IMG/VR virus record: IMGVR_UViG_3300045258_000102
Coordinates: 8,891-72,890 of that record
Length of the DNA: 64,000 bases
Reading direction: 5' to 3' (one strand)
Source of the DNA: a virus
The translations under genes and the position numbers were made by a program. This document shows, piece after piece, positions 1 to 64,000 of the stretch. Under the pieces are notes generated by a model. The model was not told the origin of the DNA, ran no database searches, and was given only the letters and a program-made list of their open reading frames with translations. Numbering within the stretch: position 1 is the stretch's first letter; each line of letters begins with the position of its first letter.

Positions 1-133
1 CGAGTTGGTCGTGTGCCTGTTGCCGCGCTAGTTCTAGCTGGCGCTGCTGCTCGTCGTGCTGCGCCTGACCGGTGAGGTAGGAAATACCGCCGGTGAGGAT
101 TGGACTCAGTGGGTTCTGGACATCAAAGCCCAT
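1..133 (-). CDS. 5' part of probable internal virion/ejection protein (runs off window)
   Basis: ATG at 133 opens MGFDVQNPLSPILTGGISYLTGQAQHDEQQRQ... with no stop before the edge; follows the tail genes. Confidence 0.55.
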   Translation of the reverse strand, partial: MGFDVQNPLSPILTGGISYLTGQAQHDEQQRQLELARQQAHDQL

Positions 134-162
134 TGCACGACTCGGCTAGATTTGGGGTTCGA

Positions 163-1611
163 CTACATTCCGGCGTAAGCGGGATTGCTCATAAACCCGC
201 CACGCGTCGACATTCCAGACCAGTAAGGCGAGAGGTAACTCAGAGGGCTGTCAAATGCCGTTGGGTGATTCGACATCGGATAGGTGCCGGTTGGCCCCTG
301 CCCAGCATAGCCCGGTACAAACGCGTCCATTGGGCTTCCATAATACGGCTTGGTCGGATCGGTTGTCGTGCCGACCGCGAAGTTCTGCCCTGGCCTGTGG
401 TTGATATTCTTCAGGTAGCCGTTCGGTCCGGCAGATGGAATCACCCTCGTGTCGATCGAGGGCGAACCGTAGCCGCCACCGTAACCAGTTCCGTAACCAC
501 CGCCGTAGTTCTGAATCATCCGGCCGAGCAGTCCCTGAATGAATGGATCCGAGCCGTAGCCGCCTCCCGGTGGCGCCGCATATTGGGCGGTGCCTTGCAC
601 AACGCGAGTCCCGGCCGGCGGCGGACTCGTGACGTACTGGCTGTGCAGCGTCGACTGCGAACCACTCGGGTCGATCTGGCCGCTGAGCGGACCGGTGCCC
701 GGTCGCACGTAGCTGCCGCCGCCAACGGGTGTGTAGCCTTGGCCGACCATCTGCGCCTCTTGCGACGGCGCCGCTCCCGGTCGGAAGACTGACGCGTTTG
801 CTTTGTACCACGCGTCGGTGCCCGGTTGAGGACCGGCAATTGCCGGACGCGATGGAGTCGGAGCCGACGAGCTCGCCTGTGGCAAGCCGATAGCACCGTA
901 GCCGCCGTTGGTCGATACCGGTGATGTCACGGCACCAGCCGTAGCTGCCGGCGGCATTGTTGCGACTGGCGTGCCTCCGGTGGTTCCGCTCAATTGGCCC
1001 GATGGATGATTGTTGTCGAGCGAGGTGAATAGTCCCGGCAGGTTGTAGCCCGGGTTGCCTGCCGATGCGCCTCCGCCAATCGCTCCTACTCCGGCCTGGC
1101 CTGCGCCAAGCATGAGTTGGTTGAGTCCGCCGAGATCCGGATAGCCGTCGGTGCGTCGCTCCATGACGCCAGCGATCGGAGCCGCTGTCGACGCCCGCGT
1201 GTTGATGCGGTTTTGCAGCAGCGAGTCGTTGACATTGGTCAGAGCCGCTTGCCGCTGCGTCTCCGTGTCGCGCTGCCGAGCTTGGTTGAACGACGTGCCG
1301 GTGAGCCCCTGATTGGCTGCGGCGACCTTCTGGCTGCCGGCGAGCTTGTTGAACGCCTTGTTGACGTCGGCGACGCGAGATGCGCCAACATTGGCGACGT
1401 CGGCGAGAGAGGCGTTTCGGTCTAAACCGAGTAGGTTTAACGTGTCGTAATACCGATTCAGGCTGTCGGTGCGGGCCTGCCCTTCTTTGTTCTGGGCATC
1501 TTTGAGCAGGTTGAGGATCAGCGACACGGCCGAGTTCGGACCGGTTTGTTGCTGCTGTTGCCAGTTGGCGAGCTGGGATTGGTAAACGGCGTCAGCGTAC
1601 GGATCGGACAT
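163..1611 (-). CDS. Probable internal virion (DNA ejection) protein, Q/A/G/P-rich
   Basis: 482 aa, helical Q/A-rich N-half and low-complexity C-half; located downstream of podovirus tail genes. Confidence 0.55.
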   Translation of the reverse strand: MSDPYADAVYQSQLANWQQQQQTGPNSAVSLILNLLKDAQNKEGQARTDSLNRYYDTLNLLGLDRNASLADVANVGASRVADVNKAFNKLAGSQKVAAANQGLTGTSFNQARQRDTETQRQAALTNVNDSLLQNRINTRASTAAPIAGVMERRTDGYPDLGGLNQLMLGAGQAGVGAIGGGASAGNPGYNLPGLFTSLDNNHPSGQLSGTTGGTPVATMPPAATAGAVTSPVSTNGGYGAIGLPQASSSAPTPSRPAIAGPQPGTDAWYKANASVFRPGAAPSQEAQMVGQGYTPVGGGSYVRPGTGPLSGQIDPSGSQSTLHSQYVTSPPPAGTRVVQGTAQYAAPPGGGYGSDPFIQGLLGRMIQNYGGGYGTGYGGGYGSPSIDTRVIPSAGPNGYLKNINHRPGQNFAVGTTTDPTKPYYGSPMDAFVPGYAGQGPTGTYPMSNHPTAFDSPLSYLSPYWSGMSTRGGFMSNPAYAGM

Positions 1612-1659
1612 GGCTTGGTCTCCTGGCTGGATTCAACGTAAACACTACCCGGCTAAAGA

Positions 1660-2001
1660 TCAAAGTGGCCCTGCCGCGTTTCGGCTGCCCAGCCACGCCG
1701 AGAACTTCCCGATCGCGTCGTTGATGCCGAATCGCTCGCCGAACGCGTTGAGAGCTTCCTGGCGCTTCTCACAGCCGCAGTTAGGGTCGAGGTTGAGTTC
1801 TGCTTTGAGGGCGACGTAGCGCTCTTTGGTGACGCCGAAAGTGGCGAAGAAGGATTCGGCGAGGTCGCCCAGTCCGACGCTGTCGCTGGTCTCGCCGCAC
1901 GCGCGGTAGTAATTTCCCACCGCGTCGATCGGAATTGGCAGCCCGCAATCTGGGCAGATGGTGCCCTTCGGTGAGTCAGACGGTATCTGGCAGTTCTTCA
2001 T
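1660..2001 (-). CDS. Cys-rich phage protein (CxxC plus GLGD...CGCxxRQxxLN motif)
   Basis: ATG 2001 overlaps the upstream TGA (ATGA); motifs CPDCG, GLGDL and CGCEKRQEALN. Confidence 0.7.
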   Translation of the reverse strand: MKNCQIPSDSPKGTICPDCGLPIPIDAVGNYYRACGETSDSVGLGDLAESFFATFGVTKERYVALKAELNLDPNCGCEKRQEALNAFGERFGINDAIGKFSAWLGSRNAAGPL

Positions 2002-2492
2002 ACGAGATGGACCGTGACGCTTGACGGCGGTGTGCAATCGCTGGTGAGGCAAGTCTGGCGCGGAACGACCAGCGGGCTGCATAGGTCGGCAAGGTCGGTT
2101 CCCCTAACAGCCCAGTAGCCAACCGATCCGCCAGATAGCGTGGCGATGTCGATACAGCCGACCTCGACCGTGTACCCAGTGGGTCCGTACGACAAGCAAA
2201 TGCCGACGCCCGGAGGCGCCGGGCTGCAAAATCCGGTGGCCACTGACCAAGCAAAACTGCAAGGACCAGGAAATCTGGTGAATCCGCAGAACGAGCCGCC
2301 GCAGGTGCTGGCCGCAAGCGTGAACGTCCCCTGGAACACGCTGCAAGCGCAGCCGGTGGTTCGGCTGCCGCTCCACGCCCCGATAACAACCGAAGGCGTT
2401 GCGTTGAGCACGCACGCGAGCGTCGTGCCGCAAACCAGCAGCTTATCATCAAAGATGCCCAGCTTTCCCGAGCAGATTCGCAGCGTGGTCAT
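1998..2492 (-). CDS. Cys-rich tail-associated protein
   Basis: 164 aa with many Cys; coupled to both neighbours by ATGA overlaps. Confidence 0.6.
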   Translation of the reverse strand: MTTLRICSGKLGIFDDKLLVCGTTLACVLNATPSVVIGAWSGSRTTGCACSVFQGTFTLAASTCGGSFCGFTRFPGPCSFAWSVATGFCSPAPPGVGICLSYGPTGYTVEVGCIDIATLSGGSVGYWAVRGTDLADLCSPLVVPRQTCLTSDCTPPSSVTVHLV

Positions 2493-3478
2493 GGGCAGCT
2501 CGTGGTCGCCGCCACCGAACTCGCAATCGTGCCCGATGTGCCTGGGTCCACGGCGTAGACTTGGTAGTTGTGGTAGGTGAGAGTGACCGTGAGTAGCGTG
2601 CTCGACAGTGTGAGCGTAAGTCCAGTGACGCTGCGGATCGTCGTATTGACCGCGGCCCGGAAGTCGTTGCCTACGAGCTGCACGCCGGCGCTCGCCGTGT
2701 AAACTGGCACCGTCGAGTTGATGATCGTCGTGATCGACGAGGCCGGCACCCAGGCGGTAAGGTTTCCGCTCACCTCGTCGAACTTCACGTCGACGTCGCT
2801 GCCGCCCTTTGTCGCAACCGGGCTCACCTTGTCGATCGCGAAACCTTCCGCGTCGGATCCGTCGTGCTTGACCTTGAACTTCTTCGTGTCAATTCCAGTA
2901 CCGCCGAGGTCGTCGACCTGGAAGAAGAATCGCTCGGTCCCGTCGCCGTTGTCCTCGTGCTGGACGAGCCGCATCGTGCCGGCGTCGTACGCGCCAGGAT
3001 TGGCGATCTTTGCTTCGAGGTAGTCGGCGCCGCCGCCCATGTTGTCGGCCGAGTTGAGCGCGACCTTGTGGTCTGAACCGCCGCCTCCACCGCCGCCGCT
3101 CGTGTTGCCGACGGTATCGACTTCGTAACGAGTGGTTCCGTCTGGCAGCCTGAACGCCTTGGCGTAGCCCATGTCGCCAGCCACGGCCGTCGGCTGGAAT
3201 CGCTGCAGGAGATCCGTGATCGTCACCGGGATCGTCGTCGCGTTGCCGTCGTTGTCGAGCGCCAACGCCGGCGCTTCGAACGATGTGCCGTCGAACGAGT
3301 CAGTGAGCGCGAACCGCAGCCAGCTCACGTGTGAGGTCTCGTACGGCGCTTGGTACGGTCCCGGCCGCCCCAGCGTGTCGTGGAGCGTCACGGCCGCGCG
3401 CGCGTTGTGGTTCTGGTCCGACTCGCTGCCGATCGTCTTGCGAAAGAGGTTGCCGCCCTGGTTCTTGGAGATGGCCAC
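2489..3478 (-). CDS. Tail fibre/spike-like protein
   Basis: GTG 3478 overlaps the upstream TAG; poly-Gly linker; two DxKV...D...(Y/F)..xK repeats; T/V/S-rich C-terminus. Confidence 0.6.
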   Translation of the reverse strand: MAISKNQGGNLFRKTIGSESDQNHNARAAVTLHDTLGRPGPYQAPYETSHVSWLRFALTDSFDGTSFEAPALALDNDGNATTIPVTITDLLQRFQPTAVAGDMGYAKAFRLPDGTTRYEVDTVGNTSGGGGGGGSDHKVALNSADNMGGGADYLEAKIANPGAYDAGTMRLVQHEDNGDGTERFFFQVDDLGGTGIDTKKFKVKHDGSDAEGFAIDKVSPVATKGGSDVDVKFDEVSGNLTAWVPASSITTIINSTVPVYTASAGVQLVGNDFRAAVNTTIRSVTGLTLTLSSTLLTVTLTYHNYQVYAVDPGTSGTIASSVAATTSCP

Positions 3479-4992
3479 TAGAGATACCTCTCGCTGCCGC
3501 CGGGCTTGATGATCAGGTCGATCTCCTCGATGGACCAGAAGCTCGTGTACGGGATGGCGACCTTCGCCATCACCACCGCGCCGCGTAGGCCCGGGTGGCA
3601 GCGCCAATGGTTTTCCTTCAGTGCTCGGACGTTCGTCGTCCAGAGGCGGTCTTCGTCGCCCGCGTCCATTGCGGCTTTACAACTGTCGGCGTCGCCGGCC
3701 GTCACAAAACTGATCGTTGCCGACTGCGTGTCGTCGTCGGTGTTCTCGCTGAACTTGACGACAGCTTGCTGCAACTGGCCCTGAGTGCTTACGCCATTAC
3801 CCATCGCCACCGGTCCGATGACCACGTAGTTCTCGAAAATCTCTCCGTCGTCGATGTCGGCTTGAAAGCGATTCAGGCCACTGCCGCCCATCAGCACCGG
3901 CGAATAGTCGTCGGTTTCCAGTGGACCGAACGTATAGGCGCACATTGGCCGAATGTCATCCGTGAACTTCATGGGCCAGAAGCCGCGTCCGCTCCAATCG
4001 ATCTTCCACTGCTGATCTAGCGTCGAGTCGGTCTTGTGCGTGGCGACGACGTAGACGCAGTCGAACCGTGGATCAAAAGCGAGGCAGGCGTCGTACTTTG
4101 TGCTCGTGATGCCAAGCATTTCATTGGGTAGCGGTCGCTTCGAGAGCGGTTCCGCCGCGCCGCCGGCGCCAGCAATCACGTAGACGCCATCTTGCGAGAG
4201 GAAAACGAACTCGTTGCCGGGCCCGAAGCAGTAGGCGCCGCGCGTGACGGGTCCGAACTTTTGGCAGAATGTGCCGAGGCTCGCGCCTTCCGCCGTCGGG
4301 TCGCCACGGAGAATGTAAATCTGATCCTGGCAGGCAAAGAGCAGCGTGTCGTCGCCATAGGGGATCGGCGCCGTGATTGGCGCACCGATCTTGCCGCCGA
4401 GGAAGTCGCTCCCCTGGATCGCGATACCGGGAATGAATGGCCCGAAATCCCAGCCGAGCGGGTTGTCGGTGTCGCTCATAAACCATTCTTCGTCTTTGAC
4501 GAGCACGATGCGCCCGAGGTAAACGCAGCCATTGGTGCAACCGGTCGGGATGGTGCCGGGCGAGTCGGCGGTCCAGGTGTGCACGGTGTCGTCCGAGAAG
4601 TCGTAGTATTTGTACGAAGAGTCGAGGATGTAGAGCTGGTTGCCGTAGGGGATGAGGCCGATCGGCGCGTTGGCGGTGAATCCGCTCGCGACGCTCGTAA
4701 ACGACGTGCCGGCCGAGGACTTGTAGAGGTGGCCGCCAACCATCGCCATCAACTGGCGGTTGTACGTCGAACCGATGGCGACGCGGACTTCCGAGATCCC
4801 GCTGACGTAACCGGTCGTTCCGACGCCGACCAGCGGCGGCCGCCGGGCGCCTCGCTTACGACCGGTCTTGAAGTCGGTCGGCCAGACGTTGAGGCAATCA
4901 CACGTCGTGTATGGCGGCTGCGACTGGAAAGCCAGCGAGCGGTTGAGGCCGCCGATCGGGAAGATGACGCGCTTGGTAAACGTGCCCGGCAT
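3478..4992 (-). CDS. Podovirus tail nozzle / DNA stabilisation protein (P22 gp10 / T7 gp12-like beta-propeller)
   Basis: About 504 aa from MPGTFTKRV; N-terminal GGLN...CLNV...R motif and beta-rich repeats; expected position. Confidence 0.7.
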   Translation of the reverse strand: MPGTFTKRVIFPIGGLNRSLAFQSQPPYTTCDCLNVWPTDFKTGRKRGARRPPLVGVGTTGYVSGISEVRVAIGSTYNRQLMAMVGGHLYKSSAGTSFTSVASGFTANAPIGLIPYGNQLYILDSSYKYYDFSDDTVHTWTADSPGTIPTGCTNGCVYLGRIVLVKDEEWFMSDTDNPLGWDFGPFIPGIAIQGSDFLGGKIGAPITAPIPYGDDTLLFACQDQIYILRGDPTAEGASLGTFCQKFGPVTRGAYCFGPGNEFVFLSQDGVYVIAGAGGAAEPLSKRPLPNEMLGITSTKYDACLAFDPRFDCVYVVATHKTDSTLDQQWKIDWSGRGFWPMKFTDDIRPMCAYTFGPLETDDYSPVLMGGSGLNRFQADIDDGEIFENYVVIGPVAMGNGVSTQGQLQQAVVKFSENTDDDTQSATISFVTAGDADSCKAAMDAGDEDRLWTTNVRALKENHWRCHPGLRGAVVMAKVAIPYTSFWSIEEIDLIIKPGGSERYL

Positions 4993-5000
4993 TGAGTCTC

Positions 5001-5396
5001 CTAGCCCAAGACGTACGTCACATAGACATGCGATCCTGTGCGCACCGTCCTCAGCAACGCGGAGGTTGCGATCGCCACTACCGGGTTTCCGACGATCGTG
5101 TGGTCGGTGTTCGCCGTCAGCGTGATCGCGCCGGAAGACGTGTTGCGGTTGATGAGAGACCAGTTGAAGCCCTCGCCCGTGCAGATTCCCAAGGGTAGGC
5201 ACAGCGTGTCGAGATTCGAGCCGGTGTCGAGGTTGCCGACGATGGCGCCGGTCTGCCCGCTGGCGTTGATGATGCCGCCCAGCGTCTCGGCAGCGGTGTA
5301 CGTGTGCGGGCTCGCGCCGGTCTCAGCGTCGACCGTCGTCGCCACAAACAGCGCGTTGCCGATCGAGAGGTTCGGAATTGTATTGATTGAGCCCAT
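5001..5396 (-). CDS. Small virion structural protein
   Basis: T/G/A-rich beta protein, 131 aa, in the structural operon. Confidence 0.6.
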   Translation of the reverse strand: MGSINTIPNLSIGNALFVATTVDAETGASPHTYTAAETLGGIINASGQTGAIVGNLDTGSNLDTLCLPLGICTGEGFNWSLINRNTSSGAITLTANTDHTIVGNPVVAIATSALLRTVRTGSHVYVTYVLG

Positions 5397-5409
5397 GCTA
5401 GCGGTTTTC

Positions 5410-6159
5410 CTACAGGTAGCAGAGCGCGGCCAGATGGACCTCGCTAATGATCGCGTTGATGTTGGCACCGGCGTCGCCGTTGTCTGTAACGGTGGTCCCC
5501 AGGCGGATGTCTAGTAGGTCGCCAGGCACGAGGTTTGTGGCTGTGAGCGCCATGGTGATATTCGAAAGCGTGAGTGAGTCAATGTCGGCAGGGGTGCCGA
5601 AGAGGTCCACGGTCGGTGCAGCCGCTCTGTAGACGTTAGCCGTAAGCGTTGCCGCCGTGTCGGCTAGCGTCTGCATCCCGGCTTTGACAACCAAGGAAAT
5701 AGCTCCGCCAGGCACGTAGCGATCCGGCACGGGCACGATTTTTCTGGCGTATTGGGTTACGCCGCCGCTGCCGCCGACGTCGGAACCCTTGAGCGTCGGC
5801 GCGCTAGTGCCGTAGGTTCCGGGCGTGAAGATCAGATCGTCGGCCGAGAGCGCAGTCAAACCAAGCGGCGTTAGCGGCGCGTCCCAAACCTTCCAGTTGT
5901 CCAGCGGAATCGAGAACGTCTGCGTTCCGGTGACGGTCGTGGCGAGCGCTGTAAGTGACACGAATGCGCACGAGGCCGGCGACCCCGTGTTGACGTACAT
6001 CGCGTCGAGCGCCGTCGTGCCGAGCGCCTTGGTCCAGATTGCACCGTGCTGCCAGCCAATGACGCCGTCGGAGGGAACAGTCGGTCCGGTGCCGAAATCC
6101 AAGCCGTAGTCCGACTTGATGGCTTCGCCGGTGGCCGGAACGTGAATTGTGTCGGACAT
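5410..6159 (-). CDS. Virion appendage/decoration protein
   Basis: N-terminal PSDG..GW..G...YVNTG motif shared with the neighbouring gene, followed by a beta-sandwich-like domain. Confidence 0.6.
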   Translation of the reverse strand: MSDTIHVPATGEAIKSDYGLDFGTGPTVPSDGVIGWQHGAIWTKALGTTALDAMYVNTGSPASCAFVSLTALATTVTGTQTFSIPLDNWKVWDAPLTPLGLTALSADDLIFTPGTYGTSAPTLKGSDVGGSGGVTQYARKIVPVPDRYVPGGAISLVVKAGMQTLADTAATLTANVYRAAAPTVDLFGTPADIDSLTLSNITMALTATNLVPGDLLDIRLGTTVTDNGDAGANINAIISEVHLAALCYL

Positions 6160-6203
6160 GGTCGAGGCTCCTGGATTGCTGCGAGTGGTGCAAAAACGGT
6201 CGA

Positions 6204-6425
6204 CTACGACTCGGATCCGACGATCGTCCAGACTGCCGAAGCCAAAGTCCCGGTATTCTGATAGAGTTTCACGGTTCCGGTTATCGTGAGTACGCAGCCG
6301 GGTGCATAACCCGCCCCGCCGTCGGAAGGCAGTGTCGCGAGTCGAGCAAAATAAGTGCCCTCGCCCGGTAGCGAAATCAAAGCGCCGCCGGCCTCTGTAG
6401 CATGGATAGTTGCTGGCTTAGTCAT
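6204..6425 (-). CDS. Small virion protein (single anchor-like domain)
   Basis: PSDGGAGYAPG...YQNTG motif; GGAG SD upstream. Confidence 0.65.
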   Translation of the reverse strand: MTKPATIHATEAGGALISLPGEGTYFARLATLPSDGGAGYAPGCVLTITGTVKLYQNTGTLASAVWTIVGSES

Positions 6426-6437
6426 TTCAAAACTCCT

Positions 6438-7259
6438 TTAGGGAACTGGTGTGTAAGTGAGTCCGGTAGCGCGTGGGCCGCGATCGTACAAGTTGCCGCT
6501 GTGGTTGCCGTTGTATCCAAACGACCGCGGCGTCGTGAGGCTGCGATCGAAGTCAACGCTCGCGATCAAGAGTTCGAGGAATCGCGCAGCGTGCGGGCCG
6601 CGCTCGTCGTTGATACGAAGCTCGGCGGCTGCGAGCATCGATTCCAAGAGCGAGTCTGAATGCGGCTGGCCACCGAGCGGATAGGGCGTGTCGTCGGAGA
6701 TCGCGTGCGGAGCCGACCAATAGCGACCGTAGAGCGTCGCATTGCTCGAGGGCGTCGGGTAAACCATCAGCTGCTGACGCTGGCCGCTCGTGCCGTCGTT
6801 CGCCAGCGGGCAAACGGCCGCGAACTTCGGCATTGAGCCGAGCACTGAGGTCGTGCCGCGCTCGCGGAGTTTGAGGATCTCGCCGACTTTTGTTAGCGCG
6901 ACTCCTTCGCACTGGCTGTCCGTCGGGCTGTAATAGAGCTTGGGGCCGATGAAACCACCGAAGTCCGCCGGCAGCGTGTAATCTTTCGTGTCGGCCACTA
7001 ACGCCTGAGTCAGCATTGGCTTCAGGAAGCTCCACACGTGCGACGAGCGCTCGCCCGGCAAGCGCTGGCACTTGTAGAAGCCGTTCTCGCCCGACTTGAT
7101 CCAGGCGTCGACGTCGGCGAGCTGCTCGCTCGTCTTGGTGCCGGTCGCCGAGAGGCCGGCGTAGCGGTAGAGGGCGCGTGTGGCGACCGAACGCGTGAGC
7201 ACGAGCCCGCTTTCGCCGCCCGCTCCGCTTGCTGCCGTCGTTGTGAATGAGTTTCCCAT
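6438..7259 (-). CDS. Head-tail adaptor (tail tubular protein A-like)
   Basis: HVWSFLK, YTLPADF and VYPTP motifs typical of podovirus adaptors; position after the head genes. Confidence 0.7.
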   Translation of the reverse strand: MGNSFTTTAASGAGGESGLVLTRSVATRALYRYAGLSATGTKTSEQLADVDAWIKSGENGFYKCQRLPGERSSHVWSFLKPMLTQALVADTKDYTLPADFGGFIGPKLYYSPTDSQCEGVALTKVGEILKLRERGTTSVLGSMPKFAAVCPLANDGTSGQRQQLMVYPTPSSNATLYGRYWSAPHAISDDTPYPLGGQPHSDSLLESMLAAAELRINDERGPHAARFLELLIASVDFDRSLTTPRSFGYNGNHSGNLYDRGPRATGLTYTPVP

Positions 7260-7261
7260 GA

Positions 7262-7930
7262 TTAGTCAGCCACCGCCACAAAGGATTGGCCGTTGATCGA
7301 GTTTTCCCCAGATTTTTGCATCCAGAGCCAATAGGTCAATCCAGCATTGAGCAGGAAGGTGGCCTGGCCGTCGTCGTTCGTATCTTTGGTCCCGGCCACC
7401 ACATCGTCTCCCTCTGCGTCCGTGGTAATCCAGACGCGAGCGTTGGCCACCGGATCGCCGAGATCCGTGATCGTCATGGTGCAGGTATCGGCGCCGGCCC
7501 CAGGCGTCGCGACCCCGGCGAATTGATCGAGCGCACCGGGGCTGAATAGCACGGTCTGCACGCCGTCGATGAGCGTCGAACCGTCCCAGTACACAAGCCC
7601 GCTGCTGTTGAGCGAGAGGGCTGCACTGGTCGGTCCCGGCGACAAATTGCTGGGCGTCGCGACGTCGTAGGGTGCCATCAAATAGAACGCCGCCGGGAGC
7701 CCAGAAGGGAACGCGCTGCACTTGTACCTGCCGATTCCAGTACCGGTGCTTGTCCTGATCTCAGTCGCCGTTCGCCTGCCGGTTGCGAACGCGCTGTCGG
7801 CCACACCGGAGATCGCCGACATGGCCGATCCGCTGACGTAAATCGACTGCTGATCCTGCGAGAAGATCAACACCGCCAGATTTGCCTCGCGGCCGCTCGT
7901 GTAGCCAAATGCAAATTGGGTGTAAGCCAT
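7262..7930 (-). CDS. Structural protein with C-terminal carboxypeptidase-regulatory/Ig-like domain
   Basis: C-terminal GDPVANARVWI...TNDDGQATFLL..G.TY pattern. Confidence 0.6.
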   Translation of the reverse strand: MAYTQFAFGYTSGREANLAVLIFSQDQQSIYVSGSAMSAISGVADSAFATGRRTATEIRTSTGTGIGRYKCSAFPSGLPAAFYLMAPYDVATPSNLSPGPTSAALSLNSSGLVYWDGSTLIDGVQTVLFSPGALDQFAGVATPGAGADTCTMTITDLGDPVANARVWITTDAEGDDVVAGTKDTNDDGQATFLLNAGLTYWLWMQKSGENSINGQSFVAVAD

Positions 7931-9507
7931 CAGTACGTGTAGATTTCGATTTGATTGGAGGTGCGCACGCCGGACGGGATATTCGGCGAGCCCAGCGTTC
8001 CAGTCGTGCCGTCGGCCCAGCGCGTCGGGCGGCTCGAAGCGCCACGGAGGGTGATCCTATTCGCGGTCAGCGCGATGCCGTCTTCGACGTAAAAGCCGTT
8101 GGTGTGACTGTCGTCGAGGACTACGTTGAGGTGCGTCCCGGCGAGGTGGCCAGCAACGTGGCAGGCGTGTGTCCCGCTGCCGCCGACTCGGGCGTTGATT
8201 TGCTGGCACTGCAACGTGTCGGAGGCGTTGCTTCCGATCAGCAAGCCGTTGCCGGACGTAGTGTCGATATAGGCCGATGGTAGGTCGAGCCGGTCGGCGT
8301 AGGTGCCGATGACCACCGAGTAGCCAGTCGGATTGGGGTCGCCGCCGTCGGCAGTCGTCGTGCTGTTGTTGATGTGGATGGCCGCGACGTAGCAGTTAGG
8401 GGCCATGATCCGCGCATCGCAGTGGCTGTTGCTGAAGGCCCGTACCGAGGCGCCGATAATACTTCCCGCAGCCGTTTCAGCGACATCCAAGCCGATACCG
8501 GAATTTTCGAGCTCCCAATTCCCGTCGCCGATAGTTCCGGCCCCTGACAGCAGCATGGCCGCGATTCCGCAGCCGAAGTTGTGATTTTTTCCGACCTGGA
8601 TGGCGTTGCCGAGTAGCAACATGCCGTAGTCTCGGCAGCCCTGTGAGGTGTGGTTATCGGTTACCGCATCGGTCGCCGCGATCGTCAAGCCGCACAAGGA
8701 ATGGCGAACCGTAGTATTCTCAATATGTATTTTTTCATGGTCCAGCGGCGCGAAGTTGGCCGATTGCGTGGCGGGGTCCAGCGCGTAACTGGCGTAGATT
8801 CCGTGCCCCGGAAAGCCGGTCAAAATGAGGTTCTGGATGAGCGCCGCCGACGCCTCGAATGCCAGCCCATCGCACGCATACTTGCGTGTCGTCTCAAACG
8901 CAAAGTTGGAGCTAATTCTAGGATTCGGGTCGGCGCAGAGCAGCCAGTTCCGAACCGTCGGACAGCAAATGCCACCCTGCGGAAAGTACCCGTTGGCGTT
9001 GATCGCCACGTCCGAGCTAACGACCGCGACATCGTTGTAGAGCCGCGACAGTGCCAGCGATGTTGCGCCAGCGGCAGCGGCAGCGGTTAGCACAAGGTAG
9101 CCGGCGGGAAACTTGATCTGGAAACCGGCCGGAAGAGCGCGGTCGATCGCGGAGACCGCCAGCGTGGCCGTCGGAGCGCCAGCAGTGAACGTGTGCGAGG
9201 CGCCGGCTGTGACCAAGAGATTGTAGTAGCCGTCCTTGATGAGCGCGTTGGGCGAGGGAACCATGCAGCCGCCATCGACAGATGGGGGCGTGCACATCGA
9301 CTCGCTGGCGATGAGGATGGAGTTGAAGCCGGCGCTGCCTTCGATCAGGCAGCCGGACTCCATGGGGATCGGGGACGTACGGTAGTCTGAGAGGGCTTGG
9401 AGATTGGCCCGCAGCGTCGCGTCGTCGATCCCGTGGAAATTCGTGTTCGGAAACGACGGCCTGATCGTTTTCAGGATTCTGTCGGCGTTGTCTGCGGCAT
9501 CGAACAC
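7930..9507 (-). CDS. Tailspike / right-handed beta-helix (pectin-lyase-like) depolymerase candidate
   Basis: N/G/A/I-rich repeats such as IQNLILTGFPGHGI, IENTTVRHSLCGL and CRDYGMLL. Confidence 0.6.
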   Translation of the reverse strand: MFDAADNADRILKTIRPSFPNTNFHGIDDATLRANLQALSDYRTSPIPMESGCLIEGSAGFNSILIASESMCTPPSVDGGCMVPSPNALIKDGYYNLLVTAGASHTFTAGAPTATLAVSAIDRALPAGFQIKFPAGYLVLTAAAAAGATSLALSRLYNDVAVVSSDVAINANGYFPQGGICCPTVRNWLLCADPNPRISSNFAFETTRKYACDGLAFEASAALIQNLILTGFPGHGIYASYALDPATQSANFAPLDHEKIHIENTTVRHSLCGLTIAATDAVTDNHTSQGCRDYGMLLLGNAIQVGKNHNFGCGIAAMLLSGAGTIGDGNWELENSGIGLDVAETAAGSIIGASVRAFSNSHCDARIMAPNCYVAAIHINNSTTTADGGDPNPTGYSVVIGTYADRLDLPSAYIDTTSGNGLLIGSNASDTLQCQQINARVGGSGTHACHVAGHLAGTHLNVVLDDSHTNGFYVEDGIALTANRITLRGASSRPTRWADGTTGTLGSPNIPSGVRTSNQIEIYTY

Positions 9508-9552
9508 GTAGTCATCTCCAAGCCATAGGCCCAGTCGCCGCGGCGTGGCCGA

Positions 9553-9975
9553 CTACGCGCTGGCAAGAGCGTGCTCAGGCACTGAGACATCGGCTGGCGG
9601 CACCTTCCGCTCCTCCGCCTCGCCGTCGAGCAAAACCACCGCTTCCCCGCCACCACCGACGCCTTTGAAGAACGCCTCGGTCGGCGTCCCGCGCCAGTTG
9701 ACGGTTACGATATCGTCGAGCTTGAGCTTTTTGGCTCGATAGAGCTCAACAACTGTTGGCGGCAATAGCTCGTGCTTAATCGGCTCGCCGTGGCCCTCAG
9801 AAAACGCGACGATCACCAGATCGTGGTCCCGCATCGGTTCGCCAATGCGATCGCACAGCCGCTTGAACCGCCAGTAAGCCTCGACGATCGCCGCCGGTAG
9901 CGCTGCGTGCTCATCGAGCAGCAGTATGTCTCGCATCTTCTGGACGATCGGCCTGGCAATCTCTCGCGTTTCCAT
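9553..9975 (-). CDS. Hypothetical protein
   Basis: 140 aa ORF with AAAGG SD-like motif, collinear with the operon. Confidence 0.6.
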   Translation of the reverse strand: METREIARPIVQKMRDILLLDEHAALPAAIVEAYWRFKRLCDRIGEPMRDHDLVIVAFSEGHGEPIKHELLPPTVVELYRAKKLKLDDIVTVNWRGTPTEAFFKGVGGGGEAVVLLDGEAEERKVPPADVSVPEHALASA

Positions 9976-9995
9976 CGTGTGCCTTTCAGCGGGCC

Positions 9996-10026
9996 AAAAA
10001 ATCCCGAGCCCGCAGTGGGCCCGGGA
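9996..10026 (-). terminator. Intrinsic terminator downstream of the capsid genes
   Basis: Minus strand TCCCGGGCCC-ACTGC-GGGCTCGGGA-TTTTTT. Confidence 0.75.
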
Positions 10027-10045
10027 GCAAAGTTCAACAATCGAC

Positions 10046-10903
10046 CTATGGAGCGAGCTGGGCCCAGCGCCACTTGTCGATCGTGCAGCCGGCAGCCGCC
10101 GCCAAGGCTCCGTTCATCCAGCCGATGATCGGGCCCATCTGGACGTCGTCGGGGAAGTCCGTGCCGGCCGTTGCCGAACCGACCGTGTGGGTGGCGACCG
10201 GGATGCCGTCGACGAAATAGGTCAGCACGTCGGCTTGGTGGTCGTACTTCATGCCGAGGTTCAGGTAGGTGTCGGCCACCGAAGTTGCAACTGCTGTCGT
10301 TCCCGTGACAGTTGTTTGGGTCGTGCCGTTAATTCCCACCGGTGCCACGCCGTTGGCCTGATACATGGCCTTCCAGGTGGCGGCCGACCCGATCTTGAGG
10401 AAGCCGAGGAAGTTCTGGGTCGTGATGATCACGTCGCCGGTCGTGAGCGGAAGGCCCACAATCAGCGTTCCAGCGTCCATCAGTCCCACGCAGCAAGAGC
10501 CCGCGGTCGCAGCAGCCGAAGGAATGCAGAGCCGCGCTTCGCCCCAGAACTTGCCGACATTCGCGAGCTTGCTGATCCGGAAAGGCGTGACCAGCGTGCG
10601 GAGCGAGATCGAGAGGTCAGCCGTCGTCGTGGGCGACATCTTGAGTGCCCCGAACAGACCGGCTGTCGAATCGCTGACGTCCGTGAAGGCACCGCCCGCG
10701 GAACTGAAGCCGACGTAGCTGCCATAGTCGGCCGCGGTTGTCGGATCGGTCGTGGGCTTGGTCAAAAAGTCGCTCTCGAGCAAGCAGCCGCGCAGCGATC
10801 CATCGCGGAGCCGATTGACTTCGCAGTCGTACCAGATGCTGTTGCTGTAAGCGCCGGACGGCGCCTCGTTCTTATAGATCGAGTTTTGAGTCTGATTGGA
10901 CAT
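10046..10903 (-). CDS. Capsid-associated (cement/minor capsid) protein, lectin-like beta-sandwich
   Basis: Directly follows the MCP; T/A/G-rich; LTYFVDG motif. Confidence 0.6.
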   Translation of the reverse strand: MSNQTQNSIYKNEAPSGAYSNSIWYDCEVNRLRDGSLRGCLLESDFLTKPTTDPTTAADYGSYVGFSSAGGAFTDVSDSTAGLFGALKMSPTTTADLSISLRTLVTPFRISKLANVGKFWGEARLCIPSAAATAGSCCVGLMDAGTLIVGLPLTTGDVIITTQNFLGFLKIGSAATWKAMYQANGVAPVGINGTTQTTVTGTTAVATSVADTYLNLGMKYDHQADVLTYFVDGIPVATHTVGSATAGTDFPDDVQMGPIIGWMNGALAAAAGCTIDKWRWAQLAP

Positions 10904-11042
10904 GGAAGATTCCTAAAAAAGCGTCTGGCGGCACGCCCCTGTGCCGCTGGTTCGGATCACCGGCCACATAGCCGGCGAGCCTGGGCCCCGTGCCCCCACG
11001 GTTCTGTTCGCCCCGGCAAGCCGGGACAGGGGACGCAAACCG

Positions 11043-12101
11043 CTACAGCGACGCAACGCCGTTACGGCGCCGATCGATGCAGAGATAGTTGTGGCGCAGG
11101 TCCGTGTAGACCGCGTACTTGTTGTGCATTCCCGCCACCTTTTCAGCCTCATGCTCGTACAGGTACACGCCTTCCAGCACCGGTGTGATGAACGTGTCGG
11201 TATTGAAGAAGTACACCGGGTTCGTCGTGTCGGCATCCAGCGCCTGACACACGCGGAACGGGCTGCCGTTGAACGTGAGCGGGCCGCCCTGATTTCCACC
11301 CATCGGGTAGATATCGCGGCCGAGGTTCTCGTTCTGCGACTCGCCGATTTCCTCGATCGTGCTCATCGTCGGCCGATTGAGCAGAATCCGATAACTGGTG
11401 AGGATGCTAGCCGACGTGTAGCTGTCGACCGCGATCGGCGTCTTGAACTTGGTGTAGAACGCCATGTCGCGAAGCTTCTTGATTAGGTCGCCCTTCGTGA
11501 CGCTGACGTACTTGACGTTGTAATTCTTATAATTCGAATTACCCGGCTTCGAGAGGTCGACGCCGGCCGCGGTCGTGAAGCCGGATGCGTACCCGCCGTT
11601 GAAGCCCGCCGTCCCTGCGCCCGTGTACTTCACGAGCCAATACTGAAGGCCCCACGGGACCGTGGGATCTGCAGCGTCCGGAGCGGCGAAGAACTTGTCT
11701 TCGAGCTTCTCAACCAGCGAGAGCAGCGCGCCATAGCGCTTGGCCTTCATCAAGTCGAAGACCTGTGCCTTACCGCGGTTGACCAGCATGTCGCGGCGGT
11801 CCCACGTGTAGTTCGTGGTCACGTCGCACCAACTGACGGAGATTTGCTCCATCAGGTCTTCGAAGTTCGGCGAGTCGACGTCCATGTAGCCGACGTACTT
11901 CGCCGCGTCGGGCGTCCGCGTCATCAAATTGCGCTGAACGCCACGTCCCGACTGGAACATGATCTTGTCCTTCTTGAACAAGATCGGGAACACTTCGTAG
12001 TCGACGAACTTCTGCGAGAGCGGCTGAAAACTGGGCGGACCGAGGTCGAGCTGTGTGCTCTTGGCCAAGTCCAAGTACGAATCGGCCATCATGGTGGTCA
12101 T
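11043..12101 (-). CDS. Major capsid protein (HK97 fold)
   Basis: 352 aa after the scaffold; C-terminal VYFFNTD...NYLCIDRRRNGV typical of P22-like coat proteins. Confidence 0.85.
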   Translation of the reverse strand: MTTMMADSYLDLAKSTQLDLGPPSFQPLSQKFVDYEVFPILFKKDKIMFQSGRGVQRNLMTRTPDAAKYVGYMDVDSPNFEDLMEQISVSWCDVTTNYTWDRRDMLVNRGKAQVFDLMKAKRYGALLSLVEKLEDKFFAAPDAADPTVPWGLQYWLVKYTGAGTAGFNGGYASGFTTAAGVDLSKPGNSNYKNYNVKYVSVTKGDLIKKLRDMAFYTKFKTPIAVDSYTSASILTSYRILLNRPTMSTIEEIGESQNENLGRDIYPMGGNQGGPLTFNGSPFRVCQALDADTTNPVYFFNTDTFITPVLEGVYLYEHEAEKVAGMHNKYAVYTDLRHNYLCIDRRRNGVASL

Positions 12102-12129
12102 GGGTCGCGTTTCCTATGCTGGCCTGGAA

Positions 12130-13263
12130 CTACAGATAGTCGCCACCGGTGTCTTTTGGGCGCGTGCTGCCGATTTTGTCTGCGATGGCCGACTCGCGAG
12201 CGACTGCGCGCTCACGAGGGCCATCCTTCACAGGGCCGCGGCCTGTTGGCTTCGCGAGCGACTGTCGGTTGCGCTTCTGGACTTCGGCACGGACTTCGTT
12301 CCGGGCGGTTGTTTTAAGGATGTCGTGGTGCAGAGCCGCCAAAGCGCGGGCCTGCCTGTCGGCAATGGGTGAAACAGGCCGACCATTCGCTCGGTCGATC
12401 TGCTCACGCAACATCGTCTCCTGCGCCAGCTTGATCCGATTCGCTCGTTGTGGGCTGTCGGCCGGGAGATCGTAAATCTCGCCCTTGCCGTATAGCTCGC
12501 GGAGCTCTTCGGGGACTGAGTTGCAGAAGGTATCCATGTCCCGCGTGAAGCGGGCAGCATCTTCAGCCTGAACGCGGCTGGTGAATTGGTTTTGTTGCTC
12601 GCGCAACTGGGCGTTTTCCGCCTCGACTCGATTCAGCTTGGTGACGATTGGATCAAAGAGACCGCTAATCGCCTCGATGGCTGACGGCTCGAAGATTTCC
12701 GGATCGAGTAGCTTGGCCTTGATCGCTTCGAATTCGGCGACCTCGGCGGAAGTCGGCTGCGCGGCCGAGACCTGCGCCGGTGCAGCCGGTTGCTGTGCTG
12801 GCGGCGCGGCTTGCTCGGCTGGCTGCGCCTCCTGCCCGCCCATGCTCGCTTTGAAAGCGGCGACTTCACGAGCGTCGATCACCCGCAGCGTTTGCTCGAG
12901 ATTGGCTCGGCTGCCGAAGCCCTTGGCCTCTTCCGGCGTGATTTCGTAGCGACTGGCGCGAGCGAGGATCTCGGCGTCGAATTCGTCGGCTTCCGGCGTT
13001 TCGGCAACAGCTGCGGCTTCTGGCTCGGCGGGGGCTTCGGCGGCTTCGGCTTCCGGTGCCGCAGCATCTTCGACCGGAGTTTCCTCGGCAGCGTCATCGA
13101 CCGGAGCGTCGTCGATCGGCTGATCGTCGAGATCATCAACCGGCGGCTGGCCGTAATTCGGATCGACCGCGTCGTACTGGTTTTCAGCCGGCGCGTTCTG
13201 CGTGGTCGAGGGATCGGCTTCGGCGACTGCGCTGCCGGGTTGGTCGCTGGTGGCTGTTGACAT
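12130..13263 (-). CDS. Scaffolding protein
   Basis: Acidic A/E/P-rich N-terminus, coiled coil and basic C-terminus; immediately upstream of the MCP; start MSTATSDQ. Confidence 0.75.
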   Translation of the reverse strand: MSTATSDQPGSAVAEADPSTTQNAPAENQYDAVDPNYGQPPVDDLDDQPIDDAPVDDAAEETPVEDAAAPEAEAAEAPAEPEAAAVAETPEADEFDAEILARASRYEITPEEAKGFGSRANLEQTLRVIDAREVAAFKASMGGQEAQPAEQAAPPAQQPAAPAQVSAAQPTSAEVAEFEAIKAKLLDPEIFEPSAIEAISGLFDPIVTKLNRVEAENAQLREQQNQFTSRVQAEDAARFTRDMDTFCNSVPEELRELYGKGEIYDLPADSPQRANRIKLAQETMLREQIDRANGRPVSPIADRQARALAALHHDILKTTARNEVRAEVQKRNRQSLAKPTGRGPVKDGPRERAVARESAIADKIGSTRPKDTGGDYL

Positions 13264-13275
13264 GACGTGCCAATG

Positions 13276-13402
13276 AAAAAGGGGACCGGCGATTTTTGAA
13301 TCGCGGTCCCCCTTCAAGGGCCGTCGTGAAGGCGACACAGCGGGGAGCTTATTCCCACCGTCGCCCTATTCAGGTTGGCCGCGGTTCAAAACCCGCGGTC
13401 CC
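13276..13402 (-). promoter_or_regulatory. Structured leader/attenuator upstream of scaffold-MCP, ending in an intrinsic terminator
   Basis: Three hairpins; the last is GGGGACCGCGATT-CAAA-AATCGCCGGTCCCC-TTTTT, ending about 12 nt before the scaffold ATG. Confidence 0.7.
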
Positions 13403-13410
13403 ATGGATTG

Positions 13411-13680
13411 TTACACCAGTTGTGTAATTTGGATGTCTCGTTCGCGAAGGATTGGCTTGCCGTTGCAGGTCATCTGCTCAGTGAGTCCCGGGTGCAAGTC
13501 GCGGCCGATGACGGCGTTTTGCCGTTTCTGCAAGTCTTCCAGCTCGTAGTAAAGCTGATCGCTGACCACGAAGTGGGTCACCCCGCGCGCCGCGAGCGTC
13601 CGCATGGCTCCGACGATCTGCTTCTCTCTTTCGGTTCGTTCCATAGTGGCATCTTGGAAACTATTCCCGCGATTTGTCAA
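13411..13680 (-). CDS. Hypothetical protein
   Basis: 89 aa ORF in the operon; start uncertain. Confidence 0.5.
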   Translation of the reverse strand: MTNRGNSFQDATMERTEREKQIVGAMRTLAARGVTHFVVSDQLYYELEDLQKRQNAVIGRDLHPGLTEQMTCNGKPILRERDIQITQLV

Positions 13681-13704
13681 ATGGGGCTGGCGCGGTTTGT
13701 GGGG

Positions 13705-14091
13705 CTAGACGTCGACGTACCGCTGTGGTGAAGCGTCGCCGTAGCCGCCGGATCGGTCGAAAAATCCGAACACCTGACAATGTTTTTTGCGGTGTGCCCT
13801 GTCGCGGAAGATGGCGCGGCCGTCGGGCGTGTACTCGGTGTTAATCCCATGCTGCCGAGCAAGCGCCTTGGCCTCTTCGATTTGGTCAGGGTGGACGCCG
13901 GCGGCATTTGAGTAGATTGGCCACTTGGGAATCGACCGCCGCAGCCCCTTGCCGTTCGGCAGTTGGCCCTGCAGTTCCTCTCGGAATCGCTCGGCGTCGG
14001 CGCTGATTTCAGCGCAGATTGCTTGCTCGGTTTCCGGCGTGACCTCGACGACCTTTGTGCCGTCGTGGATGAATTTGCGTTTGTGTGCCAT
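13705..14091 (-). CDS. Phage head-module protein
   Basis: S.AAGVHPDQI...DGRAIF...R motif; lies between portal and scaffold. Confidence 0.7.
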   Translation of the reverse strand: MAHKRKFIHDGTKVVEVTPETEQAICAEISADAERFREELQGQLPNGKGLRRSIPKWPIYSNAAGVHPDQIEEAKALARQHGINTEYTPDGRAIFRDRAHRKKHCQVFGFFDRSGGYGDASPQRYVDV

Positions 14092-14093
14092 CG

Positions 14094-15887
14094 CTACGCC
14101 CCTGCCGCCGGCGCGGCGGTCGCCTGCAATTCGGCCGGCTGCTGCGTCAAACCCATTAAGTGGCTAATTAAGACTTTGCTCTTTCCAGCTTCTGTCGCGC
14201 CAGAAGTGTTCACGCGGTTGTACGTCCGCGTCGTGTTCTGCGGCATCGCCGGCGGGTCAACTGGTCCGCGCTCGGGGTACTGCTCGCCTTGGGTGTAAAC
14301 ATTGATCCGCGCGATTTCCGGCGTGTGTAGGTAACGCGCGCATGTCTTGTCAAAGAATTCCCAATCAACCGTCTGGCCTTGCTGCATTCGCATTGGCAAC
14401 GACGGCATGAGCACTTGCTCGACCCACTGGATGAGCGACTGTGCTTTCTCCGTTGGCGACCGCGCCGGCTCAGAGAACGGATTGACTTTGAAGTTGTAGT
14501 CGAAGAAGCGGCCCTTCTTTTGGTCTTGCGTAAACCGAATCGGAATCGAGTACGGCGTCCCTTCGATACTCTTGAGCAAGTTGTAATCTGATAGCGGGTC
14601 TGTCCACAGCCACCAGGCCATGCTTTGCAGTGCACCGGTGCGGAACTCCGACACGGTCTCTTGCATATCACGCACTTGGCTACTCGCGCTATTGGCGAGT
14701 AGCTCATCCTGGCCGACAGTCCGACTCTGCGCTCCGAGTCCGGCAAGAGAGCTGAGGTTGCCGCCGAAGTAGTCGGCGAGCGCTTTGGCCTGTAGCGCCA
14801 TCGCGAGCGTTTTATCGTTCGCGCCGCCGTACGTGTATTCCTCACATTTGCCGTTTCCCTCGATGTAGATTGCCTGCCCATCTTCCGACTCGACAATTCT
14901 CTCACCGTCGTCCGCTGCGCTGCCCGGGACCGCCAGGATCGACTTCTGCCGATCGGCTTGCTGCGACGCCTTCACAAAATTTCGGTTCGTGATGTCGTGC
15001 AAATCCATCAGGCCGCCGATGAACCCAGTCGGGATGACGTTGCCCGGCACTCGCCCGATGCAACAGTCGTGATAAGGCCCGCGATCGGGACCTTCCCAGT
15101 TGAAATCATCGAGCGGGAGCCACGGCTGGTTGTCGACGCGAACAATAATTCGGTTTTCGAATGGCAGCCACAACTCCTGCAAAATCAAGTCGTCCTCGTA
15201 GTCATCGACGCGCGGGGTGTTGCCTTGGCTGAGCGACTCCGCGTGCCGGTCCATCGAATCTCCGGGCCGCCAATTAAAGTCTTGGCCGGCGGACTTCGGG
15301 ATTTTGTCGCGAATTGCTTTGCTGAATGTTTTGTTGTAGACGACCCACTCGCGCGGAACTGAGTAGCGATGACCGATGTAACGCTGCTCCTGCCAGCTTT
15401 TAGCCCGCATGTCGAGAATCGCGTCGGCCAGCAGTACTCGCTGGGCAAAAATATGGCCGGCACTGCGCAGGTAATCCTCTCCGCCGTCTGGCGTATCTTT
15501 GACGGTAATCCCGACTTTCATAATGCCCATCTTCAGGAGGGAGTCTAGGATCGTGCCGTTGGAAGAATCTTCAAAGCTGGTGCGGCGAATTTCTTCGTTG
15601 AGCGCCAGTTCCATGTCAGCCGCGCAGGGCTGCAGGTCTTTGTACGGGGTGTCGCACATGGATTGCAGGCCATGCGAACTTAGCTCCCGGTGAATGATCC
15701 GCAGCGCTAGCTCGGCCATGTTGATCGGCGTTGGCGTCGAAGAGCCGTCGTCGCCGTACTGCTGGCCGACAATCTGCTTGATATGCGAAACGACTTGCTT
15801 TTCGTGAGGCCGTTTTCTCTCGTCGCTCCACTGAATGGACTGGTCGAGCTTGGCCAAGTCTTGCAGATTTTGCGGATCGAACGGCAT
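14094..15887 (-). CDS. Portal protein (P22-like)
   Basis: 597 aa directly after terL; GIMKVG, LQELW and DLHDITNR-type motifs. Confidence 0.85.
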   Translation of the reverse strand: MPFDPQNLQDLAKLDQSIQWSDERKRPHEKQVVSHIKQIVGQQYGDDGSSTPTPINMAELALRIIHRELSSHGLQSMCDTPYKDLQPCAADMELALNEEIRRTSFEDSSNGTILDSLLKMGIMKVGITVKDTPDGGEDYLRSAGHIFAQRVLLADAILDMRAKSWQEQRYIGHRYSVPREWVVYNKTFSKAIRDKIPKSAGQDFNWRPGDSMDRHAESLSQGNTPRVDDYEDDLILQELWLPFENRIIVRVDNQPWLPLDDFNWEGPDRGPYHDCCIGRVPGNVIPTGFIGGLMDLHDITNRNFVKASQQADRQKSILAVPGSAADDGERIVESEDGQAIYIEGNGKCEEYTYGGANDKTLAMALQAKALADYFGGNLSSLAGLGAQSRTVGQDELLANSASSQVRDMQETVSEFRTGALQSMAWWLWTDPLSDYNLLKSIEGTPYSIPIRFTQDQKKGRFFDYNFKVNPFSEPARSPTEKAQSLIQWVEQVLMPSLPMRMQQGQTVDWEFFDKTCARYLHTPEIARINVYTQGEQYPERGPVDPPAMPQNTTRTYNRVNTSGATEAGKSKVLISHLMGLTQQPAELQATAAPAAGA

Positions 15888-15939
15888 GTATTACTCGCTT
15901 TCGGTTCGGAGCGCATCGTGGTCGCTACTGGTGAATTTT

Positions 15940-17766
15940 TCAAGTTGGCCAGATGCCGATGGGGCGTTCGCCGCCCTGCTTCATTAGCTTTTGCGCCTTC
16001 TGTCGTCGCCACTCAAACGAACCCTCGGGCGGCTTCCGATCTTCCTTCTCGCTCCGCTTGCGGATCTCACTGAACGCGCGCACGGCGAGCGCGTCGGCAA
16101 TCACCATGTCGCCGTGGTTCTCGCCTTTGGCCGACGGGTCGGGAGTGCTTTTGCTGCGAGCGTGGATAATGCTGCCGTCCGTGTCGGTCACGTACTGCAG
16201 GCATTCACGCAGCGCAGCCTCGGAGCGGTTGAAGATCGATTGCTGCTTGAGCGCGACGAGGTACGAGTCGATGAGCGTCCGCTTCGTGTCTTTGTTGGTC
16301 CAGAAACCAGGCCGGTTGGTGCGTTCTTTGGCGTAGTCGGTCTCGTCCGACCGGCGGTAGAAGAAGCGGCGGTAGCCGCTGTCGACGATGACTTTGCCAA
16401 ACGCGGCGCCTGGCCCGTTGGCCTCCCAGATGATAAACGCGTCGCCGAGCCAATAGGCCATGGCGAGCACGTACTGCGCGAAGTCAGCCGGAAACACCGC
16501 ATTGGACGTGAACTGGGCGATTTTCTGGCCGGTGCTGACCTGCCAGGCGGCCGCGACCGAGTTGCTCGACTTTTCGGTGCCGCCGCCCTGCGCGATGTCG
16601 GCGCCAATCACGATGTCCGACCAGTGCGAACGCGGACCGCGGTCGGGATCCGGGTCAAACCAAATCTGAAAATGCCCATCTGGCCGCTCAATCCATTCCG
16701 GTTTCTTCCAGCCGTCGGGGAAGACGAGCTCGCCGGTGTCTTTCGGCTTCGGCTTGATGGCGTATTTCTTGATCTGCGTTTCGATGACGTCGACCGGGAA
16801 GTACTGCCAGCCGCTCTTGAGATAGCCGATGTTCCAATTCCGCGCCATGTACTGCGGGTTCGGCGCGTCAACTTCGGCCGCGTCGTAGGCTGGGCTGCGC
16901 GTCTCGCCGTCGAGGATGAACTTGTAGCTGCGCGGGAACTTGTATTCTTTGTCGATGACGTCGAGCACGTAGCCGCCGCCTTCGTCGTCGTGCACTGACC
17001 GGTACATTCCGGCGCCTTTGATCGGGTGATCGTGCCAGTGCAACCGAATCACGCGGTCCGGACTATTGGCCATCAGCTTTTCGCGGATGTCGTAGTACGC
17101 GCCGCTGGCGCCTTCCGGCGTGCCGCCGAGGATTAGACAGTCGGTTGCCTCGGCGCAGGCGTCGATGATCGCGTAGTCGTCTTCGATCGCCGGGAACTCG
17201 TCGATAAAGATAGCGGTTCGGCGACCACCGCGGCCGAAATCGGTGTTGGTCGACTCGCCGTCGATCTTCGAGTTGTTCGTGAGATTCTCGAAATGCAGAT
17301 TCTTGCGTCCTATCGGCGGCACCATCCATTTCGGTAGCCGCGCGAGCAGGTAGTCGATCTTCGAGAACAGCGAATCATCGTCGCCTTCGACCGCCTTTTC
17401 CTTGCGGCTGCCGCACAGGAAGGTCCGATTCGAACGGAACAAAAAGTACCAAACAAAGACCGCTAGGATCAGCCAGGTCATTCCCATCGTCCTGGACTTT
17501 TCCAGCAGCAGTCGGTGCTTTCCGATCGCGCTGATGATCTTGAGCGCGGCGCGCTCTTGTGCTGGCCACAAAACGAAGAGCCGATTGGGGTTGTCTGGAT
17601 AGCTCTTCGGATTGAAAGTCCAGCAGTACGTGTTGATAAAATACACCGGATCGCGCGAGCACCTGATCCATTGCTCCTCTTGGAAGTCGACGTCGTGCTC
17701 CGCCCGCTCGAGGATCGCACGGCGATAGCGAGAATTCTTTTGCAGATTTGAGGGCGCGGCAATCAT
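15940..17766 (-). CDS. terL: Terminase large subunit
   Basis: Walker A-like EKSRTMGMTW, Walker B IFIDEF, nuclease motifs IGADIAQG and HGDMVIADAL. Confidence 0.95.
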   Translation of the reverse strand: MIAAPSNLQKNSRYRRAILERAEHDVDFQEEQWIRCSRDPVYFINTYCWTFNPKSYPDNPNRLFVLWPAQERAALKIISAIGKHRLLLEKSRTMGMTWLILAVFVWYFLFRSNRTFLCGSRKEKAVEGDDDSLFSKIDYLLARLPKWMVPPIGRKNLHFENLTNNSKIDGESTNTDFGRGGRRTAIFIDEFPAIEDDYAIIDACAEATDCLILGGTPEGASGAYYDIREKLMANSPDRVIRLHWHDHPIKGAGMYRSVHDDEGGGYVLDVIDKEYKFPRSYKFILDGETRSPAYDAAEVDAPNPQYMARNWNIGYLKSGWQYFPVDVIETQIKKYAIKPKPKDTGELVFPDGWKKPEWIERPDGHFQIWFDPDPDRGPRSHWSDIVIGADIAQGGGTEKSSNSVAAAWQVSTGQKIAQFTSNAVFPADFAQYVLAMAYWLGDAFIIWEANGPGAAFGKVIVDSGYRRFFYRRSDETDYAKERTNRPGFWTNKDTKRTLIDSYLVALKQQSIFNRSEAALRECLQYVTDTDGSIIHARSKSTPDPSAKGENHGDMVIADALAVRAFSEIRKRSEKEDRKPPEGSFEWRRQKAQKLMKQGGERPIGIWPT

Positions 17767-18668
17767 GCGACGTCTGAGTCCAGCTCGGCGATTTTCTCGG
17801 CCTCTTCAAATTCCCGATCGAAGGAATTCAGCATTTCCATCTGCCGCCGACCATCGTCGGCATAGAGCGCCGCCTGCTCCATCAGTTTCTTGTCAGGGAT
17901 CGTCTTCGAGATGAACGTCGTGAGCATCCCGGCGTAGTTGCCGTCGCTCGCGCGGGCGTGACGCAACATGCGAAGCGCCGAGCGACCTGGGACATCGTCG
18001 GGCACGATCTCGGCCAGTGGCGTGTCGCCCATGTTGAACGCCCAGAGTGCGGCCTCGATCGGGCTGCACTTCTTGTCGATTGGAACTTGCGCTGTCAGTT
18101 CTTCGAAGGCGCGTCGCTCAGGATTCGGCTGAGCCTGGTTCTTTTTGATTTCCCTTGGATCCGGCCCGGGCTTCGGGATTGACGGCGGCGTCGGTTCCGG
18201 CTCGACCCCGGGAATATCGCCGTTGCGCTTCGCCTGCTCAGCGATGTACTTGGCCCAGGCGGCGGTCGAGTCGAACTCGAGCGGATCGCCATTGAGTGGC
18301 TTCATCTGCATCCAGGCGAATCTTGGGCACCAGTTGCTGTCGTACCCTTCATCGAGCAGTTTCTGCCGGAGCGCGAGGTACTCGTCGTAGCGACCCTCCG
18401 CGTGCAGGCGTTTGTTGATCGCCGTCCGCCAATCCCGCTTTTTGAATCCTACTTTTTCCTTCGGAGCTTCCCCAGCGTTTTCGCCAGGTTGGCCTCGCGC
18501 TTGGTCTTCGTGCTCGCCGTCGAGCCCTCGGCTGTCACTTTGTTTGCGTACGCTGCGGTGGACATTCCCGCCGCGGCTGCCTTCTTTCGGAACGCGCCCT
18601 TGTTCTTGGTCGCTCCCGCGATCCAGTTTCTGGCCATCGAACTTCTCCTCGGGGTTGAGTGTGGACAT
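17763..18668 (-). CDS. Terminase small subunit candidate / DNA-binding protein (N-terminus uncertain)
   Basis: ATGA-coupled to terL; the first ~73 codons overlap a nested ORF in another frame. Confidence 0.55.
   Translation of the reverse strand: MSTLNPEEKFDGQKLDRGSDQEQGRVPKEGSRGGNVHRSVRKQSDSRGLDGEHEDQARGQPGENAGEAPKEKVGFKKRDWRTAINKRLHAEGRYDEYLALRQKLLDEGYDSNWCPRFAWMQMKPLNGDPLEFDSTAAWAKYIAEQAKRNGDIPGVEPEPTPPSIPKPGPDPREIKKNQAQPNPERRAFEELTAQVPIDKKCSPIEAALWAFNMGDTPLAEIVPDDVPGRSALRMLRHARASDGNYAGMLTTFISKTIPDKKLMEQAALYADDGRRQMEMLNSFDREFEEAEKIAELDSDVA
18449..18637 (-). CDS. Small highly basic phage protein (WI.GA.K.KGA...ANLAKTL family)
   Basis: GAGGAG SD 7 nt before the ATG; resembles a recurrent small K/A-rich phage protein family. 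Confidence 0.75.
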   Translation of the reverse strand: MARNWIAGATKNKGAFRKKAAAAGMSTAAYANKVTAEGSTASTKTKREANLAKTLGKLRRKK

Positions 18669-18684
18669 GATTTGTTTTCGTGGG

Positions 18685-19152
18685 CTAATTGGCCACAGTT
18701 TCCAGTGGCGCGAAATCAGCCAGCGCTCTGTAGAACGCGGTGTCGCGATCGATGCCGCCCTTCAATAGTCTCCACTTGGCTTTGCGGAAGTCTTCGTAAC
18801 GTCCCTCGGCCTTGAGCCGTCGCGTTGCGTGCCACTTCGGCTCTCGTTCGAGATCGCCGGGCTTCCATTTGCAGGTCTTCTCCCAAGGCTTGAGCTTGAG
18901 CGGTGGCTCTTCGACGATGGGCTCAGGCTCGGGCTCCGGTTCAGCAGCTACCGCGGCAGCCGCCCGCTCGAGATTGTCCTTGTACTTCCGCACAGGTGTC
19001 GTGATTGCCCGCTCCCAATCCCAGCCTTGCTTGTTGACACGGTGCAGCACGCACGCCTGCGAAATGCCGTACTCCTTGCACCACTCGAAGAGCCGCATCT
19101 CGATGTCGTCGATTTTGACGAGGCGCGCGTTGACTGGGACTGCTGTCGGCAT
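18685..19152 (-). CDS. DNA-binding protein (NUMOD/HTH-like N-terminus) with RLxAEGRY domain
   Basis: LFEWCKEYGIS...RV.KQGWDWERAITTP motif; C-terminal domain paralogous to the 17763..18668 protein. Confidence 0.65.
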   Translation of the reverse strand: MPTAVPVNARLVKIDDIEMRLFEWCKEYGISQACVLHRVNKQGWDWERAITTPVRKYKDNLERAAAAVAAEPEPEPEPIVEEPPLKLKPWEKTCKWKPGDLEREPKWHATRRLKAEGRYEDFRKAKWRLLKGGIDRDTAFYRALADFAPLETVAN

Positions 19153-19166
19153 GGTCGCCTCGACGA

Positions 19167-19649
19167 CTAAGAAATCTCTTCGACGATACAGTTTCCCGAG
19201 CATGTGATCGCGTCGGCCGGCGCAGACACCGAGACGATGAGTGCCTCTCCACGGCCGAAGACCGGTCGATCCTCGCCAAGTGGTAAAAATAAATATCCAG
19301 CCTGCTCGTTCATCGCCTCTGCGCGGATTGTCGTCAGCGTGCCGCCCCCAGCCGTCGCCTGCGCCGTATTCATCGTCGTCGCGGTAAGAACGGATGGCGG
19401 ATCGATCGAGCTGTGCGGCGCGGGCGTCACAGCCGTGCCGCCCGATCCAGCCGTGTGACCAACGCCACGCTTGAGCAGCAAGTTGAGTCCCTCAGCCGCA
19501 GCGTCGCCCACGTCGGACGACTGCCCCAGCGTAATCTCGTGCACGATGAAGGAGTAACCTCCGACTGCCGGAGACTTGATTTCAAAGGCGTCGAACGCCG
19601 CCGCAGGACTGACAACGGCGGTGAACGGAATCGAGTATTTGCGTCCCAT
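19167..19649 (-). CDS. Virion structural protein
   Basis: A/G/T-rich beta protein; distant paralogue of 20923..21435. Confidence 0.65.
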   Translation of the reverse strand: MGRKYSIPFTAVVSPAAAFDAFEIKSPAVGGYSFIVHEITLGQSSDVGDAAAEGLNLLLKRGVGHTAGSGGTAVTPAPHSSIDPPSVLTATTMNTAQATAGGGTLTTIRAEAMNEQAGYLFLPLGEDRPVFGRGEALIVSVSAPADAITCSGNCIVEEIS

Positions 19650-19653
19650 AGTT

Positions 19654-20919
19654 TTATATTCCTCGTGCTAAAAGTTTGCGCCGTAGCATCCGTGGTCCGC
19701 CCAACGCTGCGCCAGATCCTGGCGTCTCGACCACACCCAGCGCATAAACTGTAGGCGCCTCGCCTGCCGTTGCTAGAATTGTCGTGATTTCAGGCAGATA
19801 GAAGCCGAGATTTGGGCAACTGTTATCATCCTTCACGCACCCTAGCAAAATTGAGTGTCCATCAATCACCATCATTACCGGCGTCGCACTGTCGCCAGAT
19901 ATGATCCGTTCGGATGGGTCTGCCGCTGGTGTATAGCCTACGCCGACATCGTTATCCGTCTGGTCCGAGTCGATGATTTGGCCCTTGAAGACGCGGGATT
20001 GGCTGATCTCAACAGCTAGAAGTCCACGCACGCTCGACGGATTCGACAGGATTCCGGCTGGTGCCACCGTAGTTACTGGCGAGCTGAGCTTATAAATCAA
20101 GATGTCGCGAAACTGATCGCCCACGAACCACATGGTTTGGTTTGGGATGCAAGAGCAGGTGCGAGTGACGCGGTTGCCGTCCGGCTGCATGAACTCGATA
20201 GTTGTGGACGCCAATTGAAAATGATTAGAGCCAACACAGAAGCTCGGCGAGATCAGCGAAGGACAGTCGAGGTTTTGGCGTGGATTAACGCCGAGCGTTA
20301 CGCCCGTGGAGAAAAACCCAAAGTCGATGCTCGCTAGCGGTCCAGTGCCGTGCCAATGCGGCGGATCGGGCATCTCCTGCTGTGTGTCGTCCAGGTGTTC
20401 CGTGAATAGATCGAGTCCACGGATGGCCGTGAGGTCTTGAACGGTCGTAAGAGCCGTCGCACTCGGAGCCGACACCGGGGTTAAAATATCCAAATAACCG
20501 GGGCTGATAACCCACGGGTGCGAGTTGTCAACTTCTAGCCAATGGTTGTAGGAGCTCGGTTGCAGGTCCGCTCTGACTGTTGTTGACAAACCACCGTTCG
20601 TGGCGGTGACCATGCAGGTGATCACTTTGCCAACGTCGGCGGCCTGAACTGCGTAGTTGTAGGGATCGGTGCTGACTAACACGGAGTTAGTTCCAGAATG
20701 ATCGTCGGCCCGATACCAGGCTTTCGTGATGGTTCCAACCGATGGCTGTCCGTCGCTGCAAAATAATGTGTGGATAATCGTATCGACGTTGCTCGCGGCT
20801 CGACTAGGAAAGCCAAATCCCTGCAATTTTGGGGTAACAGGCCACGACGGTGCCCGTAGCGTTATTTGAAACGCTAGGATGTGCGGCCTAAATGCTTGTC
20901 TGCGTCCGAAGCGTGCCAT
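19654..20919 (-). CDS. Virion protein with Ig-like and trypsin-like serine protease domains
   Basis: YAVQAADVGKVITCMVTATN (Ig-like); LISP..CVGSNHF, RDILI and IISGDSATP give a His-Asp-Ser order. Confidence 0.6.
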   Translation of the reverse strand: MARFGRRQAFRPHILAFQITLRAPSWPVTPKLQGFGFPSRAASNVDTIIHTLFCSDGQPSVGTITKAWYRADDHSGTNSVLVSTDPYNYAVQAADVGKVITCMVTATNGGLSTTVRADLQPSSYNHWLEVDNSHPWVISPGYLDILTPVSAPSATALTTVQDLTAIRGLDLFTEHLDDTQQEMPDPPHWHGTGPLASIDFGFFSTGVTLGVNPRQNLDCPSLISPSFCVGSNHFQLASTTIEFMQPDGNRVTRTCSCIPNQTMWFVGDQFRDILIYKLSSPVTTVAPAGILSNPSSVRGLLAVEISQSRVFKGQIIDSDQTDNDVGVGYTPAADPSERIISGDSATPVMMVIDGHSILLGCVKDDNSCPNLGFYLPEITTILATAGEAPTVYALGVVETPGSGAALGGPRMLRRKLLARGI

Positions 20920-20922
20920 CGC

Positions 20923-21435
20923 TTATGCCTGCACAACCATGTAGCAATATGCGTTCACCGTCACTGGGGCCGTGACGCGGATACGCCCGAACTTGCTGAT
21001 CGCAATGACCGGCTCGCGGCCTAGTGGAAATTGCTTGACGTACTGATTTGTGGGAGCAATGAGCTGAACGTCAAACATCCGAACCGCTGTGATCGACCCT
21101 TCGCCGCTCGCTGTGTAGCCGGTGGAAGTCGTGCCGACTGGAATGATGTTGGTCGTTTGGTCGCCGGTTTGGGCGAGCGCCAGTGGGTCCAGCTTAGTAA
21201 TGTCGGCCGCAGCCGCCGCGGTCACGGTGGCGGCGACGTCGGTTTCCAATAGTTCGCACTTGATAGGCACTGCCGCCGCTGAGCCGTCGAATGAGATGCC
21301 CCATTCCACGATGAGGAGCGGATTGGTCGCCGATGCTTTGACCTGCAAAAGCGTCTTAATGGATGTTCCGGTGGCGACTGGAACTTGCGCCGCAGTCGTT
21401 GGCATTGGGCCGTTTGCTATCAAATAGAGAGCCAT
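20923..21435 (-). CDS. Virion structural protein
   Basis: KTLLQV...IVEWGISFDG...QFPLGREP motif; GAGGA SD. Confidence 0.7.
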   Translation of the reverse strand: MALYLIANGPMPTTAAQVPVATGTSIKTLLQVKASATNPLLIVEWGISFDGSAAAVPIKCELLETDVAATVTAAAAADITKLDPLALAQTGDQTTNIIPVGTTSTGYTASGEGSITAVRMFDVQLIAPTNQYVKQFPLGREPVIAISKFGRIRVTAPVTVNAYCYMVVQA

Positions 21436-21442
21436 TTTTTCC

Positions 21443-23830
21443 TCAGTAAGTTGAGCCGGCCATCACCGCTCTCGATGCGCCGACGGGAACGTGAGTAATT
21501 GTGATTTGGTTTGGAGTCCAGCCATTCCAGAATGTCGTTTGACTGCCCTGCGTGTAGTCGTAGGCAATCTGCGCAGAAGTTAAGACGACGTTGTAGAGCT
21601 GTACGTCGCTCAGTCGCCCAGCAAAAAGAGTGTCGTTACCACTACGCGCTGCGACCGCCACGCCGAGCTTCGTAATGCCAGATGGCGTGATAGAAGTTGT
21701 TTCCGCGCTACCAGCCACGCCCTCGAAATACGCTGTGCGACTGGCCACTGCGCTCGTGAGTCCGGCTGCGTGATACCAAGTATTCGCCGCAAATGTTCCG
21801 GTGTCCGCATTGGCTGCGGTGCCGTTGCGGGTTGTCATTCGCGCCGGCTTGCCGCCGACACTTCCAGCCGCGAATAAACCGAAATAGTTATCTGTGACCG
21901 TGGGATCGGCGAGCGAAAGAATCGTTTGGAACGCGGCGGCGTTCGTAGAATTAAAATGCCCCATGATCGTCAACGGAACGGCGGTAATAATGCTCGCGCT
22001 GGCAATTCCATATTGGGTCGTGCCGTTGTAGCCATAGGTCGTATTGCTCCACGGGCCTGTGGATGCGGTTGTGCTAGGACTGCCCGTCATCGTGAGGTTG
22101 TTGACGCTGCGAGTGCGGTCGTTGCCGCCGCCCGTGAAGTAGTAGGCGCGGAGCTGATAGGGATAGGCGTTGAACTGGCCAAAGCTAGCCGTGGTGCTGT
22201 AGGCGGATGCGCCCGAGTTGCCTGCATAGACGCGCAGCGCCGGGCCGCCCGTCGTCAGCAGGTCGCCGGGGTACTTCACCTTGAGGACCGCATAGTTGCC
22301 CGCGTAATTGAATTCAACCGCGTCAAAGCAGCACTCTTGCCCGGCAACCGTGGAAACGCGAATGTCCTTGCCGTCCGAGGCGACTGCCGCCCACCAAGCG
22401 GTGTTCGTATTGTCGATGACAACCGTAAGTAGCGGAGCCCACAGATTCGCCGTTGGCGCATCTCCGGTCGCCTGGATGTAATTTGTCCAACTGCCAAAAC
22501 TACTAACGGTGGCAGCCGTGCCCTCAAGTGGCACAAACGATTGAAACTTTCCGTTGTGCGCCCACTGGTAGACATCGTGGTTCATCCCGATATCCGTCCC
22601 GGTGCCGTCAGCATAGCCCACGTCGGCGGTGATAAGATTCGTCAGCGTCCACGCGCTGCCCCAGGATGAACCGGCCGAGATGTAGGCATTGACGCCCGTG
22701 CCAACTGCTGTGCCACCATCATTAGCAAACACCACGCTGATCTGGTCGCTGCCGTCGATCACGCAATCTAGGTGGTCGGGGTATTTCCACTCGTAGGAAG
22801 CGGAGTCGGGGCTGATCGCGGCAATCGACCAGCTTGAGCCGTTCCAGGTGTAGTGATAGAGCCTGGAGTTGCCGCTGCCTGCGTCCTTGCGCCCGTGGAA
22901 AGCGTGAGGGTGGCCGGATGAATCGACACAAAAACAATCGTGCCCGCTGAGGTTTGTTGTCGTGCCGGAGCTGTCAACAATCTCACAGTTGGCTAAGGTG
23001 GCGGGAATGGTTTGCGCGCCGGTCGTTTTCGTGAACGTCGAGCCATTCCAGCGCATGACACTTACGTCATGCTGTTCAAAGACTCCGCCGCCCTGCTGCC
23101 GCCAGGTCCACATAAACCAGGCAAAGCCAGTTCCTGCACCATCAAAGTTGGATGTGAACTGCGGAGGGCCGTCGAGGTAGGCATTCTGCGTCGGGCTGCT
23201 CGCGGTGCCTTGGATGATGAGGCCACCACTGCCAGAGCCAGCCGCCGCCGCCCATGTCTGGCCGCTCTCGGTGTACTTGTAAAAATACTGATCGCCGTTG
23301 CCGCTCGCACCGTTGCGGAAGGTGAAGTAGAGCTTGCCGACCGGATCAACACAGAAGCGCGGATAGGTAACTAAGTCCTCATTCGTGCCCACCATCGAGA
23401 GTGTGCCGGTGAGCGTCCCCGAAAAGCTAGCCAGCGCCGTCGTGGTGCGCCGATACAACAGCGCGTTGGCGTGCATGTTGTAGCAGATGTGCAAATAGCC
23501 ATCGGCGTCGATGGCGAGCGCGACCGTGTTGTGATTGTCCACCGTGCGCGTGATGGAGGGCGAATTGGTCACGCCGTCATAGATGTAGAACGACCACGCG
23601 CCGCCGTTCTGTCGAATGGCCAACTCTAAAACTTCACTGGCCCCCGCCCACCACGCGGCTACCTGCCATTCCGTGCCGCTAATGTTGCGACTAACAAGCG
23701 GGGCCGCGCCGTTGCGGTTGTAGTTGGCATTCGTAGCTACGTCGCCGGAGGCGGTAATAGACAGCGCACGGACGGGGACTGGCGAACTGCCCGGCGTCCA
23801 ATCCATGATTCCAACTGGAAGTGCTGCCAT
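21443..23830 (-). CDS. BNR_4-type beta-propeller plus DUF2341-like plus LamG/ConA carbohydrate-binding protein
   Basis: DNHN..LAID.DGYLH..YNMH, TYPRF and FRNGASGNGD; DGKDIRV; NTWYHAAG...GRLSDVQLYNVVLT..QI. Confidence 0.75.
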   Translation of the reverse strand: MAALPVGIMDWTPGSSPVPVRALSITASGDVATNANYNRNGAAPLVSRNISGTEWQVAAWWAGASEVLELAIRQNGGAWSFYIYDGVTNSPSITRTVDNHNTVALAIDADGYLHICYNMHANALLYRRTTTALASFSGTLTGTLSMVGTNEDLVTYPRFCVDPVGKLYFTFRNGASGNGDQYFYKYTESGQTWAAAAGSGSGGLIIQGTASSPTQNAYLDGPPQFTSNFDGAGTGFAWFMWTWRQQGGGVFEQHDVSVMRWNGSTFTKTTGAQTIPATLANCEIVDSSGTTTNLSGHDCFCVDSSGHPHAFHGRKDAGSGNSRLYHYTWNGSSWSIAAISPDSASYEWKYPDHLDCVIDGSDQISVVFANDGGTAVGTGVNAYISAGSSWGSAWTLTNLITADVGYADGTGTDIGMNHDVYQWAHNGKFQSFVPLEGTAATVSSFGSWTNYIQATGDAPTANLWAPLLTVVIDNTNTAWWAAVASDGKDIRVSTVAGQECCFDAVEFNYAGNYAVLKVKYPGDLLTTGGPALRVYAGNSGASAYSTTASFGQFNAYPYQLRAYYFTGGGNDRTRSVNNLTMTGSPSTTASTGPWSNTTYGYNGTTQYGIASASIITAVPLTIMGHFNSTNAAAFQTILSLADPTVTDNYFGLFAAGSVGGKPARMTTRNGTAANADTGTFAANTWYHAAGLTSAVASRTAYFEGVAGSAETTSITPSGITKLGVAVAARSGNDTLFAGRLSDVQLYNVVLTSAQIAYDYTQGSQTTFWNGWTPNQITITHVPVGASRAVMAGSTY

Positions 23831-23911
23831 GCCCGCTACCTAGCCCCCGTGCCTGCGAAAAAGCCGCGCCGCGAAGAACGCAGGCAGCGGCTTGGTGGAA
23901 TCGACGGCGAG

Positions 23912-24241
23912 CTAGACTACCGGCACGACCGGTGCATTCGGGTCGACAACCGGCGGAGCGTTGGGATCCACGACCGGAGCCGGCTCCGGCGTCGGTTCCG
24001 GCGCCGGATCGGCAGGCTCGACGGCAGCATCCTCGGTCTCTTGGTTCGCAGCCGCCACCAGTGCGTTGCGTGCGTCACCGAGCGCCGCAGCCTTATCGGT
24101 AACTGCCTGATCGGTGATGTTAAACGCGGCAATCGCGTCGTCTTTGATCTTTCGAGCGGCCTTGCGATCGAGAATTGCGGCCTTGAGCTCGGCGTCCTTG
24201 GCGTCAAAATCCTGTTCGGCTAACTGAAGTACTGAGGGCAT
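23912..24241 (-). CDS. Acidic coiled-coil protein with Pro-rich repeats
   Basis: A/D/K coiled coil, then EPTPEPAP and (PVVDPNAP)x2; GGAG SD. Confidence 0.7.
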   Translation of the reverse strand: MPSVLQLAEQDFDAKDAELKAAILDRKAARKIKDDAIAAFNITDQAVTDKAAALGDARNALVAAANQETEDAAVEPADPAPEPTPEPAPVVDPNAPPVVDPNAPVVPVV

Positions 24242-24252
24242 GAGAGGGCTCC

Positions 24253-24468
24253 TTAGCCGTGCGAGTATTCGGCGACAAACTCGCCGTCAGCGACACGGAG
24301 GTGGTAATTGGCGAACTCAATCACGTCGTCCTCGGCGTTATGCCGGAAAAACCGGATGATGCCATTCGGTGGCCACTGATGAAGTATCAAGCCGCCGCTG
24401 TCCAATGGCCCATCGACGAGCCGGACGTGTTTCTGCGTCTCGAACTTCTGGCTATCAGACTTCGGCAT
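24253..24468 (-). CDS. Hypothetical protein (LVDGPLD motif)
   Basis: 71 aa with a GPxDG-like motif common in small phage proteins. Confidence 0.55.
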   Translation of the reverse strand: MPKSDSQKFETQKHVRLVDGPLDSGGLILHQWPPNGIIRFFRHNAEDDVIEFANYHLRVADGEFVAEYSHG

Positions 24469-24603
24469 GGATCGAGCGAGCCTGAGAAATCTTAATTGAG
24501 CGAACGTGCTCCTCGCACTTTATGCGCCGCTCAGTAGTGTGCAAGCGGATTTGGGCGGAGTAAGATCCTGGGCAACATAAGAATCTGGCGATAAGGTGAT
24601 GCC

Positions 24604-24807
24604 ATGAAACTTTATGCAATCGTGAATTACGAGGAACCGAAGGACATTCTCGTAAGCGGCGGTGGCGAAGCTGAGATGCTTATTTTTGGCAGCAAAACTG
24701 CCGCTGATGCGTGGCTCGCTGAATCGGTCGATTACAATGAAATTTGGTGCAGCTGCACGGTTGCCCGCGTCACGCCAGAAATGCTTTCTCGAATCGACTG
24801 CGAATGA
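24604..24807 (+). CDS. Hypothetical protein (divergent moron-like)
   Basis: AAGGTG SD; ATGA-coupled to a small hydrophobic ORF at 24804..24941. Confidence 0.55.
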   Translation: MKLYAIVNYEEPKDILVSGGGEAEMLIFGSKTAADAWLAESVDYNEIWCSCTVARVTPEMLSRIDCE

Positions 24808-25067
24808 CCCGTCTAATCCACGAACTGGTACTGGCCGTGGCCCTTTGCCTAGCCAACATCCTGTTCGCCATCTTCGGCCGCTTCCTCACGACCAAGCAAC
24901 TTATCGCGATCCACCGCTGGGCGAGTAGGCATTCTCGGTGACGCACAGAATTGCGCCGTGACACGCTCGCTGCGTCAGCCAGACTCATCCGATCAACAGG
25001 AGCAGCTGAGGTGCTTTGCGCCAGCGGGCGTTGTCGTGCGTTTGAGGAGGGGAGTTAAGATTGTGGC

Positions 25068-25364
25068 TCAGCACGTCTTGAAAACGCCATCCGTGAGGAA
25101 GCCGTGCCACTTGCATCCGCCGGTTCGCTGAATACTCGGCGTCAGCGTCGGCTTAACTTTGTCGCCGTTCCATTTCCACTTCGGGCTCGCTTGATTCGGG
25201 TCACCGGTGTCGAAGAAAATGCCACCAGTTGCACCGCAGCCGCACGGGCACATCTCGATCATGCCCCAGATCTTGCCGTCTTTGTCCGTGCTGAAGATGA
25301 AATCACCAGGGTTCTTCATGTCGTCCCACGACTTCACTTCGTTCGCTGGTACTTCGGTTGACAT
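25068..25364 (-). CDS. DUF6527-like Cys/His metal-binding protein
   Basis: CPCGCG...WKWNGD..KPTLTPSI...C.WHGFLTDG. Confidence 0.75.
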   Translation of the reverse strand: MSTEVPANEVKSWDDMKNPGDFIFSTDKDGKIWGMIEMCPCGCGATGGIFFDTGDPNQASPKWKWNGDKVKPTLTPSIQRTGGCKWHGFLTDGVFKTC

Positions 25365-26101
25365 TGCACTTCTCCGGTGAGAGTTAAGATTTGTAAACCC
25401 TTACTGGGCATGGCAGATAGCAACTACTCCACACCGCCGTGAGGCCGGCGGGTGTGGTTCAAATTCCCGGAGGCCGTGGGTCCCATCGGCCCCTCAAGCC
25501 CCTCAATTCCTGGCCCATCTGTACCGCACCGCCCCCGGCGGCACACCGAATACGTCGAATTACCACGTATTCCGCTGGTTTCGCAGCTGTTGAGCTCGCG
25601 CGGCTCCGCACGTTTTGGCCCTCCTTCGGATCGCAGGTATTGACCGGCCAGGCGTTGGAGGAATACGCGGGACGGGTGATTTCGGGATGATGCCAAGATG
25701 CCGGCCCCCTCAATCCTCTCCCTCTCTGATTCACAATGGAGAGCGTGGCGAAGCGTGGCTACTCGATGACAGAGCCGAATGACGGAATGGTGAGGCATCG
25801 CGTTTCCAAGTGCCAAGAGCTTCCCCTCAGAAGGTGCCTGAGCGGCGGGCTATTTGATCGCCAATCGTGTGCCGTTGAGGCGGCGGGCCTTCAACGACTT
25901 TCGCACCGGCCTTGCGGCTAGTGGTCCCGGCCAGGGGCACCGGGTTATCGCAGTTCTTGCGTCTCGGCGTCGAAGCGGCTGAGCGCTTCCGCACCGTCGA
26001 GTGGGGAGACATACGCTGCGTACAATCGGTTGGCGTTCGATCTGATGCCGAGCAGGGGCGATTTAACGTGCCGCTAGATCGAGTGCGGCAGCTGGTTTGC
26101 G

Positions 26102-26299
26102 TCATAGGCTGGCCCTCGTGGGACGAGGTGCGAAGCGTGACCGGACCACTTTGCCGCCGCATCGTTCGCAGCGACAGCCTGCGGCCTTGAGCAGCATTCC
26201 TACAGCTTCCTTGCGTCCGGCTTCGATAGTGTGACCGCAGCTGCAACAGGTCAGCTTGACCTTACTTGGTGGTCGGCGTTTCTTGCGTCGTTTGCTCAC
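26102..26299 (-). CDS. Small basic zinc-ribbon protein
   Basis: GTG overlaps the upstream TGA; CCSCG and CERCGG motifs. Confidence 0.55.
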   Translation of the reverse strand: MSKRRKKRRPPSKVKLTCCSCGHTIEAGRKEAVGMLLKAAGCRCERCGGKVVRSRFAPRPTRASL

Positions 26300-26628
26300 G
26301 CCTTCGCCTCGCCCCTCACCGCCTTGATCGCGGAGGCCATCGAGCCGGCCCCGACAATGAACCCGAGGAAGAACACGAAGGCGAGCACACAGCAGATTCC
26401 CGCGGCCCCGCCTGCGATTCTTGCATGATCGCCCGAGGTGTTGCCGGCGAAGACGGAGAGCCCGAGTGCTGCGGCTAGCGAAAAGCCGAACAGCCCGGCG
26501 AATAAAGCCGAGATGCCGGCCGCCGTGTTGATGAGTTCTAACTCGCCGTCGTAGACCTAGTGCACGCGCACGTTTCGCGTCGCGGTGATCGTTACGACTG
26601 ACGGCGGATCGAGCCTGGTCTCGTTCAT
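26296..26628 (-). pseudogene. Two-TM membrane protein interrupted by an in-frame TAG (codon 24, 26557-26559)
   Basis: MNETRLDP...RVH*VYDGELEL..., then two hydrophobic helices; ends in a GTGA overlap with the next gene. Confidence 0.55.
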
Positions 26629-26912
26629 AGCGCGTGGAACTGCCGGTTGTGTTTTGCATTGAGAGCCATGCACCGACAGCCCCGAGAGTTCGGGTTGAGA
26701 CGCGATAGCTCCCAGCAAAACACAAACGCCACGTTAAAACTACTCGCGCCTTTGTCAAATCCACCCCAGCAAGAATTTTGTGGCGAAGAGTGTCAAACGG
26801 CCTGTTTCAAGCCAATTTGCCAAAAATGGCAGGCACAGGATGCCCCAGGAATTGCGCCGAGCACCTCGGTCGACCTCTGATAGGTCCGAATTTGGGCACT
26901 GACGCACTTAAC

Positions 26913-27341
26913 TCAACGTCGTACTTCCCCGCTAGTAATAAACCCGTGCCAGCATTCCGGCTCGCCAACGGCTACGCTCGGCGCCAGTGTCAAGTCATTC
27001 AATCCGTTTCCGCTGACGGTCCATCGCGGGCGCGTTTTCCCGTCACGAGACTTGGGGCCAAAATCCGCTGGCGGAATTATTCCACATGGCGGATTAGCAA
27101 AGACGATCAGAACGCCATGCGGTCTCCCGAGGTTTAACGAGAGATCGAGCGGATAGCGTTCCTTGCCGTTTTCATCGAGCAGCCCGTACCCGCACGGACA
27201 CCAAAAAGCGACGCCCTGTGACTGCGAAAGGGAGTATGGACATCCGCTCTCGGAATGCGCGCGATAACTCCCATCGCTGCCGACTTCTGCAATGAAGTGG
27301 GCCTCGAACCAGACATCATCAAGTCTTGCCGGCAGGTTCAT
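26913..27341 (-). CDS. Second DUF6527-like protein
   Basis: FWCPCG...RWTVSG....LTLAPSV...CWHGFITSGEV. Confidence 0.7.
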   Translation of the reverse strand: MNLPARLDDVWFEAHFIAEVGSDGSYRAHSESGCPYSLSQSQGVAFWCPCGYGLLDENGKERYPLDLSLNLGRPHGVLIVFANPPCGIIPPADFGPKSRDGKTRPRWTVSGNGLNDLTLAPSVAVGEPECWHGFITSGEVRR

Positions 27342-27396
27342 TGTCGGTTACATGCGGTGTCATCAAACTATTTCCCAGATTCTTGCTTATCCCGGA

Positions 27397-27424
27397 TTGA
27401 CGGGACCGATTGACACTGTATAAT
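27397..27424 (+). promoter_or_regulatory. Sigma70-type promoter of the rightward island
   Basis: TTGACG-N16-TATAAT. Confidence 0.65.
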
Positions 27425-27522
27425 GACCAGCGTTGCGGAGAAATACCGCAGTTAAATAGTCGGGCCGGTAGCCTGTTATCAGCAAGCTACCAGCCCTAAC
27501 AAGCAAGTGGAGGTTACCCACA

Positions 27523-28509
27523 ATGCAAGCTATCCGCCATTCTGGCTGCAATTCTCCTGATCGGCAACCCGGCTCAATTCTCGGCCGCGTGTTCGTTGTC
27601 GATCCACGTTCTACCTACTTCGGTCACACGGGCCACGTGCTGGGCCGCTTCACTCTTTCCACGGGTGAAGTGCTGATCGAGGCGGCAATTGATGATGGGC
27701 CTGCCTCGTGGCTCTTGGGGCTGCGGCAAGTGGCCGTGTCGAAAGGTGGTGGGCGATGATCACCATGCGTAGAACCGACATCGGCAGCCTTGCGGCTATG
27801 AAACGGGCCATTCGTCCAGGCGTGGTTATCTACGTGCCGAAGCACTGGCAGCCGCAACTAGTCGAGACGACGCGAGTTGTAGAGTCCGTGCAAGGCAATG
27901 GCTACTACTTCATGGGCCAGACCGCCAAGGGTGAGACTAAGAGGATGTGGGCGCCGTATCCAAAGCGCTCGGAGTTGGCGTTTGGAGAGAACGGCGATAT
28001 CACGTTTTACCCGGGCTGCGAGCGCTCTTGGACCATCGTCATCGGGAGGGATCAGTCATGCTAGCCTGCGACCATTGCGGCGTCCGCATCGAACCAGCCG
28101 ACAAATTCAGCTACCGCGGCCGCGAGTTGTGCATTCGCTGCGTGAAGCAAATCAGCAACGCGGATTTAGGGTACGTCGATACGCCGAAGTATCGGAAACA
28201 CGCCGGCAGCTGCTCGAGCGCTGCCAAGATGATTGCGAGAAGCCAACGGGCATTTATTGAGGGGCGAGATTGTTTGCCCGGCCAAACCGACCTTTTTTCA
28301 TAGGGGAATTAGCGATGTTATCGAGGATTGAAAAACTAGTTGAAGCGGTTTGCGACGTCATCAACGACGACAACGACGGGATGAGCGCCAATGAACGAGC
28401 GGCCGAAGTGATCGCGACATTTAATGGCCGTGGCTACGACAACGAGCTAGGCGAGTTCCTTGCGTGGTTCACGACGGACGATGACGGCCAAGTGATCGTC
28501 GATGAGTAA
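27523..28509 (+). CDS. Four small early hypothetical genes (27523-27759, 27756-28064, 28058-28303, 28315-28509)
   Basis: Tightly coupled ORFs with SD motifs or overlaps; the third has CxxC pairs. Confidence 0.55.
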
Positions 28510-28756
28510 CCGGCCCCGATTAACCGGGCTGGACCGCCAACAGCCCGAGCGTCGCGGCCGATTACCAACAACCACCCCGAGGAAATGACGATGACAACGC
28601 AACACACTCCTGGACCGTGGAGCATAAACAACTGGCAACAGCGAGACGCGGAAATTCGCATCGGCGCGGCCGGAACACCGCTTATAGCTACTGTGCAACT
28701 TGAGCATGTTTCTATTAACGAACAGCGCGACAACGCCCACAAAAGGACGAAACCAG

Positions 28757-29101
28757 ATGAACGCCACCCAGGCCAGAATGACCATCGACGAAGCGATCAC
28801 CGAATACGTGGCCAAGCTGACGCGGGCCGCGGTCGACCACTACAGCCGCGAATATGCGGCCCATTTCGCCAACGTCGACGTGTTCTATGAAATTGGACCC
28901 GGCAAGGTGTATAACCGGATCGCGCGCTGCGAGCGCATTCGCAAGACTGGGGAGATTATCACGCGGAGCGCCCATGCGTTTGTTAAACGCGAGGATGGCA
29001 CGATCTGGAAGCCGGCCGGCTGGAAGGGACCGGCGAAGAACTTCGCCCGCGGCAATGTGTACGAGCTGGCCGACGAAATCCGCTTTACGCACGGCCTATA
29101 G
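28757..29101 (+). CDS. Conserved phage protein (SAHAFV...G.IWKPAGWKGPAK..RGN family)
   Basis: Motif recurrent in tailed phages; AAAGGA SD. Confidence 0.75.
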   Translation: MNATQARMTIDEAITEYVAKLTRAAVDHYSREYAAHFANVDVFYEIGPGKVYNRIARCERIRKTGEIITRSAHAFVKREDGTIWKPAGWKGPAKNFARGNVYELADEIRFTHGL

Positions 29102-29184
29102 CTGACCCGTCGCCACCCGCAGGACATCGACTGCGGGACACGACGCGCCAGCAATTCGCCGGCCTCAACACGAAAGGGAGAGCG

Positions 29185-30453
29185 ATGAACACAGCACCAG
29201 CGAAGATAGCAAAACCCCCATATTCGCGCGACGGAAAACTACAGCTTTGCAGCAAGTGCAACAAGTATTGCAGTCGGACTCTAAATCTCTGTCCGCATTG
29301 TCCCCAGCCAGAATTCCAGCGACAGCCGGACGGCACTTGGCAAGCGCCACCGCGCAACGGAGTCTGACACAGCGCACGCCAGCCGGCGAATTTTTGGAGG
29401 ATCGAACGATGGCAAGTGAAACGAAATGCGAACATAACCCGCACCGCGTGACTGCCGACATCCTTGAGGGCGAGAACCCACGATACCACGTTCAGTGGTG
29501 CCAAGTCTGCGGCGCGTGGCGATTTGCTTTCAGGGACGCGGATGGCGAAGCGTTTAACCACAGCGATTGGCGTGAGCCAGAGCGGCGAGCAGTCGCGAGG
29601 TCGGAGTCATGACTAGACCACCGTGGGGCCACGTCTCTCGGCATTGCATCTACTGCGGAGGCGTAGGTCCGCGAACTATCGTTGCGTTCGGATGGGCGCA
29701 CAAGTATTGCATTCCTAAAGAAGAAAAGTCCCTTCGACGCATCAAGCGTCCGGAAACCACCAAGGAGAAAAAATGATGGACGGCACATGCAAGGTTTGCG
29801 GTAACGAGGATTTGTACTCGGCGGTCACTGGCGACGGCGTTTGCGCGATCTGCACAATGAAATTCTTCGGCGGAATAAAGCCTAACCAGCAGTCAATTGC
29901 GAGCGTGCGCGCGAAACTAGGCGTAGCTGACGGCGAGTTTTTCAAGCAGGATTGCGGCGCAGAAGCGCGGAGGATTCTTGGACGATGATTAAATCATGTG
30001 ACGGCTGTAAATTCTGGTCAGAGTTGATAGCGCGTGCGATCGGCGGCGGGCCGCTGCAAGCCATCTGCCTCAGCCACGAATCCGGGCACTACGGCGCCTA
30101 TGTACATCGCGGCTGCGAGTCATTCAGTGCGGGCCGAGCGATTGACGATCCATCACCAACCGCTGACGAAATCAACCGATGGGCTGCCCCATCAATGGAG
30201 GACGAATAACATGCCTGGACCAATGAGCGATAGCTACGATCCTGAGTTTAGCACCGGTGAAAATTGTGCGGAAATCTGCGAAGCGCTGGACGCCGTTTAT
30301 CAGCGCGTGTGCGTGGTGCTCAAGCAGTCGGAACCGATCTATATTCTCGATTTGGTGCGCACGCCATTTCCCAAAAAGATATCCGCCTTGCTCACAGAGA
30401 AGCAGTGGCGGTTGATCCGCTTCGCGTTGGAACGGGCCAAGGATTCGATTTAA
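29185..30453 (+). CDS. Array of small Cys-rich hypothetical genes (29185-29367, 29409-29612, 29773-29988, 29985-30209, 30211-30453)
   Basis: Each has a GGAG-type SD or an overlap; multiple CxxC motifs. Confidence 0.55.
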
Positions 30454-30467
30454 CGGAGCATCCAACT

Positions 30468-30686
30468 ATGAAGCGTAAACCCCTCTCCACCACCCTCGTC
30501 GAGCTGCGCACCAAGCACGGCCTAACCCAAGCCGAGCTGGCCGAGCGAAGCGGGGTGACGAAAAGAACCATTGAGGACGTGGAGCAAGGGCGCAGCGAAG
30601 ACCCAAAGTGTGCCACGCTCGCAGCATTGGCCACGGCACTCGGAATCACGATGCAAGAATTGTGGTTCGGCACTCGCAGGAAGTAG
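30468..30686 (+). CDS. XRE-family HTH transcriptional regulator
   Basis: LRTKHGLTQAELAERSGVTKRTIEDVEQG...P...TL.ALA.ALG. Confidence 0.9.
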   Translation: MKRKPLSTTLVELRTKHGLTQAELAERSGVTKRTIEDVEQGRSEDPKCATLAALATALGITMQELWFGTRRK

Positions 30687-30769
30687 TGTCTTTTGCTAGA
30701 ATGCGAGCGGCCAGAGGTGTTCAGACCACTGGCCGCTCTAACCACCGCAACCCTAGCAAGAGGGCTCCA

Positions 30770-31390
30770 ATGGCTGAGGCCAATTCTATTGAGCGCGTGC
30801 CGGAACCGGAAGCCGAGGAATGGCGAGACATTCCAGGCTATGAAGGCTATCAAGCAAGCAGCATCGGCCGCGTGCGATCAAATTTCCTGCTAGGCGGCCA
30901 CGGACGGCGCGGAGCGTGGCGCGTCAGAAAGTTGTGTAAAATGTCGAGCGGCTACCCAAGCCTTTCCGTTGTCGTCGGTGGGACGCGATCGTCGCCGGCC
31001 GTCCATTGGTTGGTTGCGGCGGCTTTTTTGGGGCCTCGGCCGGCTGGATTTGAGATCAACCACATCGATGGCGTGAAGAGCAATAATCGCGTTGGAAACC
31101 TAGAGTACGTGACGGTTTCAGAAAACAAGAGGCACGCCATACGGCTCGGACTGATGCCGGGACCTCCACATTATTTCGGCGAGAAGCATCACAACGCGAA
31201 GCTCACGCAGATTCAAGCCGACGAAATACGACGCATCCATGCGACTGGCCGGCATTTGCAAAAAACGATTGCCAAGAAGTTCGGCGTGAGTCCCTACGTC
31301 GTCAGCGATATCGTGACCGGGAAGACCTACAAATCGATCGACGCCATTGAGCCCGAGGAAGCGAAGCAAGAAACCTTTGACGAGAACTAA
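30770..31390 (+). CDS. NUMOD4-HNH homing endonuclease
   Basis: EEWRDIPGYEGYQASSIGRVRS; VHWLVA; INHIDGVKSNN..NLEY. Confidence 0.9.
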   Translation: MAEANSIERVPEPEAEEWRDIPGYEGYQASSIGRVRSNFLLGGHGRRGAWRVRKLCKMSSGYPSLSVVVGGTRSSPAVHWLVAAAFLGPRPAGFEINHIDGVKSNNRVGNLEYVTVSENKRHAIRLGLMPGPPHYFGEKHHNAKLTQIQADEIRRIHATGRHLQKTIAKKFGVSPYVVSDIVTGKTYKSIDAIEPEEAKQETFDEN

Positions 31391-31391
31391 C

Positions 31392-32114
31392 GTGACCAAG
31401 GCAACGATCTACTGCCGCTACAGCGACAGGCCGGGAGCCGACACGTGCGAATCAAACGCCGTGCAGCTGGCGGCGTGCCAAGCCTATTGTCAGGCTCGCG
31501 ACTACGAAGTGCTGGCCGTCTTCGAGGACGCCGCGATCTCCGGGAAGAACGAAGATCGGCCGCTGCTCTGGCAAGCGGTAGAAACGCTGCGCAGGGGTTC
31601 GGTGCTCGTGGCGTACCGTGCCGATCGCCTAGCGAGGGGTGTGTATCTCTCCGAGGTGCTGCATCGCACAGTGGCCAAGAAGCGGGCCAAGATCGAAGTC
31701 TGCGAAGGAAGCAACAACGGAGACAGCGACCACGACGTGCTAGTAAGGCAGATTCTGGCGGCCGTGGCTGAGCTCGAACGCAAGGTGATTGCCGCAAGGA
31801 CGAAAGCCGCGATGAAGCATTACCAGAAAAATGGATTGCTCATGGGGAGAGACCCACACTATGGGACCAAGCGCGGACCAGACAAGATCACCAAAAAGGC
31901 CGACGGCACGACGCGCATCCAAAAGACCATCGTCGACAACCCCGCGGAGATGCTAGTAGTCGAGCGTGTGCTGGCCGCTCACGCCAGCGGACTCAATTCA
32001 CGCCAGATTGCTCGCGCGCTCACTGAGGACTGCGTAGAGCCCCGTGGTAGGCGCTGGAATCATTCGGCGATCGTCCGCATTGTGAAGCGGTACGGCTCAC
32101 CAGCCGACGGCTGA
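31392..32114 (+). CDS. Serine recombinase (resolvase/invertase catalytic domain plus short recombinase domain)
   Basis: IYCRYS, D.AISG...RP.L, YRADRLAR, AELER..I..RT. Confidence 0.9.
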   Translation: MTKATIYCRYSDRPGADTCESNAVQLAACQAYCQARDYEVLAVFEDAAISGKNEDRPLLWQAVETLRRGSVLVAYRADRLARGVYLSEVLHRTVAKKRAKIEVCEGSNNGDSDHDVLVRQILAAVAELERKVIAARTKAAMKHYQKNGLLMGRDPHYGTKRGPDKITKKADGTTRIQKTIVDNPAEMLVVERVLAAHASGLNSRQIARALTEDCVEPRGRRWNHSAIVRIVKRYGSPADG

Positions 32115-32414
32115 GGGGTATTCCATCGGGTCGGGCGCAGGTTTGTCGATGAACGACCAGAGGCGCTCACGATCGGCGAAATAAAGTGGCGTGCCGTCGG
32201 GGACATTGGAGACGCCGCCCGAAAGAATGGCGCAGCCCTCGTATGAATCAGGTGGCGGGACTGGAACGTCGCCGCGGAGCACCAGCGAGTGGACGTCGCG
32301 AGGATGCAGCTTCACCTTCGGCCGACGTCGGACCCTGATCTCATCCCGCACCAGCAGCCAGCAGAGGGCCAGTGCGAAGGCACCGGCGATCACGAGGTAG
32401 GTCACGGTTCGCAT
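32097..32414 (-). CDS. N-terminally anchored membrane protein
   Basis: One N-terminal TM helix followed by a basic stretch. Confidence 0.5.
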   Translation of the reverse strand: MRTVTYLVIAGAFALALCWLLVRDEIRVRRRPKVKLHPRDVHSLVLRGDVPVPPPDSYEGCAILSGGVSNVPDGTPLYFADRERLWSFIDKPAPDPMEYPSAVGW

Positions 32415-32427
32415 TTCAAAGACTCCC

Positions 32428-32952
32428 TTACGTTGGCCGGAGGTGCATCAACGCCGACATGACACCGATCGCGGCCAGCACGATCCCTGACATCACGCCG
32501 AGCACGGCGATAATCAGGCCACGGCTCTCGGTAACGCCGGTCGTCTTCCCCTCGCCGGTGGTGATTCGAGATTTGACGTCGTCGATCTTCTCGTTCAGGC
32601 CATCGAGCTGCTTGGTAACTGCCTTCTCGCTCTTGTCGATCGCCAGCGCGCTGCTCTTGTTTTGTTCGGCGTTGGCTTCCTTGACGGCTTGCAGTGCGTC
32701 CTCGACCGCCTTCTCGCTGTTGTCGAATCGCTTGTCCGTGCTGCGAAAGCGTTCGTCGAAAATCTTCTCGAGGTTCTGTATGGCAAGGTCAACTGAGGCG
32801 TGGCGCAACTCGATGGCCTTGTCCATGCCATCCAAGCGGGCGAAGACGACGTCGCGAAGCGCGCCAACCGCCACTTTCAACTGCTCGGTGGCCAGGACCG
32901 TGGGGTCCGGCTTGACCACCGCCGCCGCAGATTCCCGACCGTCGCCCTCCAT
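32428..32952 (-). CDS. Coiled-coil protein with C-terminal TM (holin/spanin-like)
   Basis: Heptad region, AIDKSEKA motif and C-terminal hydrophobic helix. Confidence 0.65.
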   Translation of the reverse strand: MEGDGRESAAAVVKPDPTVLATEQLKVAVGALRDVVFARLDGMDKAIELRHASVDLAIQNLEKIFDERFRSTDKRFDNSEKAVEDALQAVKEANAEQNKSSALAIDKSEKAVTKQLDGLNEKIDDVKSRITTGEGKTTGVTESRGLIIAVLGVMSGIVLAAIGVMSALMHLRPT

Positions 32953-32967
32953 CGGCCCACCCCCGGA

Positions 32968-33195
32968 TCAGTGAATGACGACGCCACCGCCGCGGTTCCA
33001 GCCGCCGAAGACTGGGAAGCCGCCGCCCTGTAGCAACCCCAGAAACACGAGCAGCAGAATGAGTCCGATGATCAACCAAACAATCTGCTTGATCGGATCA
33101 GGGATCGGAAGTTGCGCCATGATCAAACGCACCACCCAAATCACAATCAAAAGAACGACGCAGCCGATTAAAAACGCGATAAGCCACGAGATCAT
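32968..33195 (-). CDS. Small 2-TM membrane protein (holin candidate)
   Basis: Two TM helices joined by LPIPDPIK. Confidence 0.7.
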   Translation of the reverse strand: MISWLIAFLIGCVVLLIVIWVVRLIMAQLPIPDPIKQIVWLIIGLILLLVFLGLLQGGGFPVFGGWNRGGGVVIH

Positions 33196-33224
33196 TGTTC
33201 TACCCTCTGTTTGTTTGAGCGGTT

Positions 33225-33701
33225 CTATCTGGGCGCCGGCGCTTCAGGCGCGGCAGCTGGGAAAACAACCGGCTGCACCGGCTGAATCGCTTTGTTTTCG
33301 TTAATCTTCTCGAGCGTGGTCGCGATCGAGCGCAGCAGGTCGTTGTTCTCGGTCTTCTTCTCAGCCACGGCCTGCAGCTCGTGCGTGTTCTGATCGAGCG
33401 ACCGGACTAAGACATCGTGCTGCTGAGACACGTCGTGGAGCGCCAGTGTGTTCGCCTGGACGACGTCGGTCAACTTTTCTCGAACGAACCTCTCGCCTTC
33501 GGCCACGCGGGTATCCAGCTTGTTGAACTGCAGCGTGCCGACGTAGATGAAGAAGATGGCAATGCCTGCGAACAGACCCCAGCGCTTCGCAACTTCCAGT
33601 AGCATGGCGGCCTGATGCTCCTTCGTGCTGACGATGTCCGAGAGGATGCCGCCGCGACCAGATGTTTCCTCGGTAACATTTAGTTTTGATTTGGTCGTCA
33701 T
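33225..33701 (-). CDS. Single-TM plus coiled-coil protein (holin-like)
   Basis: RWGLFAGIAIFFIYVG followed by a coiled coil; ATGA overlap. Confidence 0.6.
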   Translation of the reverse strand: MTTKSKLNVTEETSGRGGILSDIVSTKEHQAAMLLEVAKRWGLFAGIAIFFIYVGTLQFNKLDTRVAEGERFVREKLTDVVQANTLALHDVSQQHDVLVRSLDQNTHELQAVAEKKTENNDLLRSIATTLEKINENKAIQPVQPVVFPAAAPEAPAPR

Positions 33702-34042
33702 TCGCCGTACCCTCCATCCTCCATCGGCTTCTGCGGCGGATGCTTGCTGGCGGTGATCGCCTTCGCGGATGCCAACTTGTCTTCCATGCCGGCGACAATT
33801 GCGCGAGCTTCCCGAACGCCTGGGCCCGGATGCCCGTCGCCACGCTCGAGCTGATCGCGGAGCTTCACCATGTCGTCTTGCAGATCGCTCAGCTTCTTGT
33901 CGACTCTGCTGCGCTGGTCGATGTACCAACGGGTCACGTGGTACGCGGTCGCGAACAGCCCGAGGACTGCGATGATCCACGCGGGCACAGAATCCACCCA
34001 AGTACCTAAGATCCGGAACGGGCTAGCCATTGTGCGGTTCAT
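33698..34042 (-). CDS. Single-TM plus coiled-coil protein
   Basis: PAWIIAVLGLFATAY followed by a coiled coil. Confidence 0.55.
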   Translation of the reverse strand: MNRTMASPFRILGTWVDSVPAWIIAVLGLFATAYHVTRWYIDQRSRVDKKLSDLQDDMVKLRDQLERGDGHPGPGVREARAIVAGMEDKLASAKAITASKHPPQKPMEDGGYGE

Positions 34043-34311
34043 ATCGTTCAAGTCGGCGATCAATGAGTCGCTCGAGATTCTCTACGGCGTGGCCTTCGCT
34101 GAAACCCTCGGCGCTAAGTGCGTCGAGGCTGAAATAATCGTTCTCCTGAGAGGCTGTCGCGACAACTGGCATGGCTACGTCGTGCTGCGGCCTGACTTCG
34201 ATGTTGTAGCCGCGATAAGGTATCCCCACGGTCCGCCCCCAACAGGCCGGCCGACGTGCTGAGCAGGCGATACGCAACACGTCGACCGGATTCGGTTGGC
34301 TCAGGGAGTGT

Positions 34312-34908
34312 CTACTGCTCGGTCACAGGGCCGGCCGAAATCTCGATGGTCGCCGCTGCTCCGGCCGTAACGTCCACCTCCTCGCTGCCGGCGAAGTCGA
34401 CACCGCCGATTGTGGCCTTGACGGAGACCATCGCGGCACCGATCGGGGCAACGGCCGAAACTTCGCAGTTCATGCCGTCAGCCGTGACGGCCAGCGCGAT
34501 CATCTCGGTGTTGTCGGCAAACCATTCCGGCGGTGCATCCGGCGTGGCTGTCGTGGGTTGGCCCTTGGCGTCCTTGAACGCGAGGGACAGGGTAACTTTT
34601 TGCGAGTCGGTGATTGTGATGACGCCCATGATTTCTCCTTGAAATGAGGATTGGTACTGAGGTGTTAAAGTGACGGGTGATTTCAATTGACTGATCGGTC
34701 CAGCGCGGAAGTAAATGCCGAGCTCGTCCGTGTTGCCGCAAGACTCTTCGATCTTGGCAATGACCGCGGCTTGGTTCTTGCCGGCCTGTTCGCCAAGATC
34801 GGTGATTCCTTGAGCCGTCTTAGTCGACGACGCGTTGACCGCCTTCGTCAGCTGGTTGACCGCCTTCAGGATGTCCGAGTTGGAAACAAGCATGTTGAAG
34901 AGTCCCAT
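34312..34908 (-). CDS. Coiled-coil plus Ig-like beta-sandwich protein (possible internal start at MGVITITDSQ)
   Basis: TDSQKVTLSLAFKDAKG.P...P.W motif; AAGGAG precedes the internal ATG. Confidence 0.6.
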   Translation of the reverse strand: MGLFNMLVSNSDILKAVNQLTKAVNASSTKTAQGITDLGEQAGKNQAAVIAKIEESCGNTDELGIYFRAGPISQLKSPVTLTPQYQSSFQGEIMGVITITDSQKVTLSLAFKDAKGQPTTATPDAPPEWFADNTEMIALAVTADGMNCEVSAVAPIGAAMVSVKATIGGVDFAGSEEVDVTAGAAATIEISAGPVTEQ

Positions 34909-34930
34909 AGTTACTGAAAGTTTTGAGGGA

Positions 34931-35746
34931 TTACTTGCCGGCCGGTCGCTTATCGAGGCCCTTTTCCTTGAGCAGCGCCGCCACGTCGTCTACGTGGAGA
35001 CAATCGCACATGCAGGCTCCTGTCCGTGCCTCTTGGATCGGTGCGATGACGCCGTTGCAGTAGTCATTGCCAGGTGCTGCGCTGTGAAGCACGCCGGCTG
35101 CTGTGATTTGTCCGTCGTTGCCAAGTTGCACGATCTTGTCGCCGTTCTTAGCTTCACGGCCGTTTCGGTAGTGCATGTTCTTGTTCCTTGTGGTTGTCGT
35201 AAGAAGGCCGCCGCGTCCGCTCGTGACAGTCGCGACGGCCGGGGGAGGAGAGTTAAAGTTCAGTCTTGCAAATTCTCCATGAAGCTCCTTTGCTGCCAGG
35301 TCGTAGGCAGCGCCTGCCTCTTCGGCGGAGTCGAAATATCCAATGCACCTACGCGTGCCATTGGCACCGATTCGGGCCGCCCATTTTTTCTGATACTTGT
35401 GGTAGTCGACTCCCCTAAATCCAGACGTGTTTTTGTTGCAAAGTCTCGAGTTTTGCCGATTCTCTGAGTAGGTTGCGCGGCGTAGATTGTTGAGCCTGTT
35501 ATCCAGGCCAGATCCGTTTTTGTGGTCGGTGTTCTTGCTCGGTTCAATACCAGCCAGCTTGAGAATCTCCCTGTGCATCCTAACGGTCCCTCGTCGACCG
35601 TTTTGCGTCCTGAGGTTTCGGGTTGCGTAGTACACGTACCCATTCCGCTGGCGAGTCGCGTACCATTTGTATTTATTTAATTCCTCGTAAAATTCGTCAT
35701 CGACGATGGCCTGCTTGCCCTGTGTCAATTCGATATACTTTGTCAC
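34931..35746 (-). CDS. HNH-AP2 endonuclease reading in frame into a small MHYRNGREAKNGD protein
   Basis: IELTQGKQAIVDD, MHREI, DHKNGSGLDNR..NLR, AP2 (SGFRGV...W.A.I...IGYF..AEEA), then MHYRNG...CMCDCLHVDD. Confidence 0.85.
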   Translation of the reverse strand: MTKYIELTQGKQAIVDDEFYEELNKYKWYATRQRNGYVYYATRNLRTQNGRRGTVRMHREILKLAGIEPSKNTDHKNGSGLDNRLNNLRRATYSENRQNSRLCNKNTSGFRGVDYHKYQKKWAARIGANGTRRCIGYFDSAEEAGAAYDLAAKELHGEFARLNFNSPPPAVATVTSGRGGLLTTTTRNKNMHYRNGREAKNGDKIVQLGNDGQITAAGVLHSAAPGNDYCNGVIAPIQEARTGACMCDCLHVDDVAALLKEKGLDKRPAGK

Positions 35747-35819
35747 GTTGAGTTCTCCTTTTTAGAACTTGACCACGGCCCCGGACGTTGCCACGTCGCG
35801 GGGCCATTTTCTTTCATCC

Positions 35820-36290
35820 TTATTGTCGCGAGGCGGCAACTGAGCCTGGATTCGGCTCGAGATCAGGGGCCAGTCGCCGCACGGTAACAATCGCCGGGTG
35901 ACCGACATGCCTAGCCACTGGATCTGACGGCCGGTCGTTCTGGCTCGACTTCGGAGCCTCGCCAGCTGCGCATCCGCACGAAGGCTCGCTTTCAATCCCG
36001 CATGAGGGCTCAACTCCGCAGCTCGCTTCGCCACAACTAGCCTCGGACGACGCTGGATGCAGTCGAGCGCGAATCCTGGCGAGGATGCCTAAGCCGGCGC
36101 CACCGCGTGCCCCGCGGAAGCCGACCTGCCAATTTGGGTTGTACATCGGGCCACTAATGCCGCCGTGATCGACGCCGCAGCTGCCGCTCGAGCATTGGCC
36201 GCCCGAGCAGGCGATCGCAGGCGTTGTCACGAAGCAGCACACGGCGAGGAGCGCCACGGCCGCAAATAAGATGCACGAAAGTCTACACAT
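35820..36290 (-). CDS. Exported Cys-rich protein with (E)xSCG repeats
   Basis: Signal peptide; CSGGQCSSGSCG and EASCGEASCGVEPSCGIESEPSCGC; AAAGGAG SD. Confidence 0.65.
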   Translation of the reverse strand: MCRLSCILFAAVALLAVCCFVTTPAIACSGGQCSSGSCGVDHGGISGPMYNPNWQVGFRGARGGAGLGILARIRARLHPASSEASCGEASCGVEPSCGIESEPSCGCAAGEAPKSSQNDRPSDPVARHVGHPAIVTVRRLAPDLEPNPGSVAASRQ

Positions 36291-36305
36291 GAGAATCTCC
36301 TTTGT

Positions 36306-37133
36306 TCACAAGGACTTGAGGGTTGCGAGAAAATCGTTTGGATTGGCCGGTGGGCGAAAGCCTGGAACGCTGGATTTGCCCGGCTCAAAGACGAAGGCGA
36401 CCGGGATCCGGCTCGCGCCAAACTGCCTGGCCGTCTGCGGGTACTGGTCGACATCGATCAGACAGAAAACCAGATTGTCGGCGATGTACTGCTTGAGCGT
36501 CGGATCGGCCAGCGTCTGGTTCTCGATTGGCTTGCACCAGCTGCACCACGTGGCCGTGAAGAGTAGCAGCACCTTACGCCCACTCATCTTCGCGGCAGCC
36601 GTGGCTGAAGCTAGGTCGTCGTACCGCTCGCGCAGCTGCGGCTCTGGTGGCTTCTCAGCGGCCTTGGTTTCGTAGCTGGCGAGCTGGGCTTTGAGTTCGA
36701 CGTTCTCTTGTTTGACGATCTTGTAGGCCGCCGACAGCGAATTATCCATCAGTTCGAGCTGATTGTACTGAGCTTGGAGCTCGGCCAGCTGTTTCTTAAT
36801 GTCGGCGTTTTGCTGCTTTAAGTCATCCATTTCCTTGGTATTGAAATCTATAGCCCCCAGCCGCAACCGCCACTCGGTACGGGCTTGCGTCGGTGCTCCC
36901 GCCGTCTCGGTCTGCTTGTTTCCCAGTGGGCCAACGTAGTCCCCGGGTCCCCAGCCGCCGTCCGGACTCCATGCGTGTGTTGGCGCGTAAGTATGCTCGC
37001 CGGCCGGCGCTGCTGGTTGGTCGACGACTTGGTCACCAACGAGCGGCACGGGAGCCAGCGGCAGCGGGAACAGCAGGTGCGCGGCGACGAATGCGATGCA
37101 GGCAGCCAGGGCGGTGTTGAGCGCGAGTTTCAT
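36306..37133 (-). CDS. Exported/membrane-anchored coiled-coil plus thioredoxin-family protein
   Basis: N-terminal hydrophobic signal; FTATWCSWCK active site; IDVD...A..FG...IP cis-Pro motif. Confidence 0.85.
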   Translation of the reverse strand: MKLALNTALAACIAFVAAHLLFPLPLAPVPLVGDQVVDQPAAPAGEHTYAPTHAWSPDGGWGPGDYVGPLGNKQTETAGAPTQARTEWRLRLGAIDFNTKEMDDLKQQNADIKKQLAELQAQYNQLELMDNSLSAAYKIVKQENVELKAQLASYETKAAEKPPEPQLRERYDDLASATAAAKMSGRKVLLLFTATWCSWCKPIENQTLADPTLKQYIADNLVFCLIDVDQYPQTARQFGASRIPVAFVFEPGKSSVPGFRPPANPNDFLATLKSL

Positions 37134-37642
37134 GCTGCAAACCTCCGCTTGCGATTGGCAATCCGCCAGATCGTGGTTTTGGCGACGCCATATTTCTCAG
37201 CGAGGTCTTTCCGAAGCTCGCCGGCTGCAAGGGCTGCGCGGACTTCGTCGACCTGAGCATCCGTAAGTTTCGCCGTTGGGTGCGACTCGCCACGTGGCAT
37301 TACACCGAGCCGCCGGTTGTCGGCGTAGTTTTCTGCCGGCGTCCCCCACTTCAGGTTCTCGAGACGACAATCTGTTTTCTTGCCGTTCAGGTGGCGGCAT
37401 TGCATTCCTTCTGGACAAGGCCCGGCGAACGACGTCAGCACCAAGCGATGTACGCGGAAGGTTTTGTATTTGCACGGCTCCGTCGAGAGATTGACGCTAA
37501 GGTAGCCTTTCTCGTTCACAGCTGGCTTCTTGATCTTCCAGGGGATCGGACGACGCCGCGTTGAGATGCAGGTCCAGACGCTGCCGTCGTTGCCTACGCG
37601 GTAACCGGGGTGGCCAGGGATGTCGCGGTATTCAACGTCCAT
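37130..37642 (-). CDS. NUMOD4-HNH homing endonuclease
   Basis: YRDIPGHPGYRVGNDG; VHRLVL; CRHLNG...RLENLKWGT. Confidence 0.9.
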   Translation of the reverse strand: MDVEYRDIPGHPGYRVGNDGSVWTCISTRRRPIPWKIKKPAVNEKGYLSVNLSTEPCKYKTFRVHRLVLTSFAGPCPEGMQCRHLNGKKTDCRLENLKWGTPAENYADNRRLGVMPRGESHPTAKLTDAQVDEVRAALAAGELRKDLAEKYGVAKTTIWRIANRKRRFAA

Positions 37643-37650
37643 CTGCTTAT

Positions 37651-38439
37651 TTACGCAACGCTATTTTCAATGGCAGCGACCCTGCCGGCCTCGTCGAACT
37701 TGGAATACGCGTCGCTGAGAATGAAGTATCCGTTCACACCGTAGCTGCTTCCCCAACTATTGCGCCCCTTATAGACCCAGCGCTTCTTTGCGTCGTCCCA
37801 CGCCAATCCGACAAGGATAATTTCATGTTGCCAACGCGGAATTCCGACGGTGACCGCTTGGTTCTGCACCAGCGACGATCTGATCAGCTGGTGGTCATCC
37901 GGCTCGAATTCTTCGTAGGTCGTGATCCGGTGAAGGCTGGCGTTTTGGACGATTTCTGGTGTAGCAACGCCTTTGAATTGCATCGGCGGCCACATCGCCT
38001 CGACGCATGTGCCATTCTCGGCGCACCACTTCACGTCTTGGATACCGGAGCCGCCTTCGTTTCTTCCGTGCTTGATTTGAGAGCATGGGTAGAACGACGA
38101 GAGAATCTTTACTGGCGCGCCAGTTTCGACAATAGCTAGTTCCATGCCGTGCACCGGCGCATGACCCCAGCAATATGAACTCGATTTTTGGTCCTTGGGC
38201 GGCAGGCCGGCGCGGTCGGCGATGTCGCACATCCACGACTTATTCGTCGTCTTATCCTTGGCTGCCTCATCGATTTCCTTGTCAGTCAGCCGCTTGATCG
38301 TCGGCGCCTGCGCACACTTCAATCCATTGAGCGGGAACGCTTGGTAGTCGCGCTCGACGTATCCTGTGCCGTGATCCCTGAGCTCGGCCGGCCGGGCGTA
38401 GGCTTCGTCAACGACTGGCAGTCCGTCGATAGTCTTCAT
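37651..38439 (-). CDS. Papain-like (C1) cysteine peptidase
   Basis: DQKSSSYCW (Gln/Cys), WQHEI (His), RNSWG (Asn); ATGA overlap. Confidence 0.85.
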   Translation of the reverse strand: MKTIDGLPVVDEAYARPAELRDHGTGYVERDYQAFPLNGLKCAQAPTIKRLTDKEIDEAAKDKTTNKSWMCDIADRAGLPPKDQKSSSYCWGHAPVHGMELAIVETGAPVKILSSFYPCSQIKHGRNEGGSGIQDVKWCAENGTCVEAMWPPMQFKGVATPEIVQNASLHRITTYEEFEPDDHQLIRSSLVQNQAVTVGIPRWQHEIILVGLAWDDAKKRWVYKGRNSWGSSYGVNGYFILSDAYSKFDEAGRVAAIENSVA

Positions 38440-38834
38440 CTTGCGTACTTTCGAATAAGTGCCTCGGCCGATTTCTCGTCCGCCGGCAACGCCGCTGAAC
38501 CGGTGATCTTTTTTGCCGTGCCGACGGTCAGCCAATCCGGGGACTTGCGGCCAGGGTCATCCATCAGGGCTTTGAATTCTGGTTGGTCGTCGTTGAATGT
38601 GGCCACCGAACTAACGATTCGATAGCGCCCCTTGCCGATCTCCGCGTCGCATACGTCGAGGAACGCCTGGTTGTCCAGAAACTTCGGCTTGTCGTCCACG
38701 TCGTAGGTTACGACGGCGCTCGGCTTGCCGAAGATTGTTCCGTTCGGAGGGGTGGCGCCGTGCGGCTGCAGGATGTGCACCAGCCCCACAAAGATGACCG
38801 CGAGAGCGATTTGAACGCGCAAGAGCTTCAGCAT
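38436..38834 (-). CDS. N-terminally anchored membrane protein coupled to the peptidase
   Basis: N-terminal TM helix and small soluble domain. Confidence 0.65.
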   Translation of the reverse strand: MLKLLRVQIALAVIFVGLVHILQPHGATPPNGTIFGKPSAVVTYDVDDKPKFLDNQAFLDVCDAEIGKGRYRIVSSVATFNDDQPEFKALMDDPGRKSPDWLTVGTAKKITGSAALPADEKSAEALIRKYAR

Positions 38835-38932
38835 GTGGCACCTATTGTTGCACCGTGTCGAAGTGCTGGATGATCTTCACGAGCACTACGATGATCAGGA
38901 TGCTTGTGACGAATCCGAACATGATATTTGCC

Positions 38933-39112
38933 TCAGCAACAGAAATAGATCACGGCTCCGATGACGCTGACCACGATCAGCACAACGGAGCCGATCAAGT
39001 ACCACTTGGCGCCGCGGCCCGGGTCGTCGGCCGGATTGTGGACAAAGCGACCTGTCGCCGGGTCGTGGAGCGGAGCGCTATGTTCGGGGTGTGGGTGTTG
39101 TTCGGCGGTCAT
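38933..39112 (-). CDS. Small protein with C-terminal TM
   Basis: WYLIGSVVLIVVSVIGAVIYFCC. Confidence 0.55.
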   Translation of the reverse strand: MTAEQHPHPEHSAPLHDPATGRFVHNPADDPGRGAKWYLIGSVVLIVVSVIGAVIYFCC

Positions 39113-39116
39113 GGCT

Positions 39117-39914
39117 TTACCCCGGGTAAATGGCGACTTTGATCGGCGAATAGAGCAGTGACTCGAACATGTCGGCCGGCGTGGTGAGGTATGGCGATCG
39201 ACTCGGCACGGGATCGCAACCGCCGGCAACATCCCATTGCTTCTGGGCGTCGGAGCAGTACGGCGGGTACTTGGCAAAGTAGGCGTCGACGTCCTTGCGC
39301 TTGCGGAGCCAGATGAAATACGCCAGTTCTCGGAAGCCGACAATATGCGTGAGGGCCTCGAAGCCGACGGCCAGCCGACCATAGGGCGTCCCGACCAACG
39401 CCAGCGCGGCGTCGACAGCTTTCCGCGTGTCGAACTCGGGGAACTTGGCGTGGTTGATCGGCGCCACGTAGTACTTTCCCGGGTTGTCGCCGACCTCGTC
39501 CTCGAAGTTCTTGTTCCGGCCCCCGTGGAATTCGACGACATCAAGCAAGCGGATCTCGCCGCTGCGTCTCCGCTGCAGCATTCCCGCGTGCGACACGCCG
39601 GAAAATGTGCCAATTCGTATTGCGTACGAATGGAAGGCGGTGCCGGCGTACCACATTCCCCAGGCTGAAGTAATCGACGGCGCGATGTCGCTATAGCGCG
39701 CGGCGTAATGGGTTGGCGCGTCTGGGTGCCAATTTGGCCCGACGCGAAACTTGTCGGCCAGCACGCCGTAGTCCTCGAACAGTCGCTCGTGTGAGAACAC
39801 GCTCTCACTCGACGCTTCGAGCGGCAGCCGTGGCAAACTCGCGAAGTGGTCGGTGCCGATCATGCTGTTGGCGGCGATCCAAAGCCTGGCGAAGAGGAGT
39901 GCGCGGGAGTTCAT
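39117..39914 (-). CDS. Permuted papain-like NlpC/P60 (YiiX/YaeF-like) amidase/peptidase
   Basis: His motif SHAGM precedes the Cys motif YCSD; VGTPY and TPAD motifs. Confidence 0.75.
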   Translation of the reverse strand: MNSRALLFARLWIAANSMIGTDHFASLPRLPLEASSESVFSHERLFEDYGVLADKFRVGPNWHPDAPTHYAARYSDIAPSITSAWGMWYAGTAFHSYAIRIGTFSGVSHAGMLQRRRSGEIRLLDVVEFHGGRNKNFEDEVGDNPGKYYVAPINHAKFPEFDTRKAVDAALALVGTPYGRLAVGFEALTHIVGFRELAYFIWLRKRKDVDAYFAKYPPYCSDAQKQWDVAGGCDPVPSRSPYLTTPADMFESLLYSPIKVAIYPG

Positions 39915-40417
39915 TACACCCCGACTGGTCGAGGCGCCGCCGAACTTGGCGTCGCTGGTGCCGGAATAAGCGGCGAGTTGATCGGTTGCTGGGCGAGGCC
40001 CGTCACGCCGACGCTTTGGCCGATCTTCGCCTGAATGACCTTGATCGCGGCCGCGACGTCAGGGTCTGCGCCGCCAAGCTGGCGTTGCATGACCATCGTC
40101 ACGTCCATCCAGAAGATACGCTTGACGTCGTCCAGCGTAATTCCCAGCTGCTGGGCGACTTCGCTGCTGTTGAGCTTGTAAAGCAGGGCGTCGACGTCGG
40201 CGATCCCGGTCACGGCTGGCGGAGTGGTGCCATCGGACGCCGTTGCCGACTTCGACGCGACAGCGTCGGTTGCCGGCACCGCGGCCTTATTCTTCTTGTA
40301 AGCCATGAAGCCCAGGAAAGCGGCAGCAGCAACAATCGCCCAGGTGACGGGGTTCGTCAGGATCGCGCTGTCGAGCACCAATTCGGCGGGGCTGGGGACG
40401 AGAATCAAGGAAGGCAT
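39914..40417 (-). CDS. Membrane protein (N-terminal TM)
   Basis: WAIVAAAAFLGFMAYKKNK. Confidence 0.65.
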   Translation of the reverse strand: MPSLILVPSPAELVLDSAILTNPVTWAIVAAAAFLGFMAYKKNKAAVPATDAVASKSATASDGTTPPAVTGIADVDALLYKLNSSEVAQQLGITLDDVKRIFWMDVTMVMQRQLGGADPDVAAAIKVIQAKIGQSVGVTGLAQQPINSPLIPAPATPSSAAPRPVGV

Positions 40418-40427
40418 GACGGCTCCT

Positions 40428-43400
40428 TTAGCTTGAGAGTAGTTTCTTCACTTCGACCTCGATCGCCCGATCGTTCTTCGGCTTGAAGACGCCGGCAATC
40501 TCCCGCTCCACGAGGTTGCTGGCCGCGTCGTCGAGCGCTTTCTGGCCAAGTTTCTGCAAGAAGGCGATCAATTCTTCCGGCGTGTGGCCCAGGTCGATGA
40601 CCATTTTGAGCGCGTGGCCCAGGGCAGATTCGATGTTGACGGCGGCGTCTTTTGGTGGATTCCCGGACATGGCATCACGACTGCGCTGATACGGGGGGTC
40701 AGCTTTCAGCCTGACGCTACGATTTGGGAGCGTCAAGTTGGGCCATGGCTAGCGTGGCTGCGATGCTGCGGTGATGGGCGACCATTCGCCACAAACATCG
40801 TTGCCGGCGGTACAAGGAAAGTGCCAATCAAATGGGCAATCGCCCTCTGGCTCGCTATCCGTGGTCTGTGACACATAGCACATTGGCGGATAACGCTTAC
40901 ACAGCCCTACATTCCCGGAGTCAAAATTCCCAGAGCTGTCCAAGGTATCGTCCTGCGCCCAATGCGCGCATGTATCACATCGCAACGGCGGTTTCGGGGT
41001 GTCGTCGTTCATCTCAGTCCTCCGTCGTGCTGGGGCTCATCGGGATGGGAAGGGGCTCGAAGGATCGTGGGTCGCGACTGGGAGTCGTTGTACATTTCTT
41101 CTGCGATCACCTCAGCGCCGTCGGCGTCAATCGTGCCGTCCTCTCCCATCTCGTCGCTCGATACACCTACGAGGTGTTGAGACATCGCTTTGACGAATTC
41201 GTGCTGCCGCATTCCAGTGATAATCGCCACGCCCATGCTGTCGGCCCATTTCTCAAACACGAGTGGTTCACAATTGAATTCGCCATCTTGGTACTCTCGG
41301 TACAGCGAATGCGTTTCGTCGATCTCCTCAATAGAAATTCCTGGCGGCGCATCGCAGCTCGTACAATGGCCGGAAAGCGTAATGATGTACAGCAACTTAT
41401 CAGGCCCAAGTAGCCGGTATCGCTCGTCCATCGACGTACATCCACATTCACACATTTTTCAACCTCACTTTTTCATCAGCAAGAATATAGTTCGATGTGC
41501 CACGGCCCTGAACGATGCCGTTGCGACCACCTGAATCGTTAATTGCTTTTGCTTCGCCATCACTTCCCCTCCCCGGCCGCCGCCTCGTAAATAACGTCCA
41601 TTACCCACCTCCCTTGCATCGCTGTGCAGTCCAGTCGTGGGCTCGCTGTGCCCACTTCGGCTCCCACGGGAATGCCAACAGCGGGTGAATCAATAGGTTG
41701 TGAACGAACTTCCAAAAGTACCAACTGCCGTTTCTGTTCATGGTGAGTTTGATTGGTGTGATTGGCTTATTCATTGCTCATCTCCACATCTGATATTCAG
41801 ATGTTCGGTGGCTACGCACTCTGTCATTTTCCAACTCCTGGGATATGTTGTTCTAGGGCGCTAACACACTTAAATTACCACGCATAATGAATATACGTCC
41901 CGCCCGCGGTCGAATACCAAAAACTCAAATGGCCGTCATCGCAACCATAATGCCATGAGTACGCAATGCCGCAGTGAAAAGAAGAGCTGTCGCGAATCTT
42001 CAGTTCCACGTATCCGAACCCGCTATCGGCTGACGCCGTTCGCGTCTCGACCTTGAATAAGATCGACAGTGGTGGCGGATTAGGAAACCCGGCCCCGATA
42101 GACAAGGCCAATAGTAACGACCAAAGGTATGTCATAACGCCCACTGTGGCATCATCGCACGGTTAAGACTGCTCAATTAAACACTGTTGGCACGCTCAAG
42201 TGCAGCGTCACGTTCAGCGGAAGAGTTTTTTCCAGTTCCGCTGTGTCCTTGGCGAAGGTCGTCGTGAACCTCTTCGTAGACGATCCCACTCTCGTTTTGT
42301 CGCCTGGGCTAATCGATAATTCCTCAATGCCGTCATGCGGTAACGCGAACACAGCGTAGCCAGTACATGCCGGCACTTCACGGTTTAGTACGAGTGTAAG
42401 GTTCATGAGCTTTGGGCTGACGGGGGTTGTGACGACGTTCTCGATCGCCACGATCTGAAGACCTGCTTCCCTCGTCGGCAAGGCGTGCTCGGTCACAATT
42501 GTCTGCATATCCTTATCCCAAATGAGCCTGCTATGCCCGGTGCGTCTCTGTTGCCTGTTGTCTGACATATCGATTCCACGCTTTCTTGGACTCCGTTAGG
42601 TTTCTTCCCGGCTGGCCATTGCGATCATGCTTATCGGCTAGGCATCCAGTCACGAACAGACCGGAGGAGCTCATCGTAGTCGGCTGTTTTCCGCAGATTG
42701 GACAGTTATAAGTTTTCATTGCGATGCGTCAGGTATATAGGTGCCTTCGGATTGGTGTCACGCGAAGCCAAATTGCACTCGACTTGTAGTTTCATCCCTG
42801 CTCTCCACGAGGTGGCGAGGGCGGCTTTCCACTGTTTCAAGGCTTCGCGCGCGGTGAATTGAATCGCGCACCAAACGCAATCAGTCCTATTCGCATTCTG
42901 GTCGCATCCATGCGTCGCCCCATGCTCGATGATTTCCAACGCCTTGGCCAAGCCCTCCGCCGCCTCTCTCAGTTGTGCCAGTGCTGGGGCTGGGGTGGCA
43001 GCACCGTCACGATAGCCTGCGTGGTAGAATCCCGGCGCTCCTAATGATCCTGGGTGTTTAGCCTTCCACGCCCTTTCGATTTCTTCTTCGTCTGGTGTCA
43101 CTGCTGGGGCTGGGGTGGCTGCTCGTAGCTTCGCCCGTAGTCGTCCGATGTGGTCGATTAGTTGGGCGACATCCTCCTGCGAAATTAAATGGCAGTCGCT
43201 ATAGAAGTTGTTGATGACTTCGCTCAACCGTATTTCGGTCAACGGCTCGCTGTGCCAGATAAAGTAAATCGGATCATCTTCTCGGCTTGGCTCCGCATCC
43301 TCCGTGGTCGGCGTGGCTGCTGGGGCTGGCGATGCGAGGGCGGCGGAAACGCTCATCAATAATTGGCCGGCCTCAGACTCGCTACGATGCAATATCGGCT

Positions 43401-43956
43401 TCAATAGAAACGCTTCGATTCGTTCCCTTAGCGATAGCGTATTTGCCGCAGCCGCCCGCAGCGCAACCAGCTCCCTTAACGCGGCGTCGATCATCGTGGC
43501 GCATTCTGGCTGGTATTCCGTCAGTCCAACGCCGCCGAGTATTGCGAACCACTTGGCGTAGTCGGCGGCCCGCTCATCTTGCAGTTGATTGATCCGTTGC
43601 TCCCCCGCTTCCCGCACCCCTGGCGAGCGGAGACTGGCGGCGATGGCTTTCACTCGTTCGCGATCTTTTCGAGCAAAAACCAGAACGTCGGTGAAATGTT
43701 CTATCAACCACTCGGCGTCTGCGTCCGCATCGGGGGCGGCCGGCAGCGGAAGAGCGCGAACGGCGGCAAGGACTTCGGCAAGGTGTTCCAAAACCAGAGT
43801 GGCAATTATCGGCAGCTCCGGCAGTGCCGTTGCGGTAACAAACGCGTGGTATATGTTCGGATCGCCCTGATACGTGCGAACAAACCAGTCCTTGAACCAC
43901 GGAGACGGAAACCGCAGCTTCAATTGTTCCACGATCTGTTCTTGTAGGTCGCTCAT
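40428..43956 (-). CDS. Array of small/mosaic hypothetical genes (40428-40670, 40749-41012, 41009-41455, 41875-42144, 42173-42568, 42531-42719, 42706-43956)
   Basis: Collinear, mostly overlapping ORFs, several with CxxC zinc motifs; typical variable late-early region. Confidence 0.55.
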
Positions 43957-44198
43957 GTCGGCCTCCACTTTTCTAGCATTGCCTTTGCTTCTGTTTGATG
44001 ATGCTTGTAGACGTACTCCTTGGCGCAGAAGTATTCCATTGCACGTTCCACCACTTCCCAGGGGACCATGCGCGCGTGGTTGGCGGCGATCATCCGCAGA
44101 GTCTCCCGGTCGAGTTCGCTCGCCATTCCCGCATCGGCACGGCGATTCATAAACGCAACCTCCAATGCTCTCTGCTCAACTGTCAGTGGGTCGCTCAT
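43953..44198 (-). CDS. Hypothetical protein
   Basis: 81 aa; ATGA-coupled on both sides. Confidence 0.55.
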   Translation of the reverse strand: MSDPLTVEQRALEVAFMNRRADAGMASELDRETLRMIAANHARMVPWEVVERAMEYFCAKEYVYKHHQTEAKAMLEKWRPT

Positions 44199-44836
44199 GC
44201 TTGCTCCGTAAGTGCAAGGGGTGAATTGGCCTCGAAGAATGCTGCGGCGAATCCGGCAGGCGTTTTCTCGCGCTCGCGTTTGTGGCTGCTGGACATGAAC
44301 GCGATGCGGCCCTGGGTGCGTCCGTTGGGGGTGCGCCGAGTCGGCTCTGGTTCCACGGGTTCAACCACGGGCGGCTTCTGCGCCGTTCCCCAGATGTAAG
44401 TTTGCTTTCCCCACGGATCGCCGTATTCCCACGGTTGATACTGCCAGGCAGGTGGGCCAAGTTCTGGGACTAACTCGCGGTGCCGGCCCGGCGGATTCTC
44501 CATCGCCCAAAAGCCGGTCGCCATCTTGCACAACCGCAGACAGGCCCGCATGATCGACACGTCCCGTTGCGTCTGGCCCAACAAATCCATCTTAAACCAC
44601 CAGCGAGCGCCGGGGCGGCAAAAGCAGGTGCATGGCGGAGCGGCCAGCACTGCCCACGGTCGATGTCCCATCACGAAGTCGCGCACGTCTCCGCCCACCC
44701 GCACCACGTTGCCTACCTGATGCGCTCCAGGCTTGTGGTCCAGGTCCACCATCACGACGCGACAACCGGCCTCAGCGTAGCGGCGCGACCATTCGCCCGA
44801 ATAATCGCACAAACTTAATACGAGTGGGTCGCTCAT
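44195..44836 (-). CDS. Phage DNA (cytosine-5) methyltransferase-like protein
   Basis: VLSLCDYSG.WS (motif I variant), LAAPPCT (catalytic PC) and WAMENP (ENP). Confidence 0.75.
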   Translation of the reverse strand: MSDPLVLSLCDYSGEWSRRYAEAGCRVVMVDLDHKPGAHQVGNVVRVGGDVRDFVMGHRPWAVLAAPPCTCFCRPGARWWFKMDLLGQTQRDVSIMRACLRLCKMATGFWAMENPPGRHRELVPELGPPAWQYQPWEYGDPWGKQTYIWGTAQKPPVVEPVEPEPTRRTPNGRTQGRIAFMSSSHKREREKTPAGFAAAFFEANSPLALTEQA

Positions 44837-45029
44837 GGCCTTACTCCTCGATTCAGAATGGTGGCAGAGTATTCGTGTGGTCTGATTGCATCTCGCTCGT
44901 AATACCTCCAGCGGTCTCGCCTTGGCTGTCGGTGTTCCTGATATTCCTCCAGGGATTCGTAGCAGTAAGGCGGCGGCGTTGCGAGTCGTCGATCCTCGCG
45001 GCATTTTGTGCAATTGCACATAGTCGTCC

Positions 45030-45548
45030 TCAAACTTCAAAGCCACGGTCTTTCAATATCTTGGCTACTTGAGCCTGAACCTGCGGACTTATCGGAACTA
45101 CTTCCATGCTTGAATCGCTTGCGGTCGTTTCCTTCGATCCACAGGGCAGGTTGTTGAAGGTGTAATCGGCCGCAAGTTGATCGCCGTTCAGTCGCAAGAG
45201 TTTTGGATTGTCTATGCCGCAAATGGTTTCGACTTCAATTCGATCATCTCGCAACATTACAAACACGACTTTTGCATGAAACGAGCAATAACGACGCAAC
45301 AACAAGTCACCCGGCCTCAGCGGGCAATCCTTGCCGGTCCACGGCTTGTAGGTGGGCGCGGGCTTCATGGCGTCCGCATTTCCAGTATCACGAATCGCCA
45401 TGATGAATCTAATGGCCACTTCCGCTACTTCCGGGTCACGCAATTGGTGCCCCAGTTTGCGCTCGTAAGTGAGCACGCGCTTTCTATTGACGAACAACAT
45501 CTCGTTGTCTTCGCTATCCATAATCACTTCGATCTGGGGCGTGGGCAT
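45030..45548 (-). CDS. Hypothetical protein
   Basis: GGAG SD; start MPTPQIEV. Confidence 0.55.
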   Translation of the reverse strand: MPTPQIEVIMDSEDNEMLFVNRKRVLTYERKLGHQLRDPEVAEVAIRFIMAIRDTGNADAMKPAPTYKPWTGKDCPLRPGDLLLRRYCSFHAKVVFVMLRDDRIEVETICGIDNPKLLRLNGDQLAADYTFNNLPCGSKETTASDSSMEVVPISPQVQAQVAKILKDRGFEV

Positions 45549-45576
45549 GGCCTTACTCCGTGAATGGTGGGGGCGG

Positions 45577-47280
45577 TTACTCAAAAAACACGTCGGCAGC
45601 TTTTGTTCCACCGTCGCGCTCATAGCCTTCTGCGGCTTCGAGTCCGCGCAGTCTTCCGATGGCATTATTCCAGGTGGAACTTCCCGAAGAATACCCGGAT
45701 GACTCTGACAACTCCGCCGTAGTCATTCGCGACGGATGTGCTTCGCAAAGTGCATCTAGCATGATGTTCTCAGCCTTTCCGAGTCGCGCCCTAAGCCACT
45801 CCCTGAGTGTCTTTCCACTCGGCTTAGGTTCGACACCCCACGACTCTACCTCCGCAATTCCGAGTGGCGTAATAGTCCATCCGCTTAAATGTCGCCGGCG
45901 CAAGCGACCCAGCGCGTTATTCCATGTCGAGCTATTGGAAGCATATCCAGAATAGAAAGACACCTTCGATGGCGTGGCCGTCTCGTCTTTAAGCCAATAA
46001 AACGCTCGCAAAATTGCACGCTCTGATTTTAATAGAATGATATCATCGTCGCCTACAACAGAGGCTATGGGCGCAGCAGGCTTAACGGTTTCGCGTCGTG
46101 ACGATGTACGACCACTCGGCGTTGCAATAGCAATCTTCTCAGTCGGAGCGCTCACCGTCACAATTGCTTCGCCGTTCAAATGGGCCAACTCGGCAATCTT
46201 TTTCAGCCGCGTCACGACTCCACTGTGAGCCTTTTGCAGTTTCGACACTTCTCCCTGCCAGTGCTTATCGCAATCGGCAGCAGCTTTCTCCGCTGCCTTG
46301 ATGAGCACGTTTGGATCGACAGCGGCCGGCTCCTTGGACTCCGCTTTCTTTTTCCATTCGGCGATCTGTTTGCGAAGTTCCTTCGGGTCGTTCGCCTTCG
46401 CTTCCTCGACCACCGATGCCAACTTAGCGCGAATCTCTGACAGATCGACCGACGCCCAGCCCTTGAGCTTTTCCGTCCCACTGTTGGCTTGCGGCGCAAA
46501 CGAATCGTAAGTCTTGAAAAGTGGGAAGGTGATTTGCTTTGGGCCGAATCCTATTTCCGGCGACCACACCCAACCCTCGCCACGTTGCATGGATGCCAGT
46601 GTATTCAAAACGTCGCGGCCCTTTTGTGCATCACCAGCGCCGTCAATCCAATCTTTGATCGCGTCCCGGTCCAGCTTGTGAATCACTCGCATGGCAACCA
46701 GCGTTTCGGCGCACGTCAGAAAATCCTTGTGGACCTTTTGCGGTCGCTGAGATGCCGAGAGGATCGTCAACCCCTTCCCGCGCCCTTCGCTCGCAAGCCG
46801 GTTCGCCCAATGCAGCATCTTGCCGGCGTCTGGATCGAGCACCTTCCCCTGTGGTGCAAAGTTGTGAACCTCGTCGATGACGATATAGCGATGCCCGCGC
46901 GTGGTGCGAAACAGCGTCGATGCGAAGTCCACAAAGAACCGAGTCCGCTCGCCCGGCATCCAGCCGCCAAGATTGATAATGCAGGGGCGGTTGCCGGTTG
47001 CGATCAGTTCGGCGACCTGCTGACCAGAGTGCGCGTTGAGTGGCACATCGGCATACTCGCCGCCAAAGATGACGACGGGGTAGCCAGCAGACTTACCACT
47101 TGCCGACAGCTTGAGCCCCCACCAATCACCCTTCGGGTCGATGATGCAAACCGGCTTCTGATCGTCCAACAGCCCTTCGACCATCGAGCGCAGTACCGAC
47201 GACTTCCCGGAGCCCGTTTTGCCAAGAACTGCAATATGCTGTCGGAAAATCTCGGCTGGTAGTTTTGCCATCGGGTTCAT
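45577..47280 (-). CDS. HerA/FtsK-family (DUF87) ATPase with C-terminal duplicated wHTH-like domains
   Basis: HIAVLGKTGSGKS, IIDPKGD, IVIDEVH, GRGKG, ASQRP; SGY...SSTWNNA.GRLR occurs twice. Confidence 0.85.
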   Translation of the reverse strand: MNPMAKLPAEIFRQHIAVLGKTGSGKSSVLRSMVEGLLDDQKPVCIIDPKGDWWGLKLSASGKSAGYPVVIFGGEYADVPLNAHSGQQVAELIATGNRPCIINLGGWMPGERTRFFVDFASTLFRTTRGHRYIVIDEVHNFAPQGKVLDPDAGKMLHWANRLASEGRGKGLTILSASQRPQKVHKDFLTCAETLVAMRVIHKLDRDAIKDWIDGAGDAQKGRDVLNTLASMQRGEGWVWSPEIGFGPKQITFPLFKTYDSFAPQANSGTEKLKGWASVDLSEIRAKLASVVEEAKANDPKELRKQIAEWKKKAESKEPAAVDPNVLIKAAEKAAADCDKHWQGEVSKLQKAHSGVVTRLKKIAELAHLNGEAIVTVSAPTEKIAIATPSGRTSSRRETVKPAAPIASVVGDDDIILLKSERAILRAFYWLKDETATPSKVSFYSGYASNSSTWNNALGRLRRRHLSGWTITPLGIAEVESWGVEPKPSGKTLREWLRARLGKAENIMLDALCEAHPSRMTTAELSESSGYSSGSSTWNNAIGRLRGLEAAEGYERDGGTKAADVFFE

Positions 47281-47303
47281 CTCCTAGTGGGGGCGGGCGG
47301 GGG

Positions 47304-47609
47304 TTAGGCTCGCGGCGCGACCATTCCCAACTCAAGCAACAACTGCGTCGGCGCGAATGCCGAGAACCTTGCCAACGCGCCGAGGTCAACCTTCAGCGGC
47401 AACGGCTCCCCGGATCCTCCGCTGAGTCCCAACGGATCGGCTTCGCGCTTGGCTTCCTCCTCGGCCCGCAGGTACGCGGCTGCGCACAGCCTACCGTAAA
47501 TCTCCTTGGAGATTTCCAGCCGCATGAGCTGCAATTGGGCGGACTCCATCTGCTCCCGCTGGCGATTCGCAGCGAGCACGTCTGGTAGTTCTAGGTCTGG
47601 CATGGTCAT
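47304..47609 (-). CDS. Hypothetical protein
   Basis: ATGA-coupled; GGAG SD. Confidence 0.55.
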   Translation of the reverse strand: MTMPDLELPDVLAANRQREQMESAQLQLMRLEISKEIYGRLCAAAYLRAEEEAKREADPLGLSGGSGEPLPLKVDLGALARFSAFAPTQLLLELGMVAPRA

Positions 47610-48598
47610 TCTCCTTCGTTGACTCGCAGGGCCAACGTGTAGCCTCGCGGTGGGTCGTAATAAAACGCACGCGAATCAAGTACCAGCACCACTAGCGCGT
47701 AAGGCAGCCCGAGCGCTTTGCTGATCGCCGCAGCCGTGATCGGCCCGATGGTGCGGCGCATCAGCCGAGCGATCTTGTTTCTGACGTCCTCGGCACTGGC
47801 ACCGTGAGCAGCGCACTCCTCGACTCCTGGCGAGAGCAGCATCAGTCGCGACGTCCGCTTTTTCGAGTTTAGCCGACCGCTGGTCTTGGCACCGCGCATA
47901 AACCTTCGGTCACTGAAGACCTTCTCGATCGAGCCGCTGGGGATGTTGACCGCTCTGGCGATCACGTATTGCGGGTGAGCACCGGGATTGGCCTTGAGCC
48001 ACTGAATGGCCCGCTGCGTGTGGCCCTCGAGCACGGCCTTGGGCCGCGGGTGCGGCTCGCGCTGGCGATACTTTGGCGGCTTTTCGACCGGCGCGTGCGG
48101 CTCGCGAACGTACCCCGGCCGAGCCCAATTCAGAAACCGCTCGGACATCTGCGGGCTGATACCGAAGATCGCTTCGAGATCCGTCGACGTGCAGGTCGTC
48201 ACGTCCAGGCCGCTCAGCGCGAGTTCGTCCAGCGACTTGGCGATCCGCCGATGGTCGCCCGTCTTCAGCTCGCGCACCAGCTCGAGCAGCCTGTCGTTCT
48301 CGGCAGCTCGCTTCAGGAAGTCGAACGGGGTGTCGGAGCGCCGGCAGCGCGCCAGCAGTCGCCGCGTCGCATCTTCGCCCGAACCGTGGTTGCTGGCCGC
48401 GATGATTTCTTGCACGAGGTAACATTGCATGTCGCGCGTCGTGTGGTGCGCTTCGGGGTCGGAGCCGGTGGGCACGAGCAGTGGCGCAAGCCGCTCCGGC
48501 TTCGAGCGCATGGCGCCGTCACGCGGCGTGAGCACTTGCCGGTTGTGCGGTCGGCCTTTGTTGTATTGCGACATGAGTAGTAATGCGATGAGGAGCAT
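47606..48598 (-). CDS. HhH-GPD glycosylase-like domain fused to HTH-like domains (start uncertain)
   Basis: KTGDHRRI...LDVTTCT..DLEAIFGISPQMS.RFL resembles phage HhH glycosylases. Confidence 0.5.
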   Translation of the reverse strand: MLLIALLLMSQYNKGRPHNRQVLTPRDGAMRSKPERLAPLLVPTGSDPEAHHTTRDMQCYLVQEIIAASNHGSGEDATRRLLARCRRSDTPFDFLKRAAENDRLLELVRELKTGDHRRIAKSLDELALSGLDVTTCTSTDLEAIFGISPQMSERFLNWARPGYVREPHAPVEKPPKYRQREPHPRPKAVLEGHTQRAIQWLKANPGAHPQYVIARAVNIPSGSIEKVFSDRRFMRGAKTSGRLNSKKRTSRLMLLSPGVEECAAHGASAEDVRNKIARLMRRTIGPITAAAISKALGLPYALVVLVLDSRAFYYDPPRGYTLALRVNEGE

Positions 48599-48617
48599 GG
48601 GTTACTCGGACACGCGA

Positions 48618-48953
48618 TCAATTCGTGTCGCTCGGCCCTTCCTGAAGTGCGACTAGAGCTTTCCGAAGCAAATCGACGCACTGCGAATGCTTACCGCGAA
48701 AGACGAGATAGTTGAGCGGCACCGGTGTCTCGTTGCCGCCACCGACGGAAATGCGCAGAATTCCTTGCTCGTCATCGGGCAACTGGCGGACATGCACGCC
48801 GCGGGCCTGCCATTCGCAAATGATCTCTTCGTTTTTCAGGCCGCCGGTGATTTTTGAACGGCCAGCCAAAAAGTCGTCGCTCGCCCTTTCTTCCAGGCGA
48901 TCCATGAACTGTCGTCGTAGGTTGTTAGCGTCCGAATCTTGGTGGGTCTGCAT
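48618..48953 (-). CDS. Hypothetical protein
   Basis: AAGGAG SD; 111 aa. Confidence 0.6.
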   Translation of the reverse strand: MQTHQDSDANNLRRQFMDRLEERASDDFLAGRSKITGGLKNEEIICEWQARGVHVRQLPDDEQGILRISVGGGNETPVPLNYLVFRGKHSQCVDLLRKALVALQEGPSDTN

Positions 48954-49104
48954 CGCTTCTCCTTACTGCGAGTTAGGTGAGTTATTGCCAGTGAAAATGC
49001 CCCACGGCGGACGATCTAATCGTTGCAGCTCGGCGGAATTGGGTTGAATTTATCGACGACATGAAAGCGCCGTCCGCTCTGCCGCCGCCAGGGGCGCGGG
49101 ACGA

Positions 49105-49530
49105 CTACTCGTCAGAATCGGTTTCCTCTTCCTCGTCTTCCGGCTTCTCGTCGGGAATGCTGCTGACCTCTTCGATCTTCAGTCGTCCGGCACCGGAACT
49201 GAAATGCGCCAACTCAGCGATGTCGACGTCCTTCAGCGAGAACGTGAGGCCGATGCCGATTTGTTTGGCGTTGGCCGAGAAGCCTTTCACATCGAACACG
49301 CCCTTAACAGTCCTGTCCGTGTCGAACGCGGTCTTCTGGCCGTTGCCGTCCTCTCGCTTGCCGAGTACGACCGAGCCGATCAGTCGCCGATTGCAGAACA
49401 GTTTATCGGCTTGCGATGCGCTGCACACGCCGCGATCGATCTTCACGCCCAGTCGGGCCGTCGTCTCGCCGATACTCACGGTTCCGAAGTTGACTCCGCC
49501 ATCGAATTCCTTGAAGGTTTTACCTGCCAT
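49105..49530 (-). CDS. Hypothetical protein with acidic tail (possible ssDNA-binding)
   Basis: Beta-rich, acidic C-terminus; AAAGGA SD. Confidence 0.6.
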   Translation of the reverse strand: MAGKTFKEFDGGVNFGTVSIGETTARLGVKIDRGVCSASQADKLFCNRRLIGSVVLGKREDGNGQKTAFDTDRTVKGVFDVKGFSANAKQIGIGLTFSLKDVDIAELAHFSSGAGRLKIEEVSSIPDEKPEDEEEETDSDE

Positions 49531-49544
49531 AAAGTTTTCCTTTG

Positions 49545-50126
49545 CTAAAAGGTGGTTGGTGGTCTAAACATCTCCGCCTGCACCGGCTCGGCCGGCACAT
49601 CCAGCGGCACAATCTCGATCTCGACGCACGGCTGCGTCCCCAGCGGGCAATAGAACTTCTCAACCGGGCCGGTGACCGTCTGCGCGTCGTCGACGTACAA
49701 GACGCCCGTGAGTGCGTCCTCGACGGCACGAGCCAGCTTGAGGCGATCGGGGCGCACGGTGTGCATCGCGTCCGAGTACCGCGCCTTGAGCAGCCCAGCA
49801 TTCTTGCCAGTGCCGAAGTGGTAGCCCGGGCGCTCGAGGTAGAACCGAAGTTTCAATTCCAGCGGGCCGGCCAGCGGATCCATGCCCGCGAACTTGGCCT
49901 TGGCCTCGCGAGTGATCTTCTGCATCCAGGGCGTCGAGTTCGGGTTGTCGTCTCGCACGTACTGCATCGGCCTGCCGCTGGCGGTCTTCTTCGGTGTCCG
50001 GAACGGCCTACCGTCGACGTCGTAGACGACTTTGCCCGTCGCTGGGTCGACGACGTCCTTGTAGACCGTGACCGGGATCTTGGAACCACGTGGCTCGGGT
50101 TTTCCTCGAACGGTGAGGGCGATCAC
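49545..50126 (-). CDS. rusA: RusA-family Holliday junction resolvase
   Basis: V.GKPEPRGSK, F...RP..H, RPD..KL.RAV.DALTG..Y.DDAQ.V. Confidence 0.9.
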   Translation of the reverse strand: MIALTVRGKPEPRGSKIPVTVYKDVVDPATGKVVYDVDGRPFRTPKKTASGRPMQYVRDDNPNSTPWMQKITREAKAKFAGMDPLAGPLELKLRFYLERPGYHFGTGKNAGLLKARYSDAMHTVRPDRLKLARAVEDALTGVLYVDDAQTVTGPVEKFYCPLGTQPCVEIEIVPLDVPAEPVQAEMFRPPTTF

Positions 50127-50815
50127 GCCGCACCTCCCTGGTCACCTGATTGGTCCGTCAGCTGCTTCACCACGTCGCCAATCGTCTTCGGACCGCCGTC
50201 GGCAATCCGTTCTCGTCGATCGCTGCCGTCAACTGGCGGCGCCAACACTGGCTGCGACGTGCCGATCCGCAGCGTCTCGCCCGTGTAGGCGTTGAGCTTG
50301 CCGAGAATCCGGTCCGGAAACTGGCTGTTGGCGATCTCGGTTCGCCCCGTGAGTGGTCGCCTCAGCTCCTCGGAAATACGACCGGAGTTGCACAGCCGCA
50401 CGTACGTTTCCTTGAACGACTTCTTGAGCCACACGAAGTAATCGTCTCCACACTTCTCGCAGCAGTGGATCCAGCCGCCCAAGAGTCGCACAGTGGCGTT
50501 GATGATCCCGTCGTCGAACGTCACCGAGTGATCCGAGCCCTCCATGCTCACAGCCCGATCAAACTCGTGCCACGCGATGTCGGCTCGTGCCTCGAAGGTC
50601 GCGCCGCCGGTCACCGCCGCCTGCCGCAGCTGACCTGGCGTCGGCATAAAGCCGCTCGGAGAGCAAAGTAATCTGGTCGTCGCAGCGTCCAAATCGTCGT
50701 CCGAAACGTGTGACAAAGCGATCTCGTACGCCTTGAAAGTCAAGGCAGTCGGATGGCGGTTGTATGCCTCGCAGAGCGTGCCGACGACGGCTGCGATCTT
50801 CGGTTTGCTAGCCAT
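50123..50815 (-). CDS. DUF6475-like replication-associated (helicase loader/inhibitor-like) protein
   Basis: FMPTPGQL, SVTFDD.IINAT.R.LGGW...F...Y. Confidence 0.7.
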   Translation of the reverse strand: MASKPKIAAVVGTLCEAYNRHPTALTFKAYEIALSHVSDDDLDAATTRLLCSPSGFMPTPGQLRQAAVTGGATFEARADIAWHEFDRAVSMEGSDHSVTFDDGIINATVRLLGGWIHCCEKCGDDYFVWLKKSFKETYVRLCNSGRISEELRRPLTGRTEIANSQFPDRILGKLNAYTGETLRIGTSQPVLAPPVDGSDRRERIADGGPKTIGDVVKQLTDQSGDQGGAA

Positions 50816-51620
50816 CGAACCCTCCCAGAAATTGTTCGGCCGCGGTGCGTGTCCCGCGCGGGTCTCGACGCGATCGCTGCCACGTCGCTGGATCGTCGTC
50901 GTACTGGCCGGCGTTGAGCCAAGTTGCCGGGTGTGGAATGTATTGCGTGTCGCCATTCGCCAACTCCGAGGCGGAGAATGCACGCACGCGGTCGAGCAGG
51001 AATGCGTGCGGGTCGTCCGACCCTGGACCGGCCTCGACTGGTCGCGATTTGATCACTCGAACCGCGAGATCGTAGGCTTTTTTGGCACTGCGCTTAGCGA
51101 TCTTGTTGGGAACGAACGCCCAGAAACGATCAAATGGAGTTTCAGTTCCATTTTCAGATTCATGTTCATCTTCAGTTACATTTACATCTTCAACCCGCGA
51201 TGCTATTTTTTGCCGCTTGCTTTGCGATGCGTCTGCCATAGCAATCGCATTGCCGATGCCATCTGAACTGCCATCGGATTTGCCACCCCAGCGAGATTCA
51301 GCGCCGGCCCTTCCAGCTGATGACCGAACGCGCTTCAGTCGTTTCAGCTCGGAACGTATTTTCTCTAGGCGACCGTTTTTCAGTTGACCGTTTCCAAGGT
51401 CCTTGAACTTTGCCCGAACAGCTGGCCATGCGTCAGACATTTCGGCCGGTGACGCGCCGGCGATCCTGCCCACCTTCACAGCGTCGTCGGGCACCCAGAA
51501 CTTGTGCCATTGGTGACAAAGACAGCGGATGTAGATGCCGACCTCGGTCGGCGACATTTCCAGCGTGCCGGCGGTGAAGTCTTCTGGGTAGAACAGAAAA
51601 GCTGGGTACTCAGCCATCAA
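50808..51620 (-). CDS. DUF1376 (YdaU-like) phage replication initiator
   Basis: YPAFLFYPEDF..GT..MS..EVG.YI..LC.QW; C-terminal FDRFW...K..A.KAY and YIPHPATWLN..QY.D. Confidence 0.85.
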   Translation of the reverse strand: MMAEYPAFLFYPEDFTAGTLEMSPTEVGIYIRCLCHQWHKFWVPDDAVKVGRIAGASPAEMSDAWPAVRAKFKDLGNGQLKNGRLEKIRSELKRLKRVRSSAGRAGAESRWGGKSDGSSDGIGNAIAMADASQSKRQKIASRVEDVNVTEDEHESENGTETPFDRFWAFVPNKIAKRSAKKAYDLAVRVIKSRPVEAGPGSDDPHAFLLDRVRAFSASELANGDTQYIPHPATWLNAGQYDDDPATWQRSRRDPRGTRTAAEQFLGGFDG

Positions 51621-52477
51621 CGCTGCTTCCTTCGCGGGTGTCGTTCGCGTTCTTCCTTTGCCATCGCCGACCGCACCGGGTCGTTGTGGCTGGCCACGAT
51701 GCCGTCATCCACTCCGTCGAAGAAGGCGCCGCATTTTCGGCACTTGAAGATGTCGCCGACCGGTTGCGCATTTTTGCGACCGCACTGCGGGCATTGGGGT
51801 GGTTTGTTCTTACTCGTCACTTCGCATCCCTCCTTCCACGCAAGCGTCGAGCGCCGCCATAAAGTCAGCGTCGTAGTCAATGTTGCGCTTCCAGTAGTCC
51901 ATCTTTACGAGACGCTTTGCGCTAATTCGAATCCCGCGCAGATCGTTGATGTCGGCCAAGTAGCGCACGGACTGATGCGGGTGGCCCTGCGCCATGGCCC
52001 AGAGCCTAGCCTCGTAAACACTCGCCGCCAGCACGTACCAATACCCATCCGGTCCTGGCGACCATTCATCGCGTTCGCGATCTCTTCGAGTCTTCACCGC
52101 CTCCACAATCCGCTCCGCCGGCACCAGCGCCACAGTAAGCTGCTCCGGCGTCGGGTAGTCCTTGCAGAGCTCGCCGTCGAGCTCCATGTGCTGCAGGTCA
52201 GTCGCCAGCAGGATCGCGGCTAGGTCGTATTTATCGAGGTACATATAGTCTTTCACGCGTTGATGAACGATGCTTCGTCGTATGCCATCGAGGCGCCGAT
52301 CACCTTCCGCTGGTCGTTCTCGGCTTGCATCCCGTAGATGCGCGCTAGCTTGTCGACGGATCGCTCAAACTGGTTGATCGCCTCGGTGAAGTTCATGCCA
52401 GGAAACTGCTCCATCGCGCTCTTGAGCGAATAGGCAGCACGTTCAAATCTCTCCGAGAGAAGGTTGACGTTGTTCAC
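51617..52477 (-). CDS. Three small genes (51617-51820 zinc ribbon, 51810-52256, 52253-52477)
   Basis: Overlapping starts and stops; CPQCG/CRKCG. Confidence 0.55.
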
Positions 52478-54249
52478 TTCGCATCCTCCCGGCCGAAGAC
52501 CGCGATCCAGTTCCGTCCCCGGTGCGCCACACCGACGCGATCGAAATTCATCTCGACCCATCTGTTATTCAGGTTGATCTTGCCCAAAAGCTGCTGCCGA
52601 TGTCCGAAGCTCAGCACCCAGCCGTGGACCATTTCACCGACCGACCACGCGCCGGATCCGTCGTCCTGGGCCAGGTCGTCCGTTGCCGTGCCCTTAAAGC
52701 CGAAGCGATGGGCGGAGGCTTCCACGCCACAGCCTTCGGCGAAGTGGTCGTACCACTGAACCCGGTGGCGAGCGCACTGCATCAAGCACGGATCGACGAC
52801 CAGTGCCGGCTTAGCGTAGGCGGCCCGCTCGGCGTTGATGCGCGTGACCATCGTTTGCTCGGTGCTTGAGAGCGGCGTCTCGGCCCGCGCCACGGTCGGC
52901 AGTAAGCAGAGCAGCGCGAGCACCACGCGACACCGTCGCTTGAGCATTCGGCCAATCATCGAGTTAAGACCGATGTAGGCGAGAAGAGCGATCAGGGCGA
53001 GTATCCACGTGCGCGGCTCCGGAACTGCCTTGATCGAGAGCCCGGTCGACTTCGTCAGCGTGAACGCCTTGCCGCCGATCGAGTAGTCGCCAAGGTAGCC
53101 GGTGAACGATACGAACCCATTCGCGTCGGCCTTCGCCGTCAGGTTGGTCATCACCGACTTGATGAACGCCTGCCACGCGGCACCAGCGGGGGTCTGCGTG
53201 TACCTGCCGTTGCTGAGGTTGTACAGCGCCATCGTCGGCGCCCAATCCTGCGAACTACCGGTGTTGACCCATGTCCAGTCGTAGACGCCTGTGGTCAGCG
53301 GATTGCCGTACATCATGCGTAGCGTCTGGTTCATCAGGACGTCGGTGTTCTTGAGCCCGGAGAAGCCACCGAGTTCTGTGAGCACGCTTGGCAATCCGAG
53401 AGCGTTGAGCTTGGCGAGGTTGGATGCGATGCTCGACGGCGTCGGCAGGGCTTCGCCCGACCAGCCCAAGTAATCTTCCATGCCGAGCTCACCGACGTAG
53501 CCGCCCGCGGCCTGGATCTCCTTAACGTCGTTCAGGTATGCCGTGGTGAACCTGCCATTGAACAGATGGTCGTTGTTCACGCCGGCCTGCAGGCTCGGCA
53601 TCTTGACGTGGATCTGGTTGTAGATGCTGGCGACGTTGCTATATCCGATCGCCTTGACCCAGTCGGTCACGCTGCTGGACTCGTTGAACACGTCCATCTG
53701 CGTGTAGTGCTGGTGCGTATCGTTCAGCACATAGTTCACGCGGCCCTGCAGCCACGTTACCAGTTGTTTCTTGGCGTTGGAGTCGCCGCCCATCGCCTTC
53801 TTCTGCAAGGAGTTGAGCCAGGACGGCTGGCCTTCCTCCGTGTTGTAGGCCAGCGTGTGGAACCGCGTGCTCAGTTTGTTTTTCGTAGCGAAGTCGTTGA
53901 ACAGGTCGATCGCTCCGAAGTCAATCCTGCCCTTCGTCGATTCCATGTCCATCGGGTAACCGCCGCCGCGAGGCGTGATTGAATTGGCGTTTGCCAGGAT
54001 CAGGGCCGATGCTGTCTTGTTCTGCAGTTGGTCGCTTCCGGCGCCGACCCCGAAGTTGAATGCGTTGCGCGTCATGTTGACAGCAACAGATTGGCCAGGC
54101 TGAAAGCCACCAATTGTCGCTGTCGCAGTTCGATACTTGGCAATGTTGGCATCCGCCGTGGCCAGCGCGGCGCTGTCCGACGACGAGAGCGCCGCTGATG
54201 CTGGTGACGCCAGCAGCAACAGGGTGAGGGTGGTGAGGATTCGGTTCAT
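52474..54249 (-). CDS. Signal peptide-GH10 glycoside hydrolase-PEP-CTERM-second signal peptide-CAP domain fusion
   Basis: SP ending ASA; RFHTL, MDVFNE (acid/base), VLTEL (nucleophile); VPEPRTW+TM+RMLKRR; hydrophobic..ARA; INAERA...W..S.GHR..LL...VGVA. Confidence 0.85.
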   Translation of the reverse strand: MNRILTTLTLLLLASPASAALSSSDSAALATADANIAKYRTATATIGGFQPGQSVAVNMTRNAFNFGVGAGSDQLQNKTASALILANANSITPRGGGYPMDMESTKGRIDFGAIDLFNDFATKNKLSTRFHTLAYNTEEGQPSWLNSLQKKAMGGDSNAKKQLVTWLQGRVNYVLNDTHQHYTQMDVFNESSSVTDWVKAIGYSNVASIYNQIHVKMPSLQAGVNNDHLFNGRFTTAYLNDVKEIQAAGGYVGELGMEDYLGWSGEALPTPSSIASNLAKLNALGLPSVLTELGGFSGLKNTDVLMNQTLRMMYGNPLTTGVYDWTWVNTGSSQDWAPTMALYNLSNGRYTQTPAGAAWQAFIKSVMTNLTAKADANGFVSFTGYLGDYSIGGKAFTLTKSTGLSIKAVPEPRTWILALIALLAYIGLNSMIGRMLKRRCRVVLALLCLLPTVARAETPLSSTEQTMVTRINAERAAYAKPALVVDPCLMQCARHRVQWYDHFAEGCGVEASAHRFGFKGTATDDLAQDDGSGAWSVGEMVHGWVLSFGHRQQLLGKINLNNRWVEMNFDRVGVAHRGRNWIAVFGREDAK

Positions 54250-54264
54250 GGCGATTTCCTTTCG

Positions 54265-54999
54265 TTACAGGGTTCTTGTATCGATCCACCACGCGACCAG
54301 AAACGCGAGCGGGTTCTTTGTCGTGGGATGATAGATTCGTCCGATGACGAGCGGGTCGGCCTTGCGCTGCGCTGGAAGGACGCCAATCTCGTCGAATACT
54401 TTGGCCGCCAGCGCTCGGCAAGTCGCGTCCATGACAATCGGCTGCGCGAGTGAGATTGGGAATTCGATCTCTTGGAATTCCTTGGGGAAATAACGAGTGA
54501 GCACCTTCTGGTCGCCAGCAGCCGGATACTCGCGCTGATAGATGATTGGATTCGGGCTGCGGTTTTCACCCTTCCCGATCGGCGGATTGTTTGAGGACTG
54601 GGGAAACGACGACCAGCTTGACTCGCTGCTGTCGGCTTTCGGGCGTTTTCTGGTCGTCCTGATGGCGATTACGCTGACCGGGAAGTTCGGCACAATCGCG
54701 TAGCCAGCCTCCACGGCCGCTAGGCATTTCTCGTAGTACTGGACCCGCGCCAATGCGTTGTTTGCCTGTCGCTCGAACGGTCCGAGCTTCCAGCCGGCCT
54801 TTGCCGCCGTCTCGAGGCACTCGCACATTTCTTTTTCGTCGGCACGTACGATCTCGAGCTTGGCGCGAAACCACTCGGCGAGTTTCGTTTGCGCCTCGCG
54901 CATTTCGGCCGGATTCATCGCCACGAGTTGCATCTCGTCGCTGACGTCGCTTACTGTCGTCGAAGGTACTGAGCCTGCTGTCGCTAGTGACGTGGACAT
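54265..54999 (-). CDS. Conserved hypothetical phage protein
   Basis: 244 aa; AGGAG SD; DPLVIGRI...FLVAWW. Confidence 0.7.
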   Translation of the reverse strand: MSTSLATAGSVPSTTVSDVSDEMQLVAMNPAEMREAQTKLAEWFRAKLEIVRADEKEMCECLETAAKAGWKLGPFERQANNALARVQYYEKCLAAVEAGYAIVPNFPVSVIAIRTTRKRPKADSSESSWSSFPQSSNNPPIGKGENRSPNPIIYQREYPAAGDQKVLTRYFPKEFQEIEFPISLAQPIVMDATCRALAAKVFDEIGVLPAQRKADPLVIGRIYHPTTKNPLAFLVAWWIDTRTL

Positions 55000-55002
55000 T
55001 GA

Positions 55003-55230
55003 TTAGCTCCTGTTGGTGGCCACTGACAGTGGCACGTACTTCGGGCAACCGTAGACCGCCTTCGGCACGAAGTCGCCCATCGCCTCGTACTTGGCCAGCC
55101 GCTTGCGAATTAGGTGGTCGGTAACGCCCAACTCTCTCGCGGCCGCCATCCGGTTACCACACTGCCGGCGAATCGACGCCAGGATGGCTCGACGCTCGAT
55201 CTCCGCGAGGGTGAGGATTTCGTCATCCAT
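55003..55230 (-). CDS. Fis-family HTH protein
   Basis: TLAEIERRAI...GNRMAAARELGV....RKRL.KY. Confidence 0.8.
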   Translation of the reverse strand: MDDEILTLAEIERRAILASIRRQCGNRMAAARELGVTDHLIRKRLAKYEAMGDFVPKAVYGCPKYVPLSVATNRS

Positions 55231-55679
55231 TGCCAGCCTCCTGCGCTTTGCTGGCGTCAGCCTCGGCCTTCTTAATGGCTTCCTGCCACCTCTGCTCAAC
55301 GAGCGGTTCGATAGTGGTTACGGCGGCATTAAACTCGGCCATCGTGCAGAGACCCTTGGACCGCATCAATTCAATCACTGCGGCCAATCCGACGGTCAGC
55401 GCCTTAATCTGCGTCTGCACGCCGTCGTCGTACTCGCGCTCGGCTTCGATGTCCTTGGCCAGTAGTTCGCTAAGCTCCATTGCCGGTCCCTTTCACGCGC
55501 ACCAGAAACATGACTCCGCAGCGTCGGCACTTTTCTTCGTGCGTTGTGTTGCGCTCCGAGAACTGTTGCAGGCGGCAACACGCACACGTCCAGGCTATGG
55601 CGATGTAGGCTTTCACCTCGCCGATCTTGTCCGGAGCGGCCTCGCAGTCGTCGGGTTTGCTGATGCGGTTCTTAGCCAT
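55223..55679 (-). CDS. Two small hypothetical genes (55223-55480; 55470-55679 zinc finger)
   Basis: Overlapping ORFs; CACC/CRRC. Confidence 0.5.
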
Positions 55680-55905
55680 GCGACTTTCTTGAGGCTCGTT
55701 GTTCTTCTTGGACCTTGCCAGACAGGACGGCCGCGTCGTACCAGCTAAACGACAACTCTGGATTCGAGGCGAAGCGGCCGAACCGACGCAGCACTTCCGC
55801 CCGTGTCTTGCCGTCGTACGTGAAGACATATTTCTCTTTGCCATTGGTGAACGCGAGGATGTGGATGTCTTCGTCGGTGGGTTTGGGGAGGCCGATGTTT
55901 CTCAC
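55672..55905 (-). CDS. Planctomycete-type conserved small protein
   Basis: DIHILAF..G.EKY.F.YD...R.E.LR..GRFASNPELSFSWYDAAVLS, recalled as a Planctomycete chromosomal family; GTGA overlap. Confidence 0.7.
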   Translation of the reverse strand: MRNIGLPKPTDEDIHILAFTNGKEKYVFTYDGKTRAEVLRRFGRFASNPELSFSWYDAAVLSGKVQEEQRASRKSHG

Positions 55906-56165
55906 GTCGCGACTCCCATCGGTTTCTGCCGCACGACGCGCGATAGTCCCGCGACGCTCCCTGATCCGCCTACGCAAATCCAGGTCTCGCTGATCCCATC
56001 TCGCCAGCTCGACGTCGGCACGGCCCATGCCGTGTACCAGACGCCGCCATCGTCTTCGTACTCCACCGACACTCTCGAGCGCACGTCGCCACAGCACTCT
56101 TTGATGACGCGCAGCAGTTCTTGGATGTCTTTGGCGTCCGGTCGGACTGCGATCGCTGTGCTCAT
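55902..56165 (-). CDS. Hypothetical protein
   Basis: ATGA-coupled. Confidence 0.5.
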   Translation of the reverse strand: MSTAIAVRPDAKDIQELLRVIKECCGDVRSRVSVEYEDDGGVWYTAWAVPTSSWRDGISETWICVGGSGSVAGLSRVVRQKPMGVAT

Positions 56166-57667
56166 GTCGTTGCCCCAGCTGGTTCGAACGGCTTAGCTTG
56201 CATCTCTTTTCCGTCGGCCGGATCGCGCGTGGCCTCAGCCGTTAGCAAAAACACCTTACGCAGCTTCGCGTGCTCGTGGATGATCGCCCGATTGAACGAA
56301 TCACACGACTCCCAGGCCCCCTGTTCGACAACCAGCAAGCCGCCTTCGCCAACTCTCTCGACACCGAGGTCGATTGCCAGCGTCCAACGCTCACCTTCGG
56401 AAAGTTGGTGGTAATCGGTCTCCCCGCGCACCGGATGATCTGTCACCAAACGCGGCACGCCCTCGCGTAGCTCGACTTTGAGCCGATCGCACTTGATGGC
56501 GTCTGAGAGTACTTCATCCACGCAGCCAGCCGCCTCGCGGAGTCGCTTGGCCTTGGTTCGAGCAGCGGCAGCCGCTTCCTTGTGCTTCGTGGCCTCAGTC
56601 AGCTTCTCTTTGGCCATGCGGATCTTGACGCCCACGGCCATCGCTTCGGCCGCAGCGACAAGCGCGGCATCCGTCTCCGCGAGGTCGCCGGTAACTTCAC
56701 CTGCTTCCGTGAACCGCGCGATCGTGGCGTTGTGGGCCTTGAGGCTTTCGCGGTGCTCAGTGGCACGCTGTAGCTCACGCTGGGCCGACATGCACGCAAC
56801 CACGTCGCTCTCGTGGCGACGGCGGGCGACCTCCAACTGCTCGGCAAGGATATCGATGACTTCCTGTGCCCTCTTCGCCTCAGAATTGGCAGCGTCGAGC
56901 GCCTTCTGCGCTGCGTCCACCGATTCCCCCTTGTAGTCGTCCTGCAGCTTGCGCACGGCAGCCTTGGCAGAAGTAGCGTCGCTCCGCAACCGGTCGTAGC
57001 CGGTGATCTGAGCGCCGAGCTTCGCGTGGGCATCGCGGGCCGCGTCGTAGTTCGATTGCAGCCTATCGGCGTTTGACTCCGCTTCGAGGTCGACGCCGGC
57101 TGCGGCTTCTTCCATGCCGCGGGCGTGCGCCTCTTCGCGGTCTGCTTCACGTTCGGCTTCGAGCGCCGCCCGGTCGTAGTCGCGCTTGATCTTGCCGGCC
57201 ATCTCGACGATGTCGGTTGTGGCTGTAGACTCTTCGCTGACGACTGCCGGCAGGTCGGTGAGCGACGGGTGGCTTGCGAACAGCTCGCGGCTAGCTGGTA
57301 CGCCCATGAGCGAAACTAGGGCCTTGATTCTTTGTTTGTCGCTCGTTTCGGCGGTCTTCATTCCTGGATCGACGAGCTCGGCCAATGAGAACTTTCCTTC
57401 GAGCGTGTCCACCTGGAATTCGCCGTTGTGCCGCGTGGAAGCGCCGATCGAGATAACGGCTCCGCACATATTGAGTGAGCCGCGGCGTTGGCCATCGCGG
57501 AGGGGCAGCTTGCCATTGCCCATTGCGGCTTTCTGCACGGCGTCGAGCAAGATCGACTTTCCGCGCCCGTTGGCCGCGACGAGACAGGTCACGCCGTAGT
57601 CCTTGAGTTGGAAACTCAGCTTCTCTACGGGCCCAAGATTCGATACTTCGATTTCATGCGTCGGCAT
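56162..57667 (-). CDS. SMC/SbcC-like ABC ATPase with coiled coil
   Basis: I.V.NLGP, AANGRGKS (Walker A), long coiled coil, LSEGER signature. Confidence 0.8.
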   Translation of the reverse strand: MPTHEIEVSNLGPVEKLSFQLKDYGVTCLVAANGRGKSILLDAVQKAAMGNGKLPLRDGQRRGSLNMCGAVISIGASTRHNGEFQVDTLEGKFSLAELVDPGMKTAETSDKQRIKALVSLMGVPASRELFASHPSLTDLPAVVSEESTATTDIVEMAGKIKRDYDRAALEAEREADREEAHARGMEEAAAGVDLEAESNADRLQSNYDAARDAHAKLGAQITGYDRLRSDATSAKAAVRKLQDDYKGESVDAAQKALDAANSEAKRAQEVIDILAEQLEVARRRHESDVVACMSAQRELQRATEHRESLKAHNATIARFTEAGEVTGDLAETDAALVAAAEAMAVGVKIRMAKEKLTEATKHKEAAAAARTKAKRLREAAGCVDEVLSDAIKCDRLKVELREGVPRLVTDHPVRGETDYHQLSEGERWTLAIDLGVERVGEGGLLVVEQGAWESCDSFNRAIIHEHAKLRKVFLLTAEATRDPADGKEMQAKPFEPAGATT

Positions 57668-58130
57668 CGCTCTCTCCTTGCGTGGTGGTGTTCACATCGT
57701 CGCCGGCTTCGAGCGCGGCGAATCGCTCCTCGATCGCACCGATGCGCCTGAAGATTCCGCGAACAATGTCGTTGGGCTCTGAAGTCTCAAACCCCTCAAT
57801 CGCTCGCAGTACAAACTTCGTAGTCGCCGGCACGGCAGGGACCGTTGCGGCCTCCGCTGTCGCCGGCACTTCGGGGACTTCCGGCACGTCGACCTCGACC
57901 GATTCCAAGCCCGGCCGGCAGCAGAAGTGCGCTGGCGTCACGTCATCGCCCTCTTGCAGCAGGCGGAGTCGCGTCTCTGGTTGCTGGCGACCGCTGCGGT
58001 GCGTCACGAGCAGATTCACGAGTCCGTCCGGGTCGACTTGGATGATCGTTGCGGCCAGCGGACCGGGGTCGGTCATGCGACTGTTGAAGTACCAGGCGCG
58101 TCGGCCGATGGTTGGAATGAAGCTACTCAT
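57654..58130 (-). CDS. Conserved phage protein (PTxGR..Y...PxAA.I..V...VNL family)
   Basis: Motif IPTIGRRAWY...PLAATIIQV...VNLLV. Confidence 0.65.
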   Translation of the reverse strand: MSSFIPTIGRRAWYFNSRMTDPGPLAATIIQVDPDGLVNLLVTHRSGRQQPETRLRLLQEGDDVTPAHFCCRPGLESVEVDVPEVPEVPATAEAATVPAVPATTKFVLRAIEGFETSEPNDIVRGIFRRIGAIEERFAALEAGDDVNTTTQGESDADA

Positions 58131-59166
58131 ATTGGTCACTGCCTTTCTCAAAGAGTTCTTTCTTGCCCTTCGTCGGGTCCGCGCTTTTCAGCTTGTGCAG
58201 CTTCCAATCGCGTAGCTCGCAACCCGTCGTGTGGTCCTCTTCGCTCAGCTGCCCGTTGCTGTTGATGTGCGACTCGAACGCGGCCAGCACGTCGGCCTCG
58301 GTCTTTGCGTCGAAGATGGCGACGCCGTAGTCGGCGAGGTGCTTCGGGATGATCGGTGGCTTCGGACCCTTTGCCGCCGACTCTTCAGCTGTGGCCTCGA
58401 GCGGGACGGTAGCCGCGTCAATTCGCGTGTCCTCGTCGGTGAGCGGCGGGACGTCGACGGCCGGGTCGCCGGTGAATTGCGGAGCGGCCTTCTCGGCTTC
58501 GATTTGCCGGCGCAAGTGTTCGGCGCGACTGGCGGAAGGCGGACCGCTGAGAGATCCGACCTTCGCGTCGACGTCGCCAACGAACGCGTCTAGCTCGTCG
58601 TCCGCATAAACTCCGAGCAGTACGTCCGGGAAATACATTCGCGCGAAGTCGCGTGATGCCGAGTAGTAAAGCTGCAGGTCGGGGTTCGATTGCCAAAGCG
58701 GTGAGTTCTTCACTTTGATCATGCCGATTTCCGGCGACTCGTAGACAAGCGGCTCGTCCTCGCCTTTTGCCGTGGCCCATATTTTGCATTTCCGTTTCGC
58801 GCCTTCTCCGCTGTAGCTGTGCCGAAGCCTGCTCGTGATTGGGGCACGCTGTTCCAAAACGGCGTGCACCAGCTGAGATTCCCAGCCCAATCGGTCATTA
58901 ACTACGTAAGATTTGTTCGCTACGGCGTAGGGCGACAGCCGCCACTCAACTGCCTGGATGACAATGCCCAAGCAAACCCCAGGTCGATTCCGGCAATGTT
59001 TCGGGACCGCTTCGCCGCTGACCGCCATGAGCTTTGCGACGTTCATCACTTCTTCCATCGACTTGAACGCGAGGCCACCGGCCTCGCCGCTGACTGCGAG
59101 CGCTCCGGCCGCTCTCGTGTCGATCGCTGCGGGGACAAGTTCCTGCTTTGGTGCTTGCGTGCTCAT
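58123..59166 (-). CDS. recT: RecT-family single-strand annealing protein
   Basis: VPKH.R..PG.C..I..QA..W.L.PYAVANK.YVVN; SPLW..NP..QL.Y...R..AR...PDV.LGVY..DEL. Confidence 0.85.
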   Translation of the reverse strand: MSTQAPKQELVPAAIDTRAAGALAVSGEAGGLAFKSMEEVMNVAKLMAVSGEAVPKHCRNRPGVCLGIVIQAVEWRLSPYAVANKSYVVNDRLGWESQLVHAVLEQRAPITSRLRHSYSGEGAKRKCKIWATAKGEDEPLVYESPEIGMIKVKNSPLWQSNPDLQLYYSASRDFARMYFPDVLLGVYADDELDAFVGDVDAKVGSLSGPPSASRAEHLRRQIEAEKAAPQFTGDPAVDVPPLTDEDTRIDAATVPLEATAEESAAKGPKPPIIPKHLADYGVAIFDAKTEADVLAAFESHINSNGQLSEEDHTTGCELRDWKLHKLKSADPTKGKKELFEKGSDQYE

Positions 59167-59672
59167 GCGTCTCTCCTAAATGCGCCGTGGTATAAGTCGG
59201 CAGCTGCGGACCGCGCCGCAATTGCGTCCTCGATTTGCTTGAATCTGCCCAGATAGATTTTCCTGCCGTTGTGCCTGATCTCGGCCACCCACCGCCGATG
59301 TCGCTTAAGCCAATGCACGCCCTTTGCCCCGGAGGTGTTGTCGTTGTGTTTGCGTTGGTTGTAGTTGTTCTCGGATCGCGTGGCCTGGCGCAAATTGGCG
59401 ATAGAATTGTTTCGCGGATCGCCGTCGATGTGGTCGATGATTTCGCCAGGCCAGTCTCCGTGCACGTAAAGCCACGCAAGCCTATGCGCTAGGTAGAGCC
59501 TGTAGGACATGCAGATCTCGCGATATCCGTCTGGCCTTACGCGCCCGGCGATCTTGCCGGCGACGTGCCTCGACGCTCCACCGACAGAATTCCATGTAAA
59601 CACGCCCGTCGCCGGGTCATAGTCGAGTGCTGCCCTGACCTGTTCAGCAGTGAGTGGTGCCACGGTTTTCAT
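59163..59672 (-). CDS. HNH-AP2 homing endonuclease
   Basis: YDPATGVFTW, AHRLAW, IDHIDGDPRNN.IANLR, AP2 C-terminus. Confidence 0.9.
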   Translation of the reverse strand: MKTVAPLTAEQVRAALDYDPATGVFTWNSVGGASRHVAGKIAGRVRPDGYREICMSYRLYLAHRLAWLYVHGDWPGEIIDHIDGDPRNNSIANLRQATRSENNYNQRKHNDNTSGAKGVHWLKRHRRWVAEIRHNGRKIYLGRFKQIEDAIAARSAAADLYHGAFRRDA

Positions 59673-60706
59673 CAGTTCGTGACCTTTACTTCGCGAAGCT
59701 GTTCGTGCCCGGCCCGCTTCGTGGTGCCCAGTTTGGCGACGGCCTCATCGATGTCTTTCTGCGCCCACAAACTGTCTTTGACCACGATGCGTTTGATCGC
59801 CTTGCTGCCAGCCGGCATGATTGCTAGTTCGGCGTCCGCCATCTCGGCGAGCACGTGGTTTGTCGCCTCGGCGATCTCAGCTTCGAGGTCTTTGACTTCC
59901 TGTTTGCGGCGCTGAACGCCCACCCAGCGTTCGAAGTTCTCGTCGGATAGCACGATGGACGTGCCCTGCTGAAGACCGTAGAGCGCGCGGAGGCATTCGC
60001 GTGTGCGCGGGTGCTGGAAGTTCGGCTCGGGCGGATCGTCTGCGAGGATGCGTTCAGCCAATTCCTTCTCGGCCGAAACGAGCGCGTCGATCAGCGTCTC
60101 ATCGCGATGAACTCTGTATCCGCGATAATGCCGCCCGAACAACACCGGCACGTCGACAAACTGGAAGCCGAACACGGCGCACTGCTGTTGCATCTGCCAG
60201 AGCGTGTAGTCTGGCACGAGGTCGGTGCCTTCTTGGCCGTACTTGTTCGTGTCCTCAGCCGTGGCATCCTTGAGGAACATGCGGTCGGTGGAAGTCTTCG
60301 CGTCGACGCCCCACTCCATCGGTAGAAACGCCTTCGGGTCATGGGAGTCGACAAGTGGATTCGCCCGGGGAAATCCGATCGCGTCAGGCGTTGCCGCCAT
60401 GAACGAGTACTCGCCGTGGAAGTGGAGCGGCAAGCCAGTCTTGATGCAGTTTCCGCTCCTGCGCACGTACATCTCGAGTACGACGGGCTCCATCAGCGAG
60501 CCGACTTCCATGTCTTCGCTCTGCTCGATCGGCGGCTTGCGCCGAGTTTGCAATAGGAATTCTTCGAGCGGGTTCTCCATGATCGCCCCGGCGCGGCTGG
60601 CGCCGAACACAACTGGACGCTCTCGGTCTGGGTCGAATACTCGAAGTGCTAGCCAAGATTCGGTCTGGGGTTGAGGCCCGGGGATTGGCTTAGCTATCGC
60701 TGACAT
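59672..60706 (-). CDS. YqaJ-like (lambda Exo family) exonuclease
   Basis: WL..R...FGAS, G..MEP, ATPDA, DAKTS, P.Y..WQ.Q.Q; GGGAGG SD before MSAIAK. Confidence 0.85.
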   Translation of the reverse strand: MSAIAKPIPGPQPQTESWLALRVFDPDRERPVVFGASRAGAIMENPLEEFLLQTRRKPPIEQSEDMEVGSLMEPVVLEMYVRRSGNCIKTGLPLHFHGEYSFMAATPDAIGFPRANPLVDSHDPKAFLPMEWGVDAKTSTDRMFLKDATAEDTNKYGQEGTDLVPDYTLWQMQQQCAVFGFQFVDVPVLFGRHYRGYRVHRDETLIDALVSAEKELAERILADDPPEPNFQHPRTRECLRALYGLQQGTSIVLSDENFERWVGVQRRKQEVKDLEAEIAEATNHVLAEMADAELAIMPAGSKAIKRIVVKDSLWAQKDIDEAVAKLGTTKRAGHEQLREVKVTN

Positions 60707-60887
60707 CGTCGCCTCCCTTCGCAAGATCGCGGTCTTTTTTGGAACGTATCTCTCCACGATCGACGCGCATCGACTTCGGCGCTTCGATGCCAATTCGCAC
60801 GCGGTCGCCGCGAATGTCGACCACTTTGAGAACGACGTCCTCGCCGACCATGATTTTTTCGCCTACGAGTCTTGAAAGTACGAGCAC
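60690..60887 (-). CDS. csrA: Carbon storage regulator CsrA/RsmA homologue
   Basis: MLVLSR..GE.I.VG.DV...V..I.GD.VRIGIEAPK...V.R.EI; AAGGAGG SD. Confidence 0.95.
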   Translation of the reverse strand: MLVLSRLVGEKIMVGEDVVLKVVDIRGDRVRIGIEAPKSMRVDRGEIRSKKDRDLAKGGDDVSDS

Positions 60888-60925
60888 TTCACACCTCCTT
60901 GAAAAAGTGATTTCCTAAGACTCTC

Positions 60926-61339
60926 CTAGCGCTCGCCGACTGTGATTTGCAGCCGCCAGCGGTTTTCCGTGTGTTCGACGATGCCGCTCGTCATGGCCTG
61001 AACCAACTGCTTCACAAGCGGCGAGTTTTTCTTGGCGAGTGCGGCGACGAGCTGCTTGCGTATGTCGCCCTCAAACTTCTTGACCTCGGTGGCGAACGCC
61101 TCTGATACGGCTTGCCGTATGGCGTTCCCGCACGCCCACTGAACGAACGGGACATTTGATGAGTAGCTCCCCGGCTTGCCGTCGCTGTCGACCTTCTGCT
61201 CGAGAACTCGAGTCACGGCCATTTGCATGACCTGCTCATGTCCGCCGAGCGCCCGCAGCATCGCGGCTGACACTTCTTTTTGGATCGCTGCTTCGACGAG
61301 GTCTTTCGGGAGTGTGACGCTTGCTGTTTCCATACCCAC
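60926..61339 (-). CDS. Hypothetical protein, first gene of the leftward early operon
   Basis: AGGAGG SD; 137 aa helical. Confidence 0.65.
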   Translation of the reverse strand: MGMETASVTLPKDLVEAAIQKEVSAAMLRALGGHEQVMQMAVTRVLEQKVDSDGKPGSYSSNVPFVQWACGNAIRQAVSEAFATEVKKFEGDIRKQLVAALAKKNSPLVKQLVQAMTSGIVEHTENRWRLQITVGER

Positions 61340-61556
61340 TTCCTCCTAGCTAAGAAGGCGCCGGGTCGGCGGCCGGTAACTACGCCGACCCGGCTGACCT
61401 TCCATCCAGTGGTTTGATTGCGAGCATCGCAGAGAAGCTATTCAACGAGCTTTAACTCGGCAGCCGTCCATGCGTAGCTCTGGGTTTCGATCCGTCTGGA
61501 AACGGCAGATCGCGGAGAGGCCCGCAGAAGTGCCGACGTGTGGTTCAACGTCGGCG

Positions 61557-61585
61557 ATGCTAAAAGATTATTTATTTCGATGCAA
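61557..61585 (-). promoter_or_regulatory. Leftward early promoter
   Basis: Minus strand TTGCAT-N17-TAGCAT. Confidence 0.7.
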
Positions 61586-61600
61586 GGGCAAAAATTGCCA

Positions 61601-61870
61601 TCACGCAGATTTTTTCCCGCGCGGCTGTTTGGGCAGTTTGTCCATCATTTCGTCAGCAGTTCGTCCGAGCGCCTCGGCGATGCGCTTCAGCACGGCAGCC
61701 CCGCACATAACCTGCTCGTTGATATACAGGCTAATTCGCATCTCTGACTCGCCCGTCGCTTTTGCGAGCCATTTTTGCTGATTCTGTGGTGGATCGCGAA
61801 GCGAAAGCTCGTAACGGATATTAGCCGCAATGTTGCGCTTAGCCTGCTCGTCGGTGATCACGATTGACAT
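61601..61870 (-). CDS. XRE-type HTH repressor candidate
   Basis: NIAANIR...QKWLAKATGESEMRISLYIN....GA..L.RIAEALG.T.DE. Confidence 0.8.
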   Translation of the reverse strand: MSIVITDEQAKRNIAANIRYELSLRDPPQNQQKWLAKATGESEMRISLYINEQVMCGAAVLKRIAEALGRTADEMMDKLPKQPRGKKSA

Positions 61871-61877
61871 CCTCGGT

Positions 61878-61906
61878 AGAGTAAAGTATTTTTGATCGCG
61901 ATTCAA
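61878..61906 (-). promoter_or_regulatory. Promoter giving a leaderless repressor mRNA
   Basis: TTGAAT-N17-TACTCT followed 7 nt later by ATG 61870. Confidence 0.6.
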
Positions 61907-61975
61907 GGTGCTGCCGGCCGACTCGCTTCGGTTTGTTGTTGAAGCACACGTCGGCGCGCCGACCGGCAGCGTGGT

Positions 61976-62143
61976 TCACGACGCAGCTGACGCCGCGCGA
62001 TCCTGTTGATTCGCTGGCGGCTTTCTCGTAAGTGGCTTCGGAATGTCGATGTTCTTAGCCCGCACGTAAGCCTCAACAGCTGCCCGCGTCGCCGCGGTGT
62101 CGGCCTTTATCGCCTTCAAAATCAAAATTGCTTCGTCGTCCAT
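61976..62143 (-). CDS. Small hypothetical protein (55 aa, below the ORF track cutoff)
   Basis: MDDEAILILKAIKADTAATRAAVEAYVRAKNIDIPK...; AAGGA upstream. Confidence 0.45.
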   Translation of the reverse strand: MDDEAILILKAIKADTAATRAAVEAYVRAKNIDIPKPLTRKPPANQQDRAASAAS

Positions 62144-62182
62144 ATCTAATCCTTCTGGCCGTCTGGTGGCCTCTAGGGTTGG

Positions 62183-62221
62183 GGCTGGTCGGGGCGAATT
62201 CCCCGACCAGCCAACTTTTTT
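62183..62221 (+). terminator. Strong hairpin/terminator next to the att site
   Basis: GGCTGGTCGGGG-CGAATT-CCCCGACCAGCC-AAC-T run. Confidence 0.65.
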
Positions 62222-62267
62222 CTTGCTTTTCGTTCGTCCCCAGATTACTTGTGGAATCTGAACGGAA

Positions 62268-62325
62268 GCGGAGGGCAGGAGATTCGAACTCCCAACCGGT
62301 TTCCCGGCACCTGATTTCGAGTCAG
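62268..62325 (-). tRNA. 3' part of tRNA-Ser(CGA): probable attP core
   Basis: Minus strand CTGA-CTCGAAA-TCAGG, long variable arm CCGG-GAAA-CCGG, GGGAG-TTCGAAT-CTCCT, GCCCTCC-G; no D arm or 5' acceptor strand; adjacent to the integrase. Confidence 0.85.
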
Positions 62326-62450
62326 CGCTAGGTAATTTGCACTAATTAGTGGCAATTGACCTGCTAGTGTGGTACGACTAATGGTCGGGCCTAGGATCGA
62401 ACGGAAGCGACATACACGGATGGCTTAATGGGGCCATTGGAGTCGCAGAA

Positions 62451-63333
62451 ATGTTTCTCAGCGAACTTGTCTCGCAATACGTACTTGAGCGGAACGAGGA
62501 GCGTGATATTGGTAGGGAATTGTCGCCGCGCACCGCTGGCCATCTGCTCGATTGTGCCGCAGTTTATTCACGCTACTTAAAACGCAGGGCGGTCGCCTCG
62601 GATCTGACGGCCGCTGGGATTAGCGAACTGCTGATTGTTGAGAGCAGCGCCGGCCGCTCGCCCTACACGATTAAGAACCGACGAACCGGCTTGCGCGTGT
62701 TGAGGAACTTCGCACTGAGAAAAGGCTGGGTCGATGATGCTGGCAAAACGATTCGCAAGGTGTTTTGCCCGCCGCTGGACGTGGATGGATACGACCTGGC
62801 GAAGATGAGCATGTTCGCAGATTACCTCGCGGGACTGACGGGCACCGTGCGCCACACGGGCATCCCGCGCGCTGTCTATTGGGAATCTCTGCTGCTGACG
62901 GCCTGGGAGCTTGGCCTGAGAATCGGCGATATGCCGCGGATTGAGTCGCAGCACTTCCAACGTGATGGCTGGTTGTTCGTGAGTGAGAGCAAAACCGGCA
63001 AAGGCGGATGGATGCGGATTCGCCCAAGCGTGACCGAGGCGATTGTCCGCTGCATCGACGCCAAGCCGAATCGGCAATACATCTGGCCTGCGCTTCAAGG
63101 TTAGAAACCTCTATCGGGCATTCAAACTCCTGGCAGAGAGAGCGGCCGTGTTTGGCACAAGCCGCTACGTTCGGCGGGGCTCTGGATCGGCCTATGAGAA
63201 GTTGCACCCCGGCTGCGGCTGGCGATTCCTGAGGCATTCCGGGCCGCAGGTTTTCGAGAAGCACTACCGGATCAGGCGGATTTGCGACGCTGACTCCCCT
63301 GCCCCGCCGGAAATACCCAGGTCGTGCGAATAA
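62451..63333 (+). pseudogene. Tyrosine integrase split by a +1 frameshift near 63090-63104
   Basis: Frame 1 has GLRIGD (R) and SKTG (K); the +1 frame has YVRRGSGS (R), LRHS (H) and KHY (Y). Confidence 0.8.
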
Positions 63334-63443
63334 TTCGCATACCCGGGCGCTGGCATTTATTGTGCGGCCGTGATTAGAATGCGGGACCGAGCTGTTCTCG
63401 CAGCCCGGCCCCTAAACCTGAGCAACCTACAAGGAGGTCGCCC

Positions 63444-64000
63444 ATGTCTGCAAAGTACTCTATGCGCTTTTCTCTTTTCGCGGCAGTGCTGTTTTTGACG
63501 TCGAACGCTCACGCCGATCGCCTGCTGTCAACGGTCGATGCCAACTGGTTACACTACTCGGCGGACCCTGCCGACTTCGATCTTTATTTCGGCATCAATG
63601 GTGGTGAAGAATCGCACCCCGATATGGTGACGCTTGAGATTGAGGGCGTGTCCGCTGCCGACTACGGCCACGCGTTCACATTCTCGGCCGCCGATCCAGG
63701 ATTTGCAGACGTGGCCAAAATGATTCATCAGTCCGAATTCGGCGCTAGCTTCTACGTCGATCAATACGGCTTCTATTGCGCCACGAACTCGCTTTGGCAG
63801 AGTAGCTCAGACCTCTTCAGCACGACGACGTCCCCGCTGAGTGGCCACCTTGGCGGCATCCAGCTAACTTCAATCGCCGTGACTCCGCTTGATCTGCACC
63901 ACGCACAGTTCGATTTTTACGGAGTCCCAGAGCCATCAACCTGGCTGCTGCTGACCATTGGCGTCGGATTCTGCGTCCTGCGCAAAGTGCCTCTCTTATC
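63444..64000 (+). CDS. PEP-CTERM surface protein (runs off window; absent from ORF track)
   Basis: AAGGAGG SD; signal peptide ending AHA; open to the edge, ending GVPEPSTWLLLTIGVGFCVLRK. Confidence 0.85.
   Translation, partial: MSAKYSMRFSLFAAVLFLTSNAHADRLLSTVDANWLHYSADPADFDLYFGINGGEESHPDMVTLEIEGVSAADYGHAFTFSAADPGFADVAKMIHQSEFGASFYVDQYGFYCATNSLWQSSSDLFSTTTSPLSGHLGGIQLTSIAVTPLDLHHAQFDFYGVPEPSTWLLLTIGVGFCVLRKVPLL

Follow-up and report, generated by a model that had tools for sequence, protein, structure and literature searches.

The question raised by this phage locus is how a conserved gene is read when another, complete gene covers the place where its relatives start. In the window, that is, the whole stretch of 64,000 nucleotides analyzed here (positions 8,891 to 72,890 of IMG/VR record IMGVR_UViG_3300045258_000102), the gene directly 5′ of the large terminase gene (TerL; the gene before it is hereafter designated pre-TerL) lacks a canonical start where members of its family typically begin, and an ORF for a small basic protein ends there in another frame. 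A preliminary description of the DNA had put forward two possibilities, genuine dual coding and a programmed −1 frameshift. We have examined the two genes, their families, and the junction between them, and weigh below the ways in which the pre-TerL protein may be made.

Layout of the locus

Inspection of the sequence places all features of the locus on the minus strand. The upstream ORF (18685–19203; 172 aa from ATG 19203, or 155 aa from ATG 19152, the likelier start) ends at TAG 18687–18685. Sixteen nucleotides past this stop is ATG 18668 (18666–18668), which opens a 301-aa ORF (17763–18668; hereafter, the long ORF). Between TGA 18764–18762 and the conserved domain, this ATG is the sole canonical start in the long frame, which is open from there on; it has no Shine-Dalgarno (SD) sequence, none being present in the preceding CCCACGAAAACAAATC. 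Within the long ORF, the SD sequence GAGGAG (18645–18650), which also forms the long-frame codons 7–8 (Glu-Glu), is followed after a 7-nt spacer by ATG 18637, the start of a nested 62-aa ORF (18449–18637). Both frames are open, each with a start codon of its own. The nested ORF ends in AGG AAA AAG TAG (18460–18449), and the long ORF is its −1 frame, reading CCG AAG GAA AAA GTA GGA at the same place. From the nested stop to the conserved domain there is no ATG, GTG, or TTG, and the next canonical start, ATG 18311, is already inside the domain. These observations bear out the preliminary description, which had reported a 62-aa ORF with a GAGGAG SD wholly inside the 301-aa ORF, the SD-less ATG of the latter, the −1 relation of the two frames, and the missing start codons.

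The first 72 codons of the long ORF (18453–18668) overprint the nested gene and form an N-terminal extension that has no homologue, and the following 229 codons (17766–18452; P0001) constitute the conserved pre-TerL body. TerL (15940–17766) was recognized by its matches to phrog_5989 (E 2.1e-19) and phrog_2 (E 3.3e-12). Since its ATG overlaps the TGA of the long ORF (ATGA) and is not preceded by an SD, TerL translation is probably coupled to that of the long ORF. An SD match of at least 4 nt is absent in 35 of the 84 crudely called ORFs of this phage, including those for the portal protein and TerL. Both of these SD-less genes start at, or a few nucleotides from, an upstream stop; ATG 18668 is 16 nt from its upstream stop, compared with at most 4 nt at the other SD-less starts inspected.

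A conserved small gene inside the long ORF

The nested 62-aa ORF is a real, autonomous gene. Its product covers the whole of phrog_20603, residues 4–61 aligning with positions 2–59 of the 59-position profile (E 8e-10), and is matched by the profile of its own family (A5) at E 1.1e-27. Relatives were found at 48 viral loci and as 58 stand-alone small proteins of 56–77 aa, with which it shares the pattern WIxGAxKxxGAF...MSTAAYAxKV...ANLAKTLGKLRKK, and the ESM Atlas gave a score of 0.96 to clusters of ~64-aa Uroviricota proteins. Moreover, the codon model prefers the gene's own frame (GC3 0.81), and an AF2 model of the protein consists of four helices (pLDDT 74). No match to the small protein was found in GenBank phages, nor did Foldseek return anything for it from the PDB. 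While phrog_20603 and the related ~60-aa basic phage proteins are all labelled hypothetical, a weak similarity to NikA-like proteins (20.7 bits, below the cut-off of 27) and the matching of 6 of 31 family members to the Pfam fusellovirus VP2 family (best E 7.5e-6; Atlas score 0.87) may be taken as hints, and as hints only, of DNA binding.

In the protein collection the pre-TerL gene is present only in the 301-aa form (P0002). The 62-aa protein is missing from the 58 small-protein matches and so was apparently not called; gene callers appear to have kept the long ORF and dropped the conserved gene inside it, a case showing how easily embedded small genes are missed in annotation.

Elsewhere, genes of the phrog_20603 type are free-standing or make up one domain of virion-type proteins, and they are followed by a gene that starts in the ordinary way. 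The next ORF begins −1 to +8 nt from the small-gene stop in 21 of the 34 non-redundant relatives, often as TAATG or ATGA and then in the same frame as the long ORF here. Ten of these downstream ORFs were scanned: six had no PHROG match, one belonged to a family of unknown function, three carried virion-structural or tail-fibre labels, and none of the ten showed a link to terminase. The small domain also occurs in 38 longer proteins of 111–1324 aa. A search with the A2 profile of the pre-TerL family found a pre-TerL ORF at 0 of the 48 small-gene loci, and the pre-TerL domain is present in 0 of the 38 longer proteins. Among the loci examined, it is only here that the two genes stand side by side.

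That the small gene has no stop in its −1 frame follows from GC-rich codon use. This frame is open in 4 of the 6 relatives with a locus GC of at least 0.61, all having an ordinary start for the gene that follows, and in 6 of 9 at a GC of at least 0.52. In the nested ORF, 0 of 62 codons end in T (P 4.3e-4 under the codon usage of the phage; no such case among 10,380 windows of this length), which keeps the long frame open. The probability of an open frame alone is 0.09, so that the absence of T at third positions (T3) exceeds what an open frame needs. The absence is suggestive of coding in the long frame over the overlap, but T3 is 3–6% in relatives, and its absence could instead come from a low-T3 donor. 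Since the −1 frame is commonly open in GC-rich relatives and the AAA AAG at the junction encodes part of the RKK with which the family ends, chance accounts for some of the observed arrangement.

The pre-TerL body and its extension

The last 229 codons of the long ORF encode a member of an unnamed family located just 5′ of TerL (171 matches at E ≤ 1e-3), the best non-self match being 48% identical (P0003). The body consists of an N-domain, whose helices begin at residue 5, and a C-domain containing a DDGR motif, the two being joined by a Pro-rich linker (alignments A1 and A2), an architecture shared with P0003 and with P0012 of the metagenome locus L050, in which the C-domain has the pattern W..VPxxGAL..IPDK..DDGR. 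It keeps every invariant or near-invariant family residue over 229 codons without a stop, its codon statistics are clearly coding, and its AF2 model (pLDDT 89) begins to fold only at body residue 5. The preliminary description had termed this region TerS-like. The position agrees with that term, being directly before TerL and ATGA-coupled to it, but Pfam, PHROG, PDB, and viral structures lend it no support from a named sequence or fold. Thus, for the body, there was no Pfam family at E ≤ 1 and no function-named PHROG family; the PDB sequence profile search gave only spurious repeat-protein rows, and Foldseek found nothing in the PDB at E ≤ 0.001. Three viral proteins in BFVD (E ≤ 0.001) are all unnamed, and the best ESM Atlas score, 0.79, serves as a lead only.

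Searches with the body in viral, GenBank phage, metagenome, and genome contigs found no relative carrying both genes, and the four loci obtained in a search with TerL (34% identity) contain neither family. The metagenome contigs yielded two loci, one complete (L050) and one cut (L051). In L050, a small HTH gene, the family member, and TerL follow one another directly in the same order as here, and the family member has an ordinary GTG/ATG start overlapping the end of the HTH gene, with no small basic gene present. The upstream ORF in the window matches phrog_1065 (E 5.4e-10) and is 43% identical to this HTH protein over 54 aa. Its N-terminal part is HTH-like and is connected by a PEPEPEP linker to a copy, at the C-terminus, of the ~50-aa pre-TerL N-domain (..RRLKAEGRYEDF..; alignment A1), the A2 profile matching this C-terminus at positions 8–55 (E 4.6e-6). 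Compared with L050, the HTH gene in the window is lengthened by a linker and a second N-domain, which indicates that domains have been shuffled within this module, and the small gene has been added between it and the pre-TerL body.

An ordinary start is present in all of the 149 other family representatives examined, and the small domain in none of them (best E 0.071). The number of residues before the family profile has a median of 0 and a maximum of 35 among 122 non-self members, compared with 71 here; in most of the 78 family sequences listed, the tail before the RLH motif comprises 9–33 residues, with M1 typically 9–20 before it. A fully conserved family member without a canonical start where its relatives start is not explained by chance.

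The extension itself (71–72 aa) is hydrophilic and low in complexity, and its codon statistics agree less well with the coding model than with a +2 off-frame model: over the overlap, the long frame has GC1 0.80 and GC3 0.59, with log-likelihoods of −3.975 for the coding and −3.882 for the off-frame model. BLASTP aligned 13 residues just 5′ of the nested stop with P0003 (QPGEN--AGEAPKEK versus QPAEVKPADQAPQPK). We treated this match as chance, because the stretch is of low complexity and its residues follow from the other frame, which here encodes the conserved C-terminus of the small protein. The N-terminal MSTLNPEEKF resembles some family N-termini (MSTNPK.., MPTSNPKSAF..), but of 545 control N-termini, 10.6% scored at least as high in a position-specific comparison, and the likeness is not significant (p 0.11).

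How the pre-TerL protein may be made

Judging from these features of the sequence, translation of the pre-TerL gene from the ATG upstream in its own frame is more likely than a programmed frameshift. The account that we prefer, while putting its chance somewhat below even, is that of an embedded (overprinted) gene pair, in which the long ORF starts at ATG 18668 and is coupled to its neighbours. Initiation at ATG 18668 would probably be by ribosomes fresh from the stop of the upstream ORF, 16 nt before it, and would yield a 301-aa protein, whose first ~72 residues would be hydrophilic, probably disordered, and without a family counterpart; the complete small basic gene, which lies within this stretch in frame +1 with respect to the long ORF, would be translated separately from its own strong ribosome site. 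We infer both the start actually used and the history of the pair. Presumably, a low-T3, GC-rich copy of the mobile small gene lodged between the start codon and the pre-TerL body. An open −1 frame is usual in GC-rich relatives, so that such an insertion would often leave the host frame open; the host gene may thus have stayed open and still be read from the upstream ATG. Since tail lengths vary in the family and the fold begins at body residue 5, the N-terminal extension is plausibly tolerated by the pre-TerL protein. Moreover, because TerL is coupled and SD-less, its output probably needs substantial translation of the long ORF, which rare recoding would not supply. Against the embedded pair stand the uniqueness of the extension within the family, its off-frame-like composition, and the SD-less ATG 18668 lying 16 nt off the preceding stop.

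A programmed −1 frameshift, in which the ribosome would slip on A_AAG with TAG in the A site to give a minor ~291-aa fusion besides abundant free small protein, appears unlikely to us. The candidate slip site is G_AAA_AAG (18452–18458) in the zero frame of the nested gene; its A_AAG tetramer (18455–18452) directly precedes the zero-frame stop TAG (18451–18449), the two frames differ by exactly −1, and of the tetramers in the E. coli experiments of Sharma et al. 2014 (PMC4066793), A_AAG shifts most readily. The lack of a canonical start near the family-typical N-terminus, an SD-like GGGGA (18473–18469) 11 nt 5′ of the AAA codon, and the fusion of the small domain in larger proteins elsewhere (the 38 longer forms, L008 and L027 among them), by which a fused form is not absurd, are also in keeping with a frameshift. 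However, under the slippery-motif definitions (Z_ZZN and X_XXZ_ZZN) given in PMC4066793, G_AAA_AAG is not an X_XXZ_ZZN heptamer, as the P-site AAA would re-pair on GAA, and in the E. coli figures of that source, tetramers without a stimulator stay near background (0.147% vs 0.112%), the 5.6% shifting on A_AAG occurring only with the IS3 pseudoknot. The 90 nt 3′ of the motif fold no better than shuffled sequence (minimum free energy −25.5, shuffle mean −26.6; z 0.39, with 127 of 200 shuffles as good), the 201-nt context has a fold z of −1.05, and 17600–19400 contains no Rfam match at E ≤ 1. AAA AAG and the CTG GGG AAG that contains GGGGA both encode conserved family residues (LGK..RKK); the former probably reflects only the conserved Lys-Lys C-terminus of the small protein, and the latter, although SD-like stimulators are sought about 10–14 nt before a shift site, specifies Leu-Gly-Lys. 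The motif that was to be sought as a shift site in homologues does recur in L040 and L042, which have the same AGGAAAAAG-stop ending, yet the next gene there has an ordinary overlapping ATG. The frameshift arrangement is conserved at none of the 48 small-gene loci, 38 longer forms, and 149 pre-TerL representatives, fusions between the two families numbering 0 of 38 and 0 of 149, and a rare shift would be expected to starve TerL. Of the two possibilities in the preliminary description, dual coding is accordingly favoured and the frameshift is left without specific support. Separate genes with ordinary starts, the finding that was to speak against it, exist for each family and weaken the frameshift, although no relative has the two adjacent. 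There is likewise little probability that the pre-TerL protein, a putative small terminase, is made only as a −1 fusion with a DNA-binding-like four-helix N-terminal domain, the mobile gene having been captured and a stop-adjacent tetramer acting without RNA structure.

Quite unlikely, too, is non-AUG initiation or termination-reinitiation at the junction, which would give a protein of family-typical length from GTA 18452, GGA 18449, ATC 18419, or CTG 18407. Family N-termini do fall here, the end of the small gene is the habitual coupling point in its relatives, and an SD-like AAGGA (18462–18458) precedes GTA by 4 nt and GGA by 7 nt. In E. coli, moreover, initiation from AUC and CUG amounts to 1–2% of that from AUG, and GGA gave detectable Met-initiated protein, according to data in bioRxiv 10.1101/063800. 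None of these codons is ATG, GTG, or TTG, however; the yield expected from the same data (~0.01–2% of AUG) is far under that of a coupled AUG 200 nt upstream, and conservation provides no evidence for such a start. Still less probable is a recent loss of the start that would leave the pre-TerL gene barely or not expressed, its role being covered by the upstream ORF or dispensable. The missing ordinary start and the second N-domain in the upstream ORF fit such a loss, but the family residues are kept over the stop-free body with coding-like codon statistics, TerL is coupled to the stop codon of the long ORF, and the identical sequence in two soil studies suggests a circulating phage. That an indel introduced by sequencing or assembly in the A5 run conceals a single fused gene has only the slimmest chance: although one extra A in the homopolymer would produce a −1 shift, no fused homologue exists, and Logan contigs from two runs of two different studies (depths ~11 in X1, possibly the source sample, and 4 in X2) cover at least 18143–18667 without a single differing letter or gap, so that identity across the junction rules out a sequence error. 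The runs listed for this stretch included no RNA run, a result with no bearing on expression.

Several further candidates were rejected. TAG readthrough or another genetic code cannot join the two frames, since they differ; past the TAG, the nested frame reads DSKSGIGGRR.. and not the domain. Transcriptional slippage requires longer A runs than the run of 5 present here. The Rfam search likewise speaks against an intron or other RNA element, and insertion scars were not evident, no direct repeats being found at the small-gene borders and two short repeat families lying away from them.

With the embedded pair as the preferred account, a conserved gene of the packaging module appears to have lost its ordinary start once its 5′ end was occupied by a small basic gene that is widespread elsewhere, and the locus represents a natural test of how expression is rescued, whether by an upstream ATG with overprinting, frameshifting, or a non-AUG start. 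If the frameshift were true, we are not aware of a precedent for recoding in a gene associated with terminase. The embedded phage gene pair Rz/Rz1 of lambda is comparable in that a longer ORF wholly contains, in the +1 frame, a complete small gene equipped with a ribosome site, both being read from one mRNA. Unlike in Rz/Rz1, it is the embedded gene here that is old and conserved, whereas the part of the long ORF that overprints it is novel and family-less, this extension being a predicted product. The frameshift would resemble the two-product arrangement of IS3 OrfA/OrfAB or dnaX. Like the sites of IS3 and IS1 transposases and dnaX treated in PMC4066793 (A_AAG or A_AAA_AAG), the junction has a zero-frame A_AAG with an adjacent stop, and a small basic upstream ORF is followed by a larger −1-frame ORF without a nearby start. 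The locus differs from these sites in having no canonical heptamer, significant hairpin or pseudoknot, or conservation, in that the motif is explained by the Lys-Lys C-terminus, and in that an upstream in-frame ATG is available to the −1-frame ORF.

Overlapping genes in front of TerL

The locus lies on the minus strand of the viral record (72,890 bases with direct terminal repeats), as do all the genes named here. An upstream ORF (18685–19203; stop TAG, 18687–18685) is followed, 16 nt past its stop, by the ATG (18668) of a 301-aa ORF ending with TGA at 17763 (hereafter the long ORF), whose stop overlaps the SD-less ATG of TerL (15940–17766) as ATGA; the portal gene, labeled by position, occupies 14094–15887. 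Inside the long ORF is a 62-aa ORF (ATG 18637 to TAG 18449), which is preceded by GAGGAG with a 7-nt spacer and ends with AGG AAA AAG TAG, the long ORF being its −1 frame. ATG 18668 is the sole ATG, GTG, or TTG in the long frame from the preceding stop to the conserved domain, and the next canonical start, ATG 18311, lies within that domain. The preliminary description of the locus was accurate in its coordinates, the nesting, the GAGGAG, the −1 frame, and the lack of a canonical start from the nested stop to the domain. Antisense open frames of 137 and 118 aa (18402–18815 and 18412–18768, plus strand) span the same stretch and are most simply by-products of the lack of third-position T in the coding strand. 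TerL gave no Pfam match at E ≤ 1 and was recognized by the PHROG terminase families phrog_5989 and phrog_2 alone; with just 34% identity to its closest relatives in IMG/VR, it points to sparse sampling of the phage lineage.

The nested ORF represents a genuine gene. It matched phrog_20603 across the entire profile (E 8e-10), with tblastn-confirmed relatives at 48 IMG/VR loci (34–75% identity), 58 stand-alone relatives of 56–77 aa found by a word-indexed search (≤80% identity, all labeled hypothetical), and ~64-aa tailed-phage protein clusters in the ESM Atlas (at 0.96). Alignment of 31 sequences (A5) gave the family pattern WIxGAxKxxGAF..AGMSTAAYAxKV..KxANLAKTLGKLRKK. Moreover, a codon model trained on long genes of the phage scored the nested frame best as coding sequence, at −3.868 per codon vs −4.008 and −4.567 for two off-frame models, and its GC3 is 0.81. 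The protein is predicted by AlphaFold to form four helices (pLDDT 74). Its below-threshold similarity to NikA-like proteins, together with matches of 6 of the 31 family members to the fusellovirus VP2 family, gives weak hints from sequence likeness that it may bind DNA. The domain is also found within larger proteins (111–1324 aa), which suggests a modular, possibly virion-internal, DNA-associated unit. At IMG/VR loci L008–L011, L013–L018, and L027, it is part of highly charged 750–910-aa proteins, lying internally in the L008- and L015-type proteins and N-terminally in that of L027.

The body of the long ORF (P0001, the 229 codons past the nested stop) is also a real gene, of a family other than that of the small gene. 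An exhaustive HMMER scan yielded 171 proteins at E ≤ 1e-3, 59 of them at ≤1e-10, and the best non-self match (the family member P0003) was 48% identical. The family is built of an N-domain with the motif N-x-R-L-H-A-E-G-R, a linker rich in Pro, and a C-domain with DDGR at its end; AlphaFold predicted the body with pLDDT 89 and its first helix from residue 5 of P0001. Searches of Pfam, function-named PHROGs, PDB sequences, and PDB folds gave no match for the body, and BFVD gave three at E ≤ 0.001, all unnamed. Thus, the earlier label "TerS-like" is backed by nothing but the position before TerL, which recurs at metagenome locus L050.

The missing start of the pre-TerL gene

For the 123 family members matched from profile position 20 or earlier, the N-terminal residues preceding the profile number 0 at the median and 35 at most (self excluded), compared with 71 for the 301-aa ORF, and M1 lies 9–33 residues ahead of the RLH motif in most of the 78 sequences with a locatable motif. 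The start position of relatives falls exactly at the nested stop (TAG, 18451–18449), where there is no canonical start codon; hence, something unusual must bring ribosomes into the long frame. An assembly or sequencing error at this junction is extremely improbable and was ruled out, since Logan contigs of two soil runs from two studies are identical to the window: run X1 (possibly the source sample) covers 17300–19700 and one contig of run X2 covers 18143–18667, each with no other letters and no gaps. The occurrence of the 17300–19700 sequence, with no differences in the contigs compared, in runs from two separate soil metagenome studies also indicates that the phage, or its host, occurs beyond a single sample.

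Routes into the body frame

Three routes were weighed: the upstream ATG 18668, a −1 slip on A_AAG beside the nested stop, and a non-AUG start near the junction. By the first, ribosomes ending on the upstream ORF would begin again at ATG 18668, 16 nt later. An SD match of at least 4 nt is lacking in 35 of 84 crudely called ORFs of the phage, among them portal and TerL, whose starts lie on the preceding stop or a few nt from it. The cost would be a 72-residue hydrophilic extension that, by a count on the translated sequence, contains just 8 residues of the set Ile, Leu, Val, Phe, Met, Trp, Tyr, and Cys, and that lacks homologues and resembles an off-frame in composition. The N-terminal tails of the family vary in length, and the fold of the body is predicted to start only past the junction. 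Because TerL has no SD and overlaps the long ORF, efficient translation of the latter is probably needed for TerL output.

A −1 slip appears unlikely. Both AAA AAG and the upstream GGGGA are accounted for as codons of conserved residues of the small-protein family, namely the C-terminal Lys-Lys (A5 alignment) and Leu-Gly-Lys, respectively. Two relatives (L040 and L042) end with the identical AGGAAAAAG plus a stop (TAA), yet their next gene has an ordinary ATG overlapping the stop. With 11 duplicates and 3 loci that run off the contig left out, the stop context could be read at 34 of the 48 loci; among these non-redundant relatives, a mechanical count of ATG/GTG/TTG ORFs of at least 60 aa placed the next start at −40 to +150 of the small-gene stop in 32, and at −1 to +8 nt in 21. 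Furthermore, G_AAA_AAG is not an X_XXZ_ZZN heptamer, and A_AAG without a stimulator is expected, from E. coli data that may not transfer to this host, to slip near background; the figures drawn from PMC4066793 are 0.147% for tetramers without stimulator vs 0.112% background, and 5.6% for A_AAG, reached only with the IS3 pseudoknot. The 90 nt past A_AAG folded no better than shuffles (z 0.39), the 201-nt context gave z −1.05, and Rfam had no matches at the locus. As for fusions, none of 38 longer small-domain proteins carried the pre-TerL profile, none of 149 non-self pre-TerL representatives carried the small-domain profile (best E 0.071, filters off), and an ORF of the pre-TerL family was found within 3 kb at none of the 48 small-gene loci. 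A non-AUG start is distinctly unlikely, although AAGGA lies 4 nt before an in-frame GTA and 7 nt before GGA, with ATC and CTG 11 and 15 codons on; in E. coli, according to values taken from bioRxiv 10.1101/063800, AUC and CUG give 1–2% of AUG and other codons less, a Met-initiated product being detectable for GGA. With E. coli efficiencies as a guide, which may not hold for the host of this phage, these two routes would each reach at most ~1% of the yield of a normal start, and the upstream ATG plausibly much more, which favors the latter; minor products of the other two could coexist with it.

The nested ORF (18452–18637) has no T-ending codon among its 62 (19% end with A), and its −1 frame is therefore stop-free. 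The open long frame is weak evidence: it stayed open in 9.1% of synonymous-codon resamplings under phage usage, as did the −1 frame of 174 of 670 (26%) 62-codon windows of real genes. Among small-gene relatives, it is stop-free at 4 of 6 loci with GC of at least 0.61 and 6 of 9 with at least 0.52, and the next genes there have their own starts despite it. The zero T3 is more than an open frame needs. Mean T3 of the phage is 14.4%; given the protein, zero T3 has P 4.3e-4, and it occurs in none of 10,380 overlapping 62-codon windows in 40 other genes (≤1 T3 in 0.36%). It could come from selection on a translated long frame (Phe, Tyr, Trp, Cys, and stops are absent from the extension), and could equally stem from a low-T3 donor (T3 is 3–7% in relatives L004, L006, L030, and L036). 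As it stands, the unexplained zero T3 mildly favors long-frame translation.

The interpretation put forward in the preliminary description, dual coding or a −1 frameshift, is partly supported: the former is favored, and the latter, though it retains a low probability, is unsupported. We tentatively regard the locus as an embedded, overprinted pair, an old conserved small gene within an N-terminal stretch newly gained by the pre-TerL gene; mere decay of the pre-TerL gene seems quite improbable. No relative with both genes was found.

Origin of the locus and comparison with known arrangements

The upstream ORF is composite, having an HTH-like N-part, a PEPEPEP linker, and a C-terminal N-domain copy, and likely starts at ATG 19152, which has GAGG 5 nt ahead of it, rather than at ATG 19203. 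Its N-part is 43% identical over 54 aa to a ~68-aa stand-alone gene preceding P0012, the family member at metagenome locus L050, and its C-terminus matches positions 8–55 of the family profile (A2; E 4.6e-6) and also alignment A1, so that the phage has two N-domain copies in adjacent genes. Relative to L050, the window has ~500 extra bases from the HTH domain to the family body, which hold the linker and a diverged second copy of the N-domain, joined to the HTH gene, and then the small gene. Presumably, recombination in the packaging module carried in an N-domain of foreign origin together with a mobile small gene; the same event may have cost the pre-TerL gene its ordinary start, while an ATG farther upstream remained in a frame free of stops. 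Repeats flanking the putative site were not found.

The main value of these findings is a small gene missed inside a long ORF, and the pre-TerL locus offers a clean case, cheap to test, of a packaging gene that has lost its start codon. In L050, the one complete related locus recovered, the order is the small HTH gene, P0012, a 77-aa ORF, and TerL; as in the window, a family member stands ahead of TerL (51% identical to that of the window), whereas P0012 has an ordinary GTG/ATG start overlapping the end of the HTH gene. The arrangement proposed here is of a kind already known from embedded phage genes.

Follow-up and report, generated by a model that had tools for sequence, protein, structure and literature searches.

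A C1 cysteine peptidase with an exported partner and a thioredoxin in a candidate lysis region of a complete phage genome

Our analysis supports a functional link, in a lysis-type context, between a papain-family (C1) cysteine peptidase and an exported thioredoxin, which are encoded together with an exported partner protein, here called X, in the phage record IMGVR_UViG_3300045258_000102. On a modest balance of probability, we read these genes as a module for lysis, with a thiol protease, assisted by the thioredoxin, in place of a muralytic endolysin and a wall protein or a peptidoglycan peptide as the candidate substrate. With a similarly slight preference, we take the leftward gene block that carries them to be where this complete phage genome, of temperate type, encodes its lysis functions. 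If true, the phage would use proteolysis to burst cells with walls strengthened by cysteine-rich protein.

The window analyzed here, 64,000 nt corresponding to positions 8,891 to 72,890 of the record, is part of a phage genome that is complete at 72,890 bp, with a 127-bp terminal overlap and direct terminal repeats. Most of this genome is without family assignment. The core trio lies on the minus strand at 36.3-38.8 kb of the window, within a block that is broken up by two HNH homing-endonuclease genes and adjoined by a repressor and serine-recombinase island; all genes of the block described below are on the minus strand. Promoter and terminator scans performed no better than on shuffles. Elsewhere in the window, an open reading frame (ORF) at 52474-54249 encodes a GH10-like glycosidase.

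The C1 peptidase and its partner X

The peptidase gene spans 37651..38439 and encodes 262 aa, with its start placed at Met33 of the ORF, where called homologues begin. The product scores 32.4 bits against Pfam Peptidase_C1 (cut-off, 20.7), and its PDB matches are cathepsins. The family profile aligns with cathepsin K (E = 5.6e-16) from about profile position 82; the ~80 aa that precede the region homologous to the mature domain form an N-terminal extension. An N-terminal hydrophobic segment is found in 0 of 87 C1 proteins, the one in the window included; these results confirm the signal-less papain-type peptidase that an earlier note on this DNA had recognized. Gln84, Cys90, and His205 are conserved in all 91 locus-encoded homologues and Asn227 in 90 of them, while C1 identity across the 93 loci that we compared is 23-55%. 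Eighteen relatives are 41-55% identical, and the family comprises 175 cluster representatives at E ≤ 1e-30. In each of the five long C1 forms inspected, an intein sits directly before the catalytic Cys, as expected for a conserved, important active site.

X is an obligate partner of this peptidase. Its gene (38436..38834; 132 aa), not singled out in the earlier note, encodes a signal or anchor segment followed by a conserved C-terminal domain of ~100 aa. The X domain lies no more than 600 nt upstream of C1 in 87 of the 93 loci, counts that overstate independence because the set holds several near-identical copies; five of the others are at a contig edge, and one is without X. When 961 kb of sequence was searched with the X HMM, 87 of the 89 matches fell at this same position. 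In the window, the TGA of X overlaps the ATG of C1 as ATGA, and such stop/start overlaps are typical across loci. An N-terminal hydrophobic segment is present in 67 of 82 X proteins, and two loci encode X-C1 fusions with N-terminal signals. The pair also occurs in a 595-kb uncultured phage; at locus L107, a C1 homologue without X lies among host-type genes. The nearest named structures to the Atlas model of X are thioredoxins, at a borderline TM of 0.45-0.50 by query. X has no sequence match in PDB, and hhalign detects no profile similarity to the thioredoxins. Judged from its model, X possibly has a thioredoxin-like fold without CxxC.

A peptidase that has no signal peptide, carries a propeptide-like N-terminal extension, and follows capsid-type genes in loci L002 and L003 could be imagined to serve intracellularly or within the particle, for example in maturation or host takeover, with neighbors that are unrelated to it. 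We regard this as very improbable. Translational coupling to an exported partner at 87 of 93 loci and the two signal-bearing fusions place C1 with envelope proteins, and membrane proteins are strongly enriched around it, as described below. Moreover, we know of no prohead protease in family C1.

The thioredoxin and accessory genes

The thioredoxin gene (36306..37133) encodes 275 aa with an N-terminal hydrophobic segment, a coiled-coil-like middle, and a Thioredoxin_7 domain containing WCSWC (Pfam Thioredoxin_7, E = 1.4e-13; Thioredoxin, E = 2.9e-9), in agreement with the exported coiled-coil thioredoxin claimed previously. The protein matches the module thioredoxin HMM as well as the thioredoxin part of a trypsin-thioredoxin fusion from L058. 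An exported CxxC thioredoxin accompanies X-C1 in only 33 of 93 loci and is therefore not obligatory; its motif is CGPC in 23 loci, and Pfam confirms the assignment in L085, L082, L029, and L034. It directly abuts C1 in 29 other loci, whereas in the window the two genes are separated by an HNH homing-endonuclease gene (37130..37642; NUMOD4, HNH_3, and HTH; Pfam HNH_3, E = 4.6e-13; PHROG 59, E = 1.8e-36), which starts 8 nt past the C1 stop and overlaps, through its TGA, the ATG of the thioredoxin gene. A thioredoxin in the periplasm depends on an electron source, for which no gene is present here.

Upstream of X lies an accessory gene (39117..39914) for a 265-aa candidate permuted papain-like (Peptidase_C92/YiiX-like) hydrolase, placed through the ESM Atlas. 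There it has a feature score of 0.92 to a “permuted papain-like amidase” cluster and to Planctomycetota clusters and a structural TM of 0.62-0.66 to Peptidase_C92-bearing clusters. His109 upstream of Tyr219-Cys220 is invariant in an alignment of three sequences, and a homologue with 33% identity over 132 aa is found upstream of X in L029. Pfam, PDB, and six-frame NLPC_P60/Peptidase_C92 searches were all empty for this protein, and its single-sequence AlphaFold model has a pLDDT of 32. We keep the permuted NlpC/P60 enzyme of the earlier note as a lead only, for its Peptidase_C92 neighbors and retained His and Cys.

Beyond the thioredoxin gene, 35820..36290 encodes the exported Cys-rich “SCG” protein that had been described, an accessory of 156 aa with a mid-protein cationic stretch and no Pfam or PHROG match. 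Small exported Cys-rich proteins resembling it, with C-x-x-G-x-C loops and cationic tails, occur within 3.5 kb of C1 in eight other loci. Across loci, neither the C92-like enzyme nor the SCG protein is the core lysis part that had been proposed; both are accessories that occur occasionally. The ORF that follows (34931..35746) encodes an HNH and AP2 homing endonuclease (Pfam AP2, E = 1.1e-8; PHROG 99, E = 5.5e-38). Small ORFs in L015-L017 share 75% identity with its C-terminal 81 aa, and its last 81 codons are probably a separate small conserved gene in the same frame. Further proteases appear in the module at other loci: Trypsin_2-thioredoxin fusions beside C1 in L058, L070, and L105, a caspase-like protein beside C1 in L063, and a trypsin-like protein upstream of the X-C1 pair in L010. 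These extra proteases favor a protein target.

With two homing endonucleases and several orphan genes in the block, and with C92-like and SCG proteins that are not conserved parts, the cassette could be taken for a chance juxtaposition of unrelated accessory genes without joint function. We consider this exceedingly improbable for the cassette. The X-C1-thioredoxin order recurs across the 93 loci, one chromosomal prophage and one huge phage among them, and X-domain matches almost always occupy one position. Chance is contradicted for the three core genes and survives only for the accessory genes.

Membrane proteins, gene position, and endolysin searches

By hydropathy, the block encodes six membrane proteins and three signal-bearing proteins, which corrects an earlier count of about eight small membrane proteins. 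The product of its first gene (39914..40417) is a 167-aa protein with one N-proximal transmembrane segment and no Pfam or PHROG family. Beyond the second endonuclease ORF are genes for a 198-aa protein (34312..34908) and an 85-aa protein (34023..34280), both without a Pfam or PHROG family, and for a 121-aa membrane protein of no family in which one transmembrane segment precedes a coiled-coil-like tail (33698..34063). Next is a membrane protein of ~158 aa with a transmembrane segment and a coiled-coil-like ectodomain (33225..33701), whose probable start, counted from the translation, is the internal Met101 of ORF 33225-34001. By size and topology, a 75-aa protein with two transmembrane segments and no holin family match (32968..33195) would be the best holin candidate in the window. 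A 174-aa coiled-coil protein with a C-terminal transmembrane segment (32428..32952) appears to bear a weak XhlA-type resemblance and weakly matches phrog_937 “hemolysin” (E = 3.3e-4), and the last gene of the block (32097..32414) encodes a 105-aa protein of no family with an N-terminal transmembrane segment. Pfam and PHROG searches recognized no holin or spanin family in the window.

Among related loci, Pfam-recognized holins flank the X-C1 pair in at least five (Phage_holin_4_1 in L002, L003, and L077; Phage_holin_10 in the L036 family and L075). A transmembrane segment is encoded by 126 of 304 small ORFs within 2 kb of the pair versus 13 of 173 at ≥3 kb (odds ratio, 8.7; p = 1e-16), and in 21 of 92 loci a gpA-type terminase is encoded no more than 4 kb downstream. 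The pair comes after head/capsid-type genes in L002 and L003. The earlier note had proposed a holin, protease, and disulfide-reductase lysis system and suggested looking for co-occurrence of its genes across Planctomycete phages. In the loci compared, C1, thioredoxin, and holin-like genes do co-occur, at the frequencies given above; the window itself has no recognizable holin family.

Holin-endolysin-spanin cassettes of tailed phages (lambda S/R/Rz/Rz1 type) place a signal-less wall-degrading enzyme among small membrane proteins. Here, too, small-membrane-protein genes surround that of a signal-less enzyme, between replication and packaging genes, with Pfam holins and terminase nearby in related loci. 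Unlike in lambda-type cassettes, the enzyme belongs to protease family C1 rather than to the glycosidases, amidases, or known peptidoglycan peptidases; it is accompanied by an obligate exported partner (87/93) and often by an exported thioredoxin (33/93), and no spanin or holin family is recognizable in the window.

Six-frame searches of the whole 72,890-bp genome for Phage_lysozyme, Amidase_2, Amidase_3, SLT, NLPC_P60, and Peptidase_C92 were empty, and no peptidoglycan-hydrolase Pfam family was found in 120 genome ORFs scanned. The absence of a recognizable muramidase or endolysin, noted earlier for the window, thus extends to the complete genome, where a search had been advised. None of 41 C1-bearing viral records (each ≥30 kb; eight at least 90% complete) matched Amidase_2, Phage_lysozyme, SLT, Amidase_3, M15_4, M23, NLPC_P60, Peptidase_C92, GH19, or GH108, the controls for the last two being silent. 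GH25, CHAP, and Glucosaminidase were found in 0 of 5 complete C1-bearing records, and no peptidoglycan hydrolase was found among 150 plus 96 neighbor representatives; thioredoxin, as a positive control, was recovered in four of five viral records. The survey took in C1-bearing records, and the absence may not be specific to C1 carriers. Because C1-bearing phages are mostly dark matter, an unrecognized muralytic enzyme could hide among their family-less ORFs.

The module might then work alongside such an endolysin, not as a lysis device but in envelope remodeling or exclusion, through receptor destruction, a superinfection block, or aid in release. Of the core trio, two proteins are exported, the block adjoins the repressor and serine-recombinase island (a common accessory-gene site), the pair in L002 and L003 follows head-type genes, and so largely family-less a genome could encode an unknown endolysin. 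We nevertheless find this role unlikely. With an export signal in 0 of 87 proteases, a membrane lesion is needed for the enzyme to meet its exported partners; the module has a near-universal architecture beside holins and terminase; and, in the manner of essential genes, it is a target of inteins and homing endonucleases.

Proposed mechanism, envelope target, and host

The phage probably infects Planctomycete bacteria, on leads given below. For a thioredoxin-assisted lysis protease in such a host, we infer the following timing, compartments, roles, and substrate. X and the thioredoxin would be exported early via their signal peptides and wait in the periplasm, while the peptidase would build up in the cytoplasm, where the 80-residue extension at its N terminus possibly keeps it inactive. 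One of the small membrane proteins would open a holin-type lesion in the membrane and so give the peptidase access to the envelope. There the thioredoxin would keep or make the catalytic thiol reduced and may also open disulfides in cysteine-rich wall proteins, and X could act as a non-catalytic thioredoxin-fold binding partner. The peptidase would cleave peptide bonds that hold the wall together, those of Planctomycete wall protein being the favored candidates and those of peptidoglycan stem peptides the alternative.

Redox control of lysis has a precedent in SAR endolysins (phage P1 Lyz), which are activated by disulfide isomerization, a switch internal to the lysozyme. In the proposed scheme, periplasmic thiol-disulfide chemistry would likewise control the lysis enzyme, and at two loci C1 is tethered behind a signal/anchor segment by fusion to X; unlike in SAR endolysins, the enzyme is a protease, and the exported thioredoxin and the anchor protein that go with it are separate molecules. 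In the bacterial world, a papain-family enzyme working on a protein cell-surface layer, as suggested here, is represented by Cwp84 of Clostridioides difficile, a C1A protease that processes the surface-layer protein. Unlike the phage C1, Cwp84 is a secreted host enzyme of S-layer maturation, neither phage-encoded nor signal-less and with no thioredoxin link.

The premise of the earlier note, an envelope long described as rich in Cys/Pro, disulfide-linked protein, is outdated where it is taken to mean a wall free of peptidoglycan. Planctomycetes have peptidoglycan, and cells and sacculi are lysozyme-sensitive according to the part of PMC4432640 drawn on here, so peptidoglycan must still be breached. 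This sensitivity agrees with the view that C1 is a true endolysin cutting peptidoglycan stem peptides or cross-links, with the thioredoxin merely keeping its thiol reduced in an oxidizing periplasm and no protein layer targeted. We hold this to be possible but doubtful. In line with it, no other peptidoglycan hydrolase is recognizable in this genome or the 41 related records, and C1, beside holins and terminase, is in the endolysin position. Papain-fold lysins are also well known: CHAP, NlpC/P60, and Amidase_5 domains, which share the Cys-His catalytic fold class (papain-like superfamily) with C1, have a proven phage-lysin role (PMC10318531, consulted in part). However, the present family belongs to Pfam Peptidase_C1 and has cathepsins as its nearest structures, NLPC_P60 and CHAP searches were negative, and it groups with protein-cleaving C1 peptidases (cathepsins) and not with the CHAP, NlpC, or Amidase_5 lysin groups; the portion of that review used here names no C1-type lysin. 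We detected no wall-binding domain in 13 long C1 forms, and the trypsin-like and caspase-like proteases in the module at several loci are hard to explain for a peptidoglycan target. Also, in Planctopirus limnophila, most peptidoglycan synthesis genes are dispensable, whereas a Cys-rich YTV protein is essential (PMC10632474, in part).

Thiol lysins require a reductant, a further point in keeping with an endolysin. PeiW and PeiP, pseudomurein endoisopeptidases of methanogen phages, are, like C1, phage cysteine peptidases; they lyse hosts with a lysozyme-resistant wall and need a reducing agent in air (PMC4592898, in part). The two methanogen-phage enzymes are transglutaminase-like, carry wall-binding repeats at the N terminus, and attack pseudomurein, whereas the present family is papain C1, without a binding domain and with its own exported thioredoxin.

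The leads to the host of this phage are the Atlas neighbors of one protein, the 265-aa candidate hydrolase, which point to Planctomycetota, and three weak partial matches, the only ones, of its terminase in 401 Planctomycetota genomes. Three of five C1 genome matches are Planctomycetota MAGs, and an X-C1-trypsin/thioredoxin module is integrated as a prophage at 2.76 Mb of a 3.02-Mb Planctomycetota contig. Cys-rich YTV domains were found in all four of these C1-bearing genomes.

Layout of the block and the X-C1 pair

Gene direction in the window is leftward nearly throughout, and the genome is probably complete, since the first 127 bases of the 72,890-bp record (the window is its bases 8891-72890) are identical to its last 127 and IMG/VR assigns it to the direct-terminal-repeat class. 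Rightmost in the layout are recombination and replication genes (RecE/YqaJ, RecT, RusA, a HerA/FtsK-like ATPase and a methyltransferase; 42-64 kb), and to their left lies the block examined here (32.1-40.4 kb). Beyond it comes a rightward island (30.2-32.1 kb) that encodes an HTH regulator, an HNH endonuclease and a serine recombinase, followed by small genes, a gene for a BNR_4/Laminin_G protein, that for the large terminase (15940-17766), an SU10-type adaptor gene and large structural ORFs, the last reaching into the 8.9 kb beyond the window. In order of transcription, the block encodes a 167-aa membrane protein, a 265-aa orphan, the 132-aa signal-bearing protein X (38436-38834, minus strand), the C1 peptidase, an HNH endonuclease, a thioredoxin, the Cys-rich SCG protein, an HNH-AP2 endonuclease, two unknowns and five small membrane proteins. 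Pfam supports Peptidase_C1, Thioredoxin_7/Thioredoxin and both HNH enzymes, to which PHROGs adds weak matches only. The TGA of X and the ATG of C1 overlap as ATGA. Promoter and terminator scans over 29-45 kb gave counts equal to those of shuffled sequence.

We assigned the C1 gene to 37651-38439 (minus strand, 262 aa) because its homologues start at Met33 of the longer ORF. The protein belongs to the papain family, matching Peptidase_C1 at 32.4 bits (cut-off 20.7), and the profile of its family matches cathepsin K with an E value of 5.6e-16. Among the members encoded at numbered loci (L001, L002 and so on, each bearing a C1 homologue), Gln84, Cys90 and His205 are present in 91/91 and Asn227 in 90/91, in the catalytic order of papain. 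The same columns are invariant in the homologue alignment A1, and across the family the Gln, Cys, His, Asn and Trp typical of papain show little or no variation. Cathepsin homology of the profile begins at about position 82, which leaves an N-terminal extension of about 80 residues in the place of a propeptide; one match covers part of the procathepsin S propeptide, and a Pfam scan did not find the I29 propeptide family on C1. None of 87 C1 proteins carries an N-terminal hydrophobic segment or signal peptide.

The C1 peptidases form a sizeable, phage-borne family. A word-based search returned 18 relatives with 41-55% identity, every one 257-272 aa long, and a profile search of 1.84 billion representatives returned 175 at E <= 1e-30 and 710 at E <= 1e-10; only one of 50,697 deposited phage records had even a distant match. 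Of 13 longer forms, six contain intein or LAGLIDADG domains and none a wall-binding domain. In all five long forms inspected (P0051, P0106, P0109, P0125 and P0131, metagenomic homologues from outside the window), an intein, in some cases with a LAGLIDADG endonuclease domain, interrupts the protein precisely between Tyr and catalytic Cys, so that the active-site Cys is the +1 residue of the C-extein. Separately, a Planctomycetota MAG carries a C1-family gene (L107, 9977-10753; E 2e-88) among host-type genes (DUF1501, FGE-sulfatase, aldolase) with no X match upstream; this copy may be domesticated or stranded.

Recovering the loci required alignments: single-sequence scans of viral contigs with C1 or the 265-aa protein gave no matches, and a scan of genome collections found no loci with alignment A1 but succeeded with the tighter alignment A4. 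Alignment-based scans supplied 2 + 80 viral loci (out of 132 that were confirmed) plus 10 from metagenomes, which with the window make 93. In 87 of these, an HMM of the X C-terminal domain gave a same-strand match no more than 600 nt upstream of C1; about half of the loci match by construction, as the HMM was built from them, and the remainder are independent finds. Five of the six loci lacking a match are truncated by a contig end, and one is without X. Over 961 kb the HMM gave 89 matches, 87 of them at the position upstream of C1. The distance between the genes is in most cases -3 to 0 nt. At two loci X and C1 are fused behind an N-terminal hydrophobic segment, and the pair is also present in a 595-kb uncultured phage.

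An N-terminal hydrophobic segment is found in 67/82 X proteins. We considered "hitch-hiker" export of C1 with X through the Tat pathway and dropped it as a general mechanism, the twin-arginine motif occurring in only 2/87 X proteins. X has no relative in Pfam, PHROG or PDB sequences, and its profile matched PDB sequences at chance level only. For an Atlas model of residues 35-132, the nearest neighbours are viral X-like clusters, followed by seven thioredoxin clusters (TM 0.45-0.50 by query, 0.48-0.57 by row). The X alignment contains no conserved CxxC, and comparison with the module thioredoxins by hhalign gave a probability of 0.1, indicating no profile similarity. A redox-inactive thioredoxin fold for X is therefore a lead only, drawn from a predicted structure.

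Thioredoxin and accessory proteins of the module

The window thioredoxin (36306-37133, minus strand) belongs to its superfamily by matches to Thioredoxin_7 (51.2 bits, cut-off 27) and Thioredoxin (37.3 bits, cut-off 23.5), and has the active site WCSWC. An HMM seeded from six module proteins found a CxxC thioredoxin in 33/93 loci, a count whose members are not all independent, as several loci are near-identical to each other. The gene adjoins the end of C1 in 29 of these; otherwise it follows the 513-nt HNH gene (window), lies 631 nt downstream (L058) or falls between X and C1 (L049 and L051). CGPC, the classical reducing motif, is present at 23/33 loci. The hydropathy threshold for a signal was passed by 26/33 module thioredoxins, the rest having shorter signal-like starts, and Pfam confirmed the domain in L085, L082, L029 and L034 and marginally in L010. 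We count the thioredoxin as part of the X-C1 module. A rationale for its co-export is offered by PeiW and PeiP, phage thiol lysins reported to require a reducing agent in air (PMC4592898). Further proteases occur at some loci: Trypsin_2-thioredoxin fusions downstream of C1 (L058, L070 and L105), a trypsin-like protein upstream of X-C1 (L010) and a caspase-like protein downstream of an X-C1 fusion (L063).

The 265-aa protein (39117-39914, minus strand) had been described in the earlier note as a permuted NlpC/P60 enzyme. Its ESM Atlas neighbours are clusters annotated as permuted papain-like amidase (Peptidase_C92), mostly from Planctomycetota, and its structural neighbours there carry Peptidase_C92 with TM 0.62-0.66 by query. 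L029 encodes a relative upstream of X, and L030 a C92-like protein near C1 (24.7 bits, cut-off 27); an alignment of just these two and the window protein shows an invariant His109 ahead of an invariant Tyr-Cys (Cys220). Profile searches, however, were negative: the protein had no Pfam match (E 0.01), including to PF05708 and PF00877, and no PDB sequence match, and six-frame searches of the genome for Peptidase_C92 and NLPC_P60 at E 10 returned nothing. A k-mer protein search found no relative but itself among 869 candidates, and an AlphaFold model from the single sequence, with no alignment, was unusable (pLDDT 32). The description is therefore a reasonable lead, not an established assignment.

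We also compared the thioredoxin and SCG genes with two-component spanins. Their order, an N-terminal anchor and a coiled-coil-like region fit such a pair; the "PAIAC" of the SCG protein is, by eye, no clean lipobox, and no spanin PHROG matched in the block. Three sorts of window protein are accessory to the module: the C92-like enzyme, the SCG protein and the coiled-coil membrane proteins. They may serve as a second peptidase, a peptide acting on the outer membrane or parts resembling a spanin. Exported Cys-rich proteins of small size are found repeatedly around C1, in the window (35820-36290, minus strand) and in L015/L017, L018, L030, L031, L034, L077 and L007. Their sequences contain C-x-x-G-x-C loops as well as cationic stretches of amphipathic appearance; the outer membrane might be their target.

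Lysis-type context, endolysins and the host wall

At several related loci the X-C1 pair lies among genes of the kind found in lysis cassettes. In L002 and L003, C1 and a Phage_holin_4_1 gene are neighbours or next but one, in L077 such a gene follows some 2.4 kb downstream of C1, and Phage_holin_10 is encoded near C1 in the L036 family and L075; the window has only small membrane proteins of no assigned class, as judged by Pfam, PHROGs and hydropathy. Among small same-strand ORFs, a predicted TM segment is present in 126/304 located within 2 kb of the pair, compared with 13/173 among those 3 kb or further away (odds ratio 8.7, p 1e-16, with some module thioredoxins included in the near set). 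At least one such small membrane ORF lies near the pair in 64/92 loci, and 21/92 have the start of a gpA-type large terminase gene in the 4 kb downstream. The earlier note proposed testing whether peptidase, thioredoxin and holin-like genes co-occur: X accompanies C1 at nearly all loci, the thioredoxin at about a third, and recognised holins flank the pair in at least five, the window not among them.

The same note recognised no muramidase in the window, and an HMM scan of the complete genome bears this out, finding no canonical endolysin in 120 ORFs or in six-frame translation. Specifically, Pfam scans of 21 + 63 + 36 ORFs (the greedy gene set, the gaps and the part beyond the window) revealed no peptidoglycan-hydrolase family, and six-frame searches of the whole genome were negative for Phage_lysozyme, Amidase_2, Amidase_3, SLT, Peptidase_C92 and NLPC_P60. 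The sole glycosidase-like ORF, GH10-like, lies in the replication region (52474-54249, minus strand). This 591-aa ORF seems to be two genes in one frame, the first part having a signal peptide, the GH10-like domain and a PEP-CTERM-like end (VPEP, a hydrophobic stretch and basic residues) and the second its own signal peptide and a CAP domain.

The absence extends to related phages. Across 41 viral records that carry C1 and are 30 kb or longer, 8 of which are at least 90% complete, we found no Amidase_2, Phage_lysozyme, SLT, Amidase_3, Peptidase_M15_4, Peptidase_M23, NLPC_P60 or Peptidase_C92 at E <= 0.001 (0.01 for C92), nor GH19 or GH108, whose absences say little because the controls for both were silent everywhere. 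GH25, CHAP and Glucosaminidase were absent from five complete C1-bearing records. The method does detect domains in records of this kind, as a positive control recovered thioredoxin in 4/5. When 150 and 96 neighbour representatives were scanned against all of Pfam, no peptidoglycan hydrolase appeared except the sub-threshold C92 match in L030. These measurements cover C1-bearing records only, and the absence may not be specific to them. X, C1 and the thioredoxin are a conserved module with genomic hallmarks of a lysis function, in phages without a recognisable endolysin.

Some module-bearing phages, at least, infect Planctomycetota. A genome-collection scan with a tight sub-alignment found five loci, three in Planctomycetota MAGs (contigs of 32.7, 24.0 and 2.2 kb) and two on 1.1- and 3.2-kb contigs binned with other phyla. 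Strong C1 matches occurred in two of 401 sampled Planctomycetota genomes, one being the search centre itself. The other lies 2.76 Mb along a 3.02-Mb contig, in an integrated prophage with X (139 aa), C1 (275 aa), a trypsin-thioredoxin protein (377 aa) and a lambda-type portal nearby. YTV domains were present in 4/4 Planctomycetota genomes with the C1 family compared with 0/14 control genomes. For the phage of the window, a Planctomycetota host is a lead only; its terminase gave three weak partial matches (33-34% identity) in the 401 genomes, which are uninformative on host.

The earlier premise of a purely protein Planctomycete wall is outdated, because Planctomycetes are reported to possess peptidoglycan, with cells and sacculi susceptible to lysozyme (PMC4432640). 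In extracts from a study of Planctopirus limnophila, most peptidoglycan synthesis genes are described as non-essential, whereas a Cys-rich YTV-domain protein is essential and thought to affect wall rigidity (PMC10632474); Cys-rich YTV proteins are also reported from wall preparations of three species (PMC12673574). We favour protein as the target on three grounds: C1 is kin to enzymes that cleave proteins, some modules contain additional proteases, and there is the host biology just described. Alternatively, C1 could cleave the peptide of peptidoglycan, which is present and lysozyme-sensitive in the hosts and which no other recognised gene of these genomes could cut.

We favour a scheme in which a holin-gated thiol protease would meet pre-exported redox helpers in the envelope. 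It is conceivable, if rather doubtful when taken whole, that the tailed phages of Planctomycetia need no muralytic endolysin for lysis. In that case a papain-type protease let out by the holin would act with the exported thioredoxin and an adaptor of thioredoxin fold, and sometimes with trypsin- or caspase-like proteases, to dismantle a disulfide-bonded, Cys-rich (YTV-type) protein wall, which in these bacteria would bear the mechanical load in place of peptidoglycan. Full-text literature searches, screened by title, found no described C1-type phage lysin or protease-thioredoxin lysis cassette, and an extract of a 2023 classification of papain-like enzymes places phage lysins under NlpC/P60, CHAP, Amidase_5 and PeiW/PeiP, not C1 (PMC10318531). 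If the lysis reading holds, it would be a second case, after the pseudomurein peptidases of methanogen phages, of a phage lysis enzyme fitted to an unusual wall, and the first of a protease paired with its own exported redox helper. Since the enzymes needed for bursting indicate the load-bearing layer, in cells where peptidoglycan is present but largely dispensable and a Cys-rich YTV protein essential, it would also give an independent genetic view of the long dispute over what holds the Planctomycete cell together. The module, of three small genes with well-defined active-site residues, would be readily testable in hosts that can be cultured, Planctopirus among them, and could provide a lysis reagent for hard-to-open bacteria.

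Homing endonucleases and other genes of the phage

The block has been invaded by two homing endonucleases, one exactly between the peptidase and thioredoxin genes. This HNH gene (37130-37642, minus strand; 513 nt) begins 8 nt past the C1 stop, and its TGA overlaps the thioredoxin ATG as ATGA; the other is the HNH-AP2 gene (34931-35746, minus strand). Clear HNH homing-endonuclease genes also lie at 30608-31390 (plus strand) and 59163-59672 (minus strand), and a fifth, weaker candidate at 18685-19203 (minus strand) is probably another. The final 81 codons of the HNH-AP2 ORF (about 34931-35176, minus strand) share 75% identity with free-standing small ORFs of viral loci L015-L017, as though translation of the endonuclease ran on into a small conserved gene.

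No tRNA genes were found when searched for. Two DUF6527 genes (25068-25364 and 26913-27341, minus strand) belong to the stretch of small genes that separates the recombinase island from the virion genes. Beyond the window, a 2208-aa ORF of L001 (917-7540, minus strand) with a HELGH motif and no Pfam family adjoins a Gln-rich 493-aa ORF; both are probably internal or tail virion proteins. The 795-aa BNR_4 and Laminin_G_3 protein of the window (21443-23830, minus strand) is probably a receptor-binding or depolymerase tail protein, and in L010-L014, L023, L034 and L054 Laminin_G_3 proteins also follow the C1 module at a distance of a few genes.

What the first reader, a model, noticed from the sequence alone, without database searches (positions are those of the whole stretch)
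52474..54249. Possible phage polyprotein: GH10-PEP-CTERM followed in frame by a second signal peptide and a CAP domain
Seen: one ORF reads signal peptide, GH10 (both catalytic Glu motifs, DVFNE and LTEL), VPEPRTW + TM, RMLKRR, hydrophobic helix ending ARA, then a CAP/SCP domain. Established: PEP-CTERM is normally the extreme C-terminus and is processed by exosortase. Inference: the basic tail of the PEP-CTERM doubles as the n-region of a second signal peptide. The topology (out-in-out) would let host exosortase and signal peptidase I release two exported proteins from one chain. It sits inside the early/replication operon, suggesting the phage remodels the host surface or adds a glycan-degrading enzyme.
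Basis: partly seen in the sequence, partly recalled or inferred. Interest (0 to 1): 0.85.

Follow-up and report, generated by a model that had tools for sequence, protein, structure and literature searches.

The report
Phage gene fusing xylanase-like and CAP proteins
In one soil phage, a secreted xylanase-like enzyme gene and a small secreted CAP-domain protein gene have merged into a single reading frame with no stop between them, a one-off fusion that may or may not be cut back into two exported proteins.

Summary
ORF 52474..54249 (-) encodes 591 aa: signal peptide, GH10 domain with both catalytic Glu, a PEP-CTERM-like anchor (V409-R434), then in frame a second signal peptide (M435-A456) and a CAP/SCP domain.

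It joins two complete preprotein genes. The closest GH10 relative (P0002, 66% identity, 435 aa) stops at the residue aligned with R434. The closest CAP relatives are stand-alone proteins of about 155-160 aa whose first Met and signal peptide align with M435 onward.

The junction is not an assembly slip. A contig from a second soil metagenome of another study covers 52856-53006 without a difference.

The fusion is unique in every search made. None of 92 CAP relatives among 1.84 billion representatives shares it, the phage collection gives no match, and 0 of 38 viral loci sharing the upstream gene carry GH10 or CAP.

The anchor is below the PEP-CTERM model cut-offs and is not C-terminal. The host and its exosortase are unknown.

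The out-in-out topology and an Ala-x-Ala cleavage site make release of the CAP protein plausible, but nothing shows processing or selection. This is a real, derived, singleton fusion of moderate interest.

The parts
52474..54249 (-). Fused ORF of 591 aa plus stop (P0001)
   Evidence: Identical in contigs of runs X1 (whole stretch) and X2 (four pieces).
54193..54249 (-). N-terminal signal peptide, M1-A19, ending ASA before A20
   Evidence: Read from the sequence. Hydrophobic segment at about 5-16. No SignalP was available. An AAGGAA Shine-Dalgarno-like motif lies 10-12 nt upstream of the ATG.
53266..54072 (-). GH10 catalytic domain, residues 60-328. Putative acid/base E190 (53680-53682) and nucleophile E292 (53374-53376).
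   Evidence: Pfam PF00331, E 8.3e-15. 64 solved chain sequences at E <= 0.01, nearly all named xylanases or GH10, best 1i1w at E 1.6e-10 with the FNE and TEL stretches aligned. The Atlas's own model matches GH10 clusters at TM 0.77-0.81.
53026..53265 (-). C-terminal extension of the GH10 module, residues 329-408, shared with P0002
   Evidence: Conserved with P0002. The phmmer match to the xylanase 7d88 runs to residue 391. My AlphaFold model is of low confidence here.
52948..53025 (-). PEP-CTERM-like anchor, V409-R434: VPEP, a hydrophobic helix, then R434, which is the ancestral C-terminus of the GH10 protein
   Evidence: Sub-threshold matches to PF07589 and TIGR02595. The last residue of P0002 aligns with R434. 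Model helix at 414-431.
52882..52947 (-). Internal signal peptide, which is the original N-terminus of the CAP preprotein, M435-A456. The n-region is MLKRRCR, the h-region is VVLALLCLLPTV, and ARA precedes E457.
   Evidence: Aligns with the N-terminal signal peptides of stand-alone homologues P0007, P0008, P0012, P0017 and P0021. Hydrophobic segment at 442-452. No Shine-Dalgarno-like motif in the 25 nt before M431 or M435.
52477..52881 (-). Mature CAP/SCP domain protein, E457-K591
   Evidence: Pfam PF00188, 24.7 bits. pLDDT is 96-98 in most 10-residue blocks over about 461-580 (one block at 89, last full block 92). Foldseek matches 4ifa (E 1.9e-5) and BB0689 4d53 (TM 0.74 by target, rmsd 2.5). 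All 26 invariant columns of alignment A1 are kept.
52253..52477 (-). Downstream 74-aa gene. Its GTG start overlaps the TGA stop of the fusion (GTGA), with GGAGG upstream.
   Evidence: No family match.
54265..54999 (-). Upstream 244-aa conserved phage gene of unknown function, ending 15 nt before the start of the fusion
   Evidence: 26 database proteins at E <= 0.001, of which one (P0098) is the window's own product. 38 IMG/VR loci carry a relative. None of the 38 has GH10 or CAP nearby.

Best explanation
The ORF is a real, evolutionarily recent, in-frame fusion of two complete genes for exported proteins. It is carried as accessory cargo in the early recombination and replication operon of a circular soil phage of about 72.8 kb. 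Gene 1 encoded a secreted GH10-type glycanase anchored by a PEP-CTERM-like tail that ended at R434. Gene 2 encoded a CAP/SCP preprotein of about 157 aa with its own Sec signal peptide starting at M435. The stop codon, and any spacer between the genes, has been lost, so R434 is followed directly by the old initiator Met (shown). What happens to the product is inferred. The N-terminal signal peptide sends the GH10 domain through Sec. The anchor helix (about 414-433) stops transfer. The RMLKRRCR loop stays in the cytoplasm. The old CAP signal peptide re-enters the translocon N-in/C-out and carries the CAP domain across. Signal peptidase I most likely cuts after A454-R455-A456, as it presumably does in the stand-alone homologues, and so frees the CAP protein in the periplasm. 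The GH10 then stays held by a two-helix hairpin. Whether a host exosortase still recognises the now internal VPEP anchor is open. Likelihoods: the fusion is real and derived, about 0.9. The CAP protein is released by signal peptidase, about 0.5. The GH10 is also released by exosortase, about 0.3.
For: The frame is uninterrupted. The junction is identical in a contig of a second soil metagenome from another study (X2, 52856-53006, 0 differences) and in X1. P0002 (435 aa, 66% identity over 395 columns) ends at the residue aligned with R434. By my own reading of the sequences, four of the five GH10 relatives (P0002, P0003, P0005, P0006) end in a PEP motif plus a hydrophobic stretch with no domain after it; P0004 does not. 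In the exhaustive HMMER search with residues 435-591, 91 proteins other than the query's own were found. The best are stand-alone proteins of 155-162 aa (P0007, P0008, P0012, P0013, P0017, P0021) whose matches begin at their residues 4-14. In alignment A1, which starts at M431, their initiator Met is placed at M431 and their signal peptides align with M435-A456. Only three hydrophobic segments exist, and the loop between the last two carries five positive charges. The CAP domain folds with high confidence into a CAP fold and keeps every invariant family residue. GH10 keeps both catalytic Glu. GC3 is the same in both halves, 0.816 and 0.815. There is no Shine-Dalgarno-like motif before M431 or M435, whereas 9 of the 12 genes I listed between 49545 and 61339 have one at -4 to -14. 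Those starts are crude and no shuffle control was run. This fits loss of the spacer, with CAP translation now depending on the fusion.
Against: Nothing shows that the protein is made or cut, and no RNA or protein data were available. No second sequence keeps the fusion, so there is no sign of selection for it. The anchor is below both PEP-CTERM model cut-offs. Haft et al. 2006 note that PEP-CTERM regions followed by long tails may be non-functional (passages). The second hydrophobic stretch has only 12 residues, so its behaviour as an internal re-insertion signal is assumed. The missing Shine-Dalgarno motif is weak evidence, because 3 of 12 operon genes and 21 of 39 genes overall also lack one. 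X2 carries the same genotype, so it confirms the sequence but is not an independent evolutionary instance.
Confidence: 0.55

Rival explanations
1. Nested genes. The CAP protein is made mainly on its own, by internal initiation at M435 (or M431) inside the long ORF, as in-frame nested phage genes are. The read-through fusion is a tolerated by-product.
For: In alignment A1 the initiator Met of the stand-alone homologues falls at M431, and their signal peptides align with M435-A456. 21 of the 39 phage genes I listed lack a recognisable Shine-Dalgarno motif, so this phage can apparently start without one.
Against: There is no Shine-Dalgarno-like motif in the 25 nt before M431 or M435, while most neighbouring operon genes have one. 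No promoter-like site was found on either strand of 51800-55400. Ribosomes translating GH10 would occupy the site.
Confidence: 0.2
2. Damaged cargo. The loss of the stop is a neutral or mildly harmful accident. The internal PEP-type anchor is no longer sorted, the CAP domain stays tethered or is degraded, and the gene is on its way to decay.
For: It is a singleton in all the searches made. The anchor is below the model cut-offs. Haft et al. 2006 remark that long-tailed PEP-CTERM examples may be non-functional. The cargo is absent from 38 of 38 loci that share the upstream gene.
Against: Both domains are intact: the catalytic Glu residues and all invariant CAP columns are kept. The same allele is present in two soils. 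The downstream gene is translationally coupled to the end of the ORF through a GTGA overlap with GGAGG, so the frame is used through to its end.
Confidence: 0.2
3. Artefact. A stop codon or frameshift between two genes was lost in sequencing or assembly.
For: It is a singleton architecture from a metagenome assembly. X1 may be the very source of the record.
Against: An independent run of another study (X2) holds a contig across 52856-53006 with 0 differences and 0 gaps. No differing letters, indels or joints were listed in either run. Both halves are in the same frame with no spacer, which a simple base-call error would not create.
Confidence: 0.03

Closest known systems
PEP-CTERM / exosortase (EpsH, XrtA) sorting substrates (Haft et al. 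2006, PMC1569441, passages read)
   Same: It has an N-terminal signal peptide, a Pro-Glu-Pro motif, a hydrophobic helix of about 15-20 residues and a basic cluster. The GH10 relatives P0002, P0003, P0005 and P0006 end in the same kind of tail by my reading. The same phage encodes a second small protein whose tail passes the model cut-offs.
   Different: 157 residues follow the ancestral C-terminus, whereas the paper reports a median of three extra residues and fewer than ten in 87% of cases. HMM scores are below the cut-offs. The gene is carried by a phage. No exosortase is in the phage and the host is unknown.
Stand-alone secreted bacterial CAP/SCP/PR-1-like proteins of about 155-160 aa (P0007, P0008, P0012, P0017, P0021). 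Solved relatives are Borrelia BB0689 (4d53), the Bacillus anthracis SCP-domain protein (4ifa) and GAPR-1.
   Same: 39-44% identity to the nine aligned relatives in A1, with the same length, the same signal peptide position and 26 invariant columns. The CAP fold is predicted with high confidence.
   Different: Here the preprotein has no start of its own and is read on from the end of another exported protein. Of the 10 long CAP hits scanned (326-1015 aa), none has GH10 or PEP-CTERM upstream.
GH10 endo-beta-1,4-xylanases, in particular the branch with CBM60-like, dockerin and PEP-type tails (P0003-P0006, and an Atlas cluster that is mostly Planctomycetota)
   Same: The Pfam GH10 match passes its cut-off. 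Both catalytic Glu motifs align with solved xylanases. The Atlas model matches GH10 clusters at TM 0.77-0.81.
   Different: Only 25-30% identity to P0003-P0006. It lacks their N-terminal module. Its substrate is untested. It is phage-borne and fused to CAP.
Polyproteins cut at internal signal peptides by host signal peptidase: the flavivirus structural polyprotein and the Bradyrhizobium japonicum FbcH cytochrome b/c1 precursor (both recalled from memory, from no call)
   Same: One chain, a membrane-spanning segment followed by an internal signal peptide, and predicted cleavage on the far side of the membrane giving two proteins.
   Different: Those are conserved, experimentally shown designs. 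This is a singleton with no evidence of cleavage. My literature searches found no phage case (0 papers) and nothing usable on FbcH (1 paper, unrelated).

Membership tests
Glycoside hydrolase family 10 | Sequence match to the family profile above the curated cut-off | tested here: met
   PF00331 scores 55.2 bits against 22.1, covering residues 60-328. 64 solved chain sequences match at E <= 0.01, nearly all named xylanases or GH10.
Glycoside hydrolase family 10 | Two catalytic glutamates: acid/base in the ..NE.. motif and nucleophile in the ..TEL.. motif (motif names recalled) | tested here: met
   E190 in DVFNE and E292 in LTELG align with FNE and ITELD of 1i1w. Both are conserved in P0002.
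Glycoside hydrolase family 10 | (beta/alpha)8 barrel fold | tested here: inconclusive
   My AlphaFold model has low confidence in this part because only five relatives were in the alignment. The Atlas's own model matches GH10 clusters at TM 0.77-0.81 over residues of about 12-419 (a lead).
Glycoside hydrolase family 10 | Xylanase activity | not testable with these tools
   Needs an enzyme assay.
CAP / SCP / PR-1 superfamily | Profile match above the cut-off | tested here: met
   PF00188 scores 24.7 bits against 21.1. A profile of A1 hits 4ifa (E 4.3e-4), BB0689 and GAPR-1.
CAP / SCP / PR-1 superfamily | Alpha-beta-alpha sandwich CAP fold | tested here: met
   pLDDT is 96-98 in most 10-residue blocks over about 461-580 (one block at 89). 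Foldseek gives 4ifa at E 1.9e-5, 4d53 at TM 0.74 by target and rmsd 2.5, plus SAV1118, GAPR-1 and P14a.
PEP-CTERM sorting domain | Pro-Glu-Pro motif, then a hydrophobic helix of about 14 residues, then a basic cluster | tested here: met
   P410-E411-P412, a hydrophobic segment at 413-430, then R434 and MLKRRCR. The features are as listed by Haft et al. 2006.
PEP-CTERM sorting domain | Score above the curated HMM cut-off | tested here: not met
   PF07589 scores 12.2 and 15.5 bits against 20.7. TIGR02595 scores 9.7 and 13.3 bits against 16. Only model positions 1-15 of 24 match. P0002's own tail also gives no hit.
PEP-CTERM sorting domain | Position at the extreme C-terminus | tested here: not met
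   157 residues follow R434. The paper gives a median of three extra residues.
PEP-CTERM sorting domain | An exosortase in the same cell | not testable with these tools
   There is none in the phage record (PF09721, 0 matches).
Sec / signal peptidase I signal peptide (internal, M435-A456) | Basic n-region, hydrophobic h-region of 10-15 residues, small residues at -3 and -1 | tested here: met
   MLKRRCR, then VVLALLCLLPTV, then A454-R455-A456 before E457. It aligns with the N-terminal signal peptides of stand-alone homologues. This rests on inspection only; no SignalP or DeepTMHMM was available.
Processed polyprotein | Cleavage into separate mature proteins | not testable with these tools
   No proteomic or expression data were available. 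No RNA run was listed.

The most novel reading that the evidence does not exclude
A phage has turned two host-type export genes into a true bacterial membrane polyprotein. One Sec-targeted chain threads out-in-out and is resolved by two different host membrane proteases. Exosortase cuts at an internal VPEP anchor and signal peptidase I cuts at an internal signal peptide. An early operon thereby delivers a surface glycanase and a periplasmic or secreted CAP protein in fixed 1:1 amounts. That would be the first natural PEP-CTERM shown to work away from a C-terminus, and a prokaryotic-virus counterpart of the signal-peptidase-resolved polyproteins of flaviviruses.
Probability: 0.2. Interest if true: 0.7.

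Novelty: new variant of a known kind. Interest (0 to 1): 0.45.

Why it matters
If the chain is processed as its topology suggests, it is a ready-made natural test of two open points. One is whether an exosortase needs its PEP-type signal to be C-terminal. The other is whether bacterial signal peptidase I resolves natural internal signal peptides in phage proteins. It also shows a soil phage carrying, inside its early operon, two host-type cell-envelope proteins (three with the second PEP-CTERM protein). That points to remodelling of the host surface or its polysaccharide during infection. If the chain is not processed, this is simply a recent gene-fusion accident caught in two soils. It is then useful mainly as a caution that long multi-domain ORFs in viral contigs can be stop-loss fusions.

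Tried and rejected
**Relatives with the same fusion**
- The search for related loci with P0001 and with P0002 in viral contigs gave no relative.
- The CAP alignment A1 in viral contigs gave 68 pattern matches, none of them a relative.
- Alignment A2 and P0002 in metagenome contigs gave none.
- The single upstream and primosomal proteins in viral contigs gave none.
- tblastn of P0001 against 50,697 phage records gave no match.
- The word-based search for short CAP relatives gave 32 candidates, none significant.

**Context of P0002**
- Its 5,730-base contig could not be fetched. The look-up of encoding contigs is declared closed and I did not call it.
- I looked for a homologue of the upstream gene on a contig of the same length. 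None of the 26 hits (one of them the window's own protein) had that length.
- Whether a CAP gene follows GH10 in that relative is therefore unknown.

**Host**
- The genome-contig scan with A3 gave only two weak hits in Myxococcota MAGs (34% identity over residues 1-74; L005, L006). I did not follow them.
- Terminase relatives in cultured phages are at most 31% identical.
- No tRNA was found in the window.
- The Atlas taxa (Planctomycetota, Verrucomicrobiota, Bacteroidota, Acidobacteriota) are leads only.

**Expression**
- No RNA holder was listed.
- The promoter and terminator scan of 51800-55400 found nothing on the minus strand.

**Structure**
- The full-length AlphaFold model is poor for GH10 (mean pLDDT 64.6), so I took no GH10 fold conclusion from it.

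**Integrase**
- The ORF at 62451-63104 gives only a weak PHROG integrase hit (E 7.6e-4).
- It gives no PF00589 match, so I make no claim about a temperate lifestyle.

**Literature**
- 'PEP-CTERM' plus 'phage' returned 30 papers, of which 15 were listed.
- One preprint passage mentions a PEP-CTERM domain protein in a virus-like element of Dehalococcoides.
- The Microcystis paper concerns host genes.
- 'GH10' as a word start in a soil-virus CAZyme preprint matched only GH108-type words, and there was none in 10.1101/583997. I therefore make no statement on how often viral GH10 has been reported.
- 'internal signal peptide' + 'polyprotein' + 'bacteriophage' returned 0 papers. 'fbcH' + 'polyprotein' returned one unrelated paper.
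- Supplementary files were not consulted.

**Idea considered and left as speculation**
- The fusion might have arisen by a small deletion in an overlapping or abutting stop-start, or by deletion of a short spacer. No sequence of an unfused ancestor was available to test this.
Full report
**What the window is.** The window is bases 8891-72890 of an IMG/VR virus record of 72,890 bases that is classed as having direct terminal repeats. The same PEP-CTERM match occurs at record positions 51-104 and 72814-72867. The repeat is therefore 127 bases long, which looks like the overlap of a circular assembly; that reading is my inference. The record encodes a large terminase (15940-17766, phrog_5989 and phrog_2). 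It is only distantly related to cultured phages, with at most 31% identity in the terminase. G+C content is 59.4%.

**The observation.**
- The minus-strand ORF 52474..54249 has 591 codons.
- Pfam finds GH10 at residues 60-328 (E 8.3e-15, above cut-off) and CAP at residues 469-555 (24.7 bits against 21.1). It finds a sub-threshold PEP-CTERM at 408-422.
- Against solved structures, the first 434 residues match 64 chain sequences at E <= 0.01, nearly all named xylanases or GH10. The best is 1i1w at E 1.6e-10. E190 (DVFNE) and E292 (LTELG) align with its FNE and ITELD stretches.
- The ESM Atlas's own model of this protein matches GH10 clusters at TM 0.77-0.81.
- My AlphaFold model was built on a 49-row alignment with only five GH10 relatives. 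It is poor for GH10 but very confident for the CAP part, where pLDDT is 96-98 in most 10-residue blocks over about 461-580.
- Foldseek places the CAP part with the Bacillus anthracis SCP-domain protein 4ifa, Borrelia BB0689 (TM 0.74 by target, rmsd 2.5), SAV1118 and GAPR-1.
- The junction reads VPEPRTWILALIALLAYIGLNSMIGRMLKRRCRVVLALLCLLPTVARAETPL (residues 409-460).
- A hydropathy scan finds only three hydrophobic segments in the whole protein: the N-terminal signal peptide, 413-430 and 442-452. The loop RMLKRRCR carries five positive and no negative charges.

**Is the missing stop real?** One run, X1, which may be the source, holds a 40,348-letter contig identical over 52200-54400. A run from a different sample and study, X2, holds four pieces without a single difference. 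One of these is a 151-letter contig covering 52856-53006, which spans the anchor helix, the basic loop and the second signal peptide. No differing letters, indels or joints were listed in either run. These are contigs, not raw reads, and X2's depth is only about 2. Even so, an assembly or base-calling artefact is very unlikely.

**What the ORF is made of.**
- The word-based search of 5.8 billion clusters found five relatives of the protein besides itself, all matching through the GH10 part.
- The closest, P0002, has 435 aa and is 66% identical over 395 aligned columns. It ends in its own PEP-type tail, and its last residue aligns with R434 of the phage protein.
- By my own reading, P0003, P0005 and P0006 also end in a PEP motif plus a hydrophobic stretch with no domain behind it. 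P0004 does not.
- I sent residues 435-591 through the exhaustive HMMER search of 1.84 billion representatives. It returned 92 proteins at E <= 0.001, one of them the query's own.
- The best of the rest are stand-alone proteins of 155-162 aa (P0007, P0008, P0012, P0013, P0017, P0021), 39-48% identical, whose matches begin at their residues 4-14. In alignment A1, which starts at M431, their initiator Met is placed at M431. Their signal peptides align with M435-A456.
- Ten long CAP hits of 326-1015 aa carry no GH10 or PEP-CTERM; the 816-aa hit P0056 was not scanned.
- The ORF is therefore gene 1 (GH10 preprotein, residues 1-434) joined without a single spacer residue to gene 2 (a complete CAP preprotein, 435-591, initiator Met included).
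- The nearest GH10 relative is at 66% identity. The nearest CAP relative is at 48%, and no closer short CAP protein was found. This suggests different histories for the two halves, but it is an inference.

**Context.**
- The gene order on the minus strand is: YqaJ-like exonuclease, HNH, RecT, an unknown ORF (57654-58151), an AAA ATPase, an unannotated stretch with small ORFs (55223-56165), a Fis-type HTH protein, a conserved 244-aa protein, the fusion, a 74-aa gene, a 148-aa gene, a zinc-ribbon protein, a primosomal/replication-initiation protein, DUF6475 and RusA.
- The fusion starts 15 nt after the upstream stop and has AAGGAA upstream of its start. The downstream gene's GTG overlaps the fusion's TGA, with GGAGG upstream. 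The ORF is thus tightly built into the operon.
- Homologues of the upstream 244-aa gene led to 38 IMG/VR loci. None of the 38 has GH10 or CAP within about 8 kb. The fused gene is therefore accessory cargo of this lineage.
- There is no Shine-Dalgarno-like motif in the 25 nt before M431 or M435. By contrast, 9 of the 12 genes I listed between 49545 and 61339, and 18 of 39 overall, have one at -4 to -14. Those starts are crude longest-ORF choices, the motif set is loose, and no shuffle control was run.

**PEP-CTERM membership.** The three features named by Haft et al. 2006 are present: PEP, a hydrophobic stretch of about 14 residues and a basic cluster (passages read). However, the HMM scores fail both curated cut-offs, and the region is 157 residues from the C-terminus. 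The paper states that 87% of examples have fewer than ten further residues and that long-tailed ones may be non-functional. I therefore call it PEP-CTERM-like. The phage has no exosortase, and the host could not be determined. A second small protein of the phage (window 63444 onward, running into the record's start) has a tail that passes the cut-offs: 25.1 bits for PF07589, 30.5 for TIGR02595 and 21.9 in hmmscan. This suggests that the host does use this sorting system.

**Most likely mechanism.**
- Shown: one frame, two complete preproteins, intact catalytic and family-invariant residues, and a helix / basic loop / signal peptide arrangement.
- Inferred: Sec export of the GH10 domain, then stop-transfer at helix 414-433, then a cytoplasmic RMLKRRCR loop.
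- Inferred: the old CAP signal peptide re-inserts N-in/C-out, the CAP domain is translocated, and signal peptidase I cuts after A454-R455-A456.
- That would free the CAP protein and leave GH10 on a hairpin anchor. Exosortase action on the internal VPEP is the least certain step.

**Rivals.** The alternatives are internal initiation at M435 (nested genes), a non-functional stop-loss accident, and an artefact. The last is nearly excluded.

**Comparison and novelty.** Each part is ordinary: GH10, bacterial CAP/SCP, a PEP-type anchor and a Sec signal peptide. The unusual element is the join, in which a sorting anchor that is defined by being C-terminal is followed in frame by a second signal peptide and domain, on a phage. 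The nearest functional analogies are polyproteins resolved at internal signal peptides (flavivirus, and B. japonicum FbcH). I recall these from memory, and my searches found no phage case. Because it is a singleton with no evidence of processing or selection, I rate it a new variant of known kinds with moderate interest (0.45). The bolder polyprotein reading gets about 0.2 probability.

Noticed in passing
window 63444-64000 (+), continuing into the start of the record (L002:1021-1575; L003:3-137): [quoted passage not shown] It has no other family match. It spans the junction of the terminal repeat.
   Followed up: partly
record positions 51-113 and 72814-72876 (window about 63924-63986): The 'direct terminal repeat' of the record is 127 bases long, an offset of 72,763. 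It looks like the overlap of a circular assembly and not a packaging repeat (my inference). CheckV completeness is nevertheless given as 61.
   Followed up: no
window 62451-63104 (+) and the overlapping ORF at about 63043-63333 (L002:28-681 and 620-910): This ORF has a weak PHROG integrase hit (phrog_1, E 7.6e-4). The next ORF, in another frame, looks by eye like the C-terminal catalytic part of a tyrosine recombinase, so this may be a frameshifted integrase. No PF00589 match was found in any frame.
   Followed up: partly
window 45577-47280 (-): A second terminase-large-subunit-like or FtsK-like ATPase (phrog_2666, E 1.7e-20) lies far from the terminase at 15940-17766, next to a DNA methyltransferase (44195-45046, phrog_757).
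   Followed up: no
window 54265-54999 (-): This 244-aa protein of unknown function has no Pfam or PHROG match. It is nevertheless conserved at 29-46% identity in 38 IMG/VR viral loci and in 25 other database proteins, with invariant C, W and D residues. It is an uncharacterised, widespread phage early-gene family.
   Followed up: partly
Atlas feature search with residues 435-591: One of the nearest clusters is an unnamed family of 176-aa proteins with 81 members, 94% of them from viruses (Uroviricota). This hints that small CAP-like secreted proteins may be recurrent phage cargo.
   Followed up: no
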